Assembly (NCBI GenBank): GCA_963728205.1 | Contig: CAVSIV010000001.1 | Coordinates: 672,001 to 736,000 of the forward strand | Direction of reading: 5' to 3' | Source: an uncultured Chloroflexia bacterium | Lineage (GTDB): Bacteria; Chloroflexota; Dehalococcoidia; UBA2979 | DNA: 64,000 nt | Position numbers and translations under genes: made by a program | Shown here: positions 1 through 64,000 of the stretch, piece after piece | Position numbering within the stretch: the first letter of the stretch is position 1 | How the letters are laid out: every line of letters begins with the position of its first letter | Notes under the pieces: model-generated | What the model saw: the letters and a program-made list of their open reading frames with translations, nothing else | What the model was told of the DNA's origin: nothing | The model's database searches: none

Positions 1-44
1 CAGCGGCTGAGCCGCGTACCCTCCCGTCCGGGAGGCGGGCCGGC

Positions 45-581
45 GTGATCGAGATCGTCTTCGAAACCCATTCGCTCACCGAGGACAACGCGGCGGGCCG
101 CGCCACGGGCTGGCTGGACGGTCGGCTCTCCGCGGAGGGGCGGCGCCTGGCGGCCGAGCTCGGCGCGCGCCGCCGCGACGACCGCATCGCCGCCGTGTTC
201 GCCTCGGACCTCGGCCGGGCGCGCGAGACCGCCGACATCGCCTTCGCCGGTTCCGGCATCCCGGTGCTGCTCGACTGGCGGCTGCGTGAGTGCGACTACG
301 GCGCGCTCAACGGCGGACCCACGCGCGAGATGCACCCGTCGCGGCGGCTCCACATCGACGAGCCGTACCCGGGCGGCGAGTCGTGGCGCGAGGCCACGGA
401 CCGCGCGGCGCGGGTGCTCGACGACCTCGCGCCGCGCTGGTCGGGGCGGCGCGTGCTGCTCATCGGCCACGTCGCGACGCGCTGGGCGCTCGACCGGCGG
501 CTGCTCGGCCGCACGCTCGAGGCGCTCGTCGACGACGACTTCGGGTGGCGCGAGGGCTGGGAGTACGTGCTCGACGCGTAG
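45..581 (+). CDS. Histidine phosphatase (phosphoglycerate mutase-like) family protein
   Basis: N-terminal VFETHS in place of RHG; SDLGRARET, LRECDYG, YPGGES and LIGH motifs; GGAGG RBS upstream. Confidence 0.85.
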   Translation: MIEIVFETHSLTEDNAAGRATGWLDGRLSAEGRRLAAELGARRRDDRIAAVFASDLGRARETADIAFAGSGIPVLLDWRLRECDYGALNGGPTREMHPSRRLHIDEPYPGGESWREATDRAARVLDDLAPRWSGRRVLLIGHVATRWALDRRLLGRTLEALVDDDFGWREGWEYVLDA

Positions 582-602
582 CCGCGGTCGACGGGTGGCG
601 CG

Positions 603-1820
603 CTACGGTCCCCGGTCAGAAGGCGCCGCTTCCGCTTCGACATCCTCCTCGAGCCCGACCCCGAACAGCCCGGCCCGCACCACGGCGAGCGCGTCGGGCG
701 CGCGGGTCAGCAGCACGCCGATTCCCAGCACGATGTACATGATCGACAGCCCGTAGCGGACGTGCTGGCTGGGGAACGCGAGCTGCAGCAGGAACAGGCC
801 GCCCAGCGGGATCGCCGCCTGCGGCGACAGGCGGCGGTCCGCGATCAGCATCAGCGCGAAGAACGACTGCGCGGCGGTGAGCAGGACCTCCTCGCGCTGG
901 CGGCCGTCCATCGGCAGCCCGGCGAGCGTGTGCCCGGAGATCGCGAAGGCGATTGCGAGCGACCCGATGAGCAGCGTCCACTGGTTGACCAGCGACGAGA
1001 TCAGCGCGGTGAGCCCGCCGCTCGCGTTGCCGCGCCACACCAGGTACGTCGCCGCGAGGAACTCCGGGCTCTCGGACGCCAGCGGCGCGATCCACTGCAC
1101 GAGCAGGAACTGGTCGATGCCGAACTGCGTGCCCGTCGCGATCAGCCCGTCGGCGAACGGCTCTGCCGCGGCGAGGATGACGCCCGCCGCGTAGATGAAG
1201 AGCGCCGCCACGACTCCGCGCCGCCGCCACGGGCTGAGGTTCGCGACGAAGGCGACCGGCCCCTCCGCGGCCTCCGGCTCGCCGCGCGGCTGGCGCGAGA
1301 CGCGATAGAGGTAGAACGCGAGCAGCGAGATCAGCACGACGCTGTCGACCAGGCTGATGCTGCCCTTGAGCGGGATCGTGAACGCGTAGAGCGTCGCGGC
1401 GCCGAGCGTCACGACCTCGACGCTGACCGAGCGCGGCAGCTGGATGACGCGGCCGCGCGTGAAGAGGTAGAACGCGCCGAGCACGGTCGCCCACCCGAGC
1501 CCCACGATCAGGCGGTTGCCGCCGGTCATGTTGGCGACGGCGAACGGCGCCTGCGACGGATCGCTGCCCGCGCGCCACGCGAACAGCAGGTCGACGGCGT
1601 ACTCGGGCAGCACCGCGACGAAGGCGAGGATCGCGAGGCTGAGCGACGGCGGCAGGTCGTGCTCGCCGGCTTCCGCCGCGGCGCCGAGCACGAACGCGGC
1701 GCCGAGGATGCCGACGCCGAACACGGCGGTCTGCCAGGCCACCGGGAGCTCGATGCCCCCGAACCGCACGACGAGCCCGGGCACCCCGAGCAGGAGCACG
1801 ACGATCGAAACGATCGTCAT
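603..1820 (-). CDS. Sodium:calcium antiporter (CaCA family)
   Basis: About 10 TM segments; alpha-repeat motifs AVLPEYAVD...ANMTGGN and PLASESPE...SSLVNQW; start set to the ATG of MTIVSIV. Confidence 0.85.
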   Translation of the reverse strand: MTIVSIVVLLLGVPGLVVRFGGIELPVAWQTAVFGVGILGAAFVLGAAAEAGEHDLPPSLSLAILAFVAVLPEYAVDLLFAWRAGSDPSQAPFAVANMTGGNRLIVGLGWATVLGAFYLFTRGRVIQLPRSVSVEVVTLGAATLYAFTIPLKGSISLVDSVVLISLLAFYLYRVSRQPRGEPEAAEGPVAFVANLSPWRRRGVVAALFIYAAGVILAAAEPFADGLIATGTQFGIDQFLLVQWIAPLASESPEFLAATYLVWRGNASGGLTALISSLVNQWTLLIGSLAIAFAISGHTLAGLPMDGRQREEVLLTAAQSFFALMLIADRRLSPQAAIPLGGLFLLQLAFPSQHVRYGLSIMYIVLGIGVLLTRAPDALAVVRAGLFGVGLEEDVEAEAAPSDRGP

Positions 1821-1861
1821 CGTCCTGCTGGTCCCGCCGGCGTGCGGCTCCGCGGCTGCGC

Positions 1862-2743
1862 TCACCTCCCGGCCCCGCTCGGCACGAGCGACTCGAAGAC
1901 CACGACGCCGTTGCGCGCGCGGCTGCCGTGGCCGCAGGTCGTGAAGCCGGCCGGCGCAAGCGGCCGGAGCGTCTCGCCGGCGAACATCAACTCGGCGAGC
2001 GACCACCCGCCGGCGCCGCGCGCCTGCACGACCAGCGCCTCGCCGCCGGGATCCGGGAAGGGGTCGCGCAGCTCGGCGGCCGCGCCGGCGCCCACCGGCC
2101 GCCACTCGCCGCCGTCCGCGGGCACAGCGCCGACGGCGAACGCGTCGCGCACGCGGTGCGAGAAGTAGATGGTCTCGCCGTCGACGGACCACGCGACCGA
2201 CTCCGCGGCGACGTCGCTGGCGACGGAGGCGGGCTCGGCGTGCTCCTCGGCGGCGACGAGCCAGATGCCCGGCCGTCCGTCGCGGTTCGAGACGAACGCG
2301 ATGCGCGTGGAGTCGGGATTGATTGCGGGGCGCTGGTCGTACCACTCGCCGGTCGTGACCTGGCGCACGCCGCGGCCGTCCAGTCGCATCGTGAACACGT
2401 GCGCCTGCACCTCGCCGGCGAGGCCGAGGCGACCCGGCGTCTCGCGCACCTCGTCCATGTCGACGCTGCGCTGGTTCCCGAAGCGGTCGGAGACGAACAC
2501 GATCTCCGTGCCGCTCAGGCCGTAGCCCGGGTGCCACGAGCCGGACGCCATCGACGTCAGCCGGAACACCTTCCCGCTCTCGAGATCGGCTCGCCAGATA
2601 CCCGGCGTGCCGAGCGCGCCGCCCCAGAAGACCGCGTGCGTGCCGTCGGGGTGGATGCACGGATGGGCGTAGTAGCCGACGGGCGGCGAGATCCGTCGCA
2701 CCTCACCGCTCGGGAACCACGCGAAGATCGCCGGATCGGGCAT
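1862..2743 (-). CDS. TolB-like / PD40 beta-propeller protein
   Basis: Repeated P-x-x-(H/N)PDG/S..IAFVSNRDG and WSVDGETIYF motifs. Confidence 0.7.
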   Translation of the reverse strand: MPDPAIFAWFPSGEVRRISPPVGYYAHPCIHPDGTHAVFWGGALGTPGIWRADLESGKVFRLTSMASGSWHPGYGLSGTEIVFVSDRFGNQRSVDMDEVRETPGRLGLAGEVQAHVFTMRLDGRGVRQVTTGEWYDQRPAINPDSTRIAFVSNRDGRPGIWLVAAEEHAEPASVASDVAAESVAWSVDGETIYFSHRVRDAFAVGAVPADGGEWRPVGAGAAAELRDPFPDPGGEALVVQARGAGGWSLAELMFAGETLRPLAPAGFTTCGHGSRARNGVVVFESLVPSGAGR

Positions 2744-2810
2744 CGCGCCCCGATTCTCGGCGATGCGGCGACGGGCGACAAACGAGGATGCACACCGTCG
2801 CGCATTGCGG

Positions 2811-3596
2811 TCAGGCGCGGCGCTCGTGCGCGGGCTCGGAGTCGTCGCCGAGCAAGCGCAGCACCGGGGGCGCGACCTCGAGCTCGCGATAGAGCGGTTC
2901 GACGACGTTCGACGCCCGATCGACAGCCTGGCGGATCTCCTCGTTCCAGAACTGAGCCAGCGGATCCAGGTCCTCCGCGCTGAGCCGCAGCTCGTGCATC
3001 GAGTACGAGCCGCGCTGGTAGAGGACGACGTCCACGGGAGGGTCGACGTCGGTCGCGCTGGTGCGCGTCGCATCGAACGACAGCAGGCCGTCGCGCAATG
3101 CCTGGCGCAGCGGGTTGCCGTACCGCCAGACGCGGTCGAGCAGCGGCTTGCCGTACCGCGTCTCGCCGATGATCACGTACGGCGTGCCCGTGCCGACCTC
3201 GATCCAGTTGCCCTCGGGGTAGATCAGGAAGAGGTGGTGCGTGTCGTCGTTGCGCAGCTGCCCGCCGAGGATGAGGTGCAGGTCGAAGGCGAGGCCGCTC
3301 TCGGCGAGCCAGCGCTGATCCTCCTCGCGCACGCGCCGGATCTCGTCGGCGAGGGCATTGGCGGCGCGGTACATCTTGTCGAGGTCGGTGCCGTCCTGCT
3401 GCAGGCGCTCGTCGAAGTACGTGATCGCCTTGTCGCGCAGCGACCGCAGGCCGCTCGTGAGGATGAACATTGCAGCGCCCTGGTGCTGGTGCACCGAGAT
3501 CTTCTTCGCGACCGAGGCCTCGGTGCCGCTCGTGATGCGCGTATCCGCGATGGCGAGCAGGCCGTCGTCGGTCTTCATGCCGAGACAGAAGGTCAT
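2811..3596 (-). CDS. Proteasome-type Ntn protease (Anbu-like)
   Basis: MTFCLG start exposes catalytic Thr2; ADTRITSG, LFLIYPEGNWIE, IGETRYGKPLLDR, LLSFDATR. Confidence 0.9.
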   Translation of the reverse strand: MTFCLGMKTDDGLLAIADTRITSGTEASVAKKISVHQHQGAAMFILTSGLRSLRDKAITYFDERLQQDGTDLDKMYRAANALADEIRRVREEDQRWLAESGLAFDLHLILGGQLRNDDTHHLFLIYPEGNWIEVGTGTPYVIIGETRYGKPLLDRVWRYGNPLRQALRDGLLSFDATRTSATDVDPPVDVVLYQRGSYSMHELRLSAEDLDPLAQFWNEEIRQAVDRASNVVEPLYRELEVAPPVLRLLGDDSEPAHERRA

Positions 3597-3603
3597 GCGT
3601 TTC

Positions 3604-4443
3604 CTATTGCTGCGTCGCCGCCTGGCCGTGGCTCTCCACGCGCAGCGCGGCGCTCCACGACTCCTCGGTGACGCCCTGGTACGAGCCGCGCACCGGCGCC
3701 ACGTCATCGTAGTCGCGACCCAGGGCAGTGACGACGTAGCGCTCGTCCTCGCGGACGTGGTTCGACGGGTCGAAGCCGTGCCACGCGCCGCCGGCGTAGA
3801 CGCGCACCCAGGCGTGGCTGGCGTCGGCGGCGGCGGCGCCGTCGGTCGGGGCGAGGTAGCCGCTGACGTACAGCGCCGGCACGCCGCGCAGGCGCAGCAC
3901 CGCCAGCATGAGGTGCGTGAAGTCCTGGCACACGCCGCGCCCGTGCGCGAGGAAGTCGAGCGCCGTGTCCTCGACCGCGGTCTCGCCGGCGGCGAACTCG
4001 AAGCGGTCGGCAAGCAGGTCGCTCAGGCGCACGGCGTAGGCGAGCGGGTCGGCGGCGGGATCGCCGTCGCCCGCGGCCGCGGCCGCAAGTGCGACGAGGC
4101 CGGCGTCTCCGCCGGGGACGCGGCGCGTGGGCTGCACGGCGAGCGTGCGCAGCAGTGGCGTCAGCGCCGGCGCGCCGACCGGCCCGGCTGCGGTCTGCAC
4201 GCGGGCGCGCAGTGTGATGCGGACGCGCTCCACGGGGCCGAGCAGCGACACGCTGTGCATCGTGTTGCCGAATGCGTCGGCGCGCGGGTGCTCGTGCAGC
4301 GGTCCGGGCGGGTCGACGGTGAGCGACTGCTCGACCACGTGCTGCCCGCCGACCGTCGTCGGCGCCACGTGCAGCTCCATGTTCAACAGCCGCACCGGCG
4401 GGTCGTAGCGATAGGTGCTGCGCCAGTCGAGGGAGACCAGCAT
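3604..4443 (-). CDS. Transglutaminase-like family protein
   Basis: GVCQDFTH, YVSGYL, SHAWV, GFDPSN (Cys-His-Asp triad), GRDYDDVAP. Confidence 0.9.
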   Translation of the reverse strand: MLVSLDWRSTYRYDPPVRLLNMELHVAPTTVGGQHVVEQSLTVDPPGPLHEHPRADAFGNTMHSVSLLGPVERVRITLRARVQTAAGPVGAPALTPLLRTLAVQPTRRVPGGDAGLVALAAAAAGDGDPAADPLAYAVRLSDLLADRFEFAAGETAVEDTALDFLAHGRGVCQDFTHLMLAVLRLRGVPALYVSGYLAPTDGAAAADASHAWVRVYAGGAWHGFDPSNHVREDERYVVTALGRDYDDVAPVRGSYQGVTEESWSAALRVESHGQAATQQ

Positions 4444-5405
4444 CAGACGGAGTCCGGGAGCGCGCGGAACACGTGGTCGGTGAGCCCGACGTTGACCGAC
4501 GCGAGCTGCACCTGCACGCCGTCGAGGTATTCGTGCAGCCCGGTGCCGAGCGCCTGCTGCACGTCCATGGCCGCGAGGTCGAGCTCGAGCAGCGCGATCG
4601 CGCGCTCGCCGTGCACGCGCTGGCGCGGCGGCGTCTGCCGCGTGGCCGCGCGGTAGTGGCGCTGCAGTGCGCGCACGCAGAACAGCAGCGAGCGCGGGAA
4701 GTCGGGGTGGAAGAGCAGCATCGACGCGACGCGCGGGCCGCTGATCTCGCCCGGCCCGGACTTACGGAACGCCTCCCACGCGCTGGCCGAGCGCAGGATC
4801 GCCATCCACTGGTAGCGGTCGAGCGCGCCGCCCACCTCGCTCACCGCCGGCAGCAGCAGGTGGTACTTCGTGTCGAGGATGCGGCTTGTCATGTCGGCGC
4901 GCTCGACGAACAGTCCGCAGCGGAACCAGTCGCGGCCCTCGTCGAAGAGCACCGTGTTGTCGTAGAGCCCGAACACCGTCTCGATCGCGCGCTTCACGCC
5001 GCCGCAGTGATCGTAGAGCTCCATCTCACGCAGGTCGTTGCGACGGTTGAGGTCGAGGTGCAGCGTGTTGATCTCCTCCCACACCTCGCGCGAGATGTGC
5101 GGCCGCAGCGTGCGCGCGAGCTCGCGCGCGGCGGCGACGGTGCTGCGGATCGAGTTCGGGTTGTCGCGGGCGAGCACGAGGTACTCGGACGGCGAACGGC
5201 TCGCGTTCGCCGCCCGCGCGGCCGCGAAGTCGGCGTGCGCGCCGGTCGCGGCGATCAGCGCCTCCCACGTCGACGGCGCGTGCTCGACGAGCGCGCCCGC
5301 CTCGACCGACGCGTGGAAGTCGACGTGCACCATGCGCGCGACGTTCTCAGCGCGCTCCAGGTGGCGGCCCAGCCAGTACAGGTTCTCGGCGGTGCGACTC
5401 AGCAT
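4443..5405 (-). CDS. Alpha-E domain protein (DUF403)
   Basis: MLSRTAENLYWLGRHLERAEN, second ERAD motif, FPRSL. Confidence 0.9.
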   Translation of the reverse strand: MLSRTAENLYWLGRHLERAENVARMVHVDFHASVEAGALVEHAPSTWEALIAATGAHADFAAARAANASRSPSEYLVLARDNPNSIRSTVAAARELARTLRPHISREVWEEINTLHLDLNRRNDLREMELYDHCGGVKRAIETVFGLYDNTVLFDEGRDWFRCGLFVERADMTSRILDTKYHLLLPAVSEVGGALDRYQWMAILRSASAWEAFRKSGPGEISGPRVASMLLFHPDFPRSLLFCVRALQRHYRAATRQTPPRQRVHGERAIALLELDLAAMDVQQALGTGLHEYLDGVQVQLASVNVGLTDHVFRALPDSV

Positions 5406-5410
5406 CGCCG

Positions 5411-6913
5411 TCAGACCCCCGGCGGGACGGCGGGCCCGGCGTCGCCGGCCGCGCCCGCCTCGCCGTCGTCGGTGAGCACCCAGGTGTCCTTGCTGCCGCC
5501 GCCCTGCGACGAGTTCACGACGTACGACCCCGCACGCAGCGCCACGCGCGTGAGGCCGCCCGGCAGCACCCACGTCGACGCGCCGCTCAGCACGTACGGC
5601 CGCAGATCGGCGCGGCGCGCCTGCAGGCGGTCGTCCTGGAACGTCGGGATCGTCGAGAACTCCTGCAGCGGCTGCGCGATCCACTGGCGCGGCTCCGCCC
5701 GCACCGCCGCGACCACCTCCGCGAGGCGGTCGTCGCTCGCCTGCGGGCCGATCACCACCCCGTAGCCGCCCGACGCGTTCGCCGGCTTCAGCACGAGGTC
5801 GCGCGCGTGCTCGATGATGGTGGCGCGCTCCTCAGGCACGGCCGCCGCGTAGGTCTCGACGTTCGGCAGGATCGGCTCCTCGCCGAGGAAGTAGCGGATG
5901 AGGTCGGGGACGAAGCGATAGACGACCTTGTCGTCGGCGACGCCGGCGCCCACCGCGTTCACGACCGTCACGTTGCCGGCGCGGTACGCGCTCATCAGCC
6001 CGCTCACGCCGAGCATCGAGTCGGGGCGGAAGGCCAGCGGGTCGAGGAACGCGTCGTCGACGCGCCGATAGATGACGTGCACGGGCTCGAGCCCCGACGT
6101 CGAGCGCAGGTAGATGCGGTCGTCGTGCGCGACGAGGTCGACGCCCTCGACGAGCGGGATGCCCATCTGCTGCGCGAGGAACGCGTGCTCGAAGTACGCC
6201 GAATTGTAGATGCCCGGCGTGAGGACGACCGCCCGGCACTCCGCCTCCGAGATGTGCGGCGGGCGCACCTGGATCAGCATCGAGAGCAGGCGGCCGGGAT
6301 AGTCGCCGACCGGCGCGACGCCGCGCGGCGGGAAGAGGTCGGGCGCGACGCGCACCATCACCGTGCGGTTCTCGATCACATAGGAGACCCCGGAGGGCGT
6401 CCGCAGGTTGTCCTCGAGCACGACATAACCGCCGTCGGCTGCGCGCACGAGGTCGACGCCCGCGATATGCGCGTACACGCCGAGCGGCGGCTCGAAGCCG
6501 GCCATGCGGGCGTTGTACTCGGGGGCCCCGAAGACGACGTCGGCCGGGACGACGCCGTCGGACACCGAGCGCTGCTCGTTGTAGATGTCGTGCAGGAAGA
6601 GGTTGAGGGCGCGCACGCGCTGCGTGAGGCCAGCTTCGACGTGCAGCCACTCGCTGTGCGCGACGATGCGGGGGATCAGCGAGAAGGGGAAGATACGCTC
6701 GGTGCCCTGCTCGTCGGAGTAGACGGTGAAGGTGATGCCGGCGTTGAGCAGCGCCAGGTCGGCGCGCGACTGCCGGAGGTGGTACTCGGCGACGTCCCAC
6801 GCAGCGAGGCGCTCGGCGAACGCGCGGTAGTGCGGGCGGATCGCGCCGGTGCCGTCGAACATCTCGTCGGGGCCGGCGAGGGGCTCGTAGCCGTGGAGGA
6901 ACTCGCCGGGCAT
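5411..6913 (-). CDS. Circularly permuted type 2 ATP-grasp protein
   Basis: VLEDNLRTPSGVSY, TPGIYNSAYFEH, IYRRVDD, DLRPY, GGLTRVAL, VNSSQGGGSKDTW. Confidence 0.93.
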   Translation of the reverse strand: MPGEFLHGYEPLAGPDEMFDGTGAIRPHYRAFAERLAAWDVAEYHLRQSRADLALLNAGITFTVYSDEQGTERIFPFSLIPRIVAHSEWLHVEAGLTQRVRALNLFLHDIYNEQRSVSDGVVPADVVFGAPEYNARMAGFEPPLGVYAHIAGVDLVRAADGGYVVLEDNLRTPSGVSYVIENRTVMVRVAPDLFPPRGVAPVGDYPGRLLSMLIQVRPPHISEAECRAVVLTPGIYNSAYFEHAFLAQQMGIPLVEGVDLVAHDDRIYLRSTSGLEPVHVIYRRVDDAFLDPLAFRPDSMLGVSGLMSAYRAGNVTVVNAVGAGVADDKVVYRFVPDLIRYFLGEEPILPNVETYAAAVPEERATIIEHARDLVLKPANASGGYGVVIGPQASDDRLAEVVAAVRAEPRQWIAQPLQEFSTIPTFQDDRLQARRADLRPYVLSGASTWVLPGGLTRVALRAGSYVVNSSQGGGSKDTWVLTDDGEAGAAGDAGPAVPPGV

Positions 6914-7057
6914 GGGACGCCTTACGCCGGGTGGTGCGCGGTTGCGTGCTGTTTATAGCAGGCGGCGGTTTCGCGCCTGTTGCCGGCCGCGCCGGCGCGC
7001 GGCAGGCTGCGGATGTTCGGTCGCGGGTCGCGGGTCCGCCGATCGCGGATCTCGACA

Positions 7058-7109
7058 AAGCGGCGGCAGAGATGCCGCCGACTGCATCGGCGGCGTTCTG
7101 CCGCCGCTT
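7058..7109. repeat. Intergenic GC-rich hairpin, family B copy 1
   Basis: AAGCGGCGGCAGAGATGCCGCCGA ... TCGGCGGCGTTCTGCCGCCGCTT; one arm matches the reverse complement of 54689-54715. Confidence 0.65.
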
Positions 7110-7141
7110 GCAGCGGGTTGTTGGATCTGTGAGGTGCCGCC

Positions 7142-8117
7142 ATGCCGCACGTGCTCGCCGCCGACGTCGGCGGGACCTGGATGCGCGCCGCCGTCGTGAG
7201 CGACGCCGGCGCGGTGCTGGCGCGGCGGCAGGGCGCGACGCTGCCCGAGCGCGGCATCGAGGACGCGGCCGAGCGGCTCGCGACGCTGCTCGGCGAGGCG
7301 AGGCGCGAGGCGGGCGTTCCGGTCCTGGGGCTCGGCATCTCGAGCGCGGGGCCGATCGAACCCGCGTCGGGCACGTACGCGCACCCGCCGAACCTCCCTG
7401 GCTGGCACGGGTCCACGATGTGGCCGGTGCTCGAGAGCCTGCTCGCGGTGCCGGTCACGTTCGGGCACGACGCCACGCTCGCCGCCGTCGCGGAGACGCG
7501 CCTCGGCGCCGGCCGTGGGCTGCGCGATTCTGCTCTACATCACGGTCAGCACGGGCATCGGCGGCGGGATCGTGGCGAACGGCGCGCCGGTCACCGGCGC
7601 GCACGGCGGCGCGGGCGAGGTCGGCCACCTGATCGTCTCCCCCGGCGGCCGCGCCTGCGGCGCCGGCTGCGCCGGCTGCCTCGAGGGCGTTGCCTCCGGC
7701 CCCGCCATCGCCGCCGACGCGCGCGATCGCCTCGCCGCCGGCGCGGACATGGGCGGCGGCTCCGCGCTGCGCGCGGTCGCCGGCGCCGGGGAGCTCACCG
7801 CTGCCGACGTCTTCGTCGCGGCCGACGCCGGCGACGCGCTCGCGCGCGACGTCGTTGCCACGGCGATCGGTCACCTCGGCATCGGGATCGCGGGCCTGCT
7901 CGCCACGCTCGACCCCGCGCTCGTCGTGATCGGCGGCGGCGTGGGGCTCGCGCTCGCCAGCCGCGCCGATGCGCTGCAGGCGGCGGTGCGCGCCGTCGCG
8001 CTGCCCCGCTACGCCGGCGGCGCGCCGCTCGCGTTCACGGCGTTCGGCGACGACGTCGGGCTCATCGGCGCGGCGGTGGCGGCGTTCGCGGAGGTGGGAG
8101 TGGCGGTCGGGGAGTAG
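7142..8117 (+). CDS. ROK family kinase (frameshift near 7528, probably a sequencing error)
   Basis: ADVGGT in the first frame; STGIGGG, GEVGH, CGAGCAGCLE in the second frame. Confidence 0.8.
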
Positions 8118-8198
8118 GTGGTTCGACTTCGCTCACCACGAACGGGACGCCGAGGAAGCCACTCAGCCGACCGTTCGTGGTAAGCGAAGTCGAACCAC
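8118..8198. repeat. REP/MITE-like inverted repeat, family A copy 1
   Basis: GTGGTTCGACTTCGCTCACCACGAACGG ... CCGTTCGTGGTAAGCGAAGTCGAACCAC between convergent genes. Confidence 0.8.
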
Positions 8199-8209
8199 GG
8201 ATCCGCGCG

Positions 8210-9578
8210 CTACTTCCCCACCGGCCCGAGCACGCGGTCGAGGTACGCGTTCGAGAACGTGCCCTTCGGATCGACCCGCGCGCGCACCTGTTGGAACTCG
8301 TCCCAGCGGGGGTAGAGCGGCCGCAGCGTCGACGCGTTCTGGAAATGCAGCTTGCCCCAGTGCGGACGGCCGTCGTAGTCGCGCATCACCGCCTCGACCG
8401 CCGCGAAGTAGCGCTCGTACGGCTCGTGGCGTCGCATGTGCACCGCGATCGAGCAGGTCGCGCGACCCTGGCACATCGAGAGCGGGATGTCGTCGGCGGC
8501 CGCGAAGCGCACCTCGATCGGCATCGCGATGCGCTGCGGGCTCTGCGCGATCACCTCGCGCACGCGGCCGATGGCCTCGCGCGCGGCCTCGCGCGGGATG
8601 AAGTACTCCATCTCGTGGAAGCGGACCTTTCGCTCCGACGTGAAGACGAGATAGCTCCGGTCGACGTAGTCCTCGCGCGTCGTCGACGGCAGCAGCCGCC
8701 GCGCGCGGCGGGCGACGCCGGGCGCGACGCGGTCGACCTGGACGAGCCCGTTCGACGCGAGGTTCGCCACGAGCACGTCGTCGCGGAAGCGGCGCCACGC
8801 CGGCAGCGCGTCGGCCGGCCGCGGCGTGCGGTTGTTGCGCTTGGTGAACGCGAGCGACGAGCCCGGGTACCAGAAGAACTCGAAGTGCTCGTTCTCCGCG
8901 ACGTGGCGATTGAGAATCCTCGATCACCTCGTCGACGGGCAGCATCTGCTCGAGCGCGTGCAGGTTGAACGCCGGCTCGAGCCGCATCGTCACGGTCGAG
9001 ATCACGCCCAGCGCGCCGAGCCCGACGCGTGCCGCGCGGAAGAGCGCGGCGTCGTCCTCGGTGGAGCAGTCGACGACCGACCCGTCCGCGGTGACGACGC
9101 GCACGGCGGCGACCTGCGTGGCGAGGCAGCCGTAGCGGATACCGGTGCCGTGCGTGCCGGTGGAGATGGCGCCGCTGATGGTCTGGTAGGCGATGTCGCC
9201 CATGTCCTCCATGGCGAGTCCACGCGGGAAGACGCGACGGCTGAACGCGGCGAGGGTCATGCCGGACTGCGCGGTAGCGCGCAGCGTGGAGCGGTTGGTG
9301 CGCAGCAGGCGGCCGTAGCTGCGCAGGTCGAGCAGGTGGCCGTCGGTGAGGGCGATGCCGGTGAACGAGTGGCCCGAGCCGACGACCTTCACGCGTTCGC
9401 CGATCACCGATGCGGAGCCGACGATCGCGGCGATCTCGTCCTCGGTGCGGGGCCGATGGATCTCGAGCGGCGAGCAGACCTGCGTGCCGGCCCAGTTGTG
9501 CCAGCGGGTGCGTTCCTGAGTGGGCAGGGGCACGTCGACTCCCGTTCGTGGCGCCGCGGGGCGCCGAGCACGGGGCAT
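8210..9578 (-). CDS. FAD-linked oxidase, D-arabinono-1,4-lactone oxidase family (frameshift near 8910; start uncertain)
   Basis: WHNWAG, VGSGHSF, GAISTGTHGTG, GLGALGVI; C-terminal EMEY, PIEVRF, GRPHWGK, DPKGTFSN in another frame. Confidence 0.8.
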
Positions 9579-9608
9579 GATCCGGCGAGGGGGAGTCTCG
9601 GGCAAGGC

Positions 9609-9712
9609 GTGGGTTCGACTGCGCTCACCACGAACGGACGCGAGGGGAGGCCGTCAGCGGAGCGCTCGCGAGGCCGGTCCTGGCCGATCATGGTGAGCGC
9701 AGTCGAACCACG
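9609..9712. repeat. REP/MITE-like inverted repeat, family A copy 2
   Basis: GGTTCGACTGCGCTCACCACGAACGG ... TGGTGAGCGCAGTCGAACC. Confidence 0.8.
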
Positions 9713-9725
9713 AACCGGCGCTGCG

Positions 9726-10460
9726 TCAGAGCGCGCGCAGGATCTCCGCCGGTGCGTTCGACGTGATCGACGCGACGCCGAGCGCGGCGAGCGCCCGCGC
9801 GGCCGCCGGTGCGTTCACCGTCCACGTCGTCACCACCAGGTTGCGGCGCTCCGCCTCGCGCATCAGCGCCGCGTCGACGAGCCGATAATCCGGGTTCACG
9901 CCGTCGAGTCCGAGGCCGGCCGCGAGGTCGACGGCGCGACGCAGTCCGTCCACGCCCTCTCGCTGCTGGACGCTCACCGTCGCGACCGCGCTGTGGAGGT
10001 GGCGCTTGAGTGCGGCCAGCTCGCGCGCGTCCGGACCGGTGAGCCGGCAGACGTCGGCGAGACCCGAGCGCCGCACCGCCTCCGCGATGCCGTCGACGAG
10101 GCGGGGCGCGCAGATGTCGACGACCGGGTAGACGTCGCCGGCCCGGAAGGCCGCGAGCGCCTCGGAGAGCGTGGGGACGCGCTCCGGCGTCTGCGCGCCG
10201 CCCGGTCCGCGCAGCGCGAGCATGCGCACCTGGTCGACGGTGACCGCGTCGACGCGTCTGTCGATGCCGGTCGTGCGCGCGAGCGTGTCGTCGTGCACGA
10301 GGACGAGCGTGCCGTCCGCCAGCGCGCGCACGTCGAACTCGACACCGTCGACGCCGTCCGCGATCGCGGCGGCGATGCCGGCGAGCGAGTTCTCGGGATG
10401 CGTCGCCATGTGCGTGCGATGCGAGACGATGAGCGGCCGGCGCGGAGGATCGCCTACCAC
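9726..10460 (-). CDS. Glycerophosphodiester phosphodiesterase family protein
   Basis: SHR..PENSLA, GVEFDV, LVHDDTLARTT, RVPTLSE, WTVN, ITSN; GTG start overlaps the upstream stop. Confidence 0.85.
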   Translation of the reverse strand: MVGDPPRRPLIVSHRTHMATHPENSLAGIAAAIADGVDGVEFDVRALADGTLVLVHDDTLARTTGIDRRVDAVTVDQVRMLALRGPGGAQTPERVPTLSEALAAFRAGDVYPVVDICAPRLVDGIAEAVRRSGLADVCRLTGPDARELAALKRHLHSAVATVSVQQREGVDGLRRAVDLAAGLGLDGVNPDYRLVDAALMREAERRNLVVTTWTVNAPAAARALAALGVASITSNAPAEILRAL

Positions 10461-10642
10461 CAGCCGACCTTGTGGAGCTTGCCGGAGTGCTCCCAGCCGC
10501 GCGTGCCCGTCTTCTGGATGCGCGCGAGGTGCTTGGCGCAGAGCCAGAGCGTCAGACGCTCGCGGTCGTCGTCGATCCAGCGGAGGATGGCGACCTCGGC
10601 CTTGGGCGGGGCAGTGCAGAATTCGCAGCGCTGTGTGGGCAT
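10454..10642 (-). CDS. Small hypothetical protein (62 aa) with CxxC...CxxH motif
   Basis: MPTQRCEFC...WLCAKH...KVGWW; stop overlaps the GDPD start. Confidence 0.55.
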   Translation of the reverse strand: MPTQRCEFCTAPPKAEVAILRWIDDDRERLTLWLCAKHLARIQKTGTRGWEHSGKLHKVGWW

Positions 10643-10745
10643 GGCGGGATCGTAGCAGCGCGCGCCCCGGCTGGCTGCCGATCGCGTGCGGCGCTCGGGT
10701 GGGGTGGTCGGGCGCCGCCGGGATGCGCGCGGCGAGAGGCGGGAG

Positions 10746-11312
10746 ATGGACGCGGGTCGAACGACACGCTGGGCGACGGCGGCGAGCGCGCTGCTCGCGC
10801 TGGCGGTCGCCACACTGGGCGCCGTCGTGATCCGTCGCGGCGACACCGGCGGGCTCGACCCCTGGCGCACGGTCATCGTCGCGTGGGCCGTCGCGCCGTT
10901 CGCGCTGCCGTGCTGGGTCGCACACCGGCCGGCGCGAGCGGCGGACCGGCTCCCGGCATTGTGGTTTGCGGTGCCGATCGGCGCCGTGGCGTCGGTGTTC
11001 AGCTACCTCGCGCTGCTGCCTTCGCTGCTGCTCCTGCTCGCCGCCGCGGTGCGCGCTTCGCGCGGCGTCTTCGGCGCCGAGGGAGCCGGCGGCGCCGCGA
11101 CGGGCGGCGCGCTGCTGTTCGCGGGCGGATGGATCGCGGGATTCCGCGCGCTCTTCGCCTCGGCCGACGCGCGCTGCGGCGGCATCCCCGGCGGGTCGAC
11201 CTGCACCAGCGACGTCGTGACGGCGCCGGAGGCGGTGATCGCGCTGGCGCTCCTGGCGACGGGCGTCGTGCTCGCGGCGTGGCTCGCCGGACGCCGCGTG
11301 CGGTCCGCGTGA
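10746..11312 (+). CDS. Hypothetical membrane protein
   Basis: About 5-6 hydrophobic segments; GGGAG just before the ATG. Confidence 0.55.
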   Translation: MDAGRTTRWATAASALLALAVATLGAVVIRRGDTGGLDPWRTVIVAWAVAPFALPCWVAHRPARAADRLPALWFAVPIGAVASVFSYLALLPSLLLLLAAAVRASRGVFGAEGAGGAATGGALLFAGGWIAGFRALFASADARCGGIPGGSTCTSDVVTAPEAVIALALLATGVVLAAWLAGRRVRSA

Positions 11313-11382
11313 TGCGGCGCGGGGCAGGCGGAGTCGCTGGCACGGGGTTCTCGCGCAAGCAGGCTGCGCGCGCGTCCGGAAC

Positions 11383-13132
11383 CTACAGCGCGTCGTGCAG
11401 CGCTTCGCCGCGGTGCAGCCGCGCGGCGATGTCGAACGTCTGGCCGACGGCACGCACCGTCGGCGCGTGCGCCGTGAGGAAGCGCGCGGCGCCGATCAGC
11501 ACGTGGTCGCCCTCGGGCCGCCCGCGGAAGTGCCCGAACTGCCGCACCGCCGCCTCGTAGATCTGGAACATGTGGAAGCCGGCGTCCTCGCGCAGCAGCG
11601 CGTGGCCGAGCGTGCCCACCACCGCGTCGTGGCGCCCCGCCGCGAGCATCGACGCGACGAGTGCGGCCGTCTCGTCGACCCGTTGCTGCCGGTCGAAGCG
11701 CGCGAGCACGTCGTCCCGCGACGCGATCGTCCCGGCCCCGCCGGCGGCGGGGATCGGCTGCTTCGGCACGTTGAGGAAGCGCTCGAGGTAGACGGACATC
11801 GCGCCGTCGAAGATGCCGCGCGCGAGGTCGCGCGACGGCGCGCGGCGCATCGCCTGGTCGACGGCGTTCGTGTACGTGAACGTGTGGTGCACGGTGTCCC
11901 AGTCGCCGAACTCGTTCGACACGTGGAAGTGCACCGGCCGGCGCGCCGCCGCGTAGGCGACCGCCGCGGCGAGCTCCACGAGCGGCGCGCCGGCGCGCAC
12001 GGCGTCGAGCATCGCTGTCAGCGACGTCTGCGGCTCGTCGTCGAGGATCGACTCCGCCACGGCGCGGTGGTCGTCCCAGCCCTCGTCGCGCTCGCCGCCC
12101 TCCGCGAGCGCCTCGTCGAGCAGCCCGTACGTGTCCTCGCAGCAGGGCCGGCAGGTCGACCGGGTGCTGCCACGCCGACGTCTCCTCCATGCGCGTCGCG
12201 CGCACGAGCGGGCCGATTAGTGCCGGGAGGATTGCCTCGGCGTGGTCCCAGCCGATGAGGTCGAGCAGCTCGAAGGCCTTGTTCGCGAAGTCGAGCGCGT
12301 GGCCCTCGTCGAGGAAGCGGTGGTCGGTGCACGCGGCGAAGATCATGTCGGCAAGCTGGGGCGGCGGGAGGCCGATGCGGATCGCCGTGCGCAGGCAGCG
12401 CTCGGCCGGCTCCGCCGAGCGGGTCTCGATGAAGCGCCGGAACCACTGGCGGTAGACCTCCGGCCGGCGCTCGGTCGTCGCGAGCGGCTCGAGGTCGAAA
12501 TCGGGCGGCTCGCCCTCGGTGTCGGCCGCCACGTGCGTGAGTGCCTGGTAGAGCGCCCGCGGGCGGTCTCCCGGGTCGAGCACCGGCAGCACGTTGCCCA
12601 TGGCGGTGAGGATCGACATCCCGGCGCTCCAGCCGGCGGCGCGGTTGGCGGCGCCGAACAGCGCGGCGCGCTCGAGCAGCGGCGCGGTCTCGCCCAGCTC
12701 GTGCAGCCCGATCACGGACTTCGCCAGCACGAGCCGGATGTTCTGCTCGAGCCCCTCCTGCAGCTTGCCCACCCAGTGCGCGCGCCGGTCGCCCTCGGCC
12801 GGCGTCGGGTCGAGCCACACGTCGCCGTCGCGCACCTCGGCGTGGAAGGTGGGGACGTCGTCGGCGAAGGGATCGAAGGTGCAGCCGCCGGCGAGATCGA
12901 AGCGCGCGTGGTGCCAGTGGCAGGTGAGGATGCCGTCGCGCACCGTGCCGCGGCTGAGCGGGAAGCCCATGTGCGGGCAGCGGTTGTCGAGCGCGTGCAC
13001 GCGGCCCTCGTGGACGAAGAGCACGACCGGCCGGTCGCCGGCGGACACGACCTTCGGCTGATCGCGCTCGAGCTCGGCGAGCGAGCAGACGCGGGTCGCG
13101 GTCGGGCGGTCGGTGCGGTGGGTCGTGGTCAT
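11383..13132 (-). CDS. Rieske 2Fe-2S domain protein with long helical C-terminal region (frameshift near 12140)
   Basis: DNRCPHMGFPL ... LTCHWHHARFD; C-terminal part continues in ORF 11383-12060. Confidence 0.8.
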
Positions 13133-13167
13133 CGGGCGGCTCCGTTCGCGCGGTGGGCGTGGCGACG

Positions 13168-13198
13168 ACCCTACGACTTCGAGCGTGCTCGAAGTCAA
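13168..13198 (-). promoter_or_regulatory. MerR-type promoter: TTGACT-N19-TAGGGT with internal dyad
   Basis: Perfect dyad GACTTCGAGC-GT-GCTCGAAGTC (13175-13196) overlapping the -35 and a 19-bp spacer, about 35 nt upstream of the Rieske gene. Confidence 0.75.
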
Positions 13199-13288
13199 GG
13201 CGACGGGTGCGGCTGACGCGGCGTGCATCGAGCGGCGCCTTGACCAGGTGCCGCTCGAACCGGGCTGGTCGCTGGTAGTGTGGCGCGC

Positions 13289-13582
13289 ATGACCGAACCC
13301 GAGCGGCTCTTCACCCTCGACGAGGCGCGCGCGTTGCTGGGGGGCGTGCGTGACCTCGCACCCGACGGGCTCCGCCAGCCGCTGAGCCGCGCTGACGTCG
13401 CGGCGGTCCTCAGCGCCGGCATCGAGATCAAGGGCGTTGACCCGCTGCTGCTCGACTTCCCGGCCGAGGTCGCGGGCGTGCCGGCGTACTGGTGCTGGCG
13501 CGAGGGCGAGGACGGCATCGACTGGTGGCACCCGCGCGACACCGGCTTTGCCGGGCGCCGCCGCGTCGACGACCTCGACTAG
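13289..13582 (+). CDS. DUF2203-like protein
   Basis: FTLDEARALL, GIEIKG..LLDFP, YWCWREGE..I.WWH...GFAGRR. Confidence 0.75.
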   Translation: MTEPERLFTLDEARALLGGVRDLAPDGLRQPLSRADVAAVLSAGIEIKGVDPLLLDFPAEVAGVPAYWCWREGEDGIDWWHPRDTGFAGRRRVDDLD

Positions 13583-13586
13583 GCGC

Positions 13587-14390
13587 TCAGGCCCGGCGCG
13601 ACCAGCGCGTCTGGGGCGGCTCCTCGCGTTCGCCGTCGACGTAGATCGCGTCGACGCGCTCGTTGTAGAAGCAGATCAGCCCCGCGATCTTCGGGCACTC
13701 CGGCACCGGGAACGGATGGGACCAGGCCACGTCCTCGCGGACCTCGCCGCCGGCGCGCACGCTCCAGTAGCGCGCCACGCCCTTGTACGGGCACTGCGTC
13801 TGCGTGTCGGTTGGCTCCAGCAGGTCGAGCCGCACGTCCTCGGGCGAGAGGTAGTAGCGCGTCGGCAGGCCCGTCTCGAAGAGCAGCCACGGGCGATGCG
13901 ACTCCGCGACCGTGACGCCGCCGATCTCCACGCGCACGTGGCGCGACGAGCGCAACACGTCCACGCGCTTGTACGGGTCGCGGGGGTGGACGAGGACCTC
14001 CTCGTCCTCCTCGAACCACTGGTCCATGCGGTTCCAGTAGAACGCGACGTAGCCGGCGAGCGATGCCTGCTCTTCGTGCGGCTGCGGGTACGACCACACC
14101 GCGTTCTCTTCGACGCGGTCGCCGACCCGGAGCGTCCAGTACGACGCCTCGCCCTTCCACGGGCAGGTCGTGTGGTGATCGGTCGACTCGAGCAGGTCCA
14201 TGCGCACATCGTCGAGCGGCAGGTAGTAGACGGGCACATGCCCGATCTCGTGCAGCAGCAGCGCGCCGCGCGTGTCGGCGATCCACTCGCCGCCGAAGCG
14301 CACGCGCACGCGGCGCGGGCAGGGCTCGACGAGCACGTGCGGCTCGCCGCTCTGCTCGCGGGCGATCACGCGGACGGAGCTGACTTCCAT
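13587..14390 (-). CDS. Tandem DUF427 domain protein
   Basis: Two repeats carrying TCPWKGEASYW and TQCPYKGVARYW; HPRDPYKRVD linker. Confidence 0.9.
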   Translation of the reverse strand: MEVSSVRVIAREQSGEPHVLVEPCPRRVRVRFGGEWIADTRGALLLHEIGHVPVYYLPLDDVRMDLLESTDHHTTCPWKGEASYWTLRVGDRVEENAVWSYPQPHEEQASLAGYVAFYWNRMDQWFEEDEEVLVHPRDPYKRVDVLRSSRHVRVEIGGVTVAESHRPWLLFETGLPTRYYLSPEDVRLDLLEPTDTQTQCPYKGVARYWSVRAGGEVREDVAWSHPFPVPECPKIAGLICFYNERVDAIYVDGEREEPPQTRWSRRA

Positions 14391-14538
14391 GAGCGGCCTC
14401 CGATCGGCGGGTGCGCGACGAGGGTACGACCGCGCGTCGTACCCTCCTCGACCGGCCGCAATGGACCGGCGTTCCTCGATATACTCGACGGGAGCGAGAG
14501 ATTCGGCGCCGTCGGGGCGTCGCGGGAGGTTCGACTTC

Positions 14539-14844
14539 GTGCGGATCGTCGCCAAGCTGCTCGAGGACTTCAACAGCGACTGGCACTGGGTGGACCTGCA
14601 TGACGCGGAGCTGGTCGACCCCGCCGATCGCGTCTATCAGATCAGCGGCGCGGACACCGTCTGCGGCATCCGTTTGAGCGGGCCGAACACGACGCGCCTG
14701 CACGACACGGGTGCGCCGCCCGAGCCGGACTGCCCTGCCTGCCTCGAGGGCGGCGGGCTTGACCCGTCCGAGATGGTGCGCCTGGCGCAGGAGCTGACCG
14801 AGGCGGTGGCCGTTCCGGTGCGCCCGCTCCGGCAGGCACGCTAG
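14539..14844 (+). CDS. Hypothetical protein with H..CG..CxxC putative zinc motif
   Basis: GGGAGG RBS then GTG; DWHWV, TVCG, DCPAC. Confidence 0.55.
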   Translation: MRIVAKLLEDFNSDWHWVDLHDAELVDPADRVYQISGADTVCGIRLSGPNTTRLHDTGAPPEPDCPACLEGGGLDPSEMVRLAQELTEAVAVPVRPLRQAR

Positions 14845-14888
14845 CGCGCCTCGGCGCCCGCCGCGGGGCAGCGCCTGAGGAGCGATCG

Positions 14889-15227
14889 ATGGCACGACTC
14901 GTGGTCTACGGTCGCTCGGGCTACTGCCCCGACATGGCGCGCTGGCGGCGCTGGCTCGCCGACTACGCCGTGGACTTCGTCGAGTTCGACATCGACACCG
15001 ATCCGGACGCTTACGACCGCATGATCCGCTGGACCGGCCACGAGTCGGTGCCGACGCTCGTGATCGCCCCGGACGACGACGTGGAGCCGGTCGCCGCGCC
15101 TGCACCGCTTCCAGCCGGCCGCGGCCCGCGAGGCATCGACCGTGGGACGATGCTCACCGAGCCGGCCGCCGGCCAGGTCTCGGCATTCCTCGAGCGCAAC
15201 GCGATTCCCTTCGCGGCGCGCGCATGA
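14889..15227 (+). CDS. Glutaredoxin-like (monothiol CPDM) protein
   Basis: VYGRSGYCPDM, EFDIDTD, TGHESVPTLV; GAGGAG RBS. Confidence 0.8.
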   Translation: MARLVVYGRSGYCPDMARWRRWLADYAVDFVEFDIDTDPDAYDRMIRWTGHESVPTLVIAPDDDVEPVAAPAPLPAGRGPRGIDRGTMLTEPAAGQVSAFLERNAIPFAARA

Positions 15228-15324
15228 GCCACCTCGCGCTCCGCAGCGGCGCCGCTGAGGGCGGTCGCCCGGGCGACCGCCCGGTTCACGTCGGCTGCCG
15301 CGTCGCGCCCGCGGCCCGCGACTC

Positions 15325-16266
15325 CTAGCGCGAGCCGCGCAGGCGCGGGTCGAGCACGTCGCGCACCGCGTCGCCGAACATGTTGGTCGCGAAGACGACA
15401 AGGGTGATCGCGACGCCCGGCAGCATCGCCAGGCGCGGGTTCGTCTTGAAGTAGGCGTTGCCCGTCGCCGACAGCATCGCGCCCCACGACGGCGTCGGCG
15501 GCTGAGCGCCGATGCCGAGGAACGAGAGCGACGCCTCGATGATGATCGCCACGCCGAGGACGTAGGTCGCGAGCACGATCATCGGCGCGATCACGTTGGG
15601 CAGGATGTGGCGGAACATGATGCGTCGGTCCGTGCAGCCGATGCAGCGTGCGGCCTCGACCCACATGTTGTGCTTGGCGGCGAGCGCCGATCCGCGAATG
15701 ACGCGCGCGGGCCGGGGGATCGACAGGAACGCGACGACCCAGAAGCCCTGCCAGATGCCCGGGCCGATGATCGAGACGATCGCGATCGCCAGCACGAGGA
15801 ACGGCACGACCTGGATGGAGTCGACGACGCGCTGGATCACCAGGTCGGTCTTCCCGCCCACGTACGCGGAGAAGAGCCCGACGACGCTGCCCAGCGGGAT
15901 CGAGATGAACGCGACGCCGAGCGCGAAGAAGACGGAGATCTGCGTGCCCTTGAGCAGGCGGCTGAGCATGTCGCGGCCGAGGTTGTCCGTGCCGAGCACG
16001 TAGAAGTGCGTGCCGTCGCGCGATGTCGTCCACATCCCGAGCAGGCGGTCCGCGCCGCGGAACTTCTCGGGGTCATAGGGCAGGATGAGCCCGGTGTACG
16101 CGCCCACCGCGATGACGAGCGCGAGTACGGAAAGGACCCCGCAGATCGCGCCGAGCGGCCGCTGCCTGGCGAATTTCCAGGTGCTTCGGCGGTAGCGCGT
16201 GAGCGCGCCCGGCCCCTGTAGCGACTGGACGCCGACGCCCCCAATCGCGGTTTCTCGCGTTGCCAT
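15325..16266 (-). CDS. Peptide/nickel ABC transporter permease (DppC/OppC type)
   Basis: LGTDNLGRDMLSR, VEAAR..G.....IMFRHILPN, EASLSFLG..PSWG. Confidence 0.92.
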   Translation of the reverse strand: MATRETAIGGVGVQSLQGPGALTRYRRSTWKFARQRPLGAICGVLSVLALVIAVGAYTGLILPYDPEKFRGADRLLGMWTTSRDGTHFYVLGTDNLGRDMLSRLLKGTQISVFFALGVAFISIPLGSVVGLFSAYVGGKTDLVIQRVVDSIQVVPFLVLAIAIVSIIGPGIWQGFWVVAFLSIPRPARVIRGSALAAKHNMWVEAARCIGCTDRRIMFRHILPNVIAPMIVLATYVLGVAIIIEASLSFLGIGAQPPTPSWGAMLSATGNAYFKTNPRLAMLPGVAITLVVFATNMFGDAVRDVLDPRLRGSR

Positions 16267-16289
16267 GACGTCACCCCCTCAGGGAGTCG

Positions 16290-17240
16290 CTACGCGTAAC
16301 GGATGCGCGGGTCGAGCCATGAGTAGCTGAGATCCACGAGCAGGTTCGCGAGCAGCGTGACCGTCACGAGGATGAGCAGGATCCCCTGCACCAGCGGGTA
16401 GTCGCGCTGCAGCACCGCGTTGATGTAGGTGTTTCCGACGCCGTTGATGCTGAAGACCTGCTCGACGATCACCGAGCCGCCGATCACCTGTGCGATCTGG
16501 AAGCCCAGCAGCGTGATCACGGGGATCAGCGCGTTCCGGAACGCGTGCTTGAAGATCACGGAGCGTTCGTTGAGGCCCTTCGCACGTGCCGTGCGCACGT
16601 AGTCCTCGCGCTGCGTCTCGAGCATCGTCGTGCGGATCATGCGCATGTTCTGCGCCGAGAGCGCCGCGCCCAGCACAAAGGCGGCCGGGAGGAACTGCTG
16701 GAGGTTCCCCCACGGGTTCTGCCACAGCGGTTGGTAGCTCTGCGGCGGGAACCAGCCGAACCACTGCGCCGCGTAGATGATGATCATCGTGGCCAGGAAG
16801 AAGTTCGGGATCGAGATGCCCATGATCGAGATGCTGCGCCCCAGGTAGTCGATCCACGTGTCCTGGTACACGGCCGACGACACCCCGACCGGGATCGCGA
16901 TCAGCAATCCGACCACGATGGCGATGGCGCCGAGCTCGAAGCTGATGGGCGCGGCGTGCTGCACGACCTTGAGCACGGGCTGGTTCAACCAGAACGATGT
17001 GCCCCAGTCGCCGTGCGTGATGCCGCCGATCCAGCGGAAGTACTGGACGGGCGCCGGCACGTCGAGTCCGAGCTCGTGCCGGAAGAGCTGCTCGGTCTGC
17101 TTGTCGACGCCGCGCGCCTCCGCCATCTGCGCGACGACGTAGTCGCCGGGCATGATGCGCAGCAGGCCGAACGTCAGGATCGTGATCACCACGATCGTCG
17201 GGATCATCAGGATCAGGCGGCGAATGATGTAGCGCTGCAT
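16290..17240 (-). CDS. Peptide/nickel ABC transporter permease (DppB/OppB type)
   Basis: YIIRRL, SIPNFFLA, EDYVRTARAKGL, HAFRNALIP, RDYPLVQG, DPRIR. Confidence 0.92.
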   Translation of the reverse strand: MQRYIIRRLILMIPTIVVITILTFGLLRIMPGDYVVAQMAEARGVDKQTEQLFRHELGLDVPAPVQYFRWIGGITHGDWGTSFWLNQPVLKVVQHAAPISFELGAIAIVVGLLIAIPVGVSSAVYQDTWIDYLGRSISIMGISIPNFFLATMIIIYAAQWFGWFPPQSYQPLWQNPWGNLQQFLPAAFVLGAALSAQNMRMIRTTMLETQREDYVRTARAKGLNERSVIFKHAFRNALIPVITLLGFQIAQVIGGSVIVEQVFSINGVGNTYINAVLQRDYPLVQGILLILVTVTLLANLLVDLSYSWLDPRIRYA

Positions 17241-17384
17241 CGGCTGCTCCGCTTCGGCCCGGCCCGGGCGAATCTAGATGAGGCACCGGCAGGATGGCGT
17301 ACGTGTGAACGGGCTCTCGGTGCGCGGAACGATAGTCAACCCGAAACACGCATGTAAAGGGCCCCCGCGTCCCCGAGGCATGGG

Positions 17385-18215
17385 CTACGGGTCCTCGGAC
17401 TCCGCGCGCGGGGGACCGGAGACCTCGCCGGCCCCGCGCCGCTCCTTCTGCAGGTCGCGGTAGTGGTACGTGTAGAGGGCGCCGAAATTCGTGACGCGTT
17501 CCTTTTCGGAGCGCGCCTCCCAGTACGTGCGCTGGCTCTCGCGGAACCGTTCGACGTCCGCGGCCCCGCCGGGAGCGAGCTCCACGTCTTCGCGCGGCAC
17601 GAAGAGCACCTGGCCGATCGGTGCGGCGCCAGTCGCGCTCAGCACATCGCCCGGCTGGAGCACGTAGCGGAACTCCGTGTTCTGCGCGTACCAGTCCGTC
17701 TCGACGCGCACGGTGAGCGACGGGACGTGCGGTCGCTGCTGCTCGTTGAGCACGCCCATGTAGACCGTGTCCCACCCCTCGGGCGTCACGAAGTCATGCG
17801 CGCCGCGCAGCCCGACGCCGCCGGGCGGCGTGTGGACGTTCGTCGTGAGCGCGTCCACGAGCGCGAGGACCGCCGCGTCATCGAGCTTGGTCGCGGGATC
17901 GATGTAGCGAACGTCCTGCGCTTCGACGCCGCCGCTTCCTGCGGACGGCTGGATGTCGGCGACGAACGCGCGGTGCGACATTCCGCCCGCGTCCTGCACG
18001 AAGAAGGTGAGCCGGTACACGGTCTGCTCGAGGTACCGGATCTGCAGCGACTCGCGCGCGTCGAGGGGCGGATAGACGAGGAAGCCGGAGCGGCTCGCGT
18101 CCTCCAGGACGGGGCAGAAGCGCGCCTGCTGCGGCAGCCACGCACGACGGTTCTCCGGCGCCGGCACCTTGCCGATGCCCGGTCGCCGCTGGCTGTCGAG
18201 GATGGTCACGCGCAT
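17385..18215 (-). CDS. Hypothetical protein (possibly DUF6065-like)
   Basis: Long ORF with coding-like composition; RFCP......SGF, TPEGW, VETDW, PIGQV..VPR. Confidence 0.6.
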   Translation of the reverse strand: MRVTILDSQRRPGIGKVPAPENRRAWLPQQARFCPVLEDASRSGFLVYPPLDARESLQIRYLEQTVYRLTFFVQDAGGMSHRAFVADIQPSAGSGGVEAQDVRYIDPATKLDDAAVLALVDALTTNVHTPPGGVGLRGAHDFVTPEGWDTVYMGVLNEQQRPHVPSLTVRVETDWYAQNTEFRYVLQPGDVLSATGAAPIGQVLFVPREDVELAPGGAADVERFRESQRTYWEARSEKERVTNFGALYTYHYRDLQKERRGAGEVSGPPRAESEDP

Positions 18216-18386
18216 CGCGCACCGCCGACCGTCGTGCTCGCTGGGGCGTCACATGGTCGCGGATCCTGTCAAGGAGCGCCCGCCGGCGGCGAGCGAGCGG
18301 GACCGGGCGCAAACGGGCCGAGGCGCGCGGTGGATACGTGCGCTCCTCGGCGATGCGTCCGAGCGCGGGTTGCCCATCGCAATCGC

Positions 18387-18445
18387 TTGACGGGTGCGCC
18401 CCGTGCCGCTACATCGAATGGAATATTCCGCGTGTCATGACTCGG
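18387..18445 (+). promoter_or_regulatory. Putative sigma70 promoter (TTGACG-N17-TACATC) plus GTCATGAC dyad
   Basis: The same layout recurs upstream of the paralogous SBP gene. Confidence 0.4.
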
Positions 18446-18482
18446 ATAGCACCACACGGATAGCACCAGAGGGGACGGCAGG

Positions 18483-20357
18483 ATGGACCACTCGAGCTAC
18501 TGGAACCGGCGCCGCTTCGGCCGGCGCGCGGCCATGCGCGGTGCCGGACTGGGTGCCGCCGGCCTGGCGGGGGCCGCCTTGATCGGCTGTGGCGGGGGCA
18601 ATGGTGGGGGCGGCGACAGTGCGGGCGGCGGGGCCACCGTCCCGGCGGGCCAGCTCGTCGGCACCGCGGCCGCGGGGCAGGGCACGGCCGGGGCGAACGC
18701 CACCGCCGTCGCGAAGGACCAGGTCCGCCTCAAGCCCGGCATCTACGACGGCGCGGTTGCCGCATCGCCCGCCGAGGCGAACCCGATGGTCAACGGCAAG
18801 CGCGGCGGCACGCTGCTCATGCGCTACCTCGACCCGCCGCGCATGGACCTCAACCGCACGCTGTCGTGCACCATCTACACGACGCTCAACCACACCAACA
18901 ACAAGCTGGTCCGTGGGCGCACCGGCGCCAACGCGCCGCTCTTCAACGTGGACCTGGAGCCCGACCTCGCCGAGTCGTGGGAGGTCGTCGACAACGGCGC
19001 CCAGTTCAACTTCAAGCTGCGCAAGGGCGTGAAGACGCACAACGTCGCCCCGCTCAACGGCCGCGAGTTCACGTCCGAGGACGTGCTGGCGGGCTACGGC
19101 ATGTACCAGAAGGGCGGCAGTCAGAAGGACGTCTTCTCTCCCGTCGACTCGATGACGGCACCGGATCCGTACACCGTCGTCTTCAAGCTCAAGGAGCCGA
19201 TGTCCGACTTCCCCGCAACGATCGCGTCGTGGGCCTTCGTCTACATGAAGGAGTTCGTGGACGACGATGACCTGCGGCAGAAGCAGGCCGCCGGCACAGG
19301 GCCGTTCATCCAGAAGGAGTGGACGCGCAAGGAGCGCTCGGTCTTCGAGCGACACCCGGACTACTTCGAGAAGGGGCTGCCCTTCGTCGACGGCGTCATC
19401 ACCACGGCGCAGGACGACCTGAACACGCTGCGCGCCAGCTACCAGACCGACCACCTCTTCGAGTGGACCGCGCGCGACGACGCCGACCTGCAGGACATGC
19501 TCAAGTCCCGCGGCGACACCATGGTCGCGACGAAGTTCCCGATCGCGCGCGGCGCGAACGTCAACGGCTTCCAGTTCCAGATGAAGAACAAGACCTTCCA
19601 GGACGAGCGCGTCCGCCACGCCCTGTCGCTCGCGTTCGACCGCAACGGATACGACCAGGCGCAGAACGCCGGCGACAACTCGAACCCTGAAGGTCCGTAT
19701 TCGAACTCGCCCATGCCGTGGCCGTACCTCTTCGACGCCTACCCGACCGCCAAGGCGAACGGCCAGTGGTACCAGTACGACCCGGACCAGGCATCGAAGC
19801 TGATGCAGGCGGCCGGCTACACGAAGGACAAGCCGCTCAGCTTCACGCTCAAGTCGTACTACAACGCCACGCCCATGTCGGAAGTCATGGTGCCGGGCAT
19901 CAACCAGAGCCTTCCCGAGGTCAAGATCACGTTCCTGAAGGTCGACAACCCGACCCACGTGACGCTGATGTCGGACCGGAACTTCGAGGAGGCGGTCGGC
20001 TTCCTGTGGGGGCCGCCCGCATACCCGATGGACCAGTGGATCTACCCCTTCTACCACTCCACGGGGAGCACCAACTACGGAAGCATCAACGACTCGACGC
20101 TGGACGGTCTGCTCGTGAAGCAGCGCCAGGCGACCGACGCGGCGGCGAAGAAGGAGGTCTGGCAGCAGATCTACGCGCGCATCCACGACCAGGTCTACCA
20201 GGCGTGGTTCCCGGAGCCGCGCATTCGCGTCGCGTGGCAGAACTACATGCTGAACTACCGCTACCACGCGTTCATGGGCAGCTACACCTGCTACGCGGCC
20301 GACCAGTCCCGAGCGATCTGGCTCGACGACGGTGCACCGGGCGTGAACCGAACCTAG
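18483..20357 (+). CDS. ABC transporter family 5 substrate-binding lipoprotein (Tat)
   Basis: RRAAMRG twin-arginine leader, LIGC lipobox, EPDLAESWE, GTGPF, DERVRHALS. Confidence 0.9.
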   Translation: MDHSSYWNRRRFGRRAAMRGAGLGAAGLAGAALIGCGGGNGGGGDSAGGGATVPAGQLVGTAAAGQGTAGANATAVAKDQVRLKPGIYDGAVAASPAEANPMVNGKRGGTLLMRYLDPPRMDLNRTLSCTIYTTLNHTNNKLVRGRTGANAPLFNVDLEPDLAESWEVVDNGAQFNFKLRKGVKTHNVAPLNGREFTSEDVLAGYGMYQKGGSQKDVFSPVDSMTAPDPYTVVFKLKEPMSDFPATIASWAFVYMKEFVDDDDLRQKQAAGTGPFIQKEWTRKERSVFERHPDYFEKGLPFVDGVITTAQDDLNTLRASYQTDHLFEWTARDDADLQDMLKSRGDTMVATKFPIARGANVNGFQFQMKNKTFQDERVRHALSLAFDRNGYDQAQNAGDNSNPEGPYSNSPMPWPYLFDAYPTAKANGQWYQYDPDQASKLMQAAGYTKDKPLSFTLKSYYNATPMSEVMVPGINQSLPEVKITFLKVDNPTHVTLMSDRNFEEAVGFLWGPPAYPMDQWIYPFYHSTGSTNYGSINDSTLDGLLVKQRQATDAAAKKEVWQQIYARIHDQVYQAWFPEPRIRVAWQNYMLNYRYHAFMGSYTCYAADQSRAIWLDDGAPGVNRT

Positions 20358-20393
20358 CGAGGTCGCGCCGCAACAGCCGGCGCGACGATAACG

Positions 20394-20427
20394 GCGGGGC
20401 CCGGCGCGCAGCGCCGGGCCCCGCTTC
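20394..20427 (+). terminator. Putative intrinsic terminator hairpin
   Basis: GCGGGGCCCGGCGC-GCA-GCGCCGGGCCCCGC followed by TTC. Confidence 0.5.
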
Positions 20428-20466
20428 GTATCTCGCGATGCCACGGCTCAACGAGCCGGGCAATAC

Positions 20467-20525
20467 TTGACAGCGCATATCACGAGCGTGTACATCGCTG
20501 CGATATCGCGACTGTCATGACACGA
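20467..20525 (+). promoter_or_regulatory. Putative sigma70 promoter (TTGACA-N18-TACATC) plus TGTCATGACA dyad
   Basis: Consensus -35; downstream dyad shared with 18387-18445. Confidence 0.45.
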
Positions 20526-20555
20526 GGCGGTGCGAAGCAGAGGGGACAGCAACTG

Positions 20556-22427
20556 ATGGCAGAGTCCAACTACTGGGTCCGCCGGTCTGTCGGCCGGCGG
20601 GCGGTACTGCGCGGCGCCGGCCTGGGAACGGCCGGACTTGCGGGGGCTGCGCTGATCGGGTGTGGCGGCGGTCAGAGCGGACAGGGCGCCGAGTCCGGCC
20701 AGGCCGGGGCAACGGTGTCGACGGGGCAGATCGTGTCGTCGGCGACCGCGGCGGCCACGTCCGCGAACGCGACCCCCGTTCCCGCAGACCAGGTGCGGCT
20801 GAAGCCGGGGATCTACGAGGGGCCGGTCGCGCCGTCTCCAGCCGAGGCGAACCCCAAGGTCAACGGCAAGCGCGGTGGCACGCTCCTGATGCGGTACCTC
20901 GACCCCCCGCGCATGGACATCAACCGCACGCTCTCGTGCACGATCTACTCAACGCTGAACCTCACGAACAACAAGCTCGTTCGCGGGAAGACCGGTGCGA
21001 ACGCGCCGCTGTTCAACGTGGATCTCGAACCGGACCTCGCCGAGTCCTGGGAGGCGCTGGACGGGAACACGCAGTTCACGTTCAAGCTGCGCAAGGGCGT
21101 GAAGACGCACAACGTCGCACCACTGAACGGGCGCGAGTTCACGTCCGAGGACGTGCTGGCCGGATACGGGATGTACAAGGACGGCGGGAGCCAGAAGGAC
21201 GTCTTCTCGACCGTCGAGTCGATGACGGCGCCGGACCCGTACACGGTCGTTTTCAAGCTCAGCGGTCCGATGTCGGACTTCCCGGCAACCCTGGCCTCCT
21301 GGGGCTTCGTCTACATGAAGGAGTTCGTGGACGACGAGGACCTGCGGCAGAAGCAGGCCGCCGGCACGGGGCCGTTCATCCAGAAGGAGTGGACGCGCAA
21401 GGAGCGCTCGGTCTTCGAGCGGCACCCTGACTACTTCGAGGACGGTCTCCCGTTCGTCGACGAGGTCATCGACACCGCGCAGGACGACCTGAACACGCTG
21501 CGCGCCAGCTTCCAGACGGACCACCTCTTCGAGTGGACGCATCGCGACGACGCGGACGCGGAGGACATGTTCAAGGCGCGCGGCGACACGATGGTCGCCA
21601 CGAAGTTCCCGACCTCGCGCGGCGCAAACGTCAACGGGTTCCAGTTCCAGATGAAGAACCCGACGTACCAGGATGAGCGCGTGCGCCACGCGCTCTCCCT
21701 GGCGCTCGACCGCGACGGGTTCGACGCCGCCTACAACGCGGGCGACAACCAGAACCCCGAGGGTGCGTACTCGAACGCGCCCATGCCGTGGCCGTACCTC
21801 TACGACGCCTACCCCACGGCCAAGGTGAACGGCCAGTGGTACAAGTACGACCCCACAGAGGCGTCAAAGCTGATGCAGGCCGCGGGCTACACGAAGGACA
21901 ACCCGCTCGCGTTCACGCTGAAGTCGTACTACTACGCGACCGCGCTCTCGGAGGTCGTCGTTCCGGGCATCAACCAGAGTCTGCCCGAAGTGAACATCAC
22001 GTGGCAGAAGGTCGACAACCCGACGCATGTCACGCTGATGTCCGATCGCAACTTCGATTCGGCCGTGGGCTTCCTCTGGGGCCCCGCCGGATTCGCGATG
22101 GATCAGTGGATCTACCCCTTCTATCACTCGAAGGGAGGCACGAACTACGGGAGCATCAACGACTCGCAGCTCGACGACCTGCTCATCAAGCAGCGGGAGG
22201 CGTCGGAACTGGACGCGAAGAAGGAGATCTGGCGGCAGGTCTGGGACCGCATCCACGACAAGGTGTACCAGGCCTGGTTCCCGGAGGCGCTGCGGCGCGT
22301 GTCGTGGCACAACTACATGCTGAACTACCGGTACCACGGATTCATGGGCAGCTTCGTCTGCTACACGTCGGACCAGGCACGGGCGATCTGGCTCGACGAC
22401 GGCGCGCCCGGCGTGAACCGCACCTAG
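20556..22427 (+). CDS. ABC transporter family 5 substrate-binding lipoprotein (Tat), paralog of 18483-20357
   Basis: RRAVLRG leader, LIGC lipobox; long identical stretches with the upstream SBP. Confidence 0.9.
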   Translation: MAESNYWVRRSVGRRAVLRGAGLGTAGLAGAALIGCGGGQSGQGAESGQAGATVSTGQIVSSATAAATSANATPVPADQVRLKPGIYEGPVAPSPAEANPKVNGKRGGTLLMRYLDPPRMDINRTLSCTIYSTLNLTNNKLVRGKTGANAPLFNVDLEPDLAESWEALDGNTQFTFKLRKGVKTHNVAPLNGREFTSEDVLAGYGMYKDGGSQKDVFSTVESMTAPDPYTVVFKLSGPMSDFPATLASWGFVYMKEFVDDEDLRQKQAAGTGPFIQKEWTRKERSVFERHPDYFEDGLPFVDEVIDTAQDDLNTLRASFQTDHLFEWTHRDDADAEDMFKARGDTMVATKFPTSRGANVNGFQFQMKNPTYQDERVRHALSLALDRDGFDAAYNAGDNQNPEGAYSNAPMPWPYLYDAYPTAKVNGQWYKYDPTEASKLMQAAGYTKDNPLAFTLKSYYYATALSEVVVPGINQSLPEVNITWQKVDNPTHVTLMSDRNFDSAVGFLWGPAGFAMDQWIYPFYHSKGGTNYGSINDSQLDDLLIKQREASELDAKKEIWRQVWDRIHDKVYQAWFPEALRRVSWHNYMLNYRYHGFMGSFVCYTSDQARAIWLDDGAPGVNRT

Positions 22428-22451
22428 CGCGGCGTCCCCGGAGGACGGCAC

Positions 22452-22480
22452 GAAGGCCCGGCGCATCGCGCCGGGCCTTC
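22452..22480. terminator. Hairpin between convergent genes
   Basis: GAAGGCCCGGCGC-ATC-GCGCCGGGCCTTC. Confidence 0.6.
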
Positions 22481-22515
22481 TGCGTGTGCGGGGAATCGCC
22501 GGCGGACGCGACGCC

Positions 22516-23436
22516 CTAGGGCTCGTCGATCACCGGGTTCTCGAGCTCGCCGAGGCCGGTGATCGCGACGCGCACGCGGTCACCGTGCGTCAGCCACTCG
22601 CGCGGGTCGCGCGCCTGCCCGACGCCGGACGGCGTGCCGGTGAACACGATGTCGCCGGGCCGCAGGGTCATCGCCGTCGAGATGTAGGCGATCAGCGACG
22701 GGATGTCGAAGATGAGGTCGCCCGTCGTCGACTCCTGCTTCAGGACATCGTTCACCCATGTCCGCAGCGTGAGCGCCGCCGGGTCGGGCACCTCGTCGCG
22801 CGTCGCGATCCACGGGCCGGTCGGGCCGTGCGTGTCAAAGCCCTTGCCCATCGTCCAGGTGGCGGCGTGGCGCTGGAAGTCGCGCACGGAGACGTCGTTG
22901 CCGTTCATGTAGCCCGCGACGCAGTCGAGCGCGACGTCCGCCGAGACGTTGCGGGCGTCGCGGCCGATCACGAAGACGAGCTCGCCCTCCCAGTCGACCA
23001 TGCTGCTGGCGCGGGGCACATGGATGGGGCGGCCGGGGCCGCTGATCGCCGTGTCGACCTTCGTGAAGACGATGGGGCGCTCGGGCAGCGTCGCGCCGGT
23101 CTCCGCCGCATGCGCGCGGTAGTTGAGCCCGATGGCGAGCGCCTTGCCTGGGCGCGGGATCGGCGCCTCGAAGCGGAAGCCGGGCTCCGCAACGTCGAAT
23201 AACACGCCGCCGGCGCGCAGGGCGTCGGAATCCCGCGCGGCCCGCCCGGCCGCGTCGTTCAGCGCCGCGCGCGCGGTGTCGAGGCCGGCATCGCCCAGCG
23301 CCAGCAGCGGGATCATCTCCGTGGGCAGCAGCGCGCCGGTAGCCGCGGCCGCGCGCGCGAGGTCGACGACGCGGGCGTCGTCGAGCATCGCCCCGGTGCG
23401 CGTCGTGCCGCGGGAGGTGTAGGTGACGAGGCGCAT
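22516..23436 (-). CDS. Fumarylacetoacetate hydrolase family protein
   Basis: IGLNYRAHAAE, DWEGEL, NDVSVRDFQ, GKGFDT, GDIVFTGTPSGVG. Confidence 0.92.
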   Translation of the reverse strand: MRLVTYTSRGTTRTGAMLDDARVVDLARAAAATGALLPTEMIPLLALGDAGLDTARAALNDAAGRAARDSDALRAGGVLFDVAEPGFRFEAPIPRPGKALAIGLNYRAHAAETGATLPERPIVFTKVDTAISGPGRPIHVPRASSMVDWEGELVFVIGRDARNVSADVALDCVAGYMNGNDVSVRDFQRHAATWTMGKGFDTHGPTGPWIATRDEVPDPAALTLRTWVNDVLKQESTTGDLIFDIPSLIAYISTAMTLRPGDIVFTGTPSGVGQARDPREWLTHGDRVRVAITGLGELENPVIDEP

Positions 23437-23560
23437 TCGGTGCTCCATCCAGCGCAGACCGCGGACCGCAGGCCGCGGCCGGTGACGGATGGTAGCGGAA
23501 CGGCGGCCGGCGGGTGGGCGGAGCGGGTGGCCGCCGCGGCCGGGGGCGCCGCCGCGGACG

Positions 23561-24157
23561 TCAGGCGGAGCGCGCCTCGGCGGCGGAGGCGGCGTCGAGC
23601 GCGGCGCGCAGCGCGTGCAGCGCACGCATCTGCGCCGCGCGCGCGGCAGCGGCGGTGCAACCGACGCGCTCCGCGATCTCGTCGTACGACAGGCCGTCGA
23701 TCACCCGCAGCCGCGTGATCCAGCGCTGCCGCGCCGTCAACGCCGAAAACGCGATCTCGATGCGCGCGTCGACCTGATCCGCCAGCGCCTGCTCCTCGGC
23801 AGACGGCTCGATCGGGTCGGGGCTCGCGTCGAGCGGGGAGCTCTGCTTCCGCGTCCGGTAGAAGTCCTTGATCGTGTTCGAGGCGATGTGGAAGAGCCAC
23901 ACATTGAACGGGCGCGACTGGTCGCGCCGGTCGATCGCGCGCAGCGCCTTGAGGAACGTGAGCTGGAGCACGTCCTCGGCGTCCTCGGGTTGCGGGAGCC
24001 GCCGCCGCGCGTAGGCCAGCAGGTCGCGCCGGTAGGCGGCGCAGAGCGTGCCGAAGGCGTCGCGGTCGCCGCCCGCCGCACGCGCCGAGAGGTCGCGCAC
24101 GGCGTCGGGCGTCAGCTCGGCCGCAACCGGCCCGAAGGGGAGGATGGCGTCGCTCAT
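23561..24157 (-). CDS. ECF sigma-70 factor (198 aa)
   Basis: Region 2 DAEDVLQLTFLKA..FNVWLFHIASNTIKDFYR; region 4 LTARQR..GLSYDEIAERVG..RALHALR. Confidence 0.9.
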   Translation of the reverse strand: MSDAILPFGPVAAELTPDAVRDLSARAAGGDRDAFGTLCAAYRRDLLAYARRRLPQPEDAEDVLQLTFLKALRAIDRRDQSRPFNVWLFHIASNTIKDFYRTRKQSSPLDASPDPIEPSAEEQALADQVDARIEIAFSALTARQRWITRLRVIDGLSYDEIAERVGCTAAAARAAQMRALHALRAALDAASAAEARSA

Positions 24158-24260
24158 ACCTGGAGAATCGGCTGAGTCGGCGCTGAAGATTACCCGCGCT
24201 CCCCTCTGCGGAACTGGCCGGACCGGCCGACAGGGGCCGCGTGACGCGCCGGGACGTGCG

Positions 24261-24289
24261 AAGGCGGGGGCCGTGGGCGCCCCCGCCTT
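24261..24289 (-). terminator. Hairpin after membrane gene 1 (repeated at 27455-27483)
   Basis: AAGGCGGGGGC ... GCCCCCGCCTT. Confidence 0.5.
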
Positions 24290-24312
24290 GGTGCTGAGCC
24301 GCGGTCCGCCGC

Positions 24313-25146
24313 CTATGCGGCGAGCCGTGCCCGCTTCGCCGCGATGAAGTCGGCGACGTCCTCGGAGGAGGCCTCGACCTCGGCGAGGAGCCGCTCGTAG
24401 TCGCGGATGAGCGCGTTGGCGCTGGCCGCGTCGAGCATGGCGCCCTTCGCCTTGGAGGCTCCCTGGCGGAGGGCCAGGGCGAGCACGCCAACCGGAGCGG
24501 TGAAGGCGGCGAAGCCGAGCGGACCGAGCTCTCGCCAGGAGAGTGCGAGCCCGAGGGCGACGAGGCCCATCACCGCGAAGTGGACGGCGAGCCAGAGGTA
24601 GTTGTCCTTGACGACCTTTCCGAGCGCCTGTCCGGTGGTGCACGAAATCATCGCGCCCACCAGCGTCATGTTGACGATCCACATCGCCAGCCCCGCCGCG
24701 ACGGCGGCGACGACGAGGGTGCCGGCGCTCTCCGGCATGAGCCGGGTGAGCCCCGCGTAGACCCCCGCCGCCGCGGTGCCGGCGAGCACCAGGACGGCGG
24801 AGTTGTAGGCGAGGCGGGAGACCGGCTTGTGGCGGAAGAGCCACGCGGCCAGCCCGACGACGATCGCGAGCGGCACGGCCGCCCCGACGCCGTAGAGGAT
24901 CCCGCCCCCGACGATCGCGGCCGCGGAGACGGACGCGCGCGTCTGGGTGAAGAGCTGGGTGCCCTGGCGTTCGAGCACCGCGGCGAGCGCCAGCATCAGC
25001 AGGAGCCCGCCCCATTCCGGCGGCCGGAGGAAGACCAGGAGGCCTGCTCCGGCGACCGCGCCGAATCCCGTCACCCCGTACAGGAGGGCCTGTGCCCTGC
25101 TCCGGGCGAGGGATGAGATCCACCGTGTGGTGGGACTCTCAGCCAT
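24313..25146 (-). CDS. Multi-TM putative membrane sensor with short C-terminal helix, copy 1
   Basis: About 7-8 TM helices; RLAYNSA and WIVNMTLV motifs; amphipathic tail; GAAAGG RBS. Confidence 0.85.
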   Translation of the reverse strand: MAESPTTRWISSLARSRAQALLYGVTGFGAVAGAGLLVFLRPPEWGGLLLMLALAAVLERQGTQLFTQTRASVSAAAIVGGGILYGVGAAVPLAIVVGLAAWLFRHKPVSRLAYNSAVLVLAGTAAAGVYAGLTRLMPESAGTLVVAAVAAGLAMWIVNMTLVGAMISCTTGQALGKVVKDNYLWLAVHFAVMGLVALGLALSWRELGPLGFAAFTAPVGVLALALRQGASKAKGAMLDAASANALIRDYERLLAEVEASSEDVADFIAAKRARLAA

Positions 25147-25185
25147 GGTGTCGACCTTTCAGCACAACACTCGCTCGGAGGGTGA

Positions 25186-26985
25186 CTAGTCCCAGGTGAT
25201 GGCATCCCAGGTGATGGCGTCCCACGTGATGCTGTCCCAGGTGATCGAGTCCCACGTGATGGCGTCCCACGTGATGGAGTCCCACGTGATCGAGTCCCAC
25301 GTGATGGAGTCCCACGTGATCGAGTCCGGCGACGCCGGCTTGTTCTGGATCGAGCCGTCGCTGCCGATCCACAGGCTCTTCGGGAGCCCCTGGTTCGCGG
25401 CGCCCTGGCTCGGGCCGAACACGGCATCGTAGGCATTCAGCGCCGGCGCGTTGGAGCTGGGGAACGTGTCAGCCGTCCCCGTCAGCTGGGCCTTCACCTG
25501 GTCCGGCGTGAGGGACGGGTTGTGCTGGAGCATCAGCGCGACGGTGCCGGAGACGACCGGGGCCGACTCGGAGGTGCCGCTGAGCATCATGTAGTGCTCG
25601 CCGACACGAAGCTTCGGGTTCTGCAGGTAGAGCAGCGACGGCTTGTTGCCCGTCGTCGCGATCAGGTGCCAGCCCGGGGCAACCAGGTCGGGCTTCTGGA
25701 ACCCGTCGTGCGTCGTGCCGTACGTCGACCACGACGCCAGCGTGTCGTCCGTCGTCTCGAGCGTCGCATTGTCGCTGAAGGCGCCGACGGAGATCACGTA
25801 CGGGTCGTTCGCGGGTGGGTGGTCCGTCGCGAACGCGTCGCTCGTGCCGAGGTTGCCCTCCGACGAGACGACGACGATGCCGTGGAACCACAGCTGCTCA
25901 ATCGCGGCGTCGAGCGGGCTCGTGAAGAAGCTCTCCGGCGTCGACTGCGTGAACGACATGTTCGCGACGCGGATGTTGTACTTCGCCTGGTTGTCCAGCA
26001 CGTACTCGAGACCCGCGAGGACGTCGCCGAGCTCGATGCCCTTTTCGAACGTTCCCACCTGGACGTCGACGATGTTCGCGTCCGGGGCGATACCCATGTA
26101 GCGCCCCTGGCTGTCAGCGCCGTTGCCCGCGATCACGCCGGCCGTGTGCGTGCCATGCCCGTACGGGTCGCGGACGCCCGCGAGCGCCGTGTCGTTCGGG
26201 GTGTAGCGCGCGACCACGCGGCCGCCGAAGTCGGAGCCGACGGCGTGGCTGACGCCGGTGTCGATGACCGCAACGCCGATGCCCTTACCGGTGACTCCCT
26301 CGTCCCAGACGTCGGTTGCGCCGACGACCTGCGGGAACACGGACACGACGTCGGTGTAGTCACCGCGCTGCTTCCCGTCGGGGAGCCTGGAGCCGAGGAT
26401 CGAGGCGCGGTCCTGGTGCGTACCCTTGGGGCCGGCGGCTGCCTTGGGGGCCGGCGTTGCCTTCGGCGCGGGGGCCGCCTTGGTGCCCGGGCCAACCTTC
26501 GGAGCGCGCGCCGCCTTCTTATCCGGTCCGGCCTTCGGGGCCGGAGTCGGGGTCGGGGTCGGCGTGCCCCCCGCCAGCAGCGACGTCCAGTTGTTGCGGT
26601 CTCGTGGGCCGCGGCCCGTCATCTCGATGTTCGAGTTGAGGCTGATCGACTTGACCGACGTGTTGCCGGCCAGCGCGTCGAGCTGGTCGACGGGGATGGT
26701 CGCCTCGACGGCGGGAATGATGTGGTACTGCTGCGACACGGTGCCGCCGGCCGCCTCGACGGCGGCAGCGGTGGCATCGGTATCGCCGGTGGACTGGATG
26801 ATGACGGCGACGAAGCCGTTGTCCTGGTTGGCGGTGTCGTACACGGCGGCGTTGACGTTGCTCGGGCCGGCGGCGCGGGCGGGGGCCTGCGACGCGGGCC
26901 CGAGCATGAGCGCGACCGCGACGAGCGCGACCAGGACGGTGAGGAAGACCGGCCAGCGCCGGCCGGTGAGCTTGTTCAGGACCAC
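25186..26985 (-). CDS. Secreted S8 (subtilisin-like) peptidase with 9 C-terminal (S/A)ITWD repeats, copy 1
   Basis: Signal peptide and prodomain; triad VAVIDTG / YGHGTH / SGTSES; GTG start after GGAAAG. Confidence 0.92.
   Translation of the reverse strand: MVLNKLTGRRWPVFLTVLVALVAVALMLGPASQAPARAAGPSNVNAAVYDTANQDNGFVAVIIQSTGDTDATAAAVEAAGGTVSQQYHIIPAVEATIPVDQLDALAGNTSVKSISLNSNIEMTGRGPRDRNNWTSLLAGGTPTPTPTPAPKAGPDKKAARAPKVGPGTKAAPAPKATPAPKAAAGPKGTHQDRASILGSRLPDGKQRGDYTDVVSVFPQVVGATDVWDEGVTGKGIGVAVIDTGVSHAVGSDFGGRVVARYTPNDTALAGVRDPYGHGTHTAGVIAGNGADSQGRYMGIAPDANIVDVQVGTFEKGIELGDVLAGLEYVLDNQAKYNIRVANMSFTQSTPESFFTSPLDAAIEQLWFHGIVVVSSEGNLGTSDAFATDHPPANDPYVISVGAFSDNATLETTDDTLASWSTYGTTHDGFQKPDLVAPGWHLIATTGNKPSLLYLQNPKLRVGEHYMMLSGTSESAPVVSGTVALMLQHNPSLTPDQVKAQLTGTADTFPSSNAPALNAYDAVFGPSQGAANQGLPKSLWIGSDGSIQNKPASPDSITWDSITWDSITWDSITWDAITWDSITWDSITWDAITWDAITWD
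25189..25323 (-). repeat. 9 x 15-bp coding tandem repeat = (S/A)ITWD
   Basis: Units differ only at synonymous positions and at Ser/Ala. Confidence 0.95.
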
Positions 26986-27058
26986 TGCACTTTCCAATCG
27001 CTGTTGGCGTTGGCGAATGCGTCACCGCTCGGCGCGTGCGTCGCGCCTCGCGGCGGGT

Positions 27059-27156
27059 CCCCGTTCGGCAGCCCGGCTACCCGTGGCTCTGTGTGAGCCG
27101 GGAGGGCCCGTGGCTTTGCGTCCCCCGGTTCCCCGGGGTTTGCCGTTGTCGTGGGG
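27059..27156 (-). ncRNA. c-di-GMP-I (GEMM) riboswitch, proximal type, upstream of peptidase 1
   Basis: CGACAACGGCAAACCCCGG-GGAA-CCGGGGGACGCAAAGCCACGGGCCC...GGGTAGCCGGGCTGCCG. Confidence 0.9.
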
Positions 27157-27258
27157 CCAGCTGGACTAGATGTGTGGCATCGTCTCGACTCCTCCGTCTC
27201 GCGGCCGCCTGGCGGCGGCTGCGCCCCTGATCCGAGGAGGGCGGAGGCATCGGGCCTC

Positions 27259-27362
27259 GCAACCTTCGGTAGCCCGGCCGTCATGACCCCTCGTACGAGG
27301 GGCGGTAGACCCGTGGGCTTTGCGCCACCCGGTTTCCCGGGCTTTGCCATTTCTCGGATTGC
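27259..27362 (-). ncRNA. c-di-GMP-I riboswitch, distal type, upstream of peptidase 1
   Basis: CGAGAAATGGCAAAGCCCGG-GAAA-CCGGGTGGCGCAAAGCCCACGGGTC...GACGGCCGGGCTACCG. Confidence 0.88.
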
Positions 27363-27410
27363 CGCTTGCCAGGGACGGCTCGCCGTTGCGGCGGGGCGTC
27401 CCTTACCCGG

Positions 27411-27440
27411 GAAGACGAACGACGGGCACTCCGCGTGACG
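27411..27440 (-). promoter_or_regulatory. ECF-type promoter CGTCACG-N16-CGTCTTC
   Basis: One of 5 copies with identical 16-nt spacing. Confidence 0.7.
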
Positions 27441-27506
27441 CGCCGGGACGTGCGAAGGCGGGGGCCGTGGGCGCCCCCGCCTTGGTGCTGAGCCGCGGTC
27501 CGCCGC

Positions 27507-28341
27507 CTATGCGGCGAGCCGTGCCCGCTTCGCCGCGATGAAGTCGGCGACGTCCTCGGAGGAGGCCTCGACCTCGGCGAGGAGCCGCTCGTAGTCGCGG
27601 ATGAGCGCGTTGGCGCTGGCCGCGTCGAGCATGGCGCCCTTCGCCTTGGAGGCTCCCTGGCGGAGGGCCAGGGCGAGCACGCCAACCGGAGCGGTGAAGG
27701 CGGCGAAGCCGAGCGGACCGAGCTCTCGCCAGGAGAGTGCGAGCCCGAGGGCGACGAGGCCCATCACCGCGAAGTGGACGGCGAGCCAGAGGTAGTTGTC
27801 CTTGACGACCTTTCCGAGCGCCTGTCCGGTGGTGCACGAGATCATCGCGCCCACCAGCGTCATGTTGACGATCCACATCGCCAGCCCCGCCGCGACGGCG
27901 GCGACGACGAGGGTGCCGGCGCTCTCCGGCATGAGCCGGGTGAGCCCCGCGTAGACCCCCGCCGCCGCGGTGCCGGCGAGCACCAGGACGGCGGAGTTGT
28001 AGGCGAGGCGGGAGACCGGCTTGTGGCGGAAGAGCCACGCGGCCAGCCCGACGACGATCGCGAGCGGCACGGCCGCCCCGACGCCGTAGAGGATCCCCGC
28101 CCCCGACGATCGCGGCCGCGGAGACGGACGCGCGCGTCTGGGTGAAGAGCTGGGTGCCCTGGCGTTCGAGCACCGCGGCGAGCGCCAGCATCAGCAGGAG
28201 CCCGCCCCATTCCGGCGGCCGGAGGAAGACCAGGAGGCCTGCTCCGGCGACCGCGCCAAATCCCGTCACCCCGTACAGGAGGGCCTGTGCCCTGCTCCGG
28301 GCGAGGGATGAGAGCCACCCGGTGGTGGAAGTCTCAGCCAT
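27507..28341 (-). CDS. Multi-TM putative membrane sensor, copy 2 (one extra C in a C-run near 28095)
   Basis: Nearly identical to 24313-25146 apart from the first few codons; GGATCCCCG versus GGATCCCG. Confidence 0.8.
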
Positions 28342-28382
28342 TGTGTCGACCTTTCAGCGCAACACTCACGCTCGGAGGGTGA

Positions 28383-30068
28383 CTAGTCCCAGGTAATCGA
28401 GTCCCAGGTGATGGCGTCCCACGTGATGCTGTCCCAGGTGATCGAGTCCCACGTGATGGCGTCCCACGTGATCGAGTCCCACGTGATGCTGTCCCAGGTG
28501 ATCGAGTCCCACGTGATCGAGTCCCACGTGATCGACGCCGGGCCGGCGGGGATGTTCTGGATCGAGCCGTCGCTGCCGATCCACAGGCTGCGCGGCAGCC
28601 CCTGGTTCGCGAGGCTCGCGTCCGCGGTGAACACCGCGCCGTACGCGTCGAGCGCCGGTGCGGTCGAGCCGGTGAAGGCCTTGCCCGTGTCGACGATCCG
28701 CGCCTTCACCTGGTCGGGCGTGAGCGACGGGTTCTGCTGCAGCATCAGGGCGACGGTGCCGGAGACCACCGGGGCCGCCGACGAGGTGCCGCTGAGCTTC
28801 ATGTAGCGTGAGCCGACACGCAGGTCCGGGTTGTCAAGGTACAGCAGCGACATCGCGTTGCCGGTGGTGGCGATCAGGCGCCATCCCGGGGCGATCACGT
28901 CCGGCTTCTGGAAGCCGTCGTGCGTCGTGCCGCGGCTCGACCAGTCCTTGAGGAAGTCGTCGGATGTGTCGAGCGTGGCGTTGTCGCTGAAGGCGCCCAC
29001 GGTGATGACGTACGGGTCGTTCGCTGGCGGGTGGTCCGTCACGTAGGCGTCGGACGTCCCGCGGTTGCCCGCAGCGGTCACGACGACGATGCCGTGGAAC
29101 CAGAGCTGCTCGACGGCGGCGTCGAGCGGGCTCGTGAAGAAGCTCTCCGGCGTCGACTGCGTGAACGAGAGGTTCGCGACGCGGATGTTGTACTGGGCCT
29201 GGTGGTCCAGCGTGTACTGGAGTCCGGCGATCACGTCGCCCAGCTTGATGCCCAGGGCGTAGTCACCGACGCGGACCGCGATGATGTTCGCGTCCGGTGC
29301 GATGCCCATGTAGCGCCCAAGGCTGTCGGTGCCGTCGCCGGCGACGATGCCGGCCACGTGCGTGCCGTGACCGTAGGCGTCGCTGCTGGTCAGTCCGCTC
29401 GGGGCGTAGCTCGCGACGATGCGGTTGCCGAAGTCGTTGCGACCGACGTCGTTCACGCCGGTGTCGATGATGGCGACCCCGACGCCCTGGCCCATGACGC
29501 CTTCATCCCAGGCGTCGGTGGCGCCGACGACCTGCGGGAACACCGAGACCACGTCCGTGTAGCGACCGCGCGCCTTCCCGTTCGGGAGGCTCTGGCCGAG
29601 GATCGAGTACCGGTCGGCCTTCGGCGTCGCGCTGTCGGTCGTGGGCGTGGGCGTCGCCGTGGCCTTGAGCAGCGACTTCCAGTCCGGGGCACCGAGACCG
29701 GTCGGCTGGATGTCCGAGTTCAGGCTGATCGACTTGACCGACGGGTTGGCGGCCAGCGCGTCGAGCTGGTCGACGGGGATGGTCGCCTCGACGGCGGGGA
29801 TGATGTGGAACTGCTGCGAGACCGTGCCGCCGGCAGTCGCGACGGCCGCGGCGGTGGCATCGGTATCGCCGGTGGACTGGATGATGACGGCGACGAAGCC
29901 GTTGTCCTGGTTGGCGGGGTCGAGGACGGCCGCGTGCACGTTGCTCGGGCCGGCCGCGCGGGCGGGTGCCTGCGAGGCGGGGCCGAGCATGAGCGCGACC
30001 GCGACGAGCGCGACCAGGACGGTGAGGAAGACCGGCCAGCGCCGGCCGGTGAGCTTGTTCAGGACCAC
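28383..30068 (-). CDS. Secreted S8 peptidase with 10 C-terminal (S/A)ITWD repeats, copy 2
   Basis: Signal peptide; triad VAIIDTG / YGHGTH / SGTSSA; AAGN oxyanion motif. Confidence 0.92.
   Translation of the reverse strand: MVLNKLTGRRWPVFLTVLVALVAVALMLGPASQAPARAAGPSNVHAAVLDPANQDNGFVAVIIQSTGDTDATAAAVATAGGTVSQQFHIIPAVEATIPVDQLDALAANPSVKSISLNSDIQPTGLGAPDWKSLLKATATPTPTTDSATPKADRYSILGQSLPNGKARGRYTDVVSVFPQVVGATDAWDEGVMGQGVGVAIIDTGVNDVGRNDFGNRIVASYAPSGLTSSDAYGHGTHVAGIVAGDGTDSLGRYMGIAPDANIIAVRVGDYALGIKLGDVIAGLQYTLDHQAQYNIRVANLSFTQSTPESFFTSPLDAAVEQLWFHGIVVVTAAGNRGTSDAYVTDHPPANDPYVITVGAFSDNATLDTSDDFLKDWSSRGTTHDGFQKPDVIAPGWRLIATTGNAMSLLYLDNPDLRVGSRYMKLSGTSSAAPVVSGTVALMLQQNPSLTPDQVKARIVDTGKAFTGSTAPALDAYGAVFTADASLANQGLPRSLWIGSDGSIQNIPAGPASITWDSITWDSITWDSITWDSITWDAITWDSITWDSITWDAITWDSITWD
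28386..28535 (-). repeat. 10 x 15-bp coding tandem repeat = (S/A)ITWD
   Basis: Synonymous codon variation among units. Confidence 0.95.
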
Positions 30069-30141
30069 TGCACTTTCCAATCGCTGTTGGCGTTGGCGAA
30101 TGCGTCACCGCTCGGCGCGTGCGTCGCGCCTCGCGGCGGGT

Positions 30142-30239
30142 CCCCGTTCGGCAGCCCGGCTACCCGTGGCTCTGTGTGAGCCGGGAGGGCCCGTGGCTTT
30201 GCGTCCCCCGGTTCCCCGGGGTTTGCCGTTGTCGTGGGG
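30142..30239 (-). ncRNA. c-di-GMP-I riboswitch, proximal type, upstream of peptidase 2
   Basis: Same sequence as 27059-27156. Confidence 0.9.
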
Positions 30240-30340
30240 CCGGGAGCTGGTTACGGGCTCGTCATGTTCCGAACCTCCGCTTCGCGACGCCCGGCGGCGT
30301 CTGCGCCCCTGATCCGAGGAAGACGGAGGCGGGCAGCCTC

Positions 30341-30443
30341 GCAACTTCGGTAGCCCGGCCGTCATGGCCCCTCGTACAAGGGGCGGTAGACCCGTGGGCT
30401 TTGCGCCACCCGGTTTCCCGGGCTTTGCCATTTCTCGGATTGC
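30341..30443 (-). ncRNA. c-di-GMP-I riboswitch, distal type, upstream of peptidase 2
   Basis: GGCAAAGCCCGG-GAAA-CCGGGTGGCGCAAAGCC...GGCCGGGCTACCG. Confidence 0.88.
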
Positions 30444-30491
30444 CGCTTGCCAGGGACGGCTCGCCGTTGCGGCGGGGCGTCCCTTACCCGG

Positions 30492-30521
30492 GAAGACGAA
30501 CGTCAGACCGGGTTTGTGACG
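30492..30521 (-). promoter_or_regulatory. ECF-type promoter CGTCACA-N16-CGTCTTC
   Basis: Conserved bipartite motif; spacer sequence differs from the other copies. Confidence 0.72.
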
Positions 30522-30588
30522 TATGTCGCGGGCGCCGTCGACCCTGAGCCGTCCGGCGCCCGCGCGTTTCATGTTGATCAGCCGCCGG

Positions 30589-30795
30589 CTAATCCCAGGT
30601 GATCGAGAACGTGCCGTAGCTCGGCCCGGGGGCCGGAGCGGGCGTCGAGGCGGCCGGGGGCCCGATCTGGCTCGACGAGGGCTTGGCCGCCGAGCTGACA
30701 CCCGGCGAGCCGAACAGCGAAGCACCGGCGAGGATTCCGCCGGCGACGACGGCGACGACGATGCGGTGGAGGTGACCAAACTTGCGCAGGACCAT
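30589..30795 (-). CDS. 68-aa secreted mini-protein ending in SITWD (candidate peptide precursor)
   Basis: MVLRKFGHLHR + hydrophobic stretch + SSA-A, Pro/Ser/Ala linker, ...YGTFSITWD-stop; start context matches the peptidases; has its own riboswitch pair and promoter. Confidence 0.85.
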   Translation of the reverse strand: MVLRKFGHLHRIVVAVVAGGILAGASLFGSPGVSSAAKPSSSQIGPPAASTPAPAPGPSYGTFSITWD

Positions 30796-30838
30796 TGCAC
30801 TGTCCCCATTCCGGATCATGAGACTCGTGGTGCGTGGT

Positions 30839-30937
30839 CCCCGTTCGGTAGCCCGGCTACCCGTGGCTCGGTGAGAGCCGGGAGGGCCCGTGGCTTTGCG
30901 TCCCCCGGTTCCCCGGGGTTTGCCGTTTGTCGTGGGG
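30839..30937 (-). ncRNA. c-di-GMP-I riboswitch, proximal type, upstream of the mini-protein
   Basis: GGCAAACCCCGG-GGAA-CCGGGGGACGCAAAGCC...GGTAGCCGGGCTACCG. Confidence 0.9.
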
Positions 30938-31040
30938 TACGTGACTCAGGTGCGACTGGTCATCGGCCCCTCCGCTCCTGCAGCCCCCGGTGCGGGTCGC
31001 TGCTCCTCAGAATCCGAGGAAGACGGAGGCGGGAGGCCTC

Positions 31041-31143
31041 GCAATCTTCGGTAGCCCGGCCGTCATGACCCCTCGACGAGGGGCGGTAGACCCGTGGGCT
31101 TTGCGCCACCCGGTTTCCCGGGTTTTGCCGTTTCTCGGATTGC
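31041..31143 (-). ncRNA. c-di-GMP-I riboswitch, distal type, upstream of the mini-protein
   Basis: GGCAAAACCCGG-GAAA-CCGGGTGGCGCAAAGCC...GGCCGGGCTACCG. Confidence 0.88.
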
Positions 31144-31190
31144 CTGCATGCGCGGGACGCGCGACCTCCGTCGAGAGTCCCGTCACCGGA

Positions 31191-31220
31191 GAAGACGAAC
31201 GGGTACCGGCCGGTGTGACG
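31191..31220 (-). promoter_or_regulatory. ECF-type promoter CGTCACA-N16-CGTCTTC
   Basis: Conserved bipartite motif. Confidence 0.72.
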
Positions 31221-31340
31221 CGAACGGGCGAGGATGGCGCGCACCGGCGCGGGCGCCGGTGGCGAGACGCGGGCGCACCGCCCGCGTCACGCGCGACGCC
31301 GCCGCTCCACGCGTGCACCGGACGAACCGAGGGGCGGGGG

Positions 31341-32174
31341 CTAGGCGGCGACCTGCGGGCGGTGCGTGGCGATGAACTCCGCGACGTCCTCCGAGGAGGA
31401 CTCCACCTCGGCCAGCAGCCGCTCGTACTCCGCGATCAGCTGGTTCGCGCTCGCGGCGTCGAGCATGGCGCCCTGCGCCTTCGACGCGCCCTGGCGCAGC
31501 GCCAGCGCCAGCACGCCGACCGGCGCGGTGAACGCCGCGAAGCCGAGCATCCCCAGTTCGCGCCATGACAGCGCGAGTCCGAGCGCAACGAGTCCCATCA
31601 CGGCGAAGTGCACCGCGAGCCACAGGTAGTTCTCGCGGATGACGGCGAGCAGCGGCTGCCCGGTCGTGAGCGCGATCATCGCGCCGACCAGGCTCATGTT
31701 GACGGTCCACATCGCGATGCCGGCGCCGACGGCCGCGACCACGAAGGTCGCCGCGCTCGCGGGCAGGAGCGACGTGATCAGCGCGTACGTCCCGGCGGAC
31801 GCCGCGCCGGCCAGGATCAGCACCGCCGAGTTGTAGGTCAGCCGAGAGAACGGCTTGTGCCGGAAGAGCCAGGCCGCGAGGCCCACGGCGATCGCCAGCG
31901 GGACCGCGGCGCCGACGCCGTAGAGGATGCCGGCACCCATGATCGCCGCGGCTGAGACCGAGGCGCGCGTCTGCGTGAAGAGCTGCGTGCCCTGCCGCTC
32001 GATGACAGCCGCGAGCGCGATGGTGAGCAGGAGGCCGCCCCACTCGCGGGGCTGGAGGAAGGCGAGGAAGCCGAGGCCGGCGAGCGCGCCGATGACGGAG
32101 ACCGCCACGAGCAGCACCTGCGGGCGGTTGGCGAGGAGCGACGGCTGCGGCCGCGCGTCGGTCGTCGTTGCCAT
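31341..32174 (-). CDS. Multi-TM putative membrane sensor, copy 3 (diverged)
   Basis: 277 aa, collinear with copy 1 (ERQGTQLFTQTRASVSAAAI, NYLWLAVHF, EYERLLAEVE); GAGAGGG RBS. Confidence 0.87.
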   Translation of the reverse strand: MATTTDARPQPSLLANRPQVLLVAVSVIGALAGLGFLAFLQPREWGGLLLTIALAAVIERQGTQLFTQTRASVSAAAIMGAGILYGVGAAVPLAIAVGLAAWLFRHKPFSRLTYNSAVLILAGAASAGTYALITSLLPASAATFVVAAVGAGIAMWTVNMSLVGAMIALTTGQPLLAVIRENYLWLAVHFAVMGLVALGLALSWRELGMLGFAAFTAPVGVLALALRQGASKAQGAMLDAASANQLIAEYERLLAEVESSSEDVAEFIATHRPQVAA

Positions 32175-32283
32175 GTCGTCCCTCTCGTTCCCTCGACCGA
32201 ACGGGCGCGTCTTCCTTCGGGTTGCCCCGGCGCCGCGCGGGCGCGATCCGTTCCCTCCGCCGTGCGGAGGGCCGCTCGTTTCC

Positions 32284-32313
32284 TAGGACGATGCGCGGCG
32301 CCGATCTGTGACG
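32284..32313 (-). promoter_or_regulatory. ECF-type promoter CGTCACA-N16-CGTCCTA
   Basis: Upstream of membrane gene 3; no riboswitch in this leader. Confidence 0.65.
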
Positions 32314-32334
32314 TCCGCACCGCCCCGCGTTCGA

Positions 32335-32754
32335 CTAGCCGAACGGCAACGTGCCCCGTTCGGCCAGCAGCCGCATGATTTCGAACCCGCCGACCAGGCC
32401 CGAGACCACCGACAGCGCCACGATCAGCCCCGTCTGGCCGGCGCGCATCAGCGCGCTCGCGCCCGCCGCGGCGCCCCCGGCGGTCGTTGCCTTGTCGCCG
32501 GCGCGGAGGTAGCGCACCTCCTGCTTCGCCGGCCGGCCCTCGATCCCCATCGCGTCATACGCGGTGCGGTTCGTGGGGTTCGAGAGGACGTCGAACGCCC
32601 TGCGCAGTCGGTCGACCTTGTTGGGGTCTGCGACGTGCACGCGCATGAGGCGGCCGTACGCCGCGCGGATCACGGGATCCGACGCACGCGGCGAGACTTC
32701 CAGCTCCTCGTAGAGCAGGAACCCCGGCTGCTCATAGTCGTACTGAAGGGACAT
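32335..32754 (-). CDS. J-domain-like protein lacking HPD, with C-terminal TM helix
   Basis: LYEELEVSPRAS..VIRAAYGRLMRVH(VAD)P..AFDVLSNP..RTAYD; C-terminal hydrophobic segment. Confidence 0.75.
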   Translation of the reverse strand: MSLQYDYEQPGFLLYEELEVSPRASDPVIRAAYGRLMRVHVADPNKVDRLRRAFDVLSNPTNRTAYDAMGIEGRPAKQEVRYLRAGDKATTAGGAAAGASALMRAGQTGLIVALSVVSGLVGGFEIMRLLAERGTLPFG

Positions 32755-32828
32755 CTTCGCCCCCGAGCCGCACCGGCTGGCAAACAAGATCATCGGCACG
32801 GGCGAGGCGATCGCCCATGCCGACGGGT

Positions 32829-32928
32829 CCCGTTCGGCGGCCCGGCTGCCCGCGACCACCTGCGCGGCGGCCGGGAGGGCCCGTGGCTTTGCGTCCCCCG
32901 GTTCCCCGGGGTTTGCCGTTTCGCGGGG
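32829..32928 (-). ncRNA. c-di-GMP-I riboswitch (single) upstream of the J-like gene
   Basis: GGCAAACCCCGG-GGAA-CCGGGGGACGCAAAGCCACGGGCCC...GGGCAGCCGGGCCGCCG. Confidence 0.88.
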
Positions 32929-33018
32929 CGCGCCTCTCAACGCGCCGTGCACACCCGCCCGACGCGCGCTTGCACGCCGCATCCTGGAGAGAGCCTGCTG
33001 CTCCCCCTCGCTACGGAA

Positions 33019-33048
33019 GAAGACGAGCGGGCGTGCCGCGCTGTGACG
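33019..33048 (-). promoter_or_regulatory. ECF-type promoter CGTCACA-N16-CGTCTTC
   Basis: Conserved bipartite motif at the locus edge. Confidence 0.72.
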
Positions 33049-33066
33049 CGGGATGCCGGTGCCCGG

Positions 33067-35665
33067 TCAGGCGTCCAGCCAGAGGGCGACCGGGAACGTC
33101 GCCAGCGCGTCGTCGAGGCGGTGGCGCGACGACGGACCGCGGCGGCGGCCGGTGAAGACGTCGACGAACGAGCGCGTCGCGATCGCGGGAGGCAATCGCA
33201 ACGCGGTGTCGCCCCAGCGCAGCGGCGGCAGCCCGGTGCCCGGGCGCGAGGGCGGGAGCATGGCAGACGCGAGCCGCGGCACGACCACGACGGCCGTGCG
33301 TTCCGCGTACCGCCGCGCGAACGCAACGACCCGCTCGGCATGCGCGCCGGTCGCCGCGAGCGGCTCGTAGTCGCCCTCGAGGAAGAGCGCCGGGTCCTCG
33401 CGCCGCTCGCGCAGTGCCCGCGAGAGCGCATAGAGCTTCGCGCGGCCGTCGGTCCACCCGCGCAGCAGCGGCTCGAGGCCGCCCGCCGGCGGTGCCGGCG
33501 GCCCCGCGGCGTCGAGCGCGGCCAGCGCCGTGCGCCGCTCGTCGAAGTCGACGGGCCGGCGGTTGTCCGGGTCGACCAGCGAGAGGTCCCACAGGTCGGC
33601 GCCCTGGTACGTGTCCGGCACGCCGGGCGACGCCGCCTTGAGCACGACCTGCGCCAGCGCGTGCAGGGCGCCGATCGTCGCCGCGCGCTCGGCGAGCGGC
33701 CGCACGGCGTCGACGAACGCCGCGTCGTGGAGCGCCCCGGTGACGAAGCGGTCGAGGCCGCGCTCGTACGCCATCTCCGGCTCGAATCCAGCTGGTGTGC
33801 GTCTCAGCCTCGCGGGCGGCCTTTCGAAGGTACCCGCGGACGCGCACGACATACGCGTCGTCGAGCGCGGCGCCGACGGGCCACGTGCCGACCAGCACCT
33901 GGTAGAAGGCATACTCGCGCGTGGGCGACGGCGCCGCGTCGCCGAGGCTCGCCCGCAGCGGGGCGAGGTGCGCCGACCAGCGCCGGACGGCGTCCTCCCA
34001 CTCCGCGGACAGCTCCGAGAGCGCGCTGATGCGGAGGCGCGTGTCCTCACCGCGCTTGTGATCGTGCGTGGCCGTCGCGAGCATCGTGCGCGGCCAGCGG
34101 CGGCGACGGGCGTCGTTCTGGCGATGGAAGCGCTCGACGCTCGTGCCGAAGCGGTCGGGCGAGCCGCCGACCTCGCAGAGCGAGAGCAGCCGGGGATAGC
34201 GGAAGAACGCGGTGTCTTCGAGCCCCTTCGCCTGCACCGCCGGTGTGAGCTGCTGGAGCGCCATCACCGCGCGGCGCGCGGCGCCGGGCGCCGGCGCGGC
34301 GAGCGCATCGGCCGCGGCGTCGAGCGCCGCGGGGTTCGCGTCGACGGCGAGCCGGCCCGCGATCTGCCGCGCGCGAGCCACGACGCTGCGCGCGGCCGGG
34401 TCGAGGGTGTCCTCGCTGTGGTAGGTCCGATACACGGGGAGGGCGGCGAGGAGCGCGCGCACGGCGGCGGCGAACGGTTCGGGGGGCGGGGGCGCGAGGG
34501 CGGCGCCGCCCGCGCCGAGCTCGCCGGCGGCGGCGGCGAGCGCCCCGTGCAGACGGGCGGCGGCGGCGTCGAGCTGCACGCGCAGCGTGCCGTCCGCGAT
34601 CTCGCGCCGGCTCGCGAACGCGAGCTCGCCGTACGCGCGCTCGTCGCCCGTGAACGCCCGATACAGCCGCGTCAGCGCGCGCTCGGCGTGCGCGTCGACG
34701 AACAGGCCGCCCACGTCGTTGAGGAAGTCGTAGCCGGTGGTGCCGTCGCACGACCAGGCAGGCGGCAGGTGCTCGTCGCCCTCGAGGATCTTCTCTACCG
34801 AGACATACGACGGGGCGAGCCGCTCGCGCACGCGCTCCAGGTACCCGGCCGGGTCGGCGAGCCCGTCCGGGTGGTCGACGCGCAGACCCTGCACCGCTCC
34901 GTCGGCGACGAGCCGCCGCGGCAGCGCGTGGACGCGGTCGAAGACCGCGGGGTCCTCGACGCGCAGGCCGACGAGGTCGTCGATCAGGAAGAAGCGGCGA
35001 TAGTTCACGCGCTCCTTGCCCGAGAGCCAGTGCTCGAGGCGGTAGTGCTGCCGCTCGAGGAGCGCCGGGAGAGCCGTGGTCGCCGCCGCGGCGGCGTCTT
35101 CCGGGCGCAGCGGCAGACGATGCTCGAAGTAGCGCAGCCAGCCGCCGTCCGCATCGCTCTCGACGGTGAGCTCGCCGCGCGCCATCACCGCAGCGGGTTC
35201 GTCGCCGAGGATCGGCAGGACGATGCGCCCGTGCAGCGCGGGGTCCGCCGGCTCCCAGTCGATGTCGAAGAACGGCGCGTACGGCGAGTCGCGGCCGCGC
35301 CGCAGCACGTCCTCCCACCAGGCGTTGCGGCCGGCGGCCACGCCCATGTGGTTCGGCACGATGTCGATGACCTGGCCCAGGCCGAGCCGCCGCTGCTCCG
35401 AGACGAGCCGCGCGTACGCCGCTTCGCCGCCGAGCTCGGGGTTGAGCCGCTCCGGATCGATGACGTCGTAGCCGTGCGTGCTGCCGGGCGCTGCCGCCGC
35501 GATCGGCGAGAGGTAGACGTGCGTGATGCCGAGGTCGCGGAGGTAGGGGAGGACGGCGGCGGCGTCGTCGAAGGTGAAGCCGGCGTGCAGCTGGAGCCGG
35601 TAGGTGGCGGCGACCGGTGCGATCGGGCGCGCAGCCCGGCGCGCGGACGGTCGCGCGCTAGGCAC
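33067..35665 (-). CDS. treY: Malto-oligosyltrehalose synthase (frameshift near 33785)
   Basis: ATYRLQ, GSTHGYDV, DIVPNHMG, NYRRFF, GLRVDHPDGL, THDHKRGED, SLVDPDNRRPVDF. Confidence 0.9.
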
Positions 35666-37562
35666 GCGGACCCTCCCGCGTCGAGCGGAGCACCACCGCG
35701 CCCGGGCGCGTGAAGCGCGCGGTAGGCGGCCCCGAATCGAGGTCGGTGGTGACCGGGGTGGGATCCGGCGCCAGGCCGCCGTCCTCAGTGGTGAGCACGA
35801 GCTGCCAGCGTGTGCCGGCAGGCGGGTCGAGGATCGGGTGGCCTCGGTGCTCACCGCCGCCGCGCAGTCGCGCGATCACGAGGAGCTCCGCGTCGGTGCC
35901 CGCCGCGCGCCGCAGGGCGACCGTGTCCGCGTCGAGCGCGACGGCCTGCTGCCCGGCGGCCGGCCCCACCTCGCGCCGCAGCGCGAGCAGCGCGCGGTGC
36001 AGCCGCAGCGTCGACGCGTGCGGCTCGCGGTCGCGCTCGGTCCAGTCGAGCCGGCTACGGGCGAAGGTCGCGGGATCCTGCGGGTCGGGGATGCGCTGGC
36101 GGCTGGCAGGGTCGCGGAACGCCTCCCAGTGGCGAAACTCGTTGCGGCGGCCCTCGGTGACGAGGCGGCCCAGCTCGTCGTGGTGGTCGGTGAAGTAGAG
36201 GAACGGCGTGCTCGCCGCCCACTCCTCGCCCATGAAGAGCAGCACCGAGGCGCCGCCGCAGAGCAGGAGCGCGGCGGCCGCGCGCACCGCCTCGGGCGCG
36301 GCCTCGTCCGTGAGGCGCGTGCCGAACGCGCGGTTGCCGATCTGGTCGTGGTTCTGCAGGCAGTGGACGAAGCGCGGCAGGGCGAGCCCATCGGGACTGG
36401 TGCCGCGCGGCTCATCCCAGAACGCCGAGTGCTCTCCGGTGTACAGCCAGCCGCGCGCGAGCGACGTCGCGATCTCCGCGGTGGTGCCGGCGTAGTCCTG
36501 GAAGTAGCCCTCGTGATCGCCCGCCAGCAGGCGTCGCGTCGCATGATGGAAGTCGTCGGCGAAGGTCGCGTCGAGCCCCCAGCCGCCGTTCGCGGGCGGC
36601 CGCACGACGGTGTCGAGGTTGCGATGGTCCTCCGCGATCACGACCGGCCGTCCGCGCCCCGTCCGCGCCCCGTGCACCGCGTCCGCGTACTCCGCGAGGA
36701 AGTGGCGCGGACCGTCGTCGCGCAGCGCGTGCGTGGCGTCGAGGCGGAAGCCGTCGACGTGGTACTCGTGCAGCCAGTGCAGCGCGCTCTCGACGAAATA
36801 GCCGCGCACCGCACCGGCGCCGGGCCCGTCGAGGTTGATGGCGGCGCCCCACGGCGTGTGGTGCCGCGGGTTGAAGTACTGGCGCGCGTACGTGCCCTGG
36901 TACGCGCCGTCCGGCCCGAAGTGGTTGTAGACGACGTCGAGGATCACGCCGAGCCCCAGTGCGTGCGCACGGTCGACGAGCGCGCGCAGATCGTCGGGGC
37001 GTCCGTAGCAGCGGGCGGGAGCGAAGAGGTCGACGCCGTCGTAGCCCCAGTTGCGATCGCCCGCGAAGTCGGCGACGGGCAGCAGCTGCACCGCCGTGAC
37101 GCCGAGCTCCGCGAGCTCGTCCAGCCGCGCGGTCGCGGCCGCGAACGTGCCCTCGCGCGTGAACGTGCCGACGTGCAGCTCGTAGATCGCGAGGGCGTCG
37201 CGGTCGAGGCCGTGCCAGCCGTCGTCGGTCCAGCGAAACGCGGTGGGATCGATGACCTCGGAGGGCCCGTGCACACCCTCCGGCTGGAAGCGCGAGGCGA
37301 CGTCGGGCAGCGCCGGGCCCTCCTCGAGCACATAGCGGTAGCGCGCGCCCGCGTCGATGCCGGGCACGATGCCGCTGAAGTAGCCGGCGTCGTCGCGCGC
37401 GAGCGGATGCTCGCCGCGCGGGCGTCCTGCGTCGTCCTCGACGCGCACCGCCAGGCGTCGCGGGGAAGGCGCCCACGTGCGGAACCGCACGCCGTCGCCG
37501 TCGAGCCACGCGCCGAGGGACGGCCGCCAGCCGGTGCCGGTGCCGGTGCGGGGGCCGGTCAT
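35658..37562 (-). CDS. treZ: Malto-oligosyltrehalose trehalohydrolase
   Basis: QPEGVHGPS, YELHVGTFT, RNWGYDGV, RLDATH, LQNHDQIGNR, IPDPQD. Confidence 0.93.
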   Translation of the reverse strand: MTGPRTGTGTGWRPSLGAWLDGDGVRFRTWAPSPRRLAVRVEDDAGRPRGEHPLARDDAGYFSGIVPGIDAGARYRYVLEEGPALPDVASRFQPEGVHGPSEVIDPTAFRWTDDGWHGLDRDALAIYELHVGTFTREGTFAAATARLDELAELGVTAVQLLPVADFAGDRNWGYDGVDLFAPARCYGRPDDLRALVDRAHALGLGVILDVVYNHFGPDGAYQGTYARQYFNPRHHTPWGAAINLDGPGAGAVRGYFVESALHWLHEYHVDGFRLDATHALRDDGPRHFLAEYADAVHGARTGRGRPVVIAEDHRNLDTVVRPPANGGWGLDATFADDFHHATRRLLAGDHEGYFQDYAGTTAEIATSLARGWLYTGEHSAFWDEPRGTSPDGLALPRFVHCLQNHDQIGNRAFGTRLTDEAAPEAVRAAAALLLCGGASVLLFMGEEWAASTPFLYFTDHHDELGRLVTEGRRNEFRHWEAFRDPASRQRIPDPQDPATFARSRLDWTERDREPHASTLRLHRALLALRREVGPAAGQQAVALDADTVALRRAAGTDAELLVIARLRGGGEHRGHPILDPPAGTRWQLVLTTEDGGLAPDPTPVTTDLDSGPPTARFTRPGAVVLRSTREGPRA

Positions 37563-39609
37563 CGCCGCCCTCCGCGACCTCCGTCGACAGCGACGCGGAG
37601 GGTGACATCGAAGCTCTCCCCGGCGCCGAGGCTGAGCGGCCAGGTGAGCAGACAGGCGAGTGCCTGCGGCGTGCGTTCGAGCCCGCGTTCCGACTGCGAC
37701 ACGGTGGAGACCGGCCGCATGTCGACGTCGACCGGGGCCGAGCTCTCGATGTGCACCGCGACGTCTGGACCCTCGAGCGCGACGCTCGCGCTCAGGACGT
37801 TGCGCGCCGCGCCGCCGCGGCGCAGGTCGATGTCGCGCGCGCCGGCCGTCGCCCGGCCGCGCGTGACCTGCTGGAAGTACACGCCGAAGTTGAGCTCGAC
37901 GCCGAAGCGCGCGGCGACGTGGCCGTCATCGGCGGTCACGCGGTAGCGCACGTCGACGACGCCGCCCTTCGGCGCGAGGTCGATCTGCTTGCGCACGCGC
38001 GCGGTGCCGCCGGGTGCCGCGGCGGTGCGCTCGAGGACGGCGCGCGCGCCGGCGCCCTCGGCGCGCGGGGCGCGGCGCGCGGTCAGCGTGTACGGGCGCC
38101 CGGCGAAGTCGCCGCGGTCGTCGATCTCGGCGCGGCGCGAGGGCGGGCCGCCGGCAGGGAGGAAGCGGTCGATCAGCATCGCGCGGCGGCCGTGGTCGTA
38201 CGGCGGCGCCTCGCGGCCGGACGGGTGGTACGCCTCGGGGCGCCGCGCCAGCGTGTCGCCGAGGTTGATCTCGCGCGAGCGGTCGGACAGCTCGACGAGC
38301 GCGCCGCCCTCCTGTGGGTCGACGACCAGCGTGAGTGTGTCGTTGGCGAGCACGGCCTCGTCGTGGCCGTCGGCGTCGAGGTCGAACACGCGCACGGCGC
38401 GCGGGCGCTCGCCCAGCCGCGCGAGCTGGTGCTCGGCGCGCAGCAGCGAACGCCACGGGTCGCGGCGCAGCAGCGGCAGGTACGTGCCGCCGAACCAGCC
38501 GTGCCAGTACGAGTCGTTCGCCTGCGCCCGCCACAGCGCGCGCACGGCGGGGGGGAGGTCGCGGTCGCGCGCGGTGTCGGACAGCGGCGAGCGCCCGAGG
38601 CGGGCGGCGACGCGACGGCTGACGTCGAGCATGCGCTTGTGGAGGTGGTTCGCCTCGGGGTACTTCGCGAGGAACTGGAAGTAGACGCCGGACCGCATGA
38701 ACGGCGCGGTGGCCTCGAGGAGTCGCGCGCGGCGCAGGCGCTCCTGCACGCGCGCGAGCTCGCGCTGTCGGCCCGGCGGCAGCGACCACGCGAGCATCTC
38801 GGGGTAGGAGCCGTCGGGGAGGTAGACGCGGTCGACCGGCGGGGTCGCCGCGACGGCCTCGCCGAGCGGCACGAGCTCGACCGCGTCGCCCAGCTTCGCG
38901 AGTTCGCGGTAGAAGCGCCGCAGCCAGCCGCCCTGGATCACGGAGCGGTACGTCCCCGGCCACATGCCGAACTTCTCCATGTCGTCACCGAAGACCGCGA
39001 GCTGAACGCCGGCGTCGACCATGCGGCGGATCTCGGCGATCACCTCGCGTACGGGGCGCCAGGGGATCGTCATGCGCAGCGTCTCGGAGCCCGGCGCGAT
39101 CGTCAGCGTCTCGCCGAGGTACTCGGTCGTGAACGGGCCGGTGAGGTCGCTCGACGCGAGGCCGGCGGAGAGGAAGTGGCGCTCGTCGAGCGTCACGGTG
39201 TCGATGCCGCCGGCGCGCAGCGCGCGCACCATCGACGGCTCCCACACGCGCTCGGTGAGCCAGCCGGTATGCGTGTCCGCGCCGAAGAGGCGGCGGAGCA
39301 GCGCGCGGTGGGCGCGGAGCTGGCCCGCGCGGTCGTGCGGCGGCAGCAGGGCGAGCACCGGCTCGTACAGGCCGGCCGCGACCGGCTCCACCTGGCCCCG
39401 CTCCACCAGTCGACGCACCTGCGCGACGCGCTCCGGTGCGTTCGCCTCCAGCCACTCGAGCAGGCTCCCCGAGAAGTGCAGCGACATGCGCACGTGCGGG
39501 TGCTCCTCGAGCAGGTCGAGGAACGGCCCGTAGCAACGATCGACGCCCTCGTGGAAGACGGAGTCGAAGTTGCCCGGCGGCTGGTGCGCGTGGACGACGA
39601 GGCTCAGCC

Positions 39610-39613
<4 letters not shown>
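37559..39613 (-). CDS. GH57 alpha-amylase / 4-alpha-glucanotransferase
   Basis: [38 protein letters not shown]. Confidence 0.88.
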
Positions 39614-41600
<1,987 letters not shown>

Positions 41601-41604
<4 letters not shown>

Positions 41605-44600
41605 GGGGCCTCCCCTTCCAGGCTCTGGAGGATCGCCGCGACGCCCTGCAGCGGTATGGCCACCCAGTCCGGGCGGTGATCGAGCTCGTACTCGAGCTCG
41701 TGGAGCGCCTTGTCGAGCAGGTAGAGCGACAGCAGGCCGTGGCGGACGTCCGGTTCCGCCGGGACGAACGCGGCGCCGCTCGCGGTCTCGAAGTAGCCGT
41801 CGAGGAAGCGCTCGGTCGCCCGGCGCTCCCACCACCGCGCCCACGGGCGGTCGCGCTCGAGCACGGACGTGGCGTCGGGCAGGGTCGCGACGTGCGCGCG
41901 GAGCGCGAACAGCGCGGCGTACTGGAACGAGCGGAGCATGCCGGCGACGTCGATGAAGACGCACGCCTTCTCGCGGCGCTCCGCGAGCGGCAGGCCAACC
42001 TCGCCCTCGAAGTCGACGATCGTGAAGTCGCCGCGGCCCCACAGCAGCTGCCCGAGGTGGTAGTCGCCGTGGCAGCGGATCTTCACGAGGCCCTCGGCGG
42101 CGGCCACCGCCGGCGCGAGCCAGGCGGCGACCTGCGGCATGGCGTCGAGGATGGCGTGCGCCTGCTGGGCGCCGGGCGTCTCGGCGCGCGCCATGCGCCG
42201 CAGGGCCGGCGCGAGGTGGCGCAGGCGGCGACGCACGCGGTCGAGCACGGCGTCGGCGTCGGCGCGCGCGAAGCGCTCCGGCGCGAAGGCGACGTCGCCG
42301 CGCGCGTCGGCGAGCGCGAGGTGCAGCTCGGCGGTGCGCACGCCGAGCACGCGCGCGGACTCCGCGTAGATCGGGTCGGGGCGCGCGTCCTCCGCGATCT
42401 CGTCGAACGGCGTCGCGCCCTCCTCCTCGAGGAAGAGCCGCACCTCGTCGACGGTGTAGGTCCAGCCATCGGTCTGGCTCCACACGAACTCCTGCAGCGT
42501 CGCGAGCGCGGCGGGCTCGGCCGGCGCGGCGGCGCCGCGGGCGGCGGCCGGCACGTAGTGCAGCGCGCCGGCGAAGCGTGGCGAGCGCTCGAACTCGACC
42601 CGCTCGGTGAGGTGACGGCTGATCTCGATCTCCGGGTGCACGCCGGGCTCGACGTGCCGGATCAGCTTCAGGATGAGCTGGGTGTCGAAGCGGACCGACG
42701 TGTTGCTCTGCTCCGCGCTCAGCGGGTGCACGCTCGGCGGGTCCTCGAGCGCGTCGTACATCTCGGGCAGCGCGGAGCTCGTCTCCGCGGTCAGCGTGCC
42801 GCGCGCTCCGTCCACGGCGCGCCCGCGCCGGAACGTCTCGAGCAGCGCCAGCGCGACCTCGCTCGACGCCATCCCGTCAAACACGACGCCGCGCCCGCGC
42901 GAGCCGTCGAGCCGCGCGACCACGGCGCCCGGCGTCGCCTCCAGCACGCCGCGCGCGGCGCGCCCGAGTGCGACCGCCACGGGCAGCGCGTAGGTGACCG
43001 CGTCGCGCCCCACCAGCTGTACGTCGACGATCGCGAGCCACGCCGGCAGCGCGCCGCCGCGCAGCGGCAGCAGGTCGCGGATCGTCGTGCGCTCGATCGT
43101 CGCGTCCTTCGCCCCGAACCAGCGCTGCGCCGGGAGGAACTGGCGGAAGCAGCTCGGACTCCAGCCGGCGGCGCGACGCGCCTTCGAACAGCTCGCTCCA
43201 GTCGCCGTCGACCGACAGGAGCGGGCGCAGCTGCGAGGCGCTCGCCGCCGGCTCCGGCTGGCGTACGAGGTCGAACCAGAAGAACGCGTGCGGGCCGAGG
43301 GAGAGGAAGTACGGCGCGTCGCCGATCGGCGGGAAGGTCTGCTTGCCGATCATCTCCATCGGCATCGCGCCGGCGAACGCGGAGAGGTCCAGCTCCACCG
43401 GCTGCACGAAGCGCGAGAGGTTCGCGACGACGAGCACCACCTGCTCTTCGTACGTGCGCAGGAACGCCAGCACGCTGCGGTTCTCGGGCGCGAGGACCTG
43501 GATGTCGCCGCGTCCGAAGACCTGCCGCTCGCGGCGCAGCGCGATCAGCCGCCGCATCCAGTTCAGGAGCGAGGACGGGCTGCGCTCCTGCGCCTCCACG
43601 TTCACGGCCTGGTAGCCGTAGAGCGGATCCATGATCACGGGCAGATAGAGCCGCTGCGGGTCGCTCGCCGAGAAGCCCGCATTGCGGTCGCCGCTCCACT
43701 GCATCGGCGAGCGCACGCCGTCGCGGTCGCCGAGGAAGATGTTGTCGCCCATGCCGATCTCGTCCCCGTAGTACAGGATGGGCGTACCGGGCAACGAGAA
43801 GAGCAGGCTGTTCAGCAGCTCCATGGCGCGGCGGTTGTTGTTGAGCAGCGGGGCGAGGCGCCGTCGGATGCCGACGTTGACGCGCATGCGCGGGTCCGTG
43901 GCGTACGTCTGGTACATGTAGTCGCGCTCTTCGTCGGCCACCATCTCGAGCGTCGAGCTCGTCGTGGTTGCGCAGAAAGAGCGCCCACTGCGTGTTCTCG
44001 GGGATGTCGGGCGTCTGAGCGAGGATGTCGGTGATCGGGTGGCGGTCCTCCTGGTGCAGCGCCATGAACATGCGCGGCATCACCGGGAAGTGGAACGCCA
44101 TGTGGCATTCGTCGCCGTCGCCGAAGTAGGCGCGGACATCGGACGGCCACTGGTTCGCCTCGGCGAGCAGCATGCGGTTCTCGAAGTGCTCGTCGATGTA
44201 GGCGCGCAGCTCCTTGAGCACGGCGTGCGTCTCGGGGAGGTTCTCGTTGTTCGTGCCCTCGCGCTCGCAGAGGTAGGGCACGGCGTCGAGGCGCAGGCCG
44301 TCCACGCCCTTCTCGAACCAGAAGTGCAGCCAGCGCTTCACGGCGCGGCGCACGCGCGGGCTCTCGAAGTTGAGGTCGGGCTGGTGCGTGAAGAAGCGGT
44401 GCCAGTAGTACTGGCCCGCGACGGGATCCCACGTCCAGTTCGACGTCTCGGTGTCGGTGAAGATGATGCGTGTGCCGGCGTACGCCTGGTCGGTGTCGCT
44501 CCACACGTACATGTTGCGGTCGGCCGAGCCGCGCGGCGCGCGGCGCGCGCGCTGGAACCACGGGTGCTGGTCGGACGTGTGGTTGACGACGAGCTCGGTG

Positions 44601-44908
44601 ATCACGCGGATGCCCCGCGCGTGCGCCTCGCGGACGAAGCGCGTGAAGTCGCGCATCGAACCGAACTCGGGATGGATCGAGAGGTAGTCGGAGATGTCAT
44701 AGCCGCCGTCGCGCATCGGCGACGGGTAGAAGGGGAGCAGCCAGACGCAGTTCACGCCCAGGCCGGAGAGGTAGTCGAGCTTCTCGGTCAGCCCCCGAAA
44801 GTCGCCCATGCCGTTGCCGTCGCTGTCGCGGAACGAGCGGACGTACACCTCGTAGATGATCGCGTCCTTGAACCAGAGCGGATCGTCCGTCAGCCCGGGT
44901 TCAGTCAC
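41601..44908 (-). CDS. treS: Trehalose synthase-maltokinase fusion (frameshifts near 43950 and 43140)
   Basis: [41 protein letters not shown]; C-terminal [27 protein letters not shown]. Confidence 0.88.
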
Positions 44909-46992
44909 TGGTATGCCTCGCTCCTCCGCTCGGTGCCGACCCGCCCCTCGAAGACCATCACGTGCGCCGGCTGCACCGCCGGGTCCAGGCGCACGAAGTT
45001 CCACTCACCACGCCACATGAAGCGCTCGCCGCCGAGGAGGTCGTGGACGACGAAGGGCTCGTCCGCGCCGAGCCCGAGCTCGCCGAGCGGCAGCCCCACC
45101 CAGCCCTCCTGGGGCGAACGCGGATCGAGGTTCACCACCACGAGCACGTGCCGATGTCCGGCCGCGTCAGCGCCGGGCTCGCGCGCCTCCGCGTCCCCGG
45201 CATCAGGGCGATCCGTGTCGCCCGGGGCGTCGCGCCGCGCAGGGGGCTTGATGAACGCGAGGATCTGGGCATTGTCGATCGGCAGGAACCACGGGCGCTC
45301 GCCGTCCTGCAGCGCCGCCAGCTCACGGCGCAGCGCGTTGAGCCGCGCGACCTCGGCCTTGATGTTGCCGGGCGCGTCCCAGTCGCGCGGCTTCACCTGG
45401 TACTTGTCCGAGTCCCGGTACTCCTCGGTGCCCGGGACGGCGTCGTGCTCCACGAGCTCGAAGCCGCTGTAGATCCCGTAGGTGGGCCCGAGGGTAGCCG
45501 CGAGCACGAGCCGCACGAGGAAGGCCGGGCGGCCGCCGAGCTGCAGGTACTCGTGCAGGATGTCCGGCGTGTTCGCGAAGAGGTTCGAGCGCAGGAAGTC
45601 GCTGAGCGGCGGCGTGCCGAGCTCCGTGAAGAACTCCGTGAGCTCCTGCTTCGTGTTGCGCCACGTGAAGTAGCCGTACGACTGCGTGAAGCCGAGCTTC
45701 GCGAGCGCGTTGAGCTTCTTCGGCCGCGTGAACGCCTCGGCCAGGAAGATCACCTCGGGGTGCTCGCGATGCACGCCCTCGATCAGCCACTCCCAGAACG
45801 CGAACTGCTTCGTGTGGGGGTTGTCGACGCGGAAGATCGCGACGCCGTGCTCCACCCAGAAGTCGACGACGCGTCGCAACGCGAGCCAGAGCTCGCGCCA
45901 CGCCTCCGTCTCGAAGTTGAGCGGGTAGATGTCCTGGTATTGCTTCGGCGGATTCTCCGCGTACTTGATGGTGCCGTCCGGGCGGTGGCGGAACCACTCC
46001 GGATGCTCGCGCACCCACGGATGGTCCGGCGAGCACTGGTAGGCGAGGTCGAGCGCGATCTCGAGTCCGTGTCGGCGCGCCTCCTCGACAAACCAGTCGA
46101 AGTCCGCGAGCGAGCCGAGATCGGGGTTCACCGCGAGGTGGCCGCCGGCCTCCGAACCGATCGCCCACGGGCTCCCGGGGTCGTCGGGACCGGCGTGCAG
46201 CGCGTTGTTCGGGCCCTTGCGCTCGGTGTGGCCGATCGGATGGATCGGCGGGAGGTAGAGGACATCGAAGCCCATGCCGGCGATGTCCGGCAGGCGCCCG
46301 GCGGCCTCGCGGAACGTCGCGCTGCGCGAGGGGTCGTGGCCCGCGGAACGGGGGAACATCTCGTACCAGGCGCCGAAGCGTGCACGCTCGCGGTCGACCC
46401 ACAGCTCCAGCTCGTGCGCGTAGCGTGCAGCGTTCGCGCGGTCGGGTGCGGCGGCGACGCGCGCGGCGAGCTCGGCGTCGAGCGCGACCCGCACGCGGTC
46501 GTCCTGCTCCATCGACGTGCTGGCGATCCAGGTGGCGGAAAGGCGCAGCTCGGTGGCGAGGTCCGCGTCGCCGGCGACAGTCGCGCGCGCGGCGGCCTCC
46601 TCGACGATCGCCGCGCCCTCGAACAGTTCCGACCGCACGTCCCAGCCGGCGTCGACGCGCTTGCGCAGGTCGGTGGCCCACGTGGCGAACCGATCGATCC
46701 ACGCCTCCACGGTGTAGCGGTACACGCCCAGGCGCTCGACGCGGAACGCCCCGTCCCATTCGTCGTTGCCGCGGTCGCGCAGGGGGGTCTCCGACCAGCC
46801 GTCGTCTCCGCCATGGCAGTAGCGGAGGCGCGCGTCGATGGCGTCGTGGCCGTCGGCGAAGACGTGGGCGCGCACGGTGACGACGTCGCCGATGGTGCGC
46901 TTCACGCGATAGCGGCCGGCGTCGATCTCGGGGAAGACGGCGTCGACGACGACGCGCGGCGGACGGGCGTGGGGCGGTTCGGCAGCGGGCAT
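44905..46992 (-). CDS. glgE: Alpha-1,4-glucan:maltose-1-phosphate maltosyltransferase
   Basis: [48 protein letters not shown]. Confidence 0.94.
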
Positions 46993-47008
46993 GCGGCTCA
47001 CAACGCGA

Positions 47009-49144
<2,136 letters not shown>

Positions 49145-49549
49145 ACCATTCCACGCGGTGCCGCGGGCCGGTTGGCACTCGCGGGTCGTCTTCAGCATAC
49201 GTGGCGCGCGGACGCGCAGACGTCGACGGAGTCGCCGTCGCCCTCGTGCCCGGTCGCCGCAATGATTCTGCAATCATCGAATGCGCCGCAGGCGGCTCAT
49301 GAAACGAATTCGTACACGGAATTTAAACCAACCGAAATCAGGGGCCTCAACCACCCGTGGTATGATTCCCGCAGTTGGACGGTCGAGATGCTCTCCCGAG
49401 CAACGTGTTCGCCCCCGTCCATTTGCGAAGCGTCGGCTGCCAGCAGGGCAGAATTCGGGCGCTTCACGTACGCAGAGGGAACAGGTGTTCGTCAACGCCG
49501 ATTGGGCCTCGACTCTGCACGTCCGTTGCGGGTCGAAGGAAGGTTCAGC

Positions 49550-50917
49550 GTGTCCGACCAGCGGCTCGTGATCGTGTCGAACCGCGTGCCGCCGCCGCCG
49601 GCGGACGACGGTCCGTGGCCGGCCGGCGGGCTCGTCTCGGCGCTGCTCCCGGCGCTCCTGCGTCGCGGCAATACGATGTGGTTCGGCTGGAGCGGCCAGA
49701 CGGGGGACCCGTTCGGGCCGCTGCATTCCGCGAGCGCCCAGGGCATCGAGTTCCGCACGCTGGACCTCTCGGAGGACCAGGTCGAGCAGTACTACGGTGG
49801 CTTCTGCAACCGTGTGCTCTGGCCCGCGCTGCACGGTCTCGGCGGCGAGGACGTCTCCACCCCCACCTATTTCGACACCTATCGCTCCGTGAATCGCCGG
49901 TTCGCGGCATCGCTCACCCCGCAGCTGCGCCCGGACGACCTCGTCTGGGTGCACGACTACCACCTCTTCCCGCTCGGCCAGGAGCTGCGGCGCCTCGGCT
50001 GGACGGGCCCGCTCGGCTACTTCCACCACACGCCGATCCCCGACGCGGACGGCTGGTCCGACATCCCGCACTCTGATCGCATCGGCGGCTGCCTCGACGC
50101 GTACGACCTCGTCGGCGTGCAGACCACGCGCGACGCGGTGCACCTCAGCGGCATCGTCGGCCCGCGCGGCCGCTTCCGCATCGGCGTGTACCCCGCCGCC
50201 ATCGATCCGGACCGCTTCCGCGCGCTGGCGCGGAACTACCGCGCGAACCCGCTACACCGCGCGCGCGACGAGCGCCTGGTGATGATGGGCGTCGACCGCC
50301 TCGACTACACGAAGGGCATCCTCGAGCGGATCAAGGCGTTCGGGCGACTGCTCATCGACGACCCGACGATCGCCGAGCGCGTGCGCTTCGTGCAGTGGGC
50401 GGCCCCGTCGCGCTCCGACGTGCCCGAGTACCAGGCGTACCGGCGCGAGGTGGAGGCGGCGGTGCGCCGCATCAACGAGCGGTTCGGCGACCTGAAGCCG
50501 GTGCAGCTCGAGGTCGCTCCGCACACCCCGGAGGAGGTGGCTGCAGCGCTGCGGTCCGCCGACATCTGCCTGATCACGTCGATCGCCGACGGCATGAACC
50601 TCGTCGCCAAGGAGTTCGCGGCGGTGCACTCGCCGGCGGACCCGGGGGTGCTCATCCTCTCCGACACGTGCGGCGCCTCCGAGCAGCTGAGCGACGCGCT
50701 CCCCGTGCGCGCGAACGACGTCGCGTCCATCAGCGACGCGATCCGACGCGCGATCGAGATGCCGTTCGACGAGCGCGCCGCCCGCGCGCGCCGGCTGCGC
50801 CGCACCGTGGACACCTTCACGACCGCGGAGTGGCTCAATCGCTTCGAGCACGACCTGCAGGTGGCCGCGCGCGAGAGCGCAACGGCCGGGTACGGCGCGG
50901 AGCTCGTCGCGAGCTAG
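49550..50917 (+). CDS. otsA: Trehalose-6-phosphate synthase
   Basis: VSNRVP, GGL, WVHDYHL, VDRLDYTKG, DGMNLVAKEF. Confidence 0.9.
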   Translation: MSDQRLVIVSNRVPPPPADDGPWPAGGLVSALLPALLRRGNTMWFGWSGQTGDPFGPLHSASAQGIEFRTLDLSEDQVEQYYGGFCNRVLWPALHGLGGEDVSTPTYFDTYRSVNRRFAASLTPQLRPDDLVWVHDYHLFPLGQELRRLGWTGPLGYFHHTPIPDADGWSDIPHSDRIGGCLDAYDLVGVQTTRDAVHLSGIVGPRGRFRIGVYPAAIDPDRFRALARNYRANPLHRARDERLVMMGVDRLDYTKGILERIKAFGRLLIDDPTIAERVRFVQWAAPSRSDVPEYQAYRREVEAAVRRINERFGDLKPVQLEVAPHTPEEVAAALRSADICLITSIADGMNLVAKEFAAVHSPADPGVLILSDTCGASEQLSDALPVRANDVASISDAIRRAIEMPFDERAARARRLRRTVDTFTTAEWLNRFEHDLQVAARESATAGYGAELVAS

Positions 50918-50920
50918 TCG

Positions 50921-51020
50921 GTGGTTCGACTGCGCTCACCACGATCGTTCGACTGCGCTCACCACGAACGGGACGCCGCGGGGTCTCCTCCCGCGACCGT
51001 GCGCGGCGAGCGCAGTCGGA
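50921..51020. repeat. REP/MITE-like element, family A copy 3 (left arm duplicated)
   Basis: GTTCGACTGCGCTCACCACGA twice in tandem, then a degenerate inverted arm GAGCGCAGTCGG. Confidence 0.75.
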
Positions 51021-51023
51021 GCG

Positions 51024-52937
51024 TCAGTCCTGCTCGTGCGCGGCGCGCGAGAGGTGGACCGCCGCGTTGATCATGGACAGGTGACTGAACGCCTGCGGGA
51101 AGTTCCCCAGCATCCCGTCGTCGACGTCGGTCTCCTCGCTGTACAGCCCGAGGTCGTTCGCGACGGCCATCGCGCGGCAGAACAGGTCGCGTGCCTCGTC
51201 GATTTCGCCGAGCTCGACGAGGTTGTCGCATAGCCAGAACGTGCAGATCGTGAACGTCCCCTCGTCGCCGCCGACGCCGTCGTCGAGGTTGCGGTAGCGG
51301 TAGACAAAGCCCTGGTCGTTCGTAAGGTCGCGCTTGATGACCTCGATGGTCGACCGCATCTTCGGGTCGTTCGCGTCGATGAAGCGGAACAGCGGCAGCA
51401 TCAGCACCGACGCATCGAGCGCGTCGCTGCCGTATGCCTGTGTGAACGCGCCGATGCGCTCGTTGAACCCCTGCGCGAGCACGTCCACGCGGATCTCGTC
51501 ACGGACCCGCCGCCAGCGTTCGACGTCGCCGGGCAGACCCGTCTCCTCGACGGCGCTGACGGCACGGTCGAGCGCCACCCAGCACATGGCCTTCGAGAAG
51601 ACGAAGTGCTGGCGGTCGCCGCGCGACTCCCAGACGCCGTCGTCGGGCTCGCGCCAGTGGTCGATCACGAAGTCGACCACGCCGCGCAGGAACTCCCAGT
51701 ACTCGGGATCGACCTCGTTGCCGAGCCGCCGGTAGAGGTGTGCTGAGTCCATCAGCTCGCCGTAGATGTCGAGCTGAAACTGGCCCTGCGCGCCGTTGCC
51801 GATGCGGACGGGGCGCGAGTCGCGATAGCCGCGCAGCGGCAGCTCCTGCTCCGTGAGCCGGTGCTCGCCGCCGAGGCCGTACATGACGCGCAGCTCGGCC
51901 GGGTGGCCGGCGGTGCTCCACTCGAGCCATTCCTTGAACGTGGCGGCCTCGCGGTGCAGCCCGACGATCGAGAGCGCGTAGACGGCGAACGCGGCGTCGC
52001 GGATCCAGGTGAAGCGGTAGTCCCAGTTGCGCGGCCCGCCGATGTGCTCGGGCAGCGAGGTGGTGGGCGCCGCGACGAGCGCTCCCGTCGGGGCGTGCGA
52101 GAGCGCCTTCAGCGTCAGCGCCAATCGCAGGACCTGGTCCGCGAACTCGCCCTCGTAGTCGAAGGTCGACGCCCACTTCTCCCAGAAGTCGGTGGTGTCC
52201 GCGAGCAGTCGGTCGAAGGCGTGCTCGGTGACGTCCTCGGCGCGATGCCCGAACCGCGACTCGTAGGAGACGGCGGCGGTCATCCACTTGCCCTCGGCCA
52301 GGCGCGCCTCGCCGACGTAGCCGTCGCCCTCGATGCGCAGCGGCGCGGAGCAATAGAGTGCGATGGCGTCGGCGCCGCCGTGCGCGAAGCCGTTGTGCTC
52401 GTCGACGAGCGCCACGTGCGGGCGGATCGACCCGTAGTCGAAGCGGGGCTGGCAGTCGAGCCGCACGTCGACGGAGCCCTCGACGCACTCGAGGATGCGC
52501 GCGACGAGGTGCGACGTTTGCACCGACTTCGGTTGCGCCGGATCGGACTCCGGTTCGATCGCCATGAAGTCGGTGAGCCGTGCGACGCCGGAGTTCGTCT
52601 CGAAGGTCGTCTCGAGGACGTTAGTGCGCGGGAGGTAGCGGCGGGTGACGTTGCGGATGCCGACCGGCGTGATCGCGAAGTGGCCGCCACGGCCCCAGTC
52701 GATGATGCGTCCGAACACCGATGCGCTGTCGAAGCGGGGGAAGCACAGCCAATCAATCGAGCCGGCGCGCGAAACGAGTGCGCAGGAGTGGGTGTCGCCG
52801 ATCAGGCCGTAGTCGGCGATCGGGGGGTAGTCCTGCTCGGGCTCGGCGGACGGCGCCGCCGGGCCCTTGCCGCCGCCGACCGCCTCATGGTCCTCTGCCG
52901 GCGCGTCGTGGCCGGTGTGGGGTGGTGTGTCGGGCAT
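51024..52937 (-). CDS. Glycoside hydrolase family 15 (trehalase/glucoamylase-like)
   Basis: IADYGLIGD, AAPTTSLPE..GGPRNWDYRFTWIRD, QLDIYGE, LGNFPQAFSH. Confidence 0.92.
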   Translation of the reverse strand: MPDTPPHTGHDAPAEDHEAVGGGKGPAAPSAEPEQDYPPIADYGLIGDTHSCALVSRAGSIDWLCFPRFDSASVFGRIIDWGRGGHFAITPVGIRNVTRRYLPRTNVLETTFETNSGVARLTDFMAIEPESDPAQPKSVQTSHLVARILECVEGSVDVRLDCQPRFDYGSIRPHVALVDEHNGFAHGGADAIALYCSAPLRIEGDGYVGEARLAEGKWMTAAVSYESRFGHRAEDVTEHAFDRLLADTTDFWEKWASTFDYEGEFADQVLRLALTLKALSHAPTGALVAAPTTSLPEHIGGPRNWDYRFTWIRDAAFAVYALSIVGLHREAATFKEWLEWSTAGHPAELRVMYGLGGEHRLTEQELPLRGYRDSRPVRIGNGAQGQFQLDIYGELMDSAHLYRRLGNEVDPEYWEFLRGVVDFVIDHWREPDDGVWESRGDRQHFVFSKAMCWVALDRAVSAVEETGLPGDVERWRRVRDEIRVDVLAQGFNERIGAFTQAYGSDALDASVLMLPLFRFIDANDPKMRSTIEVIKRDLTNDQGFVYRYRNLDDGVGGDEGTFTICTFWLCDNLVELGEIDEARDLFCRAMAVANDLGLYSEETDVDDGMLGNFPQAFSHLSMINAAVHLSRAAHEQD

Positions 52938-53027
52938 CGACTGCTCCCATCGCCGTGAACATCCCCAGTCCAGCCTACGATCTCGTGCGCAAGGCGCCCG
53001 CGGCGGGGGCGGGGGCAGGAGCAGCCA

Positions 53028-54449
53028 ATGGCGGAGCACGCCACGAAGATCGTCGCGACGCTGGGGCCGGCGTCGGCGGACGCCGAGACGCTGCGCGCGA
53101 TGATCGCGGCAGGGCTCGACGTGGCGCGCGTGAACTTCTCGCACGCGGACCACGACACGGCGCGCGAGTGGGTGGCGCGGCTGCGGGCACTCGCTGCCGA
53201 GGCGGGGCGGCCGCTCGCGATCCTCGGCGACCTCCAGGGACCGAAGGTGCGGCTCGGCCCGCTCGACGCACCCCTCGACCTCGCCGCGGGCGCGCGGCTG
53301 ACGCTCGCCGTGGCACCCGGTCACGCCGGGCCGGACGTCGTGTCGTGCGACTACCCCGGCCTCCCCGGCGCGGTCGCGGTCGGCGGCCGCGTCTACCTGC
53401 GCGACGGCACGCTGGAGCTCGAGGTCACGGCCACCGGCGCGGCGGGCATCGACACGCGGGTGCTGCGGGGTGGCCGGCTGAGCGGGCACGACGGCGTGAA
53501 CCTGCCGGGCGCGCACGTCGACCTGCCGGCGCTCAGCGCGCAGGACCGCGACGACCTGCGCTTCGCCGCCGAGCAGGGGATGGACTACGTCGCGCTTTCG
53601 TTCGTGCGACGACCGCAGGACGTGCGCGACGCGCGCGCCGTGCTGGATGAGCTGGGGATGGATGCGGGGCTGATCGCGAAGATCGAGACACGGCGGGCGC
53701 TGGAGACGCTGGACGGGGTGCTCGACGCGGCGGACGGCGTGATGGTCGCGCGCGGGGACCTGGCGGTGGAGGTCGGGCCGGAGCTCGTGCCGGTGTGGCA
53801 GCGGCGGATCATCGCCGCGGCGCGGCGGCGGCTGATCCCGGCGATCGTCGCCACCGAGATGCTCGAGAGCATGCGCGAGCGTGCGACGCCGACGCGCGCG
53901 GAGGCGAGCGATGTGGCGCACGCCGTGTGGGACGGCGCCGACGCCGTGATGCTGTCCGCGGAGAGCGCGGTGGGCCGGCACCCCGTGGAGGCGGTCGCGA
54001 TGATGGACCGCATTCTGCGCGAGGCCGAGTCGGTCGACACGGGTGGGATGCCGTCTCATGCCGGGGGCTCGCCCGGGTCGGAGGCGGCCGATCACGCGAT
54101 TGGGGTGGCGGTGGGGCAGATCCTGGCCGGCGACCACGCCGTGCGGGGCGTCGTCGCGTTCACCGTGAGCGGCTACTCCGCGCGGCTGATCGCGGCGGCG
54201 CACCCGCGCCAGCCGGTGCTGGCGCTGACGCCGGAGCCGCGGGTGCGCGCGCGGCTCGCGCTGGTGCGCGGCGTGACGGCGGTGCGCTGCGAGCCGCCGC
54301 GCGACGAGGCCGAGATGCTCGCGACGGTCGACCGCGAGGCGCGCGCCGCGTTCGACGCGGCGCCGGGCGACACCGTGGTGCTGGTCGGCGCGATGCCCAT
54401 CGGCCGGGGGCACGGGACGAACTTCCTCGCGCTGCACCGGATCGCGTGA
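53028..54449 (+). CDS. pyk: Pyruvate kinase
   Basis: TKIVATLGPAS, DLQGPKVR, AKIE, MVARGDL, ATEMLESM..PTRAEASDVA. Confidence 0.93.
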   Translation: MAEHATKIVATLGPASADAETLRAMIAAGLDVARVNFSHADHDTAREWVARLRALAAEAGRPLAILGDLQGPKVRLGPLDAPLDLAAGARLTLAVAPGHAGPDVVSCDYPGLPGAVAVGGRVYLRDGTLELEVTATGAAGIDTRVLRGGRLSGHDGVNLPGAHVDLPALSAQDRDDLRFAAEQGMDYVALSFVRRPQDVRDARAVLDELGMDAGLIAKIETRRALETLDGVLDAADGVMVARGDLAVEVGPELVPVWQRRIIAAARRRLIPAIVATEMLESMRERATPTRAEASDVAHAVWDGADAVMLSAESAVGRHPVEAVAMMDRILREAESVDTGGMPSHAGGSPGSEAADHAIGVAVGQILAGDHAVRGVVAFTVSGYSARLIAAAHPRQPVLALTPEPRVRARLALVRGVTAVRCEPPRDEAEMLATVDREARAAFDAAPGDTVVLVGAMPIGRGHGTNFLALHRIA

Positions 54450-54616
54450 CGGGCGCGCGGTCCGGGCGAGCCGCAGGTGGGCGGCTGGCATGACGGCACG
54501 CGGCGGGCCTGCCGTGGGTGCGGACGCCTCTGCGCGGCGTGAGGTGGCGGCCCTCCGGGGACGAGAGGGGCCTATTGCACCCGCGGTCAGTGTCCCGGGG
54601 GCGCCGTGCGCGCGTG

Positions 54617-54720
54617 AACGTCACCCACAGCGGCGGCAGATATGCCCGACAGAAGCGCGGCGCCAGCCGCGGACTGCGTCCGCGTCCTGTCGGCGGCATA
54701 TCTGCCGCCGCTTTGACGTT
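54617..54720. repeat. Intergenic GC-rich hairpin, family B copy 2
   Basis: AGCGGCGGCAGATATGCC ... GGCATATCTGCCGCCGCT, flanked by AACGTCA/TGACGTT. Confidence 0.65.
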
Positions 54721-54752
54721 CCGCGGGGCCGGAAGCCTGCAGCGCCGCCGGA

Positions 54753-55406
54753 TCAGCCGCTCGCGGCCCGGTCGGCGTAGACCACCACCTGCGCGGCGGC
54801 GACGCGGGCCGCGGGGATCTCGAGGTCGCCGTCCAGCAGGCGCCGCAGCGGCTCGCGCTTGCGCTCGCCGGCGACCAGGAACATCGCGACCGAAGCGGCG
54901 GAGAGCACTGGCAGCGTCAGCGTCAGGCGCGGGTGGTCCGGCCGGTCCACCCGAGTGACCAGGTGCGAGCGGTCCTCGAGCGCGGCGTCGCCGGGGAAGA
55001 GCGACGCCGTGTGGCCGTCGTCTCCGAGCCCGAGAATCAGAAGGTCGAACCGGGGCACGCCCGGCCCGAAGACATCCGCGAGGGCCCGCTCGTAGCCGAG
55101 CGCGTCGCACGTCTCGCCGTGCATGCGGTGCACGCGCGCCGGGACGTGCGCGAGCAGCGACTCCAGCGCCATGCGGTAGTTCGAGTCGGGGTCGTCCGGG
55201 GGCACGCAGCGCTCATCGCCGAAGAAGACGTCGATCTCCCGCCACGGCAGCGGGGCCTCCACGAGGCGCGCGTACACGGGGCGGGGCGTCGCGCCGCCGG
55301 CGAGCGCGAGTGTGCGGGGGCGCAACGCTGCGATCGCCCCCGCGGCGTCCACCGCGAGGTCGTCGACGATGCGCAGCTCGGGGCGCGCGGCGGGGGGCGG
55401 CGCCAT
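54753..55406 (-). CDS. pgl: 6-phosphogluconolactonase
   Basis: LAGGATP, FGDERCVP..DSNY, GLGDDGHTASLFP. Confidence 0.92.
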   Translation of the reverse strand: MAPPPAARPELRIVDDLAVDAAGAIAALRPRTLALAGGATPRPVYARLVEAPLPWREIDVFFGDERCVPPDDPDSNYRMALESLLAHVPARVHRMHGETCDALGYERALADVFGPGVPRFDLLILGLGDDGHTASLFPGDAALEDRSHLVTRVDRPDHPRLTLTLPVLSAASVAMFLVAGERKREPLRRLLDGDLEIPAARVAAAQVVVYADRAASG

Positions 55407-55408
55407 GC

Positions 55409-56832
55409 TCAGTGGAGGTGCCACTCACGCGGGCGGATGACCTCGTCGGCCTCCTCGGGGCCCCAGCTGCCCGCGGGATACGTGTAGACCGCCGGCATCG
55501 CGTCGAGCACCGGCTGCACGATCTCCCATGCGCGGTCGACCGTGTCGCTGCGCAGGAAGAGGGTGCGGTCGCCATCCATCGCGTCGAGCAGCAGCCGCTC
55601 GTAGGCCTCGGGCGGCTGCGACTTGAACTGCTCTCCGTAGCTGAAGTTCATGCGCACCGGCGTCAGCTTGATCTCCGGGCCGGGCGTCTTCGCCAGGAAG
55701 GACAGCGTGATCGCCTCGGCGGGCTGGATGCGCAGCGTGAGGTGGTTCGGGCTGAGGCGCTCGGCCTCGCCTTCCTGCAGCGTGCCCTCGAAGAGCATGA
55801 CCGGCGCCTCGCGGAACTGGACATGCACCTCGGTCACGCGACGGGGCAGGCGCTTGCCGGACCGCAGGTAGAACGGCACGCCGGACCAGCGCCAGTTGTC
55901 GATCTCGATGCGCATCGCCGCGTAGGACTCGGCATGCGACTTCGGGTCGACGCCCTCCTCCTCGCGGTAGCCGGGCACGGCGTGGCCGTCGATCTCGCCG
56001 CTGGCGTACTGGCCGAGCACGATGTGCTTGGGCTCGAGCGGCGGGATCGCGCGCAGGACCTTGCTCTTTTCGTCCTGGATCGCGTCGGCGTGGAAGGACG
56101 CCGGCGGCTCCATCGTGAGCAACGCCAGCATCTGCAGGACGTGGTTCTGGATGATGTCGCGCAGCGCGCCGACCTCTTCGTAGAAGTGGCCGCGGCCCTC
56201 GACGCCGACCGACTCGGCCACGGTGATCTGCACGTTGTCGATCGCGTCGCGGTGCCAGACGCGCTCGAACAGCGCGTTGCCGAAGCGGAAGACGAGGATG
56301 TTCTGCACCGTCTCCTTGCCCAGGTAGTGGTCGATGCGGAAGACCTGGTCTTCGTCGAAGTGGCGGTGCAGTACCTCGTCGAGCTCGCGGCCGGACGCGA
56401 GGTCGTGGCCGAACGGCTTCTCCACGACGAGCCGCGTGCCTTCGATTAGGTCGTGCGAAGCGAGCTCCGAGATCATCGGCGGGAAGGCCGACGGCGGCGT
56501 CGCGAGGTAGATGAGGCGGTGCGGCTCCTTCGCCCGGTTCACCAGCTCGGCGAGCCCGTGCTCGCGTCCCGACACATAGCTGAGGCGCGCGCAGAACGAC
56601 GCCCACGCGTCGTCGTCAAAGGGGCGGCGCGAATAGGTGCGGATGGCGTTCGCGGCGAGCTCGTGGAACGCGCCCGGCTCCATCTCGCCGCGGGCGTACC
56701 CGAGGATCTTGCCCTCCGGCGGCAGCAGCCCGTCGAGGTGCAGGTTGTAGAGCGCCGGCAGGAGCTTGCGCTGCGAGAGGTCGCCCGTGGCGCCGACGAC
56801 GATCAGGTCCTGGGCCGGGGGTGGGGCGAGCG

Positions 56833-56836
<4 letters not shown>
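55409..56836 (-). CDS. zwf: Glucose-6-phosphate dehydrogenase
   Basis: GATGDL, VEKPFG, RIDHYLGKE, RWSGVPFYLRSGK. Confidence 0.95.
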
Positions 56837-57722
<886 letters not shown>

Positions 57723-57726
<4 letters not shown>

Positions 57727-60396
57727 GATGCCAGCGCCTCGATGTCCTGCTTCGTGATCCTGGCGACGCGGCGGTCGTGCTGCCGCAGCGATGCGAGGTC
57801 GCCCAGGGCCTGTGCGTGCTTCAGCTCGCCGAAGGTGTACGGGCGACCGGGAATCGGCAGGTCCGTGCGGTCGTCCGGGATGTAGGTGAGGAAGACGCCC
57901 GTGTTCGGGCCGCCCTTGTGCAGCTGCCCGGTCGAGTGCAGGAACGACGGCCCGTAGCCCACCGTCGTGGCGACGTGGTAGCGGTCGCGCAGCTTCAGGC
58001 GGGCCGCCTCGAGTCGCGCGTCCAGCGTCGGCGTCTGCCGCGCGTACGCGAGCAGCGCGATGTAGTCGCCGGGGCGGACGCTGTCGAGCACCTCGCCGTA
58101 CGGCGGCGTCTGCGGGTCGGGATGCTCGTTGCCCGAGAGGATCTTCGCGGTGGCGTCCTTCGCCTCCTGCACGTTCGGCTGGTTGAACGGGTGGATGCCG
58201 ATGATGTGGCCGGCGACGGCGGTCGCGAACTCCCAGCGGAAGAACTCGGATCCGAGCTGGATGCGGTCGCGCAGCGGGATGCGGACGACGGGATGACCGG
58301 CGCCCTCGAGCTCGTCGAGCGCGTAGCCGGGCGTGTCGCCGACGGCGACGAAGAGCCGGTCGTCGCCGTAGACGGCGGGCTTTCCGAGCGGCTCACCGGT
58401 CACGGGGAGGATGCCCTTGCCGTGCTTGCCGGTGGACTCGGCGATCAGCTGCTCAATCCACATGCCGAGCGCCGCGACGCGCGGGTCGAGCACGAGCGTC
58501 AGCTTGTCGCGCCCGGCGAGCGCCGCTTCGCCGAGCACGGAGCCGAGCCACGCGCCGGGGTTGTCGGCCATCGGGACGCAGGCGTGGCACGCCTGGTGAA
58601 CCTCGTGCGCGCGTTCGATGAGCTCCTGTACCGGCACGCCGCACAGCGCGGCCGGCACGAGCCCGAAGTAAGAGAGCGCGGAGTAGCGTCCGCCGATGTT
58701 CGCGCCGCCGCTGAGCGGTCCGCCGTCCGCCGAGTGCGCGAACACCTGCCGGAAGTTGCGCTCGCGGGCGACCTGCTCCAGCGGCGTCCCCTGGTCGGTG
58801 ATCGCGATGAAGTGGCGGCCGTCCGGGATGCGGTTCCAGAAGTAGTCGAGCAGCGCGCGCGTCTCGGTGGTCGTGCCCGACTTGCTGGAGACGACGAACA
58901 GCGTCTGGCGCAGCGTCAGCCGCGAGTCCGCCGCGTGAATGGCCGCCGGGTCGGTGGTGGAGAGCACCTTCAGGCTCATGGCGCGGCGCGAGCGTCCGAA
59001 GGTCTCCCCCATCACCTCCGGCGCGAGGCTCGAGCCACCCATGCCGAGCAGCACGACGTTGCGGTAGCCCTCGTCGTGGACGCCGGTGGCGAACGCCTCG
59101 AGGCGGCCGACCTCCTCCGACATGTCGTCGTCGATCTCGAGCCAGCCCAGGCGGTCGGTGATCTCCTCGGGGCTGTCGCTCCAGACGGTGTGATCGGCCT
59201 CCCAGATGCGCCGCACCACCTCCTGCTTGCCGAGCCGGTCGATGCGCTCGTGGACGGCCGACTCGATCGGTCCGAGGTGCCCGCCGGCCTGCAGCCAGCG
59301 GTTCGCGCCGGCCTCCATGGCTTCTTCGATGCAGCCCGAGCAGCCGGTGGAAGTCGTCGGCGAACGACTGGAGGCCCTCCTCCAGCAGCTCGTCCGTGAC
59401 CTGGCGCATGTTCACGCCGGCGTTGCCGAGCTTGCGCAGCGTCCCCTCGGCCTCGGACATCGTCGCAGGCGTGATCGCGGTCTTCGCGGTGCCGTGATCG
59501 GCGAACGCGCGCAGGGTCTTCTCCGGCATCGTGTTCACGGTGTGCGGCGCCGCCAGCCCGTCGATGTACATCACGTCGGAGTACGACGGGTCCTTCGTCG
59601 ACGTCGACGCCCACAGCGGGCGTTGCACGCGCGCGCCGGACGCGGCGAGCCGCTCCCAGCGGCGCCCGCTGAAGAGCTCCTTGAAGCGCCGGTAGGCGAC
59701 GCGCGCGTTGGCGATGCCGGCCTGCCCGCGCAGCGGCGAGTCGTCCGGCAGCATCCCGTCGACCTTGGTGTCGACGCGCGACACGAAGAACGACGCGACG
59801 CTCCCGATGCGGTCGATCGGCTGCCCGGCAGCGAGCCGGCGCTCGAGGCCGCGCAGGTACGCCTCGGCGACCTCGACGTAGCGTTCGACGCTGAACAGCA
59901 GCGTGATGTTGATGTTGATGCCGTCGGCGATCAGCTGCTCCACGGCGCGGACGCCGACCTCCGTGCCCGGCACCTTGATCATGACGTTGGGCCGGTCGAA
60001 CGCGCCGAACAGCCGGCGCACCTCGCCGACGAGCCGGTCGTAGTCGTTCTCCACGCCGGGCGGCGCCTCGTGCGAGACGAAGCCGTCCTCGCCCTTCGTC
60101 GCGTCGTACTGCGGGCGGAAGGCGTCGGCCGCGGCGCGGATGTCGTCGATCGCGAGCGAAAGGAACGCCTCGTACGGGTCGTTCTGGCCGGAGCGGGCGA
60201 GCTCCTCCAGCGCTTCGTCGTAGTCCGTGGAGCCGGAGATGGCCTTCGCGAAGATGGTGGGGTTGGAGGTCAGGCCCGTGATCCAGCCGTCGTCGATGTA
60301 GCGCTGCAGGTCGCCCGACTCGATGAACGCGCGGCGGATGAAGTCGAGCCAGGGGCTCTGACCGAGTGAGCGGAGGGCGTCGATGGTCTCGGGCAT
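57723..60396 (-). CDS. Bifunctional transaldolase / glucose-6-phosphate isomerase (frameshift near 59335), or adjacent tal and pgi
   Basis: GQSPWLD, TSNPTIF, ASFFVSRVD, QRPLWASTSTK; then LGMGGSSL, SSKSGTT, IGGRYSALS, ESTGK, HSTGQLHKGGP. Confidence 0.85.
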
Positions 60397-60400
60397 GGCT

Positions 60401-60862
60401 TCATTCCGTCCGCTTCTGAGTCCGGGATTCGATCGCGCGGATCTTCTCCAGGCGGCGCACGTGGCGTTCGGCGCCGGAGAATTCCGCGGCAAGGAAACGC
60501 GTCACCAGCTCCTCGGCGAGGCGCGGTCCGATCACGCGCGCGCCGAGGCAGATGACGTTCGCGTCATCGTCTTCGACCGCCTGGTGCGCGGAGAAGCTGT
60601 CATGGCAGACCCCCGCGCGGATCCCGGCGATCTTGTTCGCGGCCACCGAGGCGCCGACGCCGCTCCCGCAGAGCAGCACGCCGCGCTCGGCCTCGCCGCG
60701 CAGGATGGCGTTCGCGACGTCCTCCGCCGTGTCCGGGTAGTCCACCGGTTTCGTATCGAACGTCCCGACGTCGACCACCTCGTGTCCGGCGGCCTCGATC
60801 GCGGCGATCACAAACGCCTTCAGCGGAAACCCGGCGTGGTCGGTTCCGACGACGACGCGCAC
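60401..60862 (-). CDS. rpiB: Ribose-5-phosphate isomerase B
   Basis: DHAGF, DYPD, LCGSGVG..AANK..GIRA, ANVICLGARV, RH.RR..KI. Confidence 0.93.
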   Translation of the reverse strand: MRVVVGTDHAGFPLKAFVIAAIEAAGHEVVDVGTFDTKPVDYPDTAEDVANAILRGEAERGVLLCGSGVGASVAANKIAGIRAGVCHDSFSAHQAVEDDDANVICLGARVIGPRLAEELVTRFLAAEFSGAERHVRRLEKIRAIESRTQKRTE

Positions 60863-61006
60863 GGCGGTCAGTCCGCCCGTCTCGCGCCGCGGCCGGCGCG
60901 CGCGCCGAGCGCGCCTGCTCGCCGCTGGTCTCGCAGGCAGCCGCTCACGTCACCTCCGCATGAGCGGGGAATGCGCCGTCGTGCGGCCGATTCCCCTCTC
61001 GTTCCA

Positions 61007-61960
61007 TCATGCACCTGCGGTCCAGACGGCGTGCGGCGGCGGCGTGTCGCCCGGCCGCGCGAACCGCAGCTCCCGCATGTGCCCCGCGGCGACGTCCTGC
61101 CACAGCGCGAAGGCGCCGCGCAGGCCGACGTCGTCGCCGGCGCTCGCGACCACGACGTCCGGTTCGATCGCCAGGCGGGGCCCTTCGCGCGCGACGCGCT
61201 CGCGCACGGGCGCGAGCAGCAGGTCGCCGGCCAGCGACGCGCCGCCGCCGATGACGACGCGCTCCGGCATGAAGCAGAAGACCGCGTTCACGATGCCGAC
61301 CGCGAGCGCCGCGCCGACCTCCGCGAACACCGCCAGCGCGGCGGCGTCGCCGGCGAGCGCGCGGCGCGTGGCCTCGGCGCCGTCGAGCCCGGACAGCCGC
61401 TCGACCGCGCTCCCGGAGGCGAGCGCCTCGAGCGCGGTGCCGGCGCGCCAGTCGATGGTGGTCCAGCCGATCTCGGCGAGCGAGCGGCGGCCGTGCAGCA
61501 GCAGGCCGTTGAGGATGACGCCGCCGCCGACGCTCGTGCTCGAGGTCACGTAGAGCATGTCGCGCGTACCCCGGCCGGCTCCGAAGCGGTGCTCGCCGAG
61601 CGCGGCGAGGTCGGCGTCGTTCGCGACGAGCGCCGGCAGGCCGAGCGCGCCGGCGAGCGTCGCGGCGTCGACGAAGCCCTCCCAGCGCGGGAGGTGCGGG
61701 AGGTGGAAGGCGCGACCTTCGGCGTAGGAGAGCGGGCCGGGCACGCCGATCACGAAGGCGTCGACCGGTACGGGCGAGTCGGCGAGCAACGCCTGCGCGA
61801 AGCGGATGAGGGCGGCCGGGTCGTCGACCGGCGTGTCGTAGCGCTCGTGGCGGACGATCGTGCCGTCGGCGTCGAAGACGGCCAGCCGCAGGTGCGTGCC
61901 GCCGAGGTCGCCGGCGAGCATGCCCGGCGCCGTCCCCGGCGCATCGCCACCCGTGGTCAT
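61007..61960 (-). CDS. ROK family kinase
   Basis: GDLGGT, VANDADLAALGE, STSVGGG; lacks the Cys zinc motif. Confidence 0.85.
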   Translation of the reverse strand: MTTGGDAPGTAPGMLAGDLGGTHLRLAVFDADGTIVRHERYDTPVDDPAALIRFAQALLADSPVPVDAFVIGVPGPLSYAEGRAFHLPHLPRWEGFVDAATLAGALGLPALVANDADLAALGEHRFGAGRGTRDMLYVTSSTSVGGGVILNGLLLHGRRSLAEIGWTTIDWRAGTALEALASGSAVERLSGLDGAEATRRALAGDAAALAVFAEVGAALAVGIVNAVFCFMPERVVIGGGASLAGDLLLAPVRERVAREGPRLAIEPDVVVASAGDDVGLRGAFALWQDVAAGHMRELRFARPGDTPPPHAVWTAGA

Positions 61961-62089
61961 CGATCGCTCCTCGTCGCGCGCGCCGCTCCCGGGCGCTGCG
62001 GGCCGATCTCAGCCTACGCGCACCCGTCGTGTGGCGAGAGTGGCCGTGGGCATCCGTGCCGACCGCGGGGCGAGTGCAGGCGAGCGCGG

Positions 62090-62287
62090 TCAGACGGAGG
62101 CGGGGCGGTCGGGGTAGCGATGCTCGAGCCAGAGCATCACGGCCGCCAGCACGACGCCGGCGCCGGCGCCGATCGCGATGCCGACGAGCACACGGCCCGG
62201 GTCGAAGCGGATGAACAGGTAGATGAGGAACGCGACCGTGAATCCGACGAGGAAGTAGAGCGTCGCCTGTCGGATCGTGCGCCACAT
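62090..62287 (-). CDS. Small two-TM membrane protein
   Basis: 65 aa with two hydrophobic helices. Confidence 0.55.
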   Translation of the reverse strand: MWRTIRQATLYFLVGFTVAFLIYLFIRFDPGRVLVGIAIGAGAGVVLAAVMLWLEHRYPDRPASV

Positions 62288-62355
62288 GTCGCGAGTATAT
62301 GGGACGAGCCGCGGGCCCCGCCGGGGCGCGCGCCGGCTCGGCGCCCGGACGCCCG

Positions 62356-62724
62356 CTACCGCACGCCCATCTTCAGGTTGCGGATCTGCTCGCGGTGGAT
62401 CAGGCGCGCGAGCTTCTCGCGCGTCTTCGCATCGATCGCGTCGAAGCGCACGCCGATCAGGCGGCGCGACGTGTACTCGCTGTCGGAAACCCAGACGATC
62501 AGTCCCTCGACCTCGAAGTACTCGCCCGCGAGCGAGAAGGTCACCGTGACGGACTCGCTGGTGTTCACGGGCTCGCGCACGTGCAGCTTCAGGCCTCCGA
62601 GACTGACGTCGAGGACCAGCGGATCGCTGAACTCCAGCATCGACCCGTCGCGCAGGCTCTTGTACGCGTGGGTGGCGGGAATCGACACCTGCAGCCGGTA
62701 GAAGTTGCGGTTGTCTCGAGGCAT
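62356..62724 (-). CDS. Stand-alone PilZ domain protein
   Basis: RxxxR (RNFYR) and DxSxGG (DVSLGG) motifs, GVRF; GAGG RBS. Confidence 0.88.
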   Translation of the reverse strand: MPRDNRNFYRLQVSIPATHAYKSLRDGSMLEFSDPLVLDVSLGGLKLHVREPVNTSESVTVTFSLAGEYFEVEGLIVWVSDSEYTSRRLIGVRFDAIDAKTREKLARLIHREQIRNLKMGVR

Positions 62725-62956
62725 CGTCCTCGCAGCCCTCTGATCCCAGCTTCGCCGCTCTCGATCGGAGCATCGGCAGCCGAGAAGCGGCTCCACAGGG
62801 TATCGCGGACGTGTACGACGTCTGGAATAGCGGGTTCGGGCGGACTCGCCGGGAGACGGCCGCCGTCGGGCGTACCGCGCGGCTCTGTTATCCTCCGCCC
62901 GCCGGCAGATTCGGCCGGCTCCTTCCCGCTCGCATGCGCCCATCGAGGGAGGTCGC

Positions 62957-64000
62957 TTGGAGATCGTTCCCGGCTTGCACCGGCTGCGCACCCCGATGAC
63001 CAGCAAGGCCCTGCCCTGGATCATGCCCTACGCGTTCGAGGGGCCCGACGGGGTGTCGCTGTTCGACTCCGGCTACGGCACGCCCGAGGCGACCGAGTGG
63101 CTCACCCAGCAACTCCACGGCATCGGCTACGCGCCGTCGGACATCCAGCGGCTCATCGTGTCGCACGGACACCCGGATCACGTCGGCATGGCTGCGTGGA
63201 TCAAGGAGCAGTCGCCGGGCTGCGAGCTCGATCATGCTGAGCCGCGAGGCCGACTGGTTCTCCCACATGCACCGCCACTCGCACCACCCGGGCGACGCCG
63301 ACTTCGCCGGCCGCATGCGCTCCTGGCTCGTGCGCCACGGCGTCCCGGCGGCCGACGCGGACGAGAGCTTCCGACGCGAAGAGCACCGCCATAGCTCGGG
63401 CGACGACAACCAGGACTCCGGCGACGTCTCGACGGAGACCGAGCGCCGGTCCTGGTCGATGAATGACGTGCCGGTGGACCGGCGCATCGAGGACGGCGAC
63501 CTGCTCGAGTTCGACGGCTGGCGGCTGCAGGCGCTGTGGACGCCGGGGCACACGCCGGGCCACCTCTGCGTCTACGAGCCGGCGCACCGCCTGATGTTCA
63601 CCGGCGACCACGTGCTGTCGCGCATCACGCCGAACGTCTCGCTCTCGGAGGACGACGAGCTGAGCGGTCGGCGGCCTCTCGAGGAGTTCCTCGACTCGCT
63701 CGAGAAGGTGGCGCGCTGCGACACGCGGCTCGCGCTGCCCGCGCACGAGGACCTGATCGAGGACCTGCCGGCGCGCTGCGCGGCCATCCGCGATCACCAC
63801 GACGACCGGCTCGAGGAGGTGCTCGAGGGCATCGAGGACGAGCCGGCGTCGGCGAGCGAGATCTCCTCGCGCGTGACGTGGAACAAGCCGTACGAGACGT
63901 TCAACGTCTTCAAGAAGCGGTCGGCGCTCGGCGAGACGCTGGCGCATCTGCAACTGCTCGAGGTGCACGGCCGCGTGCGTCGGCTGGAGCCGGGCGACGA
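62957..64000 (+). CDS. MBL-fold metallo-hydrolase (frameshift near 63230; runs off the window)
   Basis: DSG, SHGHPDHVG; then TPGHTPGH, TGDHVL, LPAHE in the shifted frame. Confidence 0.82.

Follow-up and report, generated by a model that had tools for sequence, protein, structure and literature searches.

Subtilases with Trp-Asp pentapeptide arrays beside MASE9-like membrane protein genes at a Chloroflexota locus

Genes and control elements of the locus

The window, a 64,000-nt stretch of an uncultured Chloroflexota genome, contains a locus whose genes all lie on the minus strand, from position 33048 down to 23561. In order of transcription, they encode a J-like protein, a membrane protein (TM3), a 68-aa ORF, an S8 subtilase (S8-2), a second membrane protein (TM2), another subtilase (S8-1), a third membrane protein (TM1), and an ECF sigma factor. 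A sequence-only reading of this DNA had listed the same set of two subtilases, 68-aa ORF, three membrane protein genes, J protein, and sigma factor. Interspersed with the genes are seven predicted c-di-GMP-I aptamers, arranged as three pairs and one single, and five promoter-like sites of the form GTCAC(A/G)-n16-CGTC.

The leader of the J gene opens with an ECF-type promoter-like motif, GTCACA-n16-CGTC (33022 to 33047), followed by the single aptamer (32833 to 32927; 44.6 bits) and, immediately 3' of it, a terminator-like hairpin and then AUCUUGUUUG (32791 to 32825), the only clear hairpin of this kind among the leaders. The gene itself (32335 to 32754) encodes 139 aa with a C-terminal TM segment and has an orthologue in the close relative G060; the HPD position reads RVHVADP here and RTHAASR there. 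The protein had rightly been called HPD-less (“HVAD” stands in place of HPD), and with the motif missing and a DnaJ score of 27.2 bits, under the cutoff of 27.8, we rejected its assignment as a J-domain protein. A second GTCACA-n16-CGTC motif (32287 to 32312) precedes TM3 (31341 to 32174), a stand-alone MASE9-like membrane protein of 277 aa.

The leader of the small ORF has its own GTCACA-n16-CGTC motif (31194 to 31219) and a pair of aptamers, one distal (31047 to 31139; 66.9 bits) and one proximal (30844 to 30934; 63.5 bits). The ORF (30589 to 30795) is of the secreted type, with a signal-peptide-like N terminus, a C terminus that reads FSITWD, and a GC3 of 0.88, similar to that of its neighbors. 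A search of 5.8 billion proteins at an E value of ≤10 returned no homologue but the ORF itself, and it is absent from the 14 other loci scanned. Thus, it is an orphan, and the mini-precursor that had been proposed is not a general feature of such loci.

Two subtilase-membrane protein units follow, of which unit 2 arose recently by duplication of unit 1: the DNA of leader and TM gene is 97 to 100% identical in most segments and 95% identical in one. In unit 2, a GTCACA-n16-CGTC motif (30495 to 30520) and an aptamer pair (distal, 30346 to 30439, 69 bits; proximal, 30146 to 30236) precede S8-2 (28383 to 30068), a subtilase of 561 aa from a GTG start with a signal peptide, an intact D/H/S triad, and a tail of 10 (S/A)ITWD units (28386 to 28535). 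The MASE9-like TM2 (27507 to 28341) is 99% identical to TM1 in its DNA and has lost its reading frame through a 1-nt insertion, an extra G that turned GGG into GGGG at 28098. In unit 1, the GTCACG variant of the motif (27414 to 27439) and an aptamer pair (distal, 27265 to 27358, 65.7 bits; proximal, 27063 to 27153) are followed by S8-1 (25186 to 26985; 599 aa from a GTG start) with a tail of nine (S/A)ITWD units (25189 to 25323), by TM1 (24313 to 25146), and by the sigma factor gene (23561 to 24157). The tail counts of 9 and 10 agree with those first reported, and each array reaches the stop codon. TM1 and TM2 start about 40 nt past the S8 stop codons and have no promoter of their own. Two earlier statements therefore hold in part. 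The three multi-TM paralogs do form one MASE9-like family, but the TM2 frame is broken; the bipartite promoter motif is real at five sites, but it does not stand before every unit other than the sigma gene.

All seven aptamers were placed by Rfam above the gathering score (44.6 to 69 bits against a cutoff of 35 bits for RF01051). One pair each lies 5' of S8-1, S8-2, and the small ORF, which bears out the claim that every SITWD-encoding gene has a riboswitch pair, and the single lies 5' of the J gene. The proximal aptamers of S8-1 and S8-2 each score 61.5 bits with the GGC variant model RF03167 (cutoff, 59) versus 63.8 bits with RF01051, so that assignment to the GGC variant is not robust. The predicted riboswitches would bind c-di-GMP; folding of the two leader halves made neither the on/off direction of this presumed control nor the expression platforms apparent. 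The whole genome holds 10 c-di-GMP-I aptamers, and the remaining ones lie 5' of Flp/Tad pilus operons and of a gene for a secreted Ala/Pro-rich protein, which suggests a regulon for a surface lifestyle.

The exact motif GTCACA-n16-CGTC occurs 13 times genome-wide, about 6.7 matches being expected from composition, and 4 of the 13 lie within 3 kb. It is almost identical in sequence, and equal in spacing, to the ECF41 promoter TGTCACA-n16-CGTC (PMC3426412). The sigma factor matches TIGR02937 at 97.9 bits (cutoff, 42.9), with Sigma70_r2 and r4_2 both present. However, at 198 aa and with region 4 ending near residue 185, it lacks the C-terminal extension of about 100 aa that defines ECF41, so that an ECF41 assignment was rejected. 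The targets also differ.

Membrane proteins and their conserved subtilase neighbors

On profile evidence, the TM proteins of the window are stand-alone MASE9-type sensor domains. The TM-protein query A1 aligned in hhalign with nine proteins that score above the Pfam MASE9 cutoff, themselves picked from among matches to A1, at 99.95% (E, 1.5e-37; 222 columns). A search with the TM profile gave 599 matches, and in hmmsearch the same regions had E values of 1e-20 to 1e-25. Among 36 matches scanned for domains, 14 have a Pfam MASE9 match, and all 30 of the 30 long ones carry HD-GYP, GGDEF, EAL, or histidine kinase domains. Hydropathy indicates seven to eight segments, including a Gly-rich stretch at residues 71 to 105, compared with about eight, two of them short, for MASE9. 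The membrane proteins postulated earlier to be sensors are members of a known sensor-domain family. A direct search of TM1, TM3, and the G009 protein with Pfam MASE9 (PF20972) gave no match even at an E value of ≤5, which counts against the functional reading that we favor below; in the genome itself, the only matches of PF20972 are at C4:85529, with 35.5 bits, and at C1:59665, with 20.2 bits. The TM profile had 0 matches in the PDB, and scans of genome contigs and metagenome contigs with it yielded only one and three loci, respectively.

At 14 of 14 evaluable loci in Chloroflexota, the gene that comes next on the same strand after an S8 gene with a C-terminal xxxW[D/E] array is MASE9-like, with a weak match in one case; the 14 amount to about seven module lineages of one phylum. 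The linkage predicted from the window, an array-bearing subtilase followed by a TM1 homologue, is therefore conserved. In the window, S8-1 and S8-2 are each followed by a stand-alone MASE9-like gene, and the same genome (G000) has a further locus, C1:60k, in which SSYWD units precede a MASE9-like-GGDEF-EAL gene. A MASE9-like gene also follows the array-bearing subtilase in G060:C25 and in G009. Elsewhere, the sensor is fused or adjacent to an HD-GYP, GGDEF(-EAL), or histidine kinase output: MASE9-like-(PAS)-GGDEF-EAL in G060:C83, G061:C238, and G061:C8; MASE9-GAF-HD-GYP at two loci of G389; MASE9-HD-GYP in G309; a 236- or 237-aa MASE9-like protein followed by a GGDEF gene in G115 and G289; and a histidine kinase in G162, the weak case, whose N terminus was matched to A1 by hhalign alone (76.7%; E, 2e-5). 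The count leaves out three W[D/E] pattern matches that are non-S8 tails (G188, G182, and G125), a 55-aa fragment at a contig end (G116), G015, a locus at a contig start (G056), and two S8-W tails at contig edges whose downstream gene falls outside the contig (G413 and G166). Adjacency of S8 and MASE9 genes is thus kept while the output domains are shuffled. Set against this, eight or nine MASE9-like genes in the same order lack an S8 gene upstream, which speaks against the functional reading below.

The connection to c-di-GMP that had been postulated for the locus is general, as HD-GYP or GGDEF-EAL domains are fused to the TM relatives encoded beside array-bearing S8 genes. Its other regulatory features proved local. 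Riboswitches are confined to the stand-alone-MASE9 clade (G000, G060, G009, and L025) and were found at none of 11 other loci, contrary to the expected co-occurrence with S8-array loci in general. The ECF promoter motif is narrower still: among the loci scanned, it is present in the three nearest members of that clade (G000, G060, and L025) and missing from G009 and the rest, and it is therefore not a feature of the module as such.

Unlike usual MASE9 proteins, those of the window stop after a helix of about 50 aa, with no C-terminal output domain. In TM1, this predicted cytoplasmic helix is conserved (ERLLAEVE-SSED); it occurs in the clade that has the sigma factor gene, whereas the protein of G009, a locus without that gene, lacks it. 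The sigma gene lies directly 3' of the TM gene in three of three close relatives whose sequence extends that far (G000, G060, and L026). Together with an ECF-type promoter ahead of each transcription unit, these patterns would suit a scheme, limited to this genus, in which the membrane protein is an unusual anti-sigma factor, the subtilase is its site-1 protease, and the tail does no more than tether enzyme to substrate. We consider this scheme unlikely. A search for an anti-sigma domain detected none, and the scheme accounts neither for the same pairing at loci without a sigma factor, in which HD-GYP or GGDEF-EAL is fused to MASE9, nor for the selection on the units described below.

The S8 tree and the MASE9 tree have their starred clades in common, and related units accompany these clades. 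The units are lineage specific: G000, G060, and G061 each hold two modules with clearly different units, and the units of the two G389 modules differ only by I/V. Covariation of the unit with the TM protein was therefore seen to the extent that unit sequence tracks module lineage. As neighboring genes are co-inherited, the matching trees are no proof of coevolution, and this, too, weighs against the functional reading.

Trp-Asp arrays of the subtilases

Both S8 proteins match Pfam PF00082 above its cutoff (E, 2.9e-42 and 1e-43) and contain the DTG, HGTH, and GTS motifs. In an alignment of 33 sequences that includes S8-2, the columns D179, H210, N311 (nearly invariant), and S410 are conserved. 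A C-terminal ITWD is unique to this locus within the whole 4.1-Mb genome. In general, the units of an array show many synonymous and almost no amino acid differences. In the window arrays, pS is 0.43 to 0.54 and pN is 0.06 to 0.07; the 21 units of the G060 array are all AITWD, in 6 DNA versions (pS, 0.40; pN, 0), and the 17 NVTWD units of G389:C12 come in 7 DNA versions (pN, 0). Purifying selection acts on the unit sequence at each of its five positions. Unit number ranges from 4 to 21 in 61 of 69 homologues, and 8 of these arrays finish exactly at the C terminus. A literature search of main texts did not find “SITWD” in a biological sense, nor ITWDSITWD, ITWDAITWD, VTWDNVTWD, or ITWEDITWE.

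The tail could fold into a repeat domain, such as a divergent pentapeptide-repeat beta-helix or some other solenoid, by which the subtilase is anchored or oriented at the cell surface. MASE9 would then hold, release, or report the protease in a manner reminiscent of LapD/LapG, no peptide would be released, and the substrates would be matrix or adhesin proteins of a c-di-GMP surface program, in line with the pili and the secreted low-complexity protein under riboswitch control elsewhere in the genome. In the 33 aligned proteins, W is spaced strictly every five residues, with a hydrophobic residue two before it. The period and these inward-type hydrophobics at i and i-2 resemble those of pentapeptide repeat proteins (Pentapeptide_4, Rfr-type beta-helix). 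In a distant clade (P0201 to P0222), the array is degenerate and fixed at nine units that vary by position (the fifth always reads AFDWQ), and a conserved 17-aa extension follows at the C terminus. This is the signature of a folded domain, and several other tails finish in degenerate caps (AVLED, SMVTE, and TVGRLD) instead of a unit. NVTWD and NITWD tails also give subthreshold matches to Pentapeptide_4 and to the SV2 luminal domain (LD_SV2). The clade, the caps, and the Pfam matches all count against a role of the tail as peptide input. However, the best Pentapeptide_4 score (NVTWD tail, 24.2 bits) is below the cutoff of 38, and membership in that family was rejected; the window and G060 tails match nothing in Pfam even at an E value of ≤10, and a PDB sequence search with the tail (best E, 0.37, at the level of noise) found no solved structure alike by sequence. 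Unlike pentapeptide repeat proteins, the arrays have Trp in place of the usual Leu or Phe, and their units are identical and highly variable in number; arrays of 4 units exist, and a range of 4 to 21 among close relatives is a poor fit to four-unit coils. Drift would also be expected at the surface positions of a solenoid, whereas the arrays of 21 and 17 units have a pN of 0. Finally, the outer loops of MASE9 are described as short and poorly conserved in the available part of the defining preprint (bioRxiv 10.1101/2021.11.05.467447). On balance, a folded anchoring domain is a serious alternative, though less probable than the reading favored below.

Multicopy cores are also known from cyanobactin and fungal repeat precursors. 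The arrays might by analogy be multicore precursors of a bioactive peptide that is secreted, as an antimicrobial or a RiPP-like product, placed next to an S8 protease, with the membrane protein serving for immunity or export; the S8 domain has a weak match to the PatA/PatG family (E, 4e-9, far below its cutoff). This is very improbable, as the locus holds no modifying enzyme, transporter, or cyclase and the partner is a signaling sensor domain that is fused to c-di-GMP enzymes in relatives.

A proposed sensor-input module

What is new here, on sequence comparison, is the assignment of the TM proteins to the MASE9 type and the pairing of S8 arrays with MASE9 in Chloroflexota, which points to a previously undescribed signaling pair in this phylum. 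The reading that we favor, with a probability of about one-half, is that the locus is a duplicated and rewired form of a conserved two-gene Chloroflexota module in which the neighboring MASE9 domain receives the Trp-Asp array as its cognate input from outside the cell. The first gene would encode a Sec-exported, AprX-like S8 subtilase with C-terminal, near-identical xxxW[D/E] pentapeptides, here (S/A)ITWD, and the second, immediately downstream, a polytopic membrane sensor domain of the MASE9 family. The subtilase may clip its own tail, giving short Trp peptides that would partition into the membrane and be bound by MASE9; an intact tail acting as a tethered multivalent ligand seems less likely to us than self-clipping. 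In most lineages, MASE9 would drive a fused or adjacent HD-GYP, GGDEF(-EAL), or histidine kinase output, and its coupling to c-di-GMP enzymes suggests that c-di-GMP is the output there. In this genus, the sensor appears to have lost the enzyme domain and kept only the conserved cytoplasmic helix, which may link it to the sigma factor. The module would be transcribed from the GTCACA-n16-CGTC promoters, presumably through the sigma factor whose gene closes the operon, and a tandem c-di-GMP-I riboswitch pair would gate each S8 or peptide transcript, making c-di-GMP an input here. A more specific version, which we offer only tentatively, is that the subtilase has a multicopy pheromone built into it and clips this array into Trp-Asp peptides, which are read in the membrane by the cognate MASE9, setting c-di-GMP or, here, the ECF sigma factor; the unit sequences would be orthogonal “pherotypes,” with two possible per genome.

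The Phr pentapeptides of Bacillus are matured by subtilisin, Epr, and Vpr. The proposed module would resemble such Rap/Phr (RRNPPA) quorum-sensing systems in its putative secreted precursor, C-terminal five-residue units, S8 enzymes as candidate maturases, and tandem copies. S8 proteases of Bacillus are established to mature C-terminal pentapeptide pheromones, including tandemly duplicated ones (PMC11343458), which favors the input reading. The 68-aa ORF is built like a Phr precursor, yet it is an orphan, and this weighs against that reading. In contrast to Rap/Phr, the array is built into the protease, the phylum is different, and a polytopic membrane domain, rather than a TPR receptor for imported peptides, is the candidate receptor; no gene for a cytoplasmic, Rap-type TPR receptor is present in the locus. 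The putative output here is c-di-GMP turnover or an ECF sigma factor.

Another parallel is the c-di-GMP-controlled periplasmic protease switch LapD/LapG, in which the inner membrane protein LapD controls surface attachment. Like that switch, the proposed module would couple an extracytoplasmic protease to a membrane c-di-GMP signaling protein, but the families are unrelated: LapG, a cysteine protease, has no repeat tail, and LapD consists of a periplasmic domain and a degenerate GGDEF-EAL.

Described MASE9 signaling proteins include Thermotoga maritima TM1467 and Streptomyces venezuelae HdgA (bioRxiv 10.1101/2021.11.05.467447), and the relatives found here have the same kinds of HD-GYP and GGDEF-EAL partners. 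Unlike those described in the available text, the window proteins stand alone and have a short cytoplasmic helix where the enzyme would be. That preprint, the only relevant hit for “MASE9” in a literature search of main texts, argues for ligand binding inside the membrane, and its available part reports no known ligand, names no partner, and does not mention an S8 neighbor (bioRxiv 10.1101/2021.11.05.467447). Tandem c-di-GMP-I riboswitches have a precedent in Bc3-5 of Bacillus thuringiensis (PMC4759541), and 347 doublets have been counted (PMC9481103). As in Bc3-5, each leader has two complete aptamers in series, for which a steeper, more digital response would be expected. Unlike known tandem riboswitches, the present ones form three pairs within 4 kb of a Chloroflexota genome, each behind its own ECF-type promoter, and genes of a new kind lie under their presumed control.

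MASE9, an orphan sensor domain, is widespread among c-di-GMP enzymes and histidine kinases, and a conserved S8 neighbor with a lineage-specific Trp-Asp tail is a concrete, testable candidate for its input. The module appears to be wired to c-di-GMP in two ways, through enzyme fusions (as output) and through tandem riboswitches (as input), and it suggests peptide-type signaling in a phylum most of whose members are uncultured bacteria from the environment. If the pheromone version is true, the Trp-Asp peptides would be the first ligand class for MASE9 and the first peptide-based cell-cell signaling route into c-di-GMP in Chloroflexota.

Sensor domains and their subtilase partners

A word-indexed search with the membrane protein encoded in three paralogous copies in the window, all on the minus strand (TM1, 25146-24313; TM2, 28341-27507; TM3, 32174-31341), returned 21 relatives, nearly all of them unnamed Chloroflexota proteins of 270 to 300 aa and one a 472-aa HD-GYP protein. 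A 16-member profile (A1) gave 599 matches at an E value of ≤0.001 among 1.84 billion representatives. In a Pfam scan of 36 matches, each of the 30 long ones carried HD-GYP, GGDEF, EAL, or histidine kinase domains C-terminal to, or around, the A1-matched region, and in 14 of the 36 the Pfam model for MASE9, a family of membrane sensor domains, covered the same residues as A1. The window proteins have no direct match to that model; hhalign aligned A1 with an alignment of nine proteins passing the MASE9 cutoff at 99.95% probability (E = 1.5e-37, 222 columns). Judging from this homology, TM1, TM2, and TM3 are stand-alone MASE9-type domains, and each continues into a conserved cytoplasmic helix some 50 residues long (ERLLAEVE-SSED). 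MASE9 has been defined as an eight-TM sensor domain found in HD-GYP and GGDEF-EAL proteins, with ligand binding argued to take place inside the membrane, and the accessible part of that preprint names no ligand (bioRxiv 10.1101/2021.11.05.467447). Hydropathy analysis gives seven to eight hydrophobic segments in the TM protein, and its profile finds no sequence relative among solved structures.

The sequence-only reading had proposed testing whether subtilases (S8 peptidases) with C-terminal Trp-containing short repeats co-occur with homologs of the TM protein, and a DNA-level search of same-phylum genomes (851 Chloroflexota) for the repeat, followed by reading of the flanks, shows that they do. 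A MASE9-like gene is next after the repeat-bearing S8 gene at 14 of 14 evaluable Chloroflexota loci, with one match weak; the control, the repeat pattern read backwards, matched in three genomes only over the combined searches. Outside the 14 are two S8 genes with Trp tails at contig edges (G413 and G166), a further candidate locus at a contig edge (G056), a pattern match in G015, and four matches to non-S8 tails or fragments.

Within the genus, one locus of genome G060 (contig C25) encodes a J-like protein, a TM protein, two riboswitches, a subtilase with 21 AITWD units followed by AVLED and a stop codon, a second TM protein, a sigma factor, and a fumarylacetoacetate (FAA) hydrolase. Subtilases with seven GIRWD/GIKWD units (G060:C83), eight GIRWD units (G061:C238), or ATYWD units (G061:C8) each precede a MASE9-like-(PAS)-GGDEF-EAL protein. 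The source genome, G000, has another such pair outside the window (L078; C1:58100-61400), in which six SSYWD units precede a 700-aa MASE9-like-GGDEF-EAL protein (A1 E = 3.6e-13); this subtilase reads in two overlapping frames and is either frameshifted or misassembled. In another genus of the family (G009), one riboswitch precedes a subtilase with 14 GI[TSLQ]W[DE] units and a 261-aa TM homolog.

Pairs in other families include two in G389, in which 12 NITWD/NVTWD units after one GIRWG unit and 17 NVTWD units (contig C12), respectively, precede MASE9-GAF-HD-GYP proteins whose MASE9 domains exceed the cutoff (29.0 and 30.4 bits). In G309, nine NVLWD-type units precede a MASE9-HD-GYP protein. In G115 and G289, SVSWD subtilases are followed by MASE9-like proteins of 236 and 237 aa (A1 E = 2e-9 and 1e-7; Pfam MASE9, 24.1 bits in G289) and then by a GGDEF protein. 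In G162, an LLTWD subtilase precedes a histidine kinase with a polytopic N terminus that matches A1 only by profile-profile comparison (76.7%, E = 2e-5, 179 columns).

The 14 loci are not independent and, by their trees, reduce to about seven lineages of the module (an S8 gene plus the adjacent MASE9-like gene); the S8-domain and MASE9-domain trees have five well-supported groups in common. Across these lineages the output is none, GGDEF-EAL, PAS-GGDEF-EAL, a separate GGDEF gene, HD-GYP, GAF-HD-GYP, or a histidine kinase. The output domain varies while the S8-MASE9 adjacency persists, which ties the subtilase to the sensor domain and not to one enzyme. Wiring to c-di-GMP is present in every lineage. 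The converse linkage fails: eight or nine MASE9-like genes of this order lack an upstream S8 gene. One MASE9-GGDEF-EAL protein of the source genome (C4:84600-86200; L019 and L022; Pfam MASE9, 35.5 bits) has no subtilase upstream; it is the sister of the proteins that accompany the GI[RK]WD subtilases in G060 and G061, and its S8 partner may have been lost.

Organization and regulation of the window locus

Every gene from 33048 to 23561 in the window, which has a G+C content of 72%, lies on the minus strand. The first encodes a DnaJ-like protein without HPD (32754-32335) that scores just under the DnaJ cutoff and is followed by TM3, a 68-aa open reading frame (ORF) (30795-30589), subtilase S8-2 (30068-28383) with TM2, subtilase S8-1 (26985-25186) with TM1, and an ECF-type sigma factor (24157-23561; TIGR02937, 97.9 bits). 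Both subtilases match Pfam Peptidase_S8 (E = 2.9e-42 and 1e-43), retain their catalytic residues, and end in 9 (S8-1) and 10 (S8-2) (S/A)ITWD units, with the array running into the stop codon. S8-2 and TM2 arose by a recent duplication of the S8-1-TM1 unit. Relative to TM1, TM2 has seven substitutions and an additional G in a run of Gs (GGG to GGGG at 28098), which breaks the frame and splits TM2 into ORFs at 27403-28341 and 27507-28070. TM2 may be a pseudogene or a phase variant, or the extra G may be an assembly error. The earlier description of the locus thus holds overall, with two corrections: TM1 and TM2 lack promoters of their own, and TM2 is frameshifted in the assembly.

The 68-aa ORF has a signal-peptide-like start, a C terminus of FSITWD at the stop codon, and a GC3 (0.88) similar to that of the neighboring genes (0.92 to 0.96), with no homolog at an E value of ≤10. 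When the 4.1-Mb genome was scanned in all six frames, C-terminal ITWD occurred at the window locus alone. Of 15 loci scanned for a small ORF with the local unit at its C terminus, only that of the window has one.

Seven c-di-GMP-I aptamers score above the Rfam gathering threshold in the locus: a pair upstream of each of S8-1, S8-2, and the 68-aa ORF and a single aptamer, with a terminator-like hairpin on its 3' side, upstream of the J-like gene. The paired riboswitches would make expression steeply c-di-GMP dependent. Tandem c-di-GMP-I doublets as such are common, with 347 counted (PMC9481103). Module-associated riboswitches occur only with stand-alone MASE9 (G000, G060, G009, and metagenome contig L025); none were found in 11 loci (L041 and 10 loci covering 93 kb) with MASE9 fused to or preceding a signaling enzyme or kinase. 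The other three c-di-GMP-I riboswitches of the source genome (C1:774752-774840, C1:782192-782286, and C6:264006-264096) precede two Flp/Tad pilus operons (a TadG-like gene cluster and a Flp pilin/TadE/CpaB operon) and the gene for a secreted Ala/Pro-rich protein of 512 aa, with genes named by eye from their translations. That genome encodes nine GGDEF proteins.

The motif GTCACA-n16-CGTC lies upstream of the leaders of the J-like gene, the 68-aa ORF, and S8-2 and upstream of TM3, with a GTCACG variant upstream of the S8-1 leader. Exact matches number 13 genome-wide, versus about 6.7 expected from composition, and 4 of the 13 are at the locus. The motif recurs in G060 and L025, ahead of their riboswitch leaders, and was not found upstream of that of G009. 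It is nearly identical to the ECF41 promoter signature, TGTCACA-n16-CGTC (PMC3426412), although the ECF41-defining extension is missing from the window sigma factor. The sigma gene directly follows a TM gene in G000, G060, and metagenome contig L026. In this genus, the cytoplasmic helix of the sensor may act on the ECF sigma factor, which would close a loop via the five promoters.

After the sigma gene comes an FAA hydrolase family gene (22516-23410), as in G060 and L026, which is probably plain synteny. Directly upstream of the locus, two long minus-strand ORFs of 947 and 634 aa (33011-37562) look by eye like glycoside hydrolase or trehalose synthesis enzymes. Between their N-terminal pro-region and catalytic domain, the subtilases have a hypervariable linker (26400-26560; L020:8600-8900). 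That of S8-1 is rich in Pro, Thr, Ala, and Lys, S8-2 has a short one, and in G060 it is a long stretch rich in Ala, Glu, and Lys.

The Trp-Asp tail as a candidate sensor input

The last 126 residues of S8-2 retrieved 69 S8 proteins. Arrays of 4 to 21 consecutive xxxWx units are present in 61 of them, and eight of these arrays form the exact C terminus. The units are lineage specific, including (S/A)ITWD, GITWD, NVTWD, SVSWD, SSYWD, GIRWD, NIAWD, AIKWG, and QMRWD, and related units (xxYWD, GI[RK]WD, and xITWD) accompany related modules. G000, G060, and G061 each have two modules with clearly different units; the two of G389 differ only by I/V. Units inside one array are nearly identical as protein but not as DNA: the 21 AITWD units of G060 have six DNA versions (pS, 0.40; pN, 0), the 17 NVTWD units of G389:C12 have seven (pN, 0), the six SSYWD units all differ, and the window arrays have a pS of 0.43 to 0.54 and a pN of 0.06 to 0.07. 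This synonymous divergence with near-zero pN indicates that the arrays are old enough for silent sites to have diverged and that all five unit positions are under selection. A secreted subtilase with intact catalytic residues and a selected, lineage-specific Trp-Asp array is co-inherited with a MASE9 domain.

We infer that the array would be the cognate input of the MASE9 sensor. In the more likely form of this proposal, the subtilase itself would release short Trp peptides from its tail, since the copy number varies down to four units, some arrays end exactly at the C terminus, ligand binding by the sensor has been argued to lie inside the membrane, and there is a precedent in Bacillus, where S8 proteases mature C-terminal and tandem pheromone units (PMC11343458). 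A strong rival is an intact, folded tail that docks on the sensor or is retained by it. This rival draws on a more distant clade (P0201-P0222) whose tail resembles a folded domain, its array being fixed at nine units that vary by position (unit 5 is always AFDWQ) and having a conserved extension of 17 residues, and on matches of the NVTWD tail to Pentapeptide_4 (24.2 bits; cutoff, 38) and the SV2 luminal beta-helix, both below threshold. The window and G060 tails have no Pfam match at an E value of ≤10, and a sequence search of the PDB found no chain similar to the tail.

Relation to described systems

Phr-type and Agr-type peptide signaling are closest to self-release in working mode, and the LapD/LapG protease switch is closest to the folded-tail alternative, but the module qualifies as a member of none of them. 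Its parts, taken singly, all fall into known families (S8, MASE9 by profile, c-di-GMP-I, and ECF sigma). The module as a whole matches no described system that we could find. NCBIfam and Pfam hold no model for the tail or the stand-alone MASE9-like protein, the repeat strings were not found in any paper, and the literature search for “MASE9” found one relevant preprint. With the subtilase, the orphan sensor domain MASE9 gains a specific, testable partner.

Follow-up and report, generated by a model that had tools for sequence, protein, structure and literature searches.

What does a run of nearly identical pentapeptides do at the end of a putatively secreted protease? This question is raised by two tandem S8 peptidase genes of an uncultured Chloroflexia bacterium, located within the 64,000-nucleotide stretch of DNA that was analyzed (hereafter, the window), each of which ends in an array of [S/A]ITWD units. 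To approach it, we analyzed the two proteins, the conservation of the tail among homologs, and the genes that accompany them.

Two tandem S8 peptidases end in pentapeptide arrays

Both genes lie on the minus strand. S8 peptidase gene 1 (25186..26997) encodes a 603 amino acid protein (P0001; PF00082, E = 2.9e-42) and S8 peptidase gene 2 (28383..30080) a 565 amino acid protein (P0002; PF00082, E = 1e-43), both passing the PF00082 cut-off of 21.8 bits and sharing 71% identity. In P0002, a signal-peptide-like N-terminus and a propeptide-like region are followed by a Thr/Pro linker, the S8 domain (residues 197-466) and the tail; P0001 has the same architecture with about 40 more linker residues, rich in Pro, Ala and Lys. 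The triad is intact and in Asp-His-Ser order in both P0002 (D206, H238 and S433, with oxyanion N339) and P0001 (D246, H281 and S476, with oxyanion N382), its three residues being invariant in a 102-sequence alignment. Hydropathy analysis of the peptidases revealed a single N-terminal hydrophobic segment (residues 12-40) and none at the C-terminus, and the S8 domain of P0002 was modelled by AF2 as a subtilisin alpha/beta fold (pLDDT about 95). Both proteins are pre-pro-subtilases (MEROPS/Pfam S8) that are probably exported. An assignment to the T7SS mycosins (TIGR03921) was rejected, as the scores (124 and 136 bits) fall below the equivalog cut-off of 278.75 and there is no C-terminal transmembrane anchor.

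The first array (25189..25323, minus strand) contains nine units (residues 559-603 of P0001), which read, in the minus-strand translation, as four SITWD, one AITWD, two SITWD and two AITWD, directly followed by a TAG codon at 25186-25188. The second array (28386..28535, minus strand) contains ten units (residues 516-565 of P0002), namely five SITWD, one AITWD, two SITWD, one AITWD and one SITWD, directly followed by TAG at 28383-28385. The linkers that precede them end in IQNKPASPD and IQNIPAGPA, respectively. Tandem Repeats Finder detected both arrays with a period of 15 (9.3 copies with 86% matches at 25188-25327, and 10.1 copies with 83% matches at 28385-28535), and an additional higher-order period of 45 nt in the second.

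The two genes belong to a tandem duplication (24237..30381) of a 3.2-kb unit composed of an S8 gene and a partner gene, in which 24237-27300 corresponds to 27431-30381. Identity between the copies is mosaic, reaching 100% in the signal-peptide part, 66-88% in the catalytic part and 99-100% in the partner gene. The preliminary description of this DNA, which had reported both tails, overlooked the duplication as well as the pairing with a membrane-partner gene. The locus makes a compact test case, given its stand-alone partner and a recent duplication since which the catalytic domains, but not the tail and partner, have diverged.

The arrays vary at synonymous sites

Over both arrays, position 1 is encoded by TCG (9), TCC (2), AGC (3) or GCC (5), Ile by ATC (18) or ATT (1), Thr by ACG (12) or ACC (7), Trp by TGG (19), and Asp by GAC (18) or GAT (1). 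Thus, in codons 2-5 all three synonymous-capable sites are variable and none of the nine residue-altering sites is. By hand calculation, the probability that all three variable sites among the 12 would fall on the three synonymous-capable ones is 1/220, a figure that treats as independent events that are partly not so, as block duplication (the 45-nt period) copied some of the variation. The preliminary description of the arrays proved exact to the base in unit numbers, extension to the stop codon, coordinates, linkers, synonymous codons and the S/A toggle at position 1.

Each of the two array-bearing frames contains the ITWD motif 10 times, compared with 0-1 occurrences in the remaining frames of the window, which excludes chance. 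A plus-strand coding of the arrays (ORFs 25190-25432 and 28387-28806, with high GC3) was considered and rejected, since on the minus strand the S8 homology extends without a break into the arrays.

The tail is conserved across a family of S8 peptidases

A tail, defined as at least three Trp in a 5-residue register near the C-terminus, is present in 142 of 150 representatives (the best whole-protein HMMER matches, with a pairwise identity of at most 50%), and 130 of them have at least five Trp in register; the three-Trp register was found in 29 of 3000 shuffled controls. This conservation of the Trp register, along with within-array variation limited to synonymous sites and the S/A toggle, supports the earlier proposal that the peptide, and not the DNA, is under selection, and likewise the maintenance of the tail by selection at the protein level. 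Overall, 191 of the 199 proteins examined carry a tail, which ends at most six residues from the C-terminus in 113 of the 191. The tailed S8 peptidases come from uncultured soil lineages whose records are labelled Chloroflexota, Solirubrobacteraceae and Gaiellaceae.

The consensus unit is S-[VI]-[TNS]-W-[NDE], with Trp as the sole invariant position and V or I at position 2 in 81% of units; position 5, weighted per protein, is N (31%), Asp (29%), E (11%), S (11%) or G (11%). Free drift of homolog tails, which the preliminary description had named as evidence against its own proposal, was seen in part: positions 1, 3 and 5 drift, whereas the Trp and, mostly, the V/I at position 2 are fixed. Tails usually have 7-10 units, with peaks at 8 (39 proteins) and 10 (30 proteins), and 12 and 16 also occur; among the closest relatives, the number ranges from 4 to at least 21. 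The tails are homogeneous in 104 of the 191 proteins (commonest unit at least 70% of units) and heterogeneous in 45 (commonest unit at most 40%), and one subfamily retains unit-specific differences in a fixed order (DITWE / AFDWQ / GITWE ...). In addition, paralogous pairs of a single genome differ in their units, as in SITWD and SSYWD in this genome or AITWD and GIRWD/GIKWD in genome G003.

These data count against the proposal that cleavage after each Asp releases identical pentapeptides, so that the enzyme would carry its own substrate. Asp occupies position 5 in too few units for an Asp-specific cut to explain a family trait, 45 of 191 tails are heterogeneous, and the conserved order of distinct units is not required by such a release. 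Moreover, subtilases rarely cleave after Asp.

The tail is unmatched in databases and has no confident fold

Few enzymes have been studied as well as the secreted subtilases, yet a large branch of them bears a tail that is unmatched in Pfam, NCBIfam and PDB sequences, where only the S8 domain was matched; all PDB sequence matches of P0002 stop near residue 474 and none covers the tail. The NCBIfam model TIGR02953 (MxKDx pentapeptide protein) was rejected, since it hit a single homolog, at 20 bits (cut-off 41), a likeness of period and composition. An atlas look-up of the tail retrieved unnamed clusters only (at 0.90-0.92), and a PDB fold search with a homolog model matched the S8 domain and propeptide, the tail in effect not being queried alone. 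A full-text literature search, which covered papers other than subscription-only ones, retrieved nothing on the tail or on the pairing of S8 and sensor genes. As far as sequence comparison goes, the tail is a widespread module that is named in no database searched and on which we found no paper.

Modelling the peptidase together with its tail, as the preliminary description had proposed, gave a confident S8 domain and a tail without a confident fold (AF2, 102 sequences; tail pLDDT 34-39). The tail of a heterogeneous homolog was modelled at pLDDT 64-81 as short helical turns with no strands. Given the five-residue period, we considered a right-handed quadrilateral beta-helix of the Rfr pentapeptide-repeat type, with four units per coil, as a possible rigid stalk or oligomerisation domain. 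The commonest count of 8 would make two coils, multiples such as 12 and 16 also occur, and V/I at position 2 with Trp two residues on could conceivably provide two inward-facing positions. This fold is nevertheless very improbable: tails of 7, 9 or 10 units are found as often as those whose count is a multiple of four, position 2 is Ala or Ser in some relatives (SASWN, SSSWN), and the consensus misfits A(D/N)LXX in every register (by inspection). Furthermore, no Pfam pentapeptide family was matched at E = 0.01 by P0001 and P0002 or at E = 1 by five homologs, AF2 predicted no beta-helix for the tail, at a confidence too low to be decisive, and the better-modelled homolog tail forms helical turns rather than strands.

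Tailed S8 genes are paired with genes for membrane proteins

About 40 nt downstream of each S8 gene of the window lies a co-oriented partner gene. Partner gene 1 (24313..25146, minus strand) starts 39 nt after the S8 stop codon and encodes a 277 amino acid protein (P0003) that is a stand-alone MASE9-like membrane module. Partner gene 2 (27507..28341, minus strand) is 99% identical to it in DNA and has a broken frame, disrupted after about 82 codons by an extra G in a G-run; it is either a pseudogene or the product of a homopolymer sequencing error. A third paralog (31341..32174, minus strand; 277 amino acids, 76% identical to P0003) lies upstream of S8 gene 2, the same placement as in the closest relative, L003. 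No terminator-like site was found on the coding strand between the S8 gene and its partner, and the two are probably co-transcribed.

P0003 contains about 7-8 hydrophobic segments, ends in a charged C-terminal stretch of 50 residues and has no output domain. BLASTP aligned it with the membrane domains of sensor proteins at E-values of 3e-4 and 7e-10, the latter corresponding to a region of the L004 sensor that scores 28.8 bits to MASE9. The Pfam MASE9 model (PF20972, cut-off 24.3 bits) gave no match at E up to 10 to P0003, its paralog or the L003 ortholog, and scored 28.8, 24.1 and 17.2 bits on three sensors aligned by the partner. Comparison by hhalign of stand-alone (A3) and sensor-fused (A4) membrane modules gave 99.5% (E = 2.6e-23, 210 columns). 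A search for longer homologs with P0003 as a fused part retrieved none, which is weak evidence, and the fused relatives came from neighbouring loci. Judged by sequence, the partner is a stand-alone relative of the MASE9-like module that is fused to GGDEF/EAL/HD-GYP beside other tailed S8 genes.

The pairing extends to close relatives (L003/L011, L012, L013 and L016). In a phylum-wide sample of 29 loci, 21 with a period-5 tail and 8 without, an HMM built from alignment A5 detected a MASE9-like ORF directly downstream in 14 of the 21 tailed loci; in three others the partner is a membrane GGDEF or GAF protein, and the remaining four comprise two with too little flank and two without a partner. 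Partners thus accompany 17/21 tailed and 0/8 untailed loci of this sample, a contrast that overstates independence because of the relatedness among the sampled genomes. The order is reversed in L001 and L002, where the sensor gene is upstream of the S8 gene. Among canonical MASE9 proteins of the same phylum, none of 16 has a tailed S8 gene upstream, which indicates that the pairing belongs to a divergent subfamily and not to MASE9 overall. The tail module is inherited along with a membrane sensor-like gene.

The same genome encodes a third tailed S8 peptidase (L009), with six SSYWD units, followed by a 701 amino acid GGDEF-EAL protein with a weak MASE9 match. This S8 gene has a frameshift detected by tblastn; ORF 6837-7859 of L009 was rejected as its absent N-terminal part, as it shows no similarity.

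It is also conceivable that the tail acts without any partner, in that the exposed Trp ladder retains the enzyme in the envelope by binding to cell-wall glycan or to the membrane interface, the sensor gene being only co-regulated. The location of the tail at the extreme C-terminus of exported enzymes with no transmembrane segment is consistent with this idea, as are a variable unit number, which suits avidity binding, and the tailed loci L026 and L044, in which no partner was detected. Small polar residues with one aromatic, as in the SASWN, SSSWN and AAHWD units of some relatives, resemble the aromatic platforms of carbohydrate-binding and interface-seeking peptides. We consider envelope retention unlikely, however, since it leaves unexplained both the contrast between tailed and untailed loci and the upkeep of stand-alone partners that have no output domain; in addition, its ten Asp residues make the P0002 tail strongly acidic, which would disfavor binding to anionic envelopes without cations.

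A putative link between protease and membrane partner

Taking these observations together, we propose, with a probability of about 0.5, that the tail is an undescribed extracytoplasmic module through which protease and membrane partner are coupled. The tail would connect the exported protease to the partner, either by holding the mature enzyme at the cell surface beside it or by being sensed by it, so that extracellular proteolysis and the membrane module would act as one unit; in the window, where the partner lacks an enzymatic output domain, it would play the part of a dock or adaptor. That tail and partner touch, and which way the signal runs, are what we infer. The difference in units between paralogous pairs of one genome is predicted by specific matching of tail and partner.

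A complex prediction with residues 485-565 of P0002 (alignment A1) and P0003 (A5) gave a score of 0.00 in two runs made without controls, which counts neither for nor against contact. Other observations weigh against coupling. The wide range of unit numbers among the closest relatives suggests that a fixed-size interface is not required, the sensor gene lies upstream in L001 and L002, and L026 and L044 have no detected partner. The partner matches Pfam MASE9 indirectly only, with the aligned sensors near or below the cut-off, and gene adjacency may reflect co-regulation alone. According to the preprint on MASE9, the external loops are short and poorly conserved, and ligand binding is proposed to occur inside the membrane (10.1101/2021.11.05.467447); such loops offer little obvious surface to dock a soluble tail.

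Binding inside the membrane would suit a multi-copy pro-signal, in which the protease or a sister protease cuts each unit and the pentapeptides (D-S/A-I-T-W here) enter the membrane as the ligand of the MASE9-like partner. The cut would more plausibly fall after the invariant Trp than after Asp, whose specific version fails family-wide; a large hydrophobic residue is a preferred P1 for subtilases. Homogeneous tails, the lack of a confident AF2 fold in a homogeneous tail, a free unit number, as in a precursor whose dose is set by its copies, and unit sequences that differ between paralogous pairs like a specificity code all fit this mechanism. Nonetheless, it is improbable, given that the heterogeneous tails (45/191) and the fixed-order subfamily are needless for the release of one signal and that the numbers of units group at 8 and 10 among proteins at most 50% identical. 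Furthermore, Pfam analysis of 15 surrounding ORFs (13587-34029) identified ABC peptide-uptake components, an FAA hydrolase, a DnaJ-domain protein and DUF427, and no rSAM, YcaO, P450, lanthipeptide or ABC-exporter genes, hence no peptide-modifying or export genes. The explicit version, in which the subtilase itself, once exported and matured, cuts after each Trp and pair-specific pentapeptides (SITW-type here, SSYW-type at the other locus of the genome) are read by the cognate MASE9-like module as a built-in pro-signal, is a long shot as well. If true, a cell would gauge its own extracellular protease activity or density, which fused relatives would convert to c-di-GMP, and monoderm soil bacteria would have, in these peptides, a new class of autoinducer that is encoded within a protease.

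A link between protease and sensor is thus more likely than a tail that is the enzyme's own substrate. If tail and partner interact, this would represent an unstudied means of linking proteolysis outside the cell to signalling at the membrane, c-di-GMP turnover included. A further consequence would be a first candidate input for a MASE9-like domain, the MASE9 ligand being unknown according to the preprint that defines the domain (10.1101/2021.11.05.467447).

Comparison with known systems

The best solved sequence match of P0002 is Tk-SP of Thermococcus kodakarensis (PDB 3AFG and 9UES; E = 1.8e-41, residues 185-470), and the same entries are the best structural matches of the homolog model (Z 45-46, rmsd about 2 A, including the N-terminal propeptide). 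P0002 and Tk-SP, like other secreted pro-subtilases with a C-terminal accessory domain, are pre-pro-enzymes with a non-catalytic C-terminal part, which in Tk-SP is a folded beta-jelly roll and not a repeat; Tk-SP is not known to have a partner gene.

Pentapeptide repeat proteins (PF00805, PF13599 and PF13576; MfpA, Qnr and Rfr) share with the tail a five-residue period and recurring hydrophobic positions. In contrast, the tail has Trp in place of Leu/Phe, no A(D/N)LXX motif, no profile match and no predicted beta-helix, and it is a short extracytoplasmic appendage, whereas those proteins are cytoplasmic DNA mimics. Multi-core precursors, such as fungal Kex2-processed repeat proteins and plant BURP-domain cyclases, are secreted and carry tandem identical short units, and in the BURP-domain cyclases the enzyme acts on core repeats that it carries itself. 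Unlike these precursors, many members of the tail family have non-identical units, and the family has no known modifying enzymes, processing sites or products.

The partner and the sensors aligned with it resemble MASE9 (PF20972) as multi-pass modules with short loops. The main text of the MASE9 preprint does not mention "protease", "peptidase" or "subtilisin" (10.1101/2021.11.05.467447). P0003 differs from MASE9 in having neither a PF20972 match nor an output domain, and canonical MASE9 proteins of this phylum differ in having no neighbouring tailed S8 gene (0/16).

Finally, the LapD-LapG system offers a functional analogy only, with no sequence relation to the tailed S8 peptidases and their partners. 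LapG belongs to the cysteine proteases and carries no repeat tail, LapD contains both a periplasmic and a HAMP domain, and the partner of the window has no c-di-GMP domain. The likeness is one of organization: LapD is a GGDEF/EAL membrane protein and c-di-GMP receptor that is encoded with an extracytoplasmic protease, which it binds and controls.

S8 peptidase genes with C-terminal pentapeptide arrays

The window (71.6% G+C) encodes, on the minus strand, two paralogous S8 peptidases, P0001 (603 amino acids; 25186..26997; Pfam Peptidase_S8, E = 2.9e-42) and P0002 (565 amino acids; 28383..30080; Pfam Peptidase_S8, E = 1e-43), both of which retain the catalytic Asp/His/Asn/Ser residues. Each begins with a single strongly hydrophobic segment (residues 12-40) followed by APARA/AG, an N terminus that is signal-peptide-like by inspection. 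The next region occupies the position of a subtilase propeptide, and in a homolog model the equivalent region overlays the ProN-Tk-SP propeptide (3AFG; model range 35-458). This is followed by a Thr/Pro-rich linker, about 40 residues longer in P0001 than in P0002, the catalytic domain, some 50 more residues, and a tail of [S/A]ITWD units (nine in P0001, ten in P0002) with the stop codon directly behind the last Asp. Hydropathy analysis found no hydrophobic segment at the C terminus of either protein. The enzyme part is an ordinary S8 subtilase; identification as a mycosin was rejected by the NCBIfam cut-off. P0001 contains a Pro/Ala/Lys-rich linker (PTPTPTPAPKAGPDKKAARAPK...; 26398-26607, minus strand) that is absent from P0002 and whose DNA has imperfect 18- and 36-nt periodicity (Tandem Repeats Finder rows 26424-26538).

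A preliminary description of this DNA had reported the arrays (25189..28535), their unit counts, codon usage and linker sequences, all of which proved right upon translation, codon counting and Tandem Repeats Finder analysis. It had also proposed that selection acts on the peptide rather than on the DNA, which is supported by variation that, outside codon 1, is synonymous only and by a family-wide Trp register. By hand count from the codon listing, the 19 units comprise eight distinct 15-mers, yet just two peptides; outside codon 1, the variable bases are third positions of Ile, Thr, and Asp only, and serine codons of both the TCN and AGC types occur together in the arrays. The 45-nt higher-order period of the second array (Tandem Repeats Finder) implies that some of the codon variation spread by block copying, so not every event is independent. 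Comparison across the family is the stronger argument for selection on the peptide.

A third tailed S8 gene of the same genome lies elsewhere, on the minus strand of contig C1 (60237-61100; locus L009, 6238-7387, corresponding to C1 about 60237-61386), and its tail consists of six SSYWD units followed by AHGDN. The catalytic part falls into two frames, with the break near L009 7065-7100, no N-terminal part was detected at this locus, and a 701 amino acid GGDEF-EAL protein is encoded directly downstream.

Conservation of the tail among related S8 peptidases

P0002 was used as a HMMER query against 1.84 billion cluster representatives and gave 66,646 matches at E ≤ 0.001. Among the 150 best of these, 142 carry at least three Trp residues at exact five-residue spacing and 130 carry at least five, while only 29 of 3000 shuffles of the same proteins reached three Trp in register. 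Of the eight that lack a Trp run, at least two look truncated, since their sequence ends inside the catalytic domain. We then considered an extended set (n = 199) of these 150 matches, the two window proteins, and 50 database proteins found with a tail-region query; the tail is present in 191 of the 199, a figure that includes the 50 proteins selected for it. Weighted per protein, position 1 of the unit is S (54%) or A (13%), position 2 is V (51%) or I (30%), position 3 is T (26%), N (24%), or S (19%), position 4 is Trp by construction, and position 5 is N (31%), D (29%), E (11%), S (11%), or G (11%). Tails range from 3 to 37 units, with peaks at 8 (39 proteins), 10 (30), 7 (25), and 9 (22), and end within six residues of the C terminus in 113 of 191 proteins. 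The commonest unit makes up at least 70% of units in 104 of the 191 tails (homogeneous) and at most 40% in 45 (heterogeneous), and the same ordered series of differing units (…DITWDSITWEDITWEAFDWQGITWEDITWE…) is kept among members of one subfamily.

Conserved features of the tail are a Trp at every fifth residue, a residue two positions before it that is mostly aliphatic, and small or polar residues elsewhere; its location at the extreme C-terminal end of an exported enzyme and the accompanying membrane partner gene are conserved as well. The preliminary description had further suggested that cleavage after each Asp would turn the tail into a multi-copy substrate. This part of its interpretation was not borne out: across the family, position 5 lacks a conserved Asp and many tails combine differing units, so this mechanism is unlikely to be what selection maintains. 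Overall, the observation is confirmed and its interpretation is partly supported.

Pfam and NCBIfam scans matched the S8 domain only and nothing over the tail, and sequence matches in the PDB reach no further than about residue 474 of P0002, leaving the tail uncovered. Membership of the tail in the Pfam pentapeptide families was rejected. AlphaFold2 modeling of P0002 residues 176-565 (102-sequence alignment) gave a pLDDT of ~95 for the enzyme and 34-39 over the ten units. For P0028, a homolog whose tail is heterogeneous, the model (42 sequences) reached pLDDT 64-81 over units one to eight, which form short helical turns, and dropped to about 30 over the final 30 residues. No β-solenoid was predicted for either tail, although such a fold is not thereby excluded by models of low confidence. 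That the tail forms a canonical pentapeptide β-helix, a purely structural statement that the five-residue period would suit, is in our view very improbable.

The membrane partner gene and its surroundings

Both S8 genes lie within a tandem duplication (24237-27300 and 27431-30381), and a partner gene starts on the same strand 39-41 nt behind each S8 stop codon, with no terminator-like site between the two on the coding strand. Partner gene 1 (24313..25146, minus strand) encodes P0003, a 277 amino acid protein that has some 7-8 hydrophobic segments and ends in a charged stretch of 50 residues. Partner gene 2 (27507-28341, minus strand) is otherwise 99% identical to it, and one extra G in a G-run (about 28095) breaks its frame; the copy may be a genuine pseudogene, or the extra base may be a homopolymer error of the assembly. 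Identity across the duplication is mosaic, amounting to 100% in the signal-peptide part, 66-88% in the catalytic domain and 99-100% in the downstream partner gene. This pattern points to gene conversion at the ends or to rapid divergence of the enzyme portion, tail and partner having stayed similar.

A third partner paralog (31341..32174, minus strand) is 76% identical to P0003. The spacer between it and S8 gene 2 (30381-31341; about 1.2 kb) holds a further copy of the sequence upstream of S8 (30832-31081, an 84% match to 27053-27300), and an ORF within the spacer (30105-30809) has no Pfam match. The closest relative (L003, from a MAG labeled Chloroflexota) has the same gene order of DnaJ-domain gene, membrane gene, S8 gene, and membrane gene; its S8 protein is 61% identical and ends in at least 21 AITWD units, and the product of the second membrane gene is 75% identical to P0003. 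The small DnaJ-domain gene lies just upstream of the cluster in both (window 32335-32982, minus strand; L003 152-532). Behind the cluster, L003 has an ECF sigma factor gene and the window instead has an FAA-hydrolase gene (22516-23625). A few kb from the proteases, two adjacent plus-strand SBP_bac_5 solute-binding genes (18483-20357 and 20517-22427) adjoin two minus-strand ABC permease genes, forming a peptide/oligopeptide-type uptake set (15325-22427).

P0003 has no Pfam or NCBIfam match. In BLASTP searches, it aligned to the membrane part of a GGDEF-MASE9-HD-GYP protein (E = 7e-10), which is encoded behind a tailed S8 gene in a Gaiellaceae MAG, and to a MASE9-PAS-GGDEF-EAL protein of another Chloroflexota MAG (E = 3e-4). 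A comparison by hhalign of a profile of five stand-alone proteins with one of six sensor N-terminal regions gave a probability of 99.5% (E = 2.6e-23, 210 columns). On this sequence evidence, the partner is related to MASE9 but falls below the cut-off of that model. Stand-alone forms are few: a near-length search (E ≤ 0.001) returned 21 database proteins, of which 20 are unnamed or "hypothetical" and without a recorded Pfam domain, and one (472 amino acids) carries HD-GYP domains. In a second lineage, stand-alone forms are again present, as ORFs of 235-237 amino acids behind SVSWD-tailed S8 genes (L020, L022, L023, and L025). The locus in the window represents a form of the family in which the partner stands alone, the gene unit is duplicated and the repeat unit, SITWD, is acidic.

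Regularity of the protease-partner pairing

Among 41 relatives, five genomes have a P0002 match at E ≤ 1e-30, and we examined the gene behind S8 at six loci of other genomes from this search. It encodes a stand-alone partner in two (L011 and L012) and a PAS-GGDEF protein in two (L013 and L016); by inspection, a protein with a GGDEF-type motif follows an S8 gene with a partly masked tail in L017, and ORFs resembling HD-GYP and GGDEF proteins follow in L014. In a phylum sample of 301 genomes, 35 have a match at E ≤ 1e-40, a tally that includes the unpublished G308; the loci analyzed are the 29 returned for other genomes. A period-5 Trp tail is present in 21 of the 29. Behind 14 of these 21, a MASE9-like ORF (detected with an HMM built from the partner alignment) starts 4-142 nt from the S8 stop codon, and three more (L028, L029, and L046) have a membrane protein with GGDEF or GAF; the remaining four comprise two with less than 700 nt of flank (L030 and L032) and two without a partner (L026 and L044). 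None of the eight loci without a period-5 tail has a partner ORF, including one with a flank of only 266 nt (L037) and two (L039 and L041) in which a hexapeptide Trp repeat (TWTGGD/TWTGGQ) replaces the five-residue one and no membrane-sensor gene lies beside S8. These counts are a strong tendency and not a formal test, because the genomes are related and such partners were among the sequences behind the HMM. Beside them, retention of the enzyme in the envelope by the tail, independently of any partner, is an unlikely reading.

Sixteen loci in a set of 201 genomes from the phylum score above the curated Pfam cut-off for MASE9, and none of the 16 has a Trp-tail ORF upstream; therefore, the S8-linked module is a divergent branch and not MASE9 generally. 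A GAF-GGDEF-EAL gene lies upstream of a degenerate-tailed S8 gene in two Solirubrobacteraceae MAGs (L001 and L002).

Possible role of the tail and comparison with known systems

Since the Trp period, the aliphatic position, the C-terminal placement, and the membrane partner gene are conserved, we read the tail as a putative coupling element between the exported protease and its partner, which may act by docking. We give a functional link of this kind a probability of about one half. The units differ between paralogous pairs of one genome (SITWD and SSYWD here; AITWD versus GIRWD/GIKWD in the relative genome G003), which fits specific tail-partner matching whether the tail docks or serves as a ligand. 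The same difference would therefore also suit Trp-directed release of pentapeptides that the partner senses, a scheme we consider quite improbable next to coupling by the tail itself.

Neither the tail nor the pairing of S8 with a sensor turned up in full-text literature searches, and the words "protease," "peptidase," and "subtilisin" are absent from the main text of the preprint that defines MASE9 (10.1101/2021.11.05.467447). The finding is thereby a secreted subtilase whose Trp-pentapeptide tail is undescribed in the literature searched and which is inherited together with a MASE9-like membrane partner. The closest solved relative of the enzyme is Tk-SP (3AFG and 9UES). For the pairing as a whole, the LapD-LapG system may be the nearest functional analogy, and is offered as an analogy only.

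Follow-up and report, generated by a model that had tools for sequence, protein, structure and literature searches.

A small gene behind tandem c-di-GMP-I riboswitches, probably derived from a tryptophan-tailed S8 peptidase gene, in a Chloroflexota genome

A short open reading frame (ORF) located at 30589..30795 on the minus strand of the window, by which we mean the whole stretch of 64,000 nucleotides analysed here, is, judged by its sequence, a real gene and not a decaying remnant. This conclusion is drawn from a G+C content at third codon positions (GC3) of 0.88 and from intact relatives found behind tandem aptamers in two other genomes. The ORF codes for 68 amino acids (aa) followed by TAG and ends in a single copy of the tryptophan-containing pentapeptide that is repeated in the tails of two neighbouring S8 peptidases. 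The family it represents appears to be very small and restricted to one genus, and probably derives from genes of the type that encodes Trp-tailed S8 peptidases. Its novelty lies in a small protein, predicted to be exported, that in effect amounts to a Trp-tailed peptidase stripped down to its regulation, its targeting and one unit.

The small gene and its cassette

Translation of the minus strand between 30589 and 30795 gives MVLRKFGHLHRIVVAVVAGGILAGASLFGSPGVSSAAKPSSSQIGPPAASTPAPAPGPSYGTFSITWD, 68 aa, and then TAG, which bears out the initial annotation of an ORF ending in exactly one SITWD. The frame reads ATG GTC CTG ... ATC ACC TGG GAT TAG and its product runs from MVLRK to PGPSYGTFSITWD, the C-terminus YGTFSITWD standing directly before the stop codon. 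The terminal unit S-I-T-W-D (residues 64-68; 30592..30606, minus strand) is encoded by 15 nt that are identical to one peptidase repeat unit. The GC3 value compares with 0.62-0.63 at codon positions 1 and 2, a pattern identical to that of the adjacent peptidase genes in this genome of 72.5% G+C, and the identical 68-aa product is already recorded as a called gene in the source assembly. In a six-frame translation of the 4.1-Mb genome, ITWD occurs 27 times: 19 times in the two peptidases, once in the small ORF and seven times elsewhere. Because of this distribution, the SITWD of the small ORF is attributed to homology and not to chance. A longer frame of 76 codons starting at 30819 was considered and discarded, the relatives having no in-frame upstream ATG and keeping the Shine-Dalgarno sequence before MVL. 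The 68-aa product matches no Pfam or NCBIfam family, Peptidase_S8 included, and a homologue search conducted with it returned only itself among nine candidates of 37-119 aa.

Two c-di-GMP-I aptamers precede the ORF on its own strand, at 31047..31139 and 30844..30934 (minus strand). They match the Rfam model RF01051 with 66.9 and 63.5 bits, respectively, both above the gathering score of 35 and both over model positions 1-87 of 87, so that the tandem riboswitches proposed earlier are confirmed as full-length elements. These aptamers are ordinary c-di-GMP-I members and tandem arrangements of this class are already known, as described in the available part of a study (PMC12452182). For the expression platform, taken from aptamer 2 up to and including the start codon, the predicted fold did not reach significance (z-score -0.43). 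Elsewhere in the source genome and its relatives, other c-di-GMP-I aptamers precede genes whose translations look, by eye, pilus-like and cell-wall-hydrolase-like.

Upstream of the aptamers lies a promoter-like bipartite motif, CGTCAC-N13-CGTTCGTCTTC (31191..31220, minus strand), a putative promoter. The same motif stands before the leaders of the two peptidase genes described below, pep2 (30492-30521) and pep1 (27411-27440), and its relaxed form has three occurrences in the 4.1-Mb assembly, all of them at the window's three tandem-aptamer leaders. It recurs before the small gene of G001, a genome of the same genus, and with an N17 spacing before a peptidase gene of a second one, G003. A sigma-70 promoter scan of 30100-31400 yielded no site. 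The initial annotation had spoken of an ECF promoter: the bipartite motif would be a candidate for it, the sigma-factor class being putative. A Shine-Dalgarno-like GGGGA (30803..30807, minus strand), read from the sequence, is placed 7 nt before the ATG, and its position is taken by GAGAGG in G001 and GGAGA in G003.

Downstream of the stop codon, the fold of 30440-30600 (-82.6 kcal/mol, z-score -3.57) includes a GC-rich hairpin of 36 nt (30528..30563, minus strand), a possible terminator without a U tract; a consensus terminator scan of 30100-31400 found none. Immediately beyond it stands the promoter-like motif belonging to the next unit. Since the stop codon is succeeded by the hairpin and then by this motif, the small ORF is the sole coding content of a compact cassette. 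In G003, a hairpin and then TTTG were noticed by eye downstream of the small gene.

Sequencing runs were also considered. No RNA sequencing run matching the locus was found, and the best DNA run contained 0.21 of the sampled words. Sequences from four contig runs covered mostly the conserved aptamer cores. In run X3, one 487-nt contig links cassette aptamer 2 (30818-30908) with the leader that comes after it (30393-30456); 333 other letters lie between the two, against 361 in the window, and the contig may represent a diverged copy of the same arrangement.

The N-terminus of the product (residues 1-30; 30706..30795, minus strand) resembles a signal peptide or a membrane anchor by its charge, its hydropathy and the helix modelled by AF2. 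Its n-region, MVLRKFGHLHR, carries a net charge of +3 and is followed by a hydrophobic core with a maximum KD(15) of 2.32, while the spacer beyond residue 30 consists of P, S, A, G or T at 76%; the signal-like N-terminus and Pro/Ser/Ala spacer recognised in the initial annotation are upheld by these values. The uncharged stretch extends from residue 12 to 37 with a hydrophobic segment of about 17-19 residues, a borderline length at which the N-terminus could be either a cleaved signal peptide or an uncleaved anchor. Many sites fit the -3/-1 rule of signal peptidase I, for example SSA|AKP, and are candidate cleavage sites. With a five-row alignment, AF2 placed a helix at residues 2-28 and no fold for the remainder (mean pLDDT 59). 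The n-region charge of +3 and the hydrophobic core are shared by the family proteins P0001, P0055 and P0056, and by eye P0058 is alike; maximum KD(15) ranges from 1.83 to 2.51 in all four. The protein Atlas offered leads only, in the form of small clusters of 'secreted' or 'Tat signal' proteins matched below threshold (0.87-0.88).

A tandem peptidase array and a narrow family

Self-comparison of the region 24000-33500 revealed a tandem array on the minus strand. It begins with a single aptamer (32833-32927) and continues with the gene of a DnaJ-like protein of 142 aa (32335-32763) and with memA (31341..32174), encoding a MASE9-like membrane protein of 277 aa directly upstream of the cassette. 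After the leader and the small ORF comes a second leader, whose tandem aptamers (30346-30439 and 30146-30236, identified with Rfam) precede pep2 (28383..30068), an S8 peptidase gene matching Peptidase_S8 and coding for ten C-terminal [SA]ITWD units, and memB (27431-28257), a memA paralogue with a broken frame. The third leader, again with tandem Rfam aptamers (27265-27358 and 27063-27153), is followed by the Peptidase_S8 gene pep1 (25186..26985), with nine [SA]ITWD units, and by another memA paralogue, memC (24313-25146); all these elements lie on the minus strand.

Trp tails of the type x-I-T/S/K/R-W-D/E are common on S8 peptidases in Chloroflexota metagenome bins. A database search at E<=0.001 yielded 51 such proteins. 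Their tails count 4-21 units, and some finish precisely on a unit boundary where others run on for additional residues; within the genus, the tails comprise 9-21 units. In a Pfam scan of six tailed peptidases (E<=0.1 or 0.01), Peptidase_S8 was the sole match and the model of canonical pentapeptide-repeat proteins, PF00805, was not found. The AF2 model of pep2 is good in the catalytic part; its tail reaches pLDDT values of 40-50 and forms no beta-helix, and its N-terminal alpha/beta segment, which matched no family, is presumably a propeptide. The peptidases of G002 and of contig C83 of G003 carry units of the GIRWD/GIKWD type and are encoded behind a single aptamer. Additional 'tail' matches in G007, G111, G120, G061 and G009 were rejected as wrong-frame or low-complexity repeats. 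Subtilases with a tryptophan at every fifth tail residue, encoded beside a membrane sensor, appear to be widespread and undescribed.

The small gene shares several elements with this gene type. In the self-comparison, the identity between its leader and those of the peptidase genes amounts to 83-85%. This resemblance ends some 40 nt short of the start codon, returns over 25 nt around the Shine-Dalgarno sequence and start (GGACAGTGCAATGGTCCTG vs GGAAAGTGCAGTGGTCCTG) and is seen after that only in the 15 nt encoding SITWD. As the initial annotation had noticed, the start context GGACAGTGCA-ATG-GTC-CTG aligns to the GGAAAGTGCA-GTG-GTC-CTG of both peptidases. The peptidases of the genus start with MVLNK or MVLHK and possess a comparable signal and a Pro-rich linker before the first unit, as in ...IQNIPAGPA-SITWD and ...EPASLD-SITWD; the small proteins start with MVL[RKN] or MVR and show PxPG-x3-5 before the unit. 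With leader, MVL start, signal, Pro-rich linker, unit and TAG in common, an old internal deletion would be the simplest history: a tailed S8 peptidase gene would have been cut down to its signal peptide and one tail unit, with all that lay between them deleted, and would then have been retained as an independent gene. The initial annotation had offered a peptidase gene reduced to signal peptide plus one repeat, and the shared leader, start, linker, unit and TAG favour that part of the proposal. A fresh local deletion is not favoured: the reduction would be old because relatives occur at unrelated loci in two other genomes.

These relatives were uncovered by scanning three other genomes of the genus, and G023, for RF01051. 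Tandem c-di-GMP-I aptamers were found on contigs C62 of G001 and C121 of G003, each followed by an intact ORF: one of 93 aa in G001 (MVLKQISRLHRPLIAV...SPAPGIQSLAITWD) and one of 91 aa in G003 (MVLNTFARVHRPLLTL...APGTVNPLSITWN), both stopping with TAG. They share the start ATG GTC CTG and the end ATC ACC TGG GAY/AAC TAG, and their GC3 is 0.90-0.91 (0.88-0.91 across the three ORFs for which DNA is at hand). Tandem aptamers thus precede the small gene in 3/3 genomes that carry it. Neither gene has a peptidase or peptidase repeats nearby: the flanking ORFs on the opposite strand, oxidoreductase-, hydratase- and amidohydrolase-like by eye, differ between the two genomes.

A profile built from these three family sequences was searched against 1.84 billion representative proteins. 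At E<=0.001 it gave five matches, namely the family members P0001, P0055, P0056 and P0058 and an unrelated repeat protein of 1111 aa; three of the four family matches are the query proteins or close variants, and P0058 (64 aa, ...PLPGGVSPTSITWD) represents a fourth lineage. P0055 is recorded on 10 contigs and P0058 on three. The gene is present in 3/4 genomes of the genus and was not found in the remaining one, G002 (80% complete). Nothing at comparable scores turned up in the 95 other members of the taxonomic family, where weak matches (E 6.4e-5 to 7.9e-3) fall inside open frames of 193-669 aa that are not small genes, and the gene was found in none of 400 further genomes sampled from the class. 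A locus pattern search based on P0058 gave 596 matches, none of them confirmed. The sequence ATCACCTGGGAYTAG occurs in at least 120 stretches of metagenome contigs; among 80 loci retrieved, L088 alone holds a family member (a G001-type gene) and the remaining 79 are chance matches.

The family alignment comprises five sequences, those of the window, G001 and G003 and two further metagenomic ones, 64-93 aa in length, the others being 35-48% identical to the protein of the window (P0001). Ten positions are invariant (M1, V2, R11, L22, P54, P56, G57, I65, T66 and W67). The signal region, the PxPG linker motif and the terminal I-T-W are conserved in all five, and the middle varies by up to 29 residues, always in frame. 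The terminal unit follows [SA]-I-T-W-[DN] and the protein ends exactly at its boundary in 5/5 sequences. In G003, the small protein ends in SITWN and the peptidase has 21 AITWD units; the unit was therefore not simply copied from the peptidase repeats. Nor can gene conversion explain the conservation of I-T-W, because the G001 and G003 loci have no peptidase repeats nearby. Such conservation suggests that the unit has a function of its own. The initial annotation had gone as far as to call SITWD a functional unit independent of catalysis: the invariant I-T-W and the missing catalytic domain are in line with this, and the function is putative.

The same data bear on a very improbable alternative, in which the ORF would be a non-functional leftover of recombination among leader-peptidase units that is open by chance. 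The array does rearrange, as its units are 88-92% identical and the frame of memB is broken; the cassette leader resembles those of the local peptidase genes (77-80% identity) more than those of the small genes of G001 (68%) and G003 (57%); and the gene was found neither in G002 nor outside the genus. Against a remnant speak the intact relatives, alike at both ends and preceded by tandem aptamers of their own, that occur at unrelated loci in G001, G003 and metagenomes, the GC3 of 0.88-0.91, the length differences that are all in frame, and a Shine-Dalgarno sequence and start kept at the same place. The evidence already disfavours this reading. Decay or absence in close relatives had been named as what would refute the initial annotation, and the intact genes with the same ends in G001 and G003 speak against such a refutation. 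The leader identities may be considered along with the G003 array, which runs from a J-like gene through a MASE9-like gene, a leader and a peptidase gene to a second MASE9-like gene with no cassette inside: we infer that the cassette may have entered the array in the lineage of the window by recombination between homologous leaders.

Sensor pairing and possible functions

The membrane proteins of the array would connect the tailed peptidases to a known sensor type. A memA homologue follows the peptidase at each tailed locus examined. Besides the window, where such a homologue comes after both peptidase units (memB and memC), a match to the profile of memA relatives lies directly downstream of the peptidase gene in L039, L040, L041, L042 and, in broken form, L052; L039 has a memA homologue on each side. 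In G002 and on C83 of G003, the membrane domain forms the N-terminus of a PAS-GGDEF-EAL protein (33% identity, 6e-26). Among 20 memA relatives at E<=1e-5 is the HD-GYP protein P0078, annotated MASE9, of which residues 62-213 match Pfam MASE9 (PF20972) with 27.0 bits at a cut-off of 24.3. The memA profile aligns to residues 62-266 of P0078 with an hhalign probability of 98.3% (E 2.3e-14). The memA protein itself gave no MASE9 match even at E<=10, and the GGDEF-EAL homologue of G002 matched at E 0.6. The cassette lies directly after memA, the one MASE9-like paralogue of the window without a preceding peptidase gene.

Our leading reading, which we hold tentatively and place somewhat short of an even chance, is that the small protein is a catalysis-free mimic of the peptidase tail acting on the protease-sensor unit. 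It would be exported through Sec under c-di-GMP control and would present a single Trp unit, on its flexible Pro/Ser/Ala linker, to the outer side of the membrane. This unit could then engage the same partner as the tails of 9-21 units; the likeliest candidate is the intramembrane sensor of MASE9 type whose gene follows the tailed peptidases. MASE9 was proposed by its defining authors to bind ligands within the membrane, as stated in the available part of their preprint (bioRxiv 10.1101/2021.11.05.467447), and intramembrane ligand binding would suit an interfacial Trp motif. By competing with the tail or substituting for it, the small protein would tune the unit without proteolysis, and the tuned protease-sensor unit would feed back on c-di-GMP. 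Several observations weigh against such a mimic. If avidity is important, a single unit would be a far weaker binder than an array of 9-21, and the low pLDDT of the peptidase tail leaves a tail-partner interface without a structural basis. The sensor stands next to the small gene in the window only: within roughly 3 kb around the small genes of G001 and G003, there is no MASE9-like gene. A complex prediction for memA (17-row alignment) with residues 31-68 (five-row alignment) reached 0.06 against a mark of 0.32, a value that speaks neither for nor against the mimic. Finally, the small protein must be dispensable for the module because tailed peptidases are far more widespread than its family.

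In a bolder and quite improbable reading, the Trp unit would itself be a signal, a membrane-partitioning peptide ligand of MASE9 sensors; the tails would be multi-copy stores from which the peptidases cut it loose, and the small gene a single-dose source independent of the protease. If true, a loop would lead from c-di-GMP through the tandem riboswitch, the exported Trp peptide and MASE9, with or without GGDEF-EAL, back to c-di-GMP, and would constitute an undescribed autocrine or cell-to-cell peptide signalling in Chloroflexota.

A dedicated peptide precursor, the other alternative offered in the initial annotation, has also to be weighed. After removal of the signal, the C-terminal pentapeptide or a slightly longer peptide would be freed by S8 or other proteases and act as a diffusible signal, in the manner of Phr peptides. 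We consider this rather unlikely, and give the same low credence to its corollary that the peptidase tails are multi-copy stores of the same peptide. The portion available of a work on RRNPPA systems describes propeptides of 50-120 aa exported by Sec, with 5-10 active residues that are usually C-terminal, maturation by extracellular proteases including subtilisin-type ones, and pheromones tandemly duplicated inside one propeptide (PMC11343458). The small proteins fit this scheme in that only their ends are conserved around a hypervariable pro-region and that they stop exactly at the unit boundary; S8 peptidases are co-regulated and adjacent, and the membrane sensor gene accompanying them could provide a receptor. 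No RRNPPA (TPR) receptor was found, however, among the Pfam-scanned neighbours (S8, MASE9-like and DnaJ-like), and the last residue is D or N within a single genus. Distant peptidase tails are moreover heterogeneous (DITWE, SITWE, GLTWE, AFDWQ) and carry further sequence, which gives them the look of a domain rather than of repeated copies of one signal.

It is distinctly unlikely, in our estimate, that the protein serves as an envelope-binding or anchoring peptide, the Trp unit binding an envelope component, the membrane interface or other units. Equally doubtful is its more specific form, in which the protein would belong to the cell surface or matrix, or would dock the peptidase tails, within a surface programme under c-di-GMP control, perhaps with an uncleaved helix and a wall-spanning linker. 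The borderline length of the hydrophobic segment and the disordered linker rich in P, S, A, G and T would suit this role, as would the pilus-like and cell-wall-hydrolase-like genes seen behind other aptamers; multi-copy tails suggest binding by avidity, by analogy with wall-binding repeats. Small membrane-associated proteins encoded behind c-di-GMP riboswitches in Clostridioides difficile point the same way, as far as the accessible text describes them (PMC13724677). Yet the tail could be assigned to none of the known wall-binding or pentapeptide-repeat families and no fold is predicted for it, and the narrow distribution of the family argues against a core envelope role.

Two further candidates were set aside. 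The ORF is not a leader peptide for pep2, the gene being free-standing in G001 and G003. By eye from translations, none of the three contexts contains a maturase-like gene of the kind sought for a RiPP precursor.

Comparison with known systems

Searches of the open-access literature revealed no account of the unit or its tail, of a small protein of this kind, or of the pairing of peptidase tail and sensor. The main value of the small gene is as a handle on this undescribed tail-sensor module. It is a natural construct in which regulation, export signal and one unit are kept and the enzyme is dropped, and through it the role of the tail unit could be tested apart from the protease. It also suggests a minimal reagent for binding and cleavage tests, either a peptide of about 30-60 residues or the last 5-12.

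The closest system consists of the Trp-tailed S8 subtilases themselves. The unit x-I-x-W-D/E (x-[ILV]-x-W-[DE] in its broader form), the leader, the start, the type of signal, the pre-repeat linker and the stop codon are alike, and in the window the small gene also stands beside a MASE9-like gene. Unlike the subtilases, the small protein lacks both an I9 propeptide and an S8 domain and carries one unit in place of an array of 9-21, and its gene is free-standing in G001 and G003. On these shared and missing elements, the small protein would be a derivative of the Trp-tailed subtilase gene type and not a member of it. Outside bacteria, the tryptophan-repeat (WR) domain of NANOG, a eukaryotic nuclear protein, also has a tryptophan at every fifth residue, is disordered and mediates self-association; the likeness lies in the spacing of the tryptophans and involves no homology.

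LapD and LapG of Pseudomonas fluorescens likewise associate a membrane c-di-GMP signalling protein with an exported protease as a unit, LapD sensing cytoplasmic c-di-GMP and retaining LapG in the periplasm, as given in the available part of the source (PMC3032553). The domains are unrelated, and LapD/LapG has no counterpart of a tail-only protein. A secreted protease and a secreted partner, both under c-di-GMP riboswitches, are found in C. difficile, as PPEP-1 (Zmp1) with CD2831 and CD3246; as described in the accessible parts of these reports, PPEP-1 is a metalloprotease and cuts its substrates, large adhesins anchored by sortase, at Pro-rich sites (PMC6447587, PMC6366702). PPEP-1 and its substrates possess no common repeat unit, unlike the small protein and the peptidases.

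In the partial account used above, the Phr/RRNPPA propeptides of Bacillota are short precursors exported by Sec; their pro-region varies, the peptide at their C-terminus is conserved, and Phr maturation involves subtilisin-type extracellular proteases (PMC11343458). The small protein resembles them in size and build, its export being predicted and its processing putative. It differs by its phylum, its tandem riboswitches and the missing adjacent TPR receptor, the candidate receptor being here an intramembrane sensor.

In C. difficile, small proteins encoded downstream of class I c-di-GMP riboswitches have lately been proven real and functional, according to the part of the report at hand (PMC13724677). 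The genes of its CD1980.2 family are, like the one described here, easily missed and placed behind c-di-GMP-I riboswitches, and their products are membrane-associated, which is predicted for ours; this likeness rests on description, not on sequence comparison. The CD1980.2 proteins differ in having 58 aa, single aptamers, an action on sporulation and no motif shared with a protease, and in the text available their family is reported without homologues outside C. difficile (PMC13724677). The gene of the window would provide, after that family, a second example of an easily missed small-protein gene behind c-di-GMP riboswitches.

Aptamers of the array and of the wider genome

The second aptamers in the leaders of pep2 and pep1, the two S8 peptidase genes with [SA]ITWD tails that neighbour the small gene, lie on the minus strand at 30146-30236 and 27063-27153 and are best matched by the variant model c-di-GMP-I-GGC (RF03167), at 61.5 bits, where its gathering threshold is 59; under the c-di-GMP-I model RF01051 alone they score 63.8. 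The second aptamer of the small-gene cassette is called as plain c-di-GMP-I.

At the 5' end of the array, on the minus strand, an aptamer and a DnaJ-like gene occupy 32335-32927. The lone c-di-GMP-I aptamer (32833-32927, 44.6 bits) precedes the gene for a 142-aa protein whose match to the Pfam DnaJ domain, at 27.1 bits, falls slightly below the cut-off of 27.8, and whose C-terminus appears hydrophobic by eye. A counterpart of this gene (73% identity over 75 residues) is found 5' of a MASE9-like gene in another genome of the genus (G003, contig C25).

The remaining three c-di-GMP-I aptamers of the genome are located at C1:774752-774840, C1:782192-782286 and C6:264006-264096. The second of these lies upstream of a gene that, read by eye, resembles the pilus gene TadE, and the other two are placed 5' of uncharacterised ORFs with hydrophobic N-termini.

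Apparently disrupted loci

The MASE9-like gene memB, 3' of pep2 (27431-28257, minus strand), is broken across two frames: residues 12-82 and 80-268 of its paralogue memA find their matches in separate frames, and the ORFs listed over it span 27403-28341 and 27507-28070. Either this paralogue carries a frameshift or the assembly is wrong here. The locus L052 (G001:C94:1-2758) opens with tandem aptamers, behind which a peptidase is present, as judged by eye, with no more than its N-terminal portion; after this the frame shifts to a MASE9-like segment and an apparent EAL-domain end, all inside 1.3 kb; the locus is either collapsed or degraded, or misassembled.

Tail units and their genomic setting

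In all five genes read at the DNA level (three small genes and two peptidases, from the window, L056 and L057), the last Trp unit is followed by TAG. A third S8 peptidase of the genome, beyond the window, ends in six SSYWD units (L037, C1:60252-60365); the queries used found neither a c-di-GMP-I aptamer nor a memA-like gene nearby.

Tandem aptamers precede both the small genes and the peptidases with [SA]ITWD units, and the MASE9-like proteins that go with these are stand-alone and 277 aa long. The peptidases with GIRWD/GIKWD units at L041 (G002:C238) and L042 (G003:C83) have one aptamer before them and a MASE9-like-PAS-GGDEF-EAL gene after them. Within the genus, the type of unit is thus associated with the number of aptamers and with how the sensor is built. 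The GITWD/GISWD peptidase of a further genome (G023) is likewise accompanied by a stand-alone MASE9-like gene, yet by a single aptamer.
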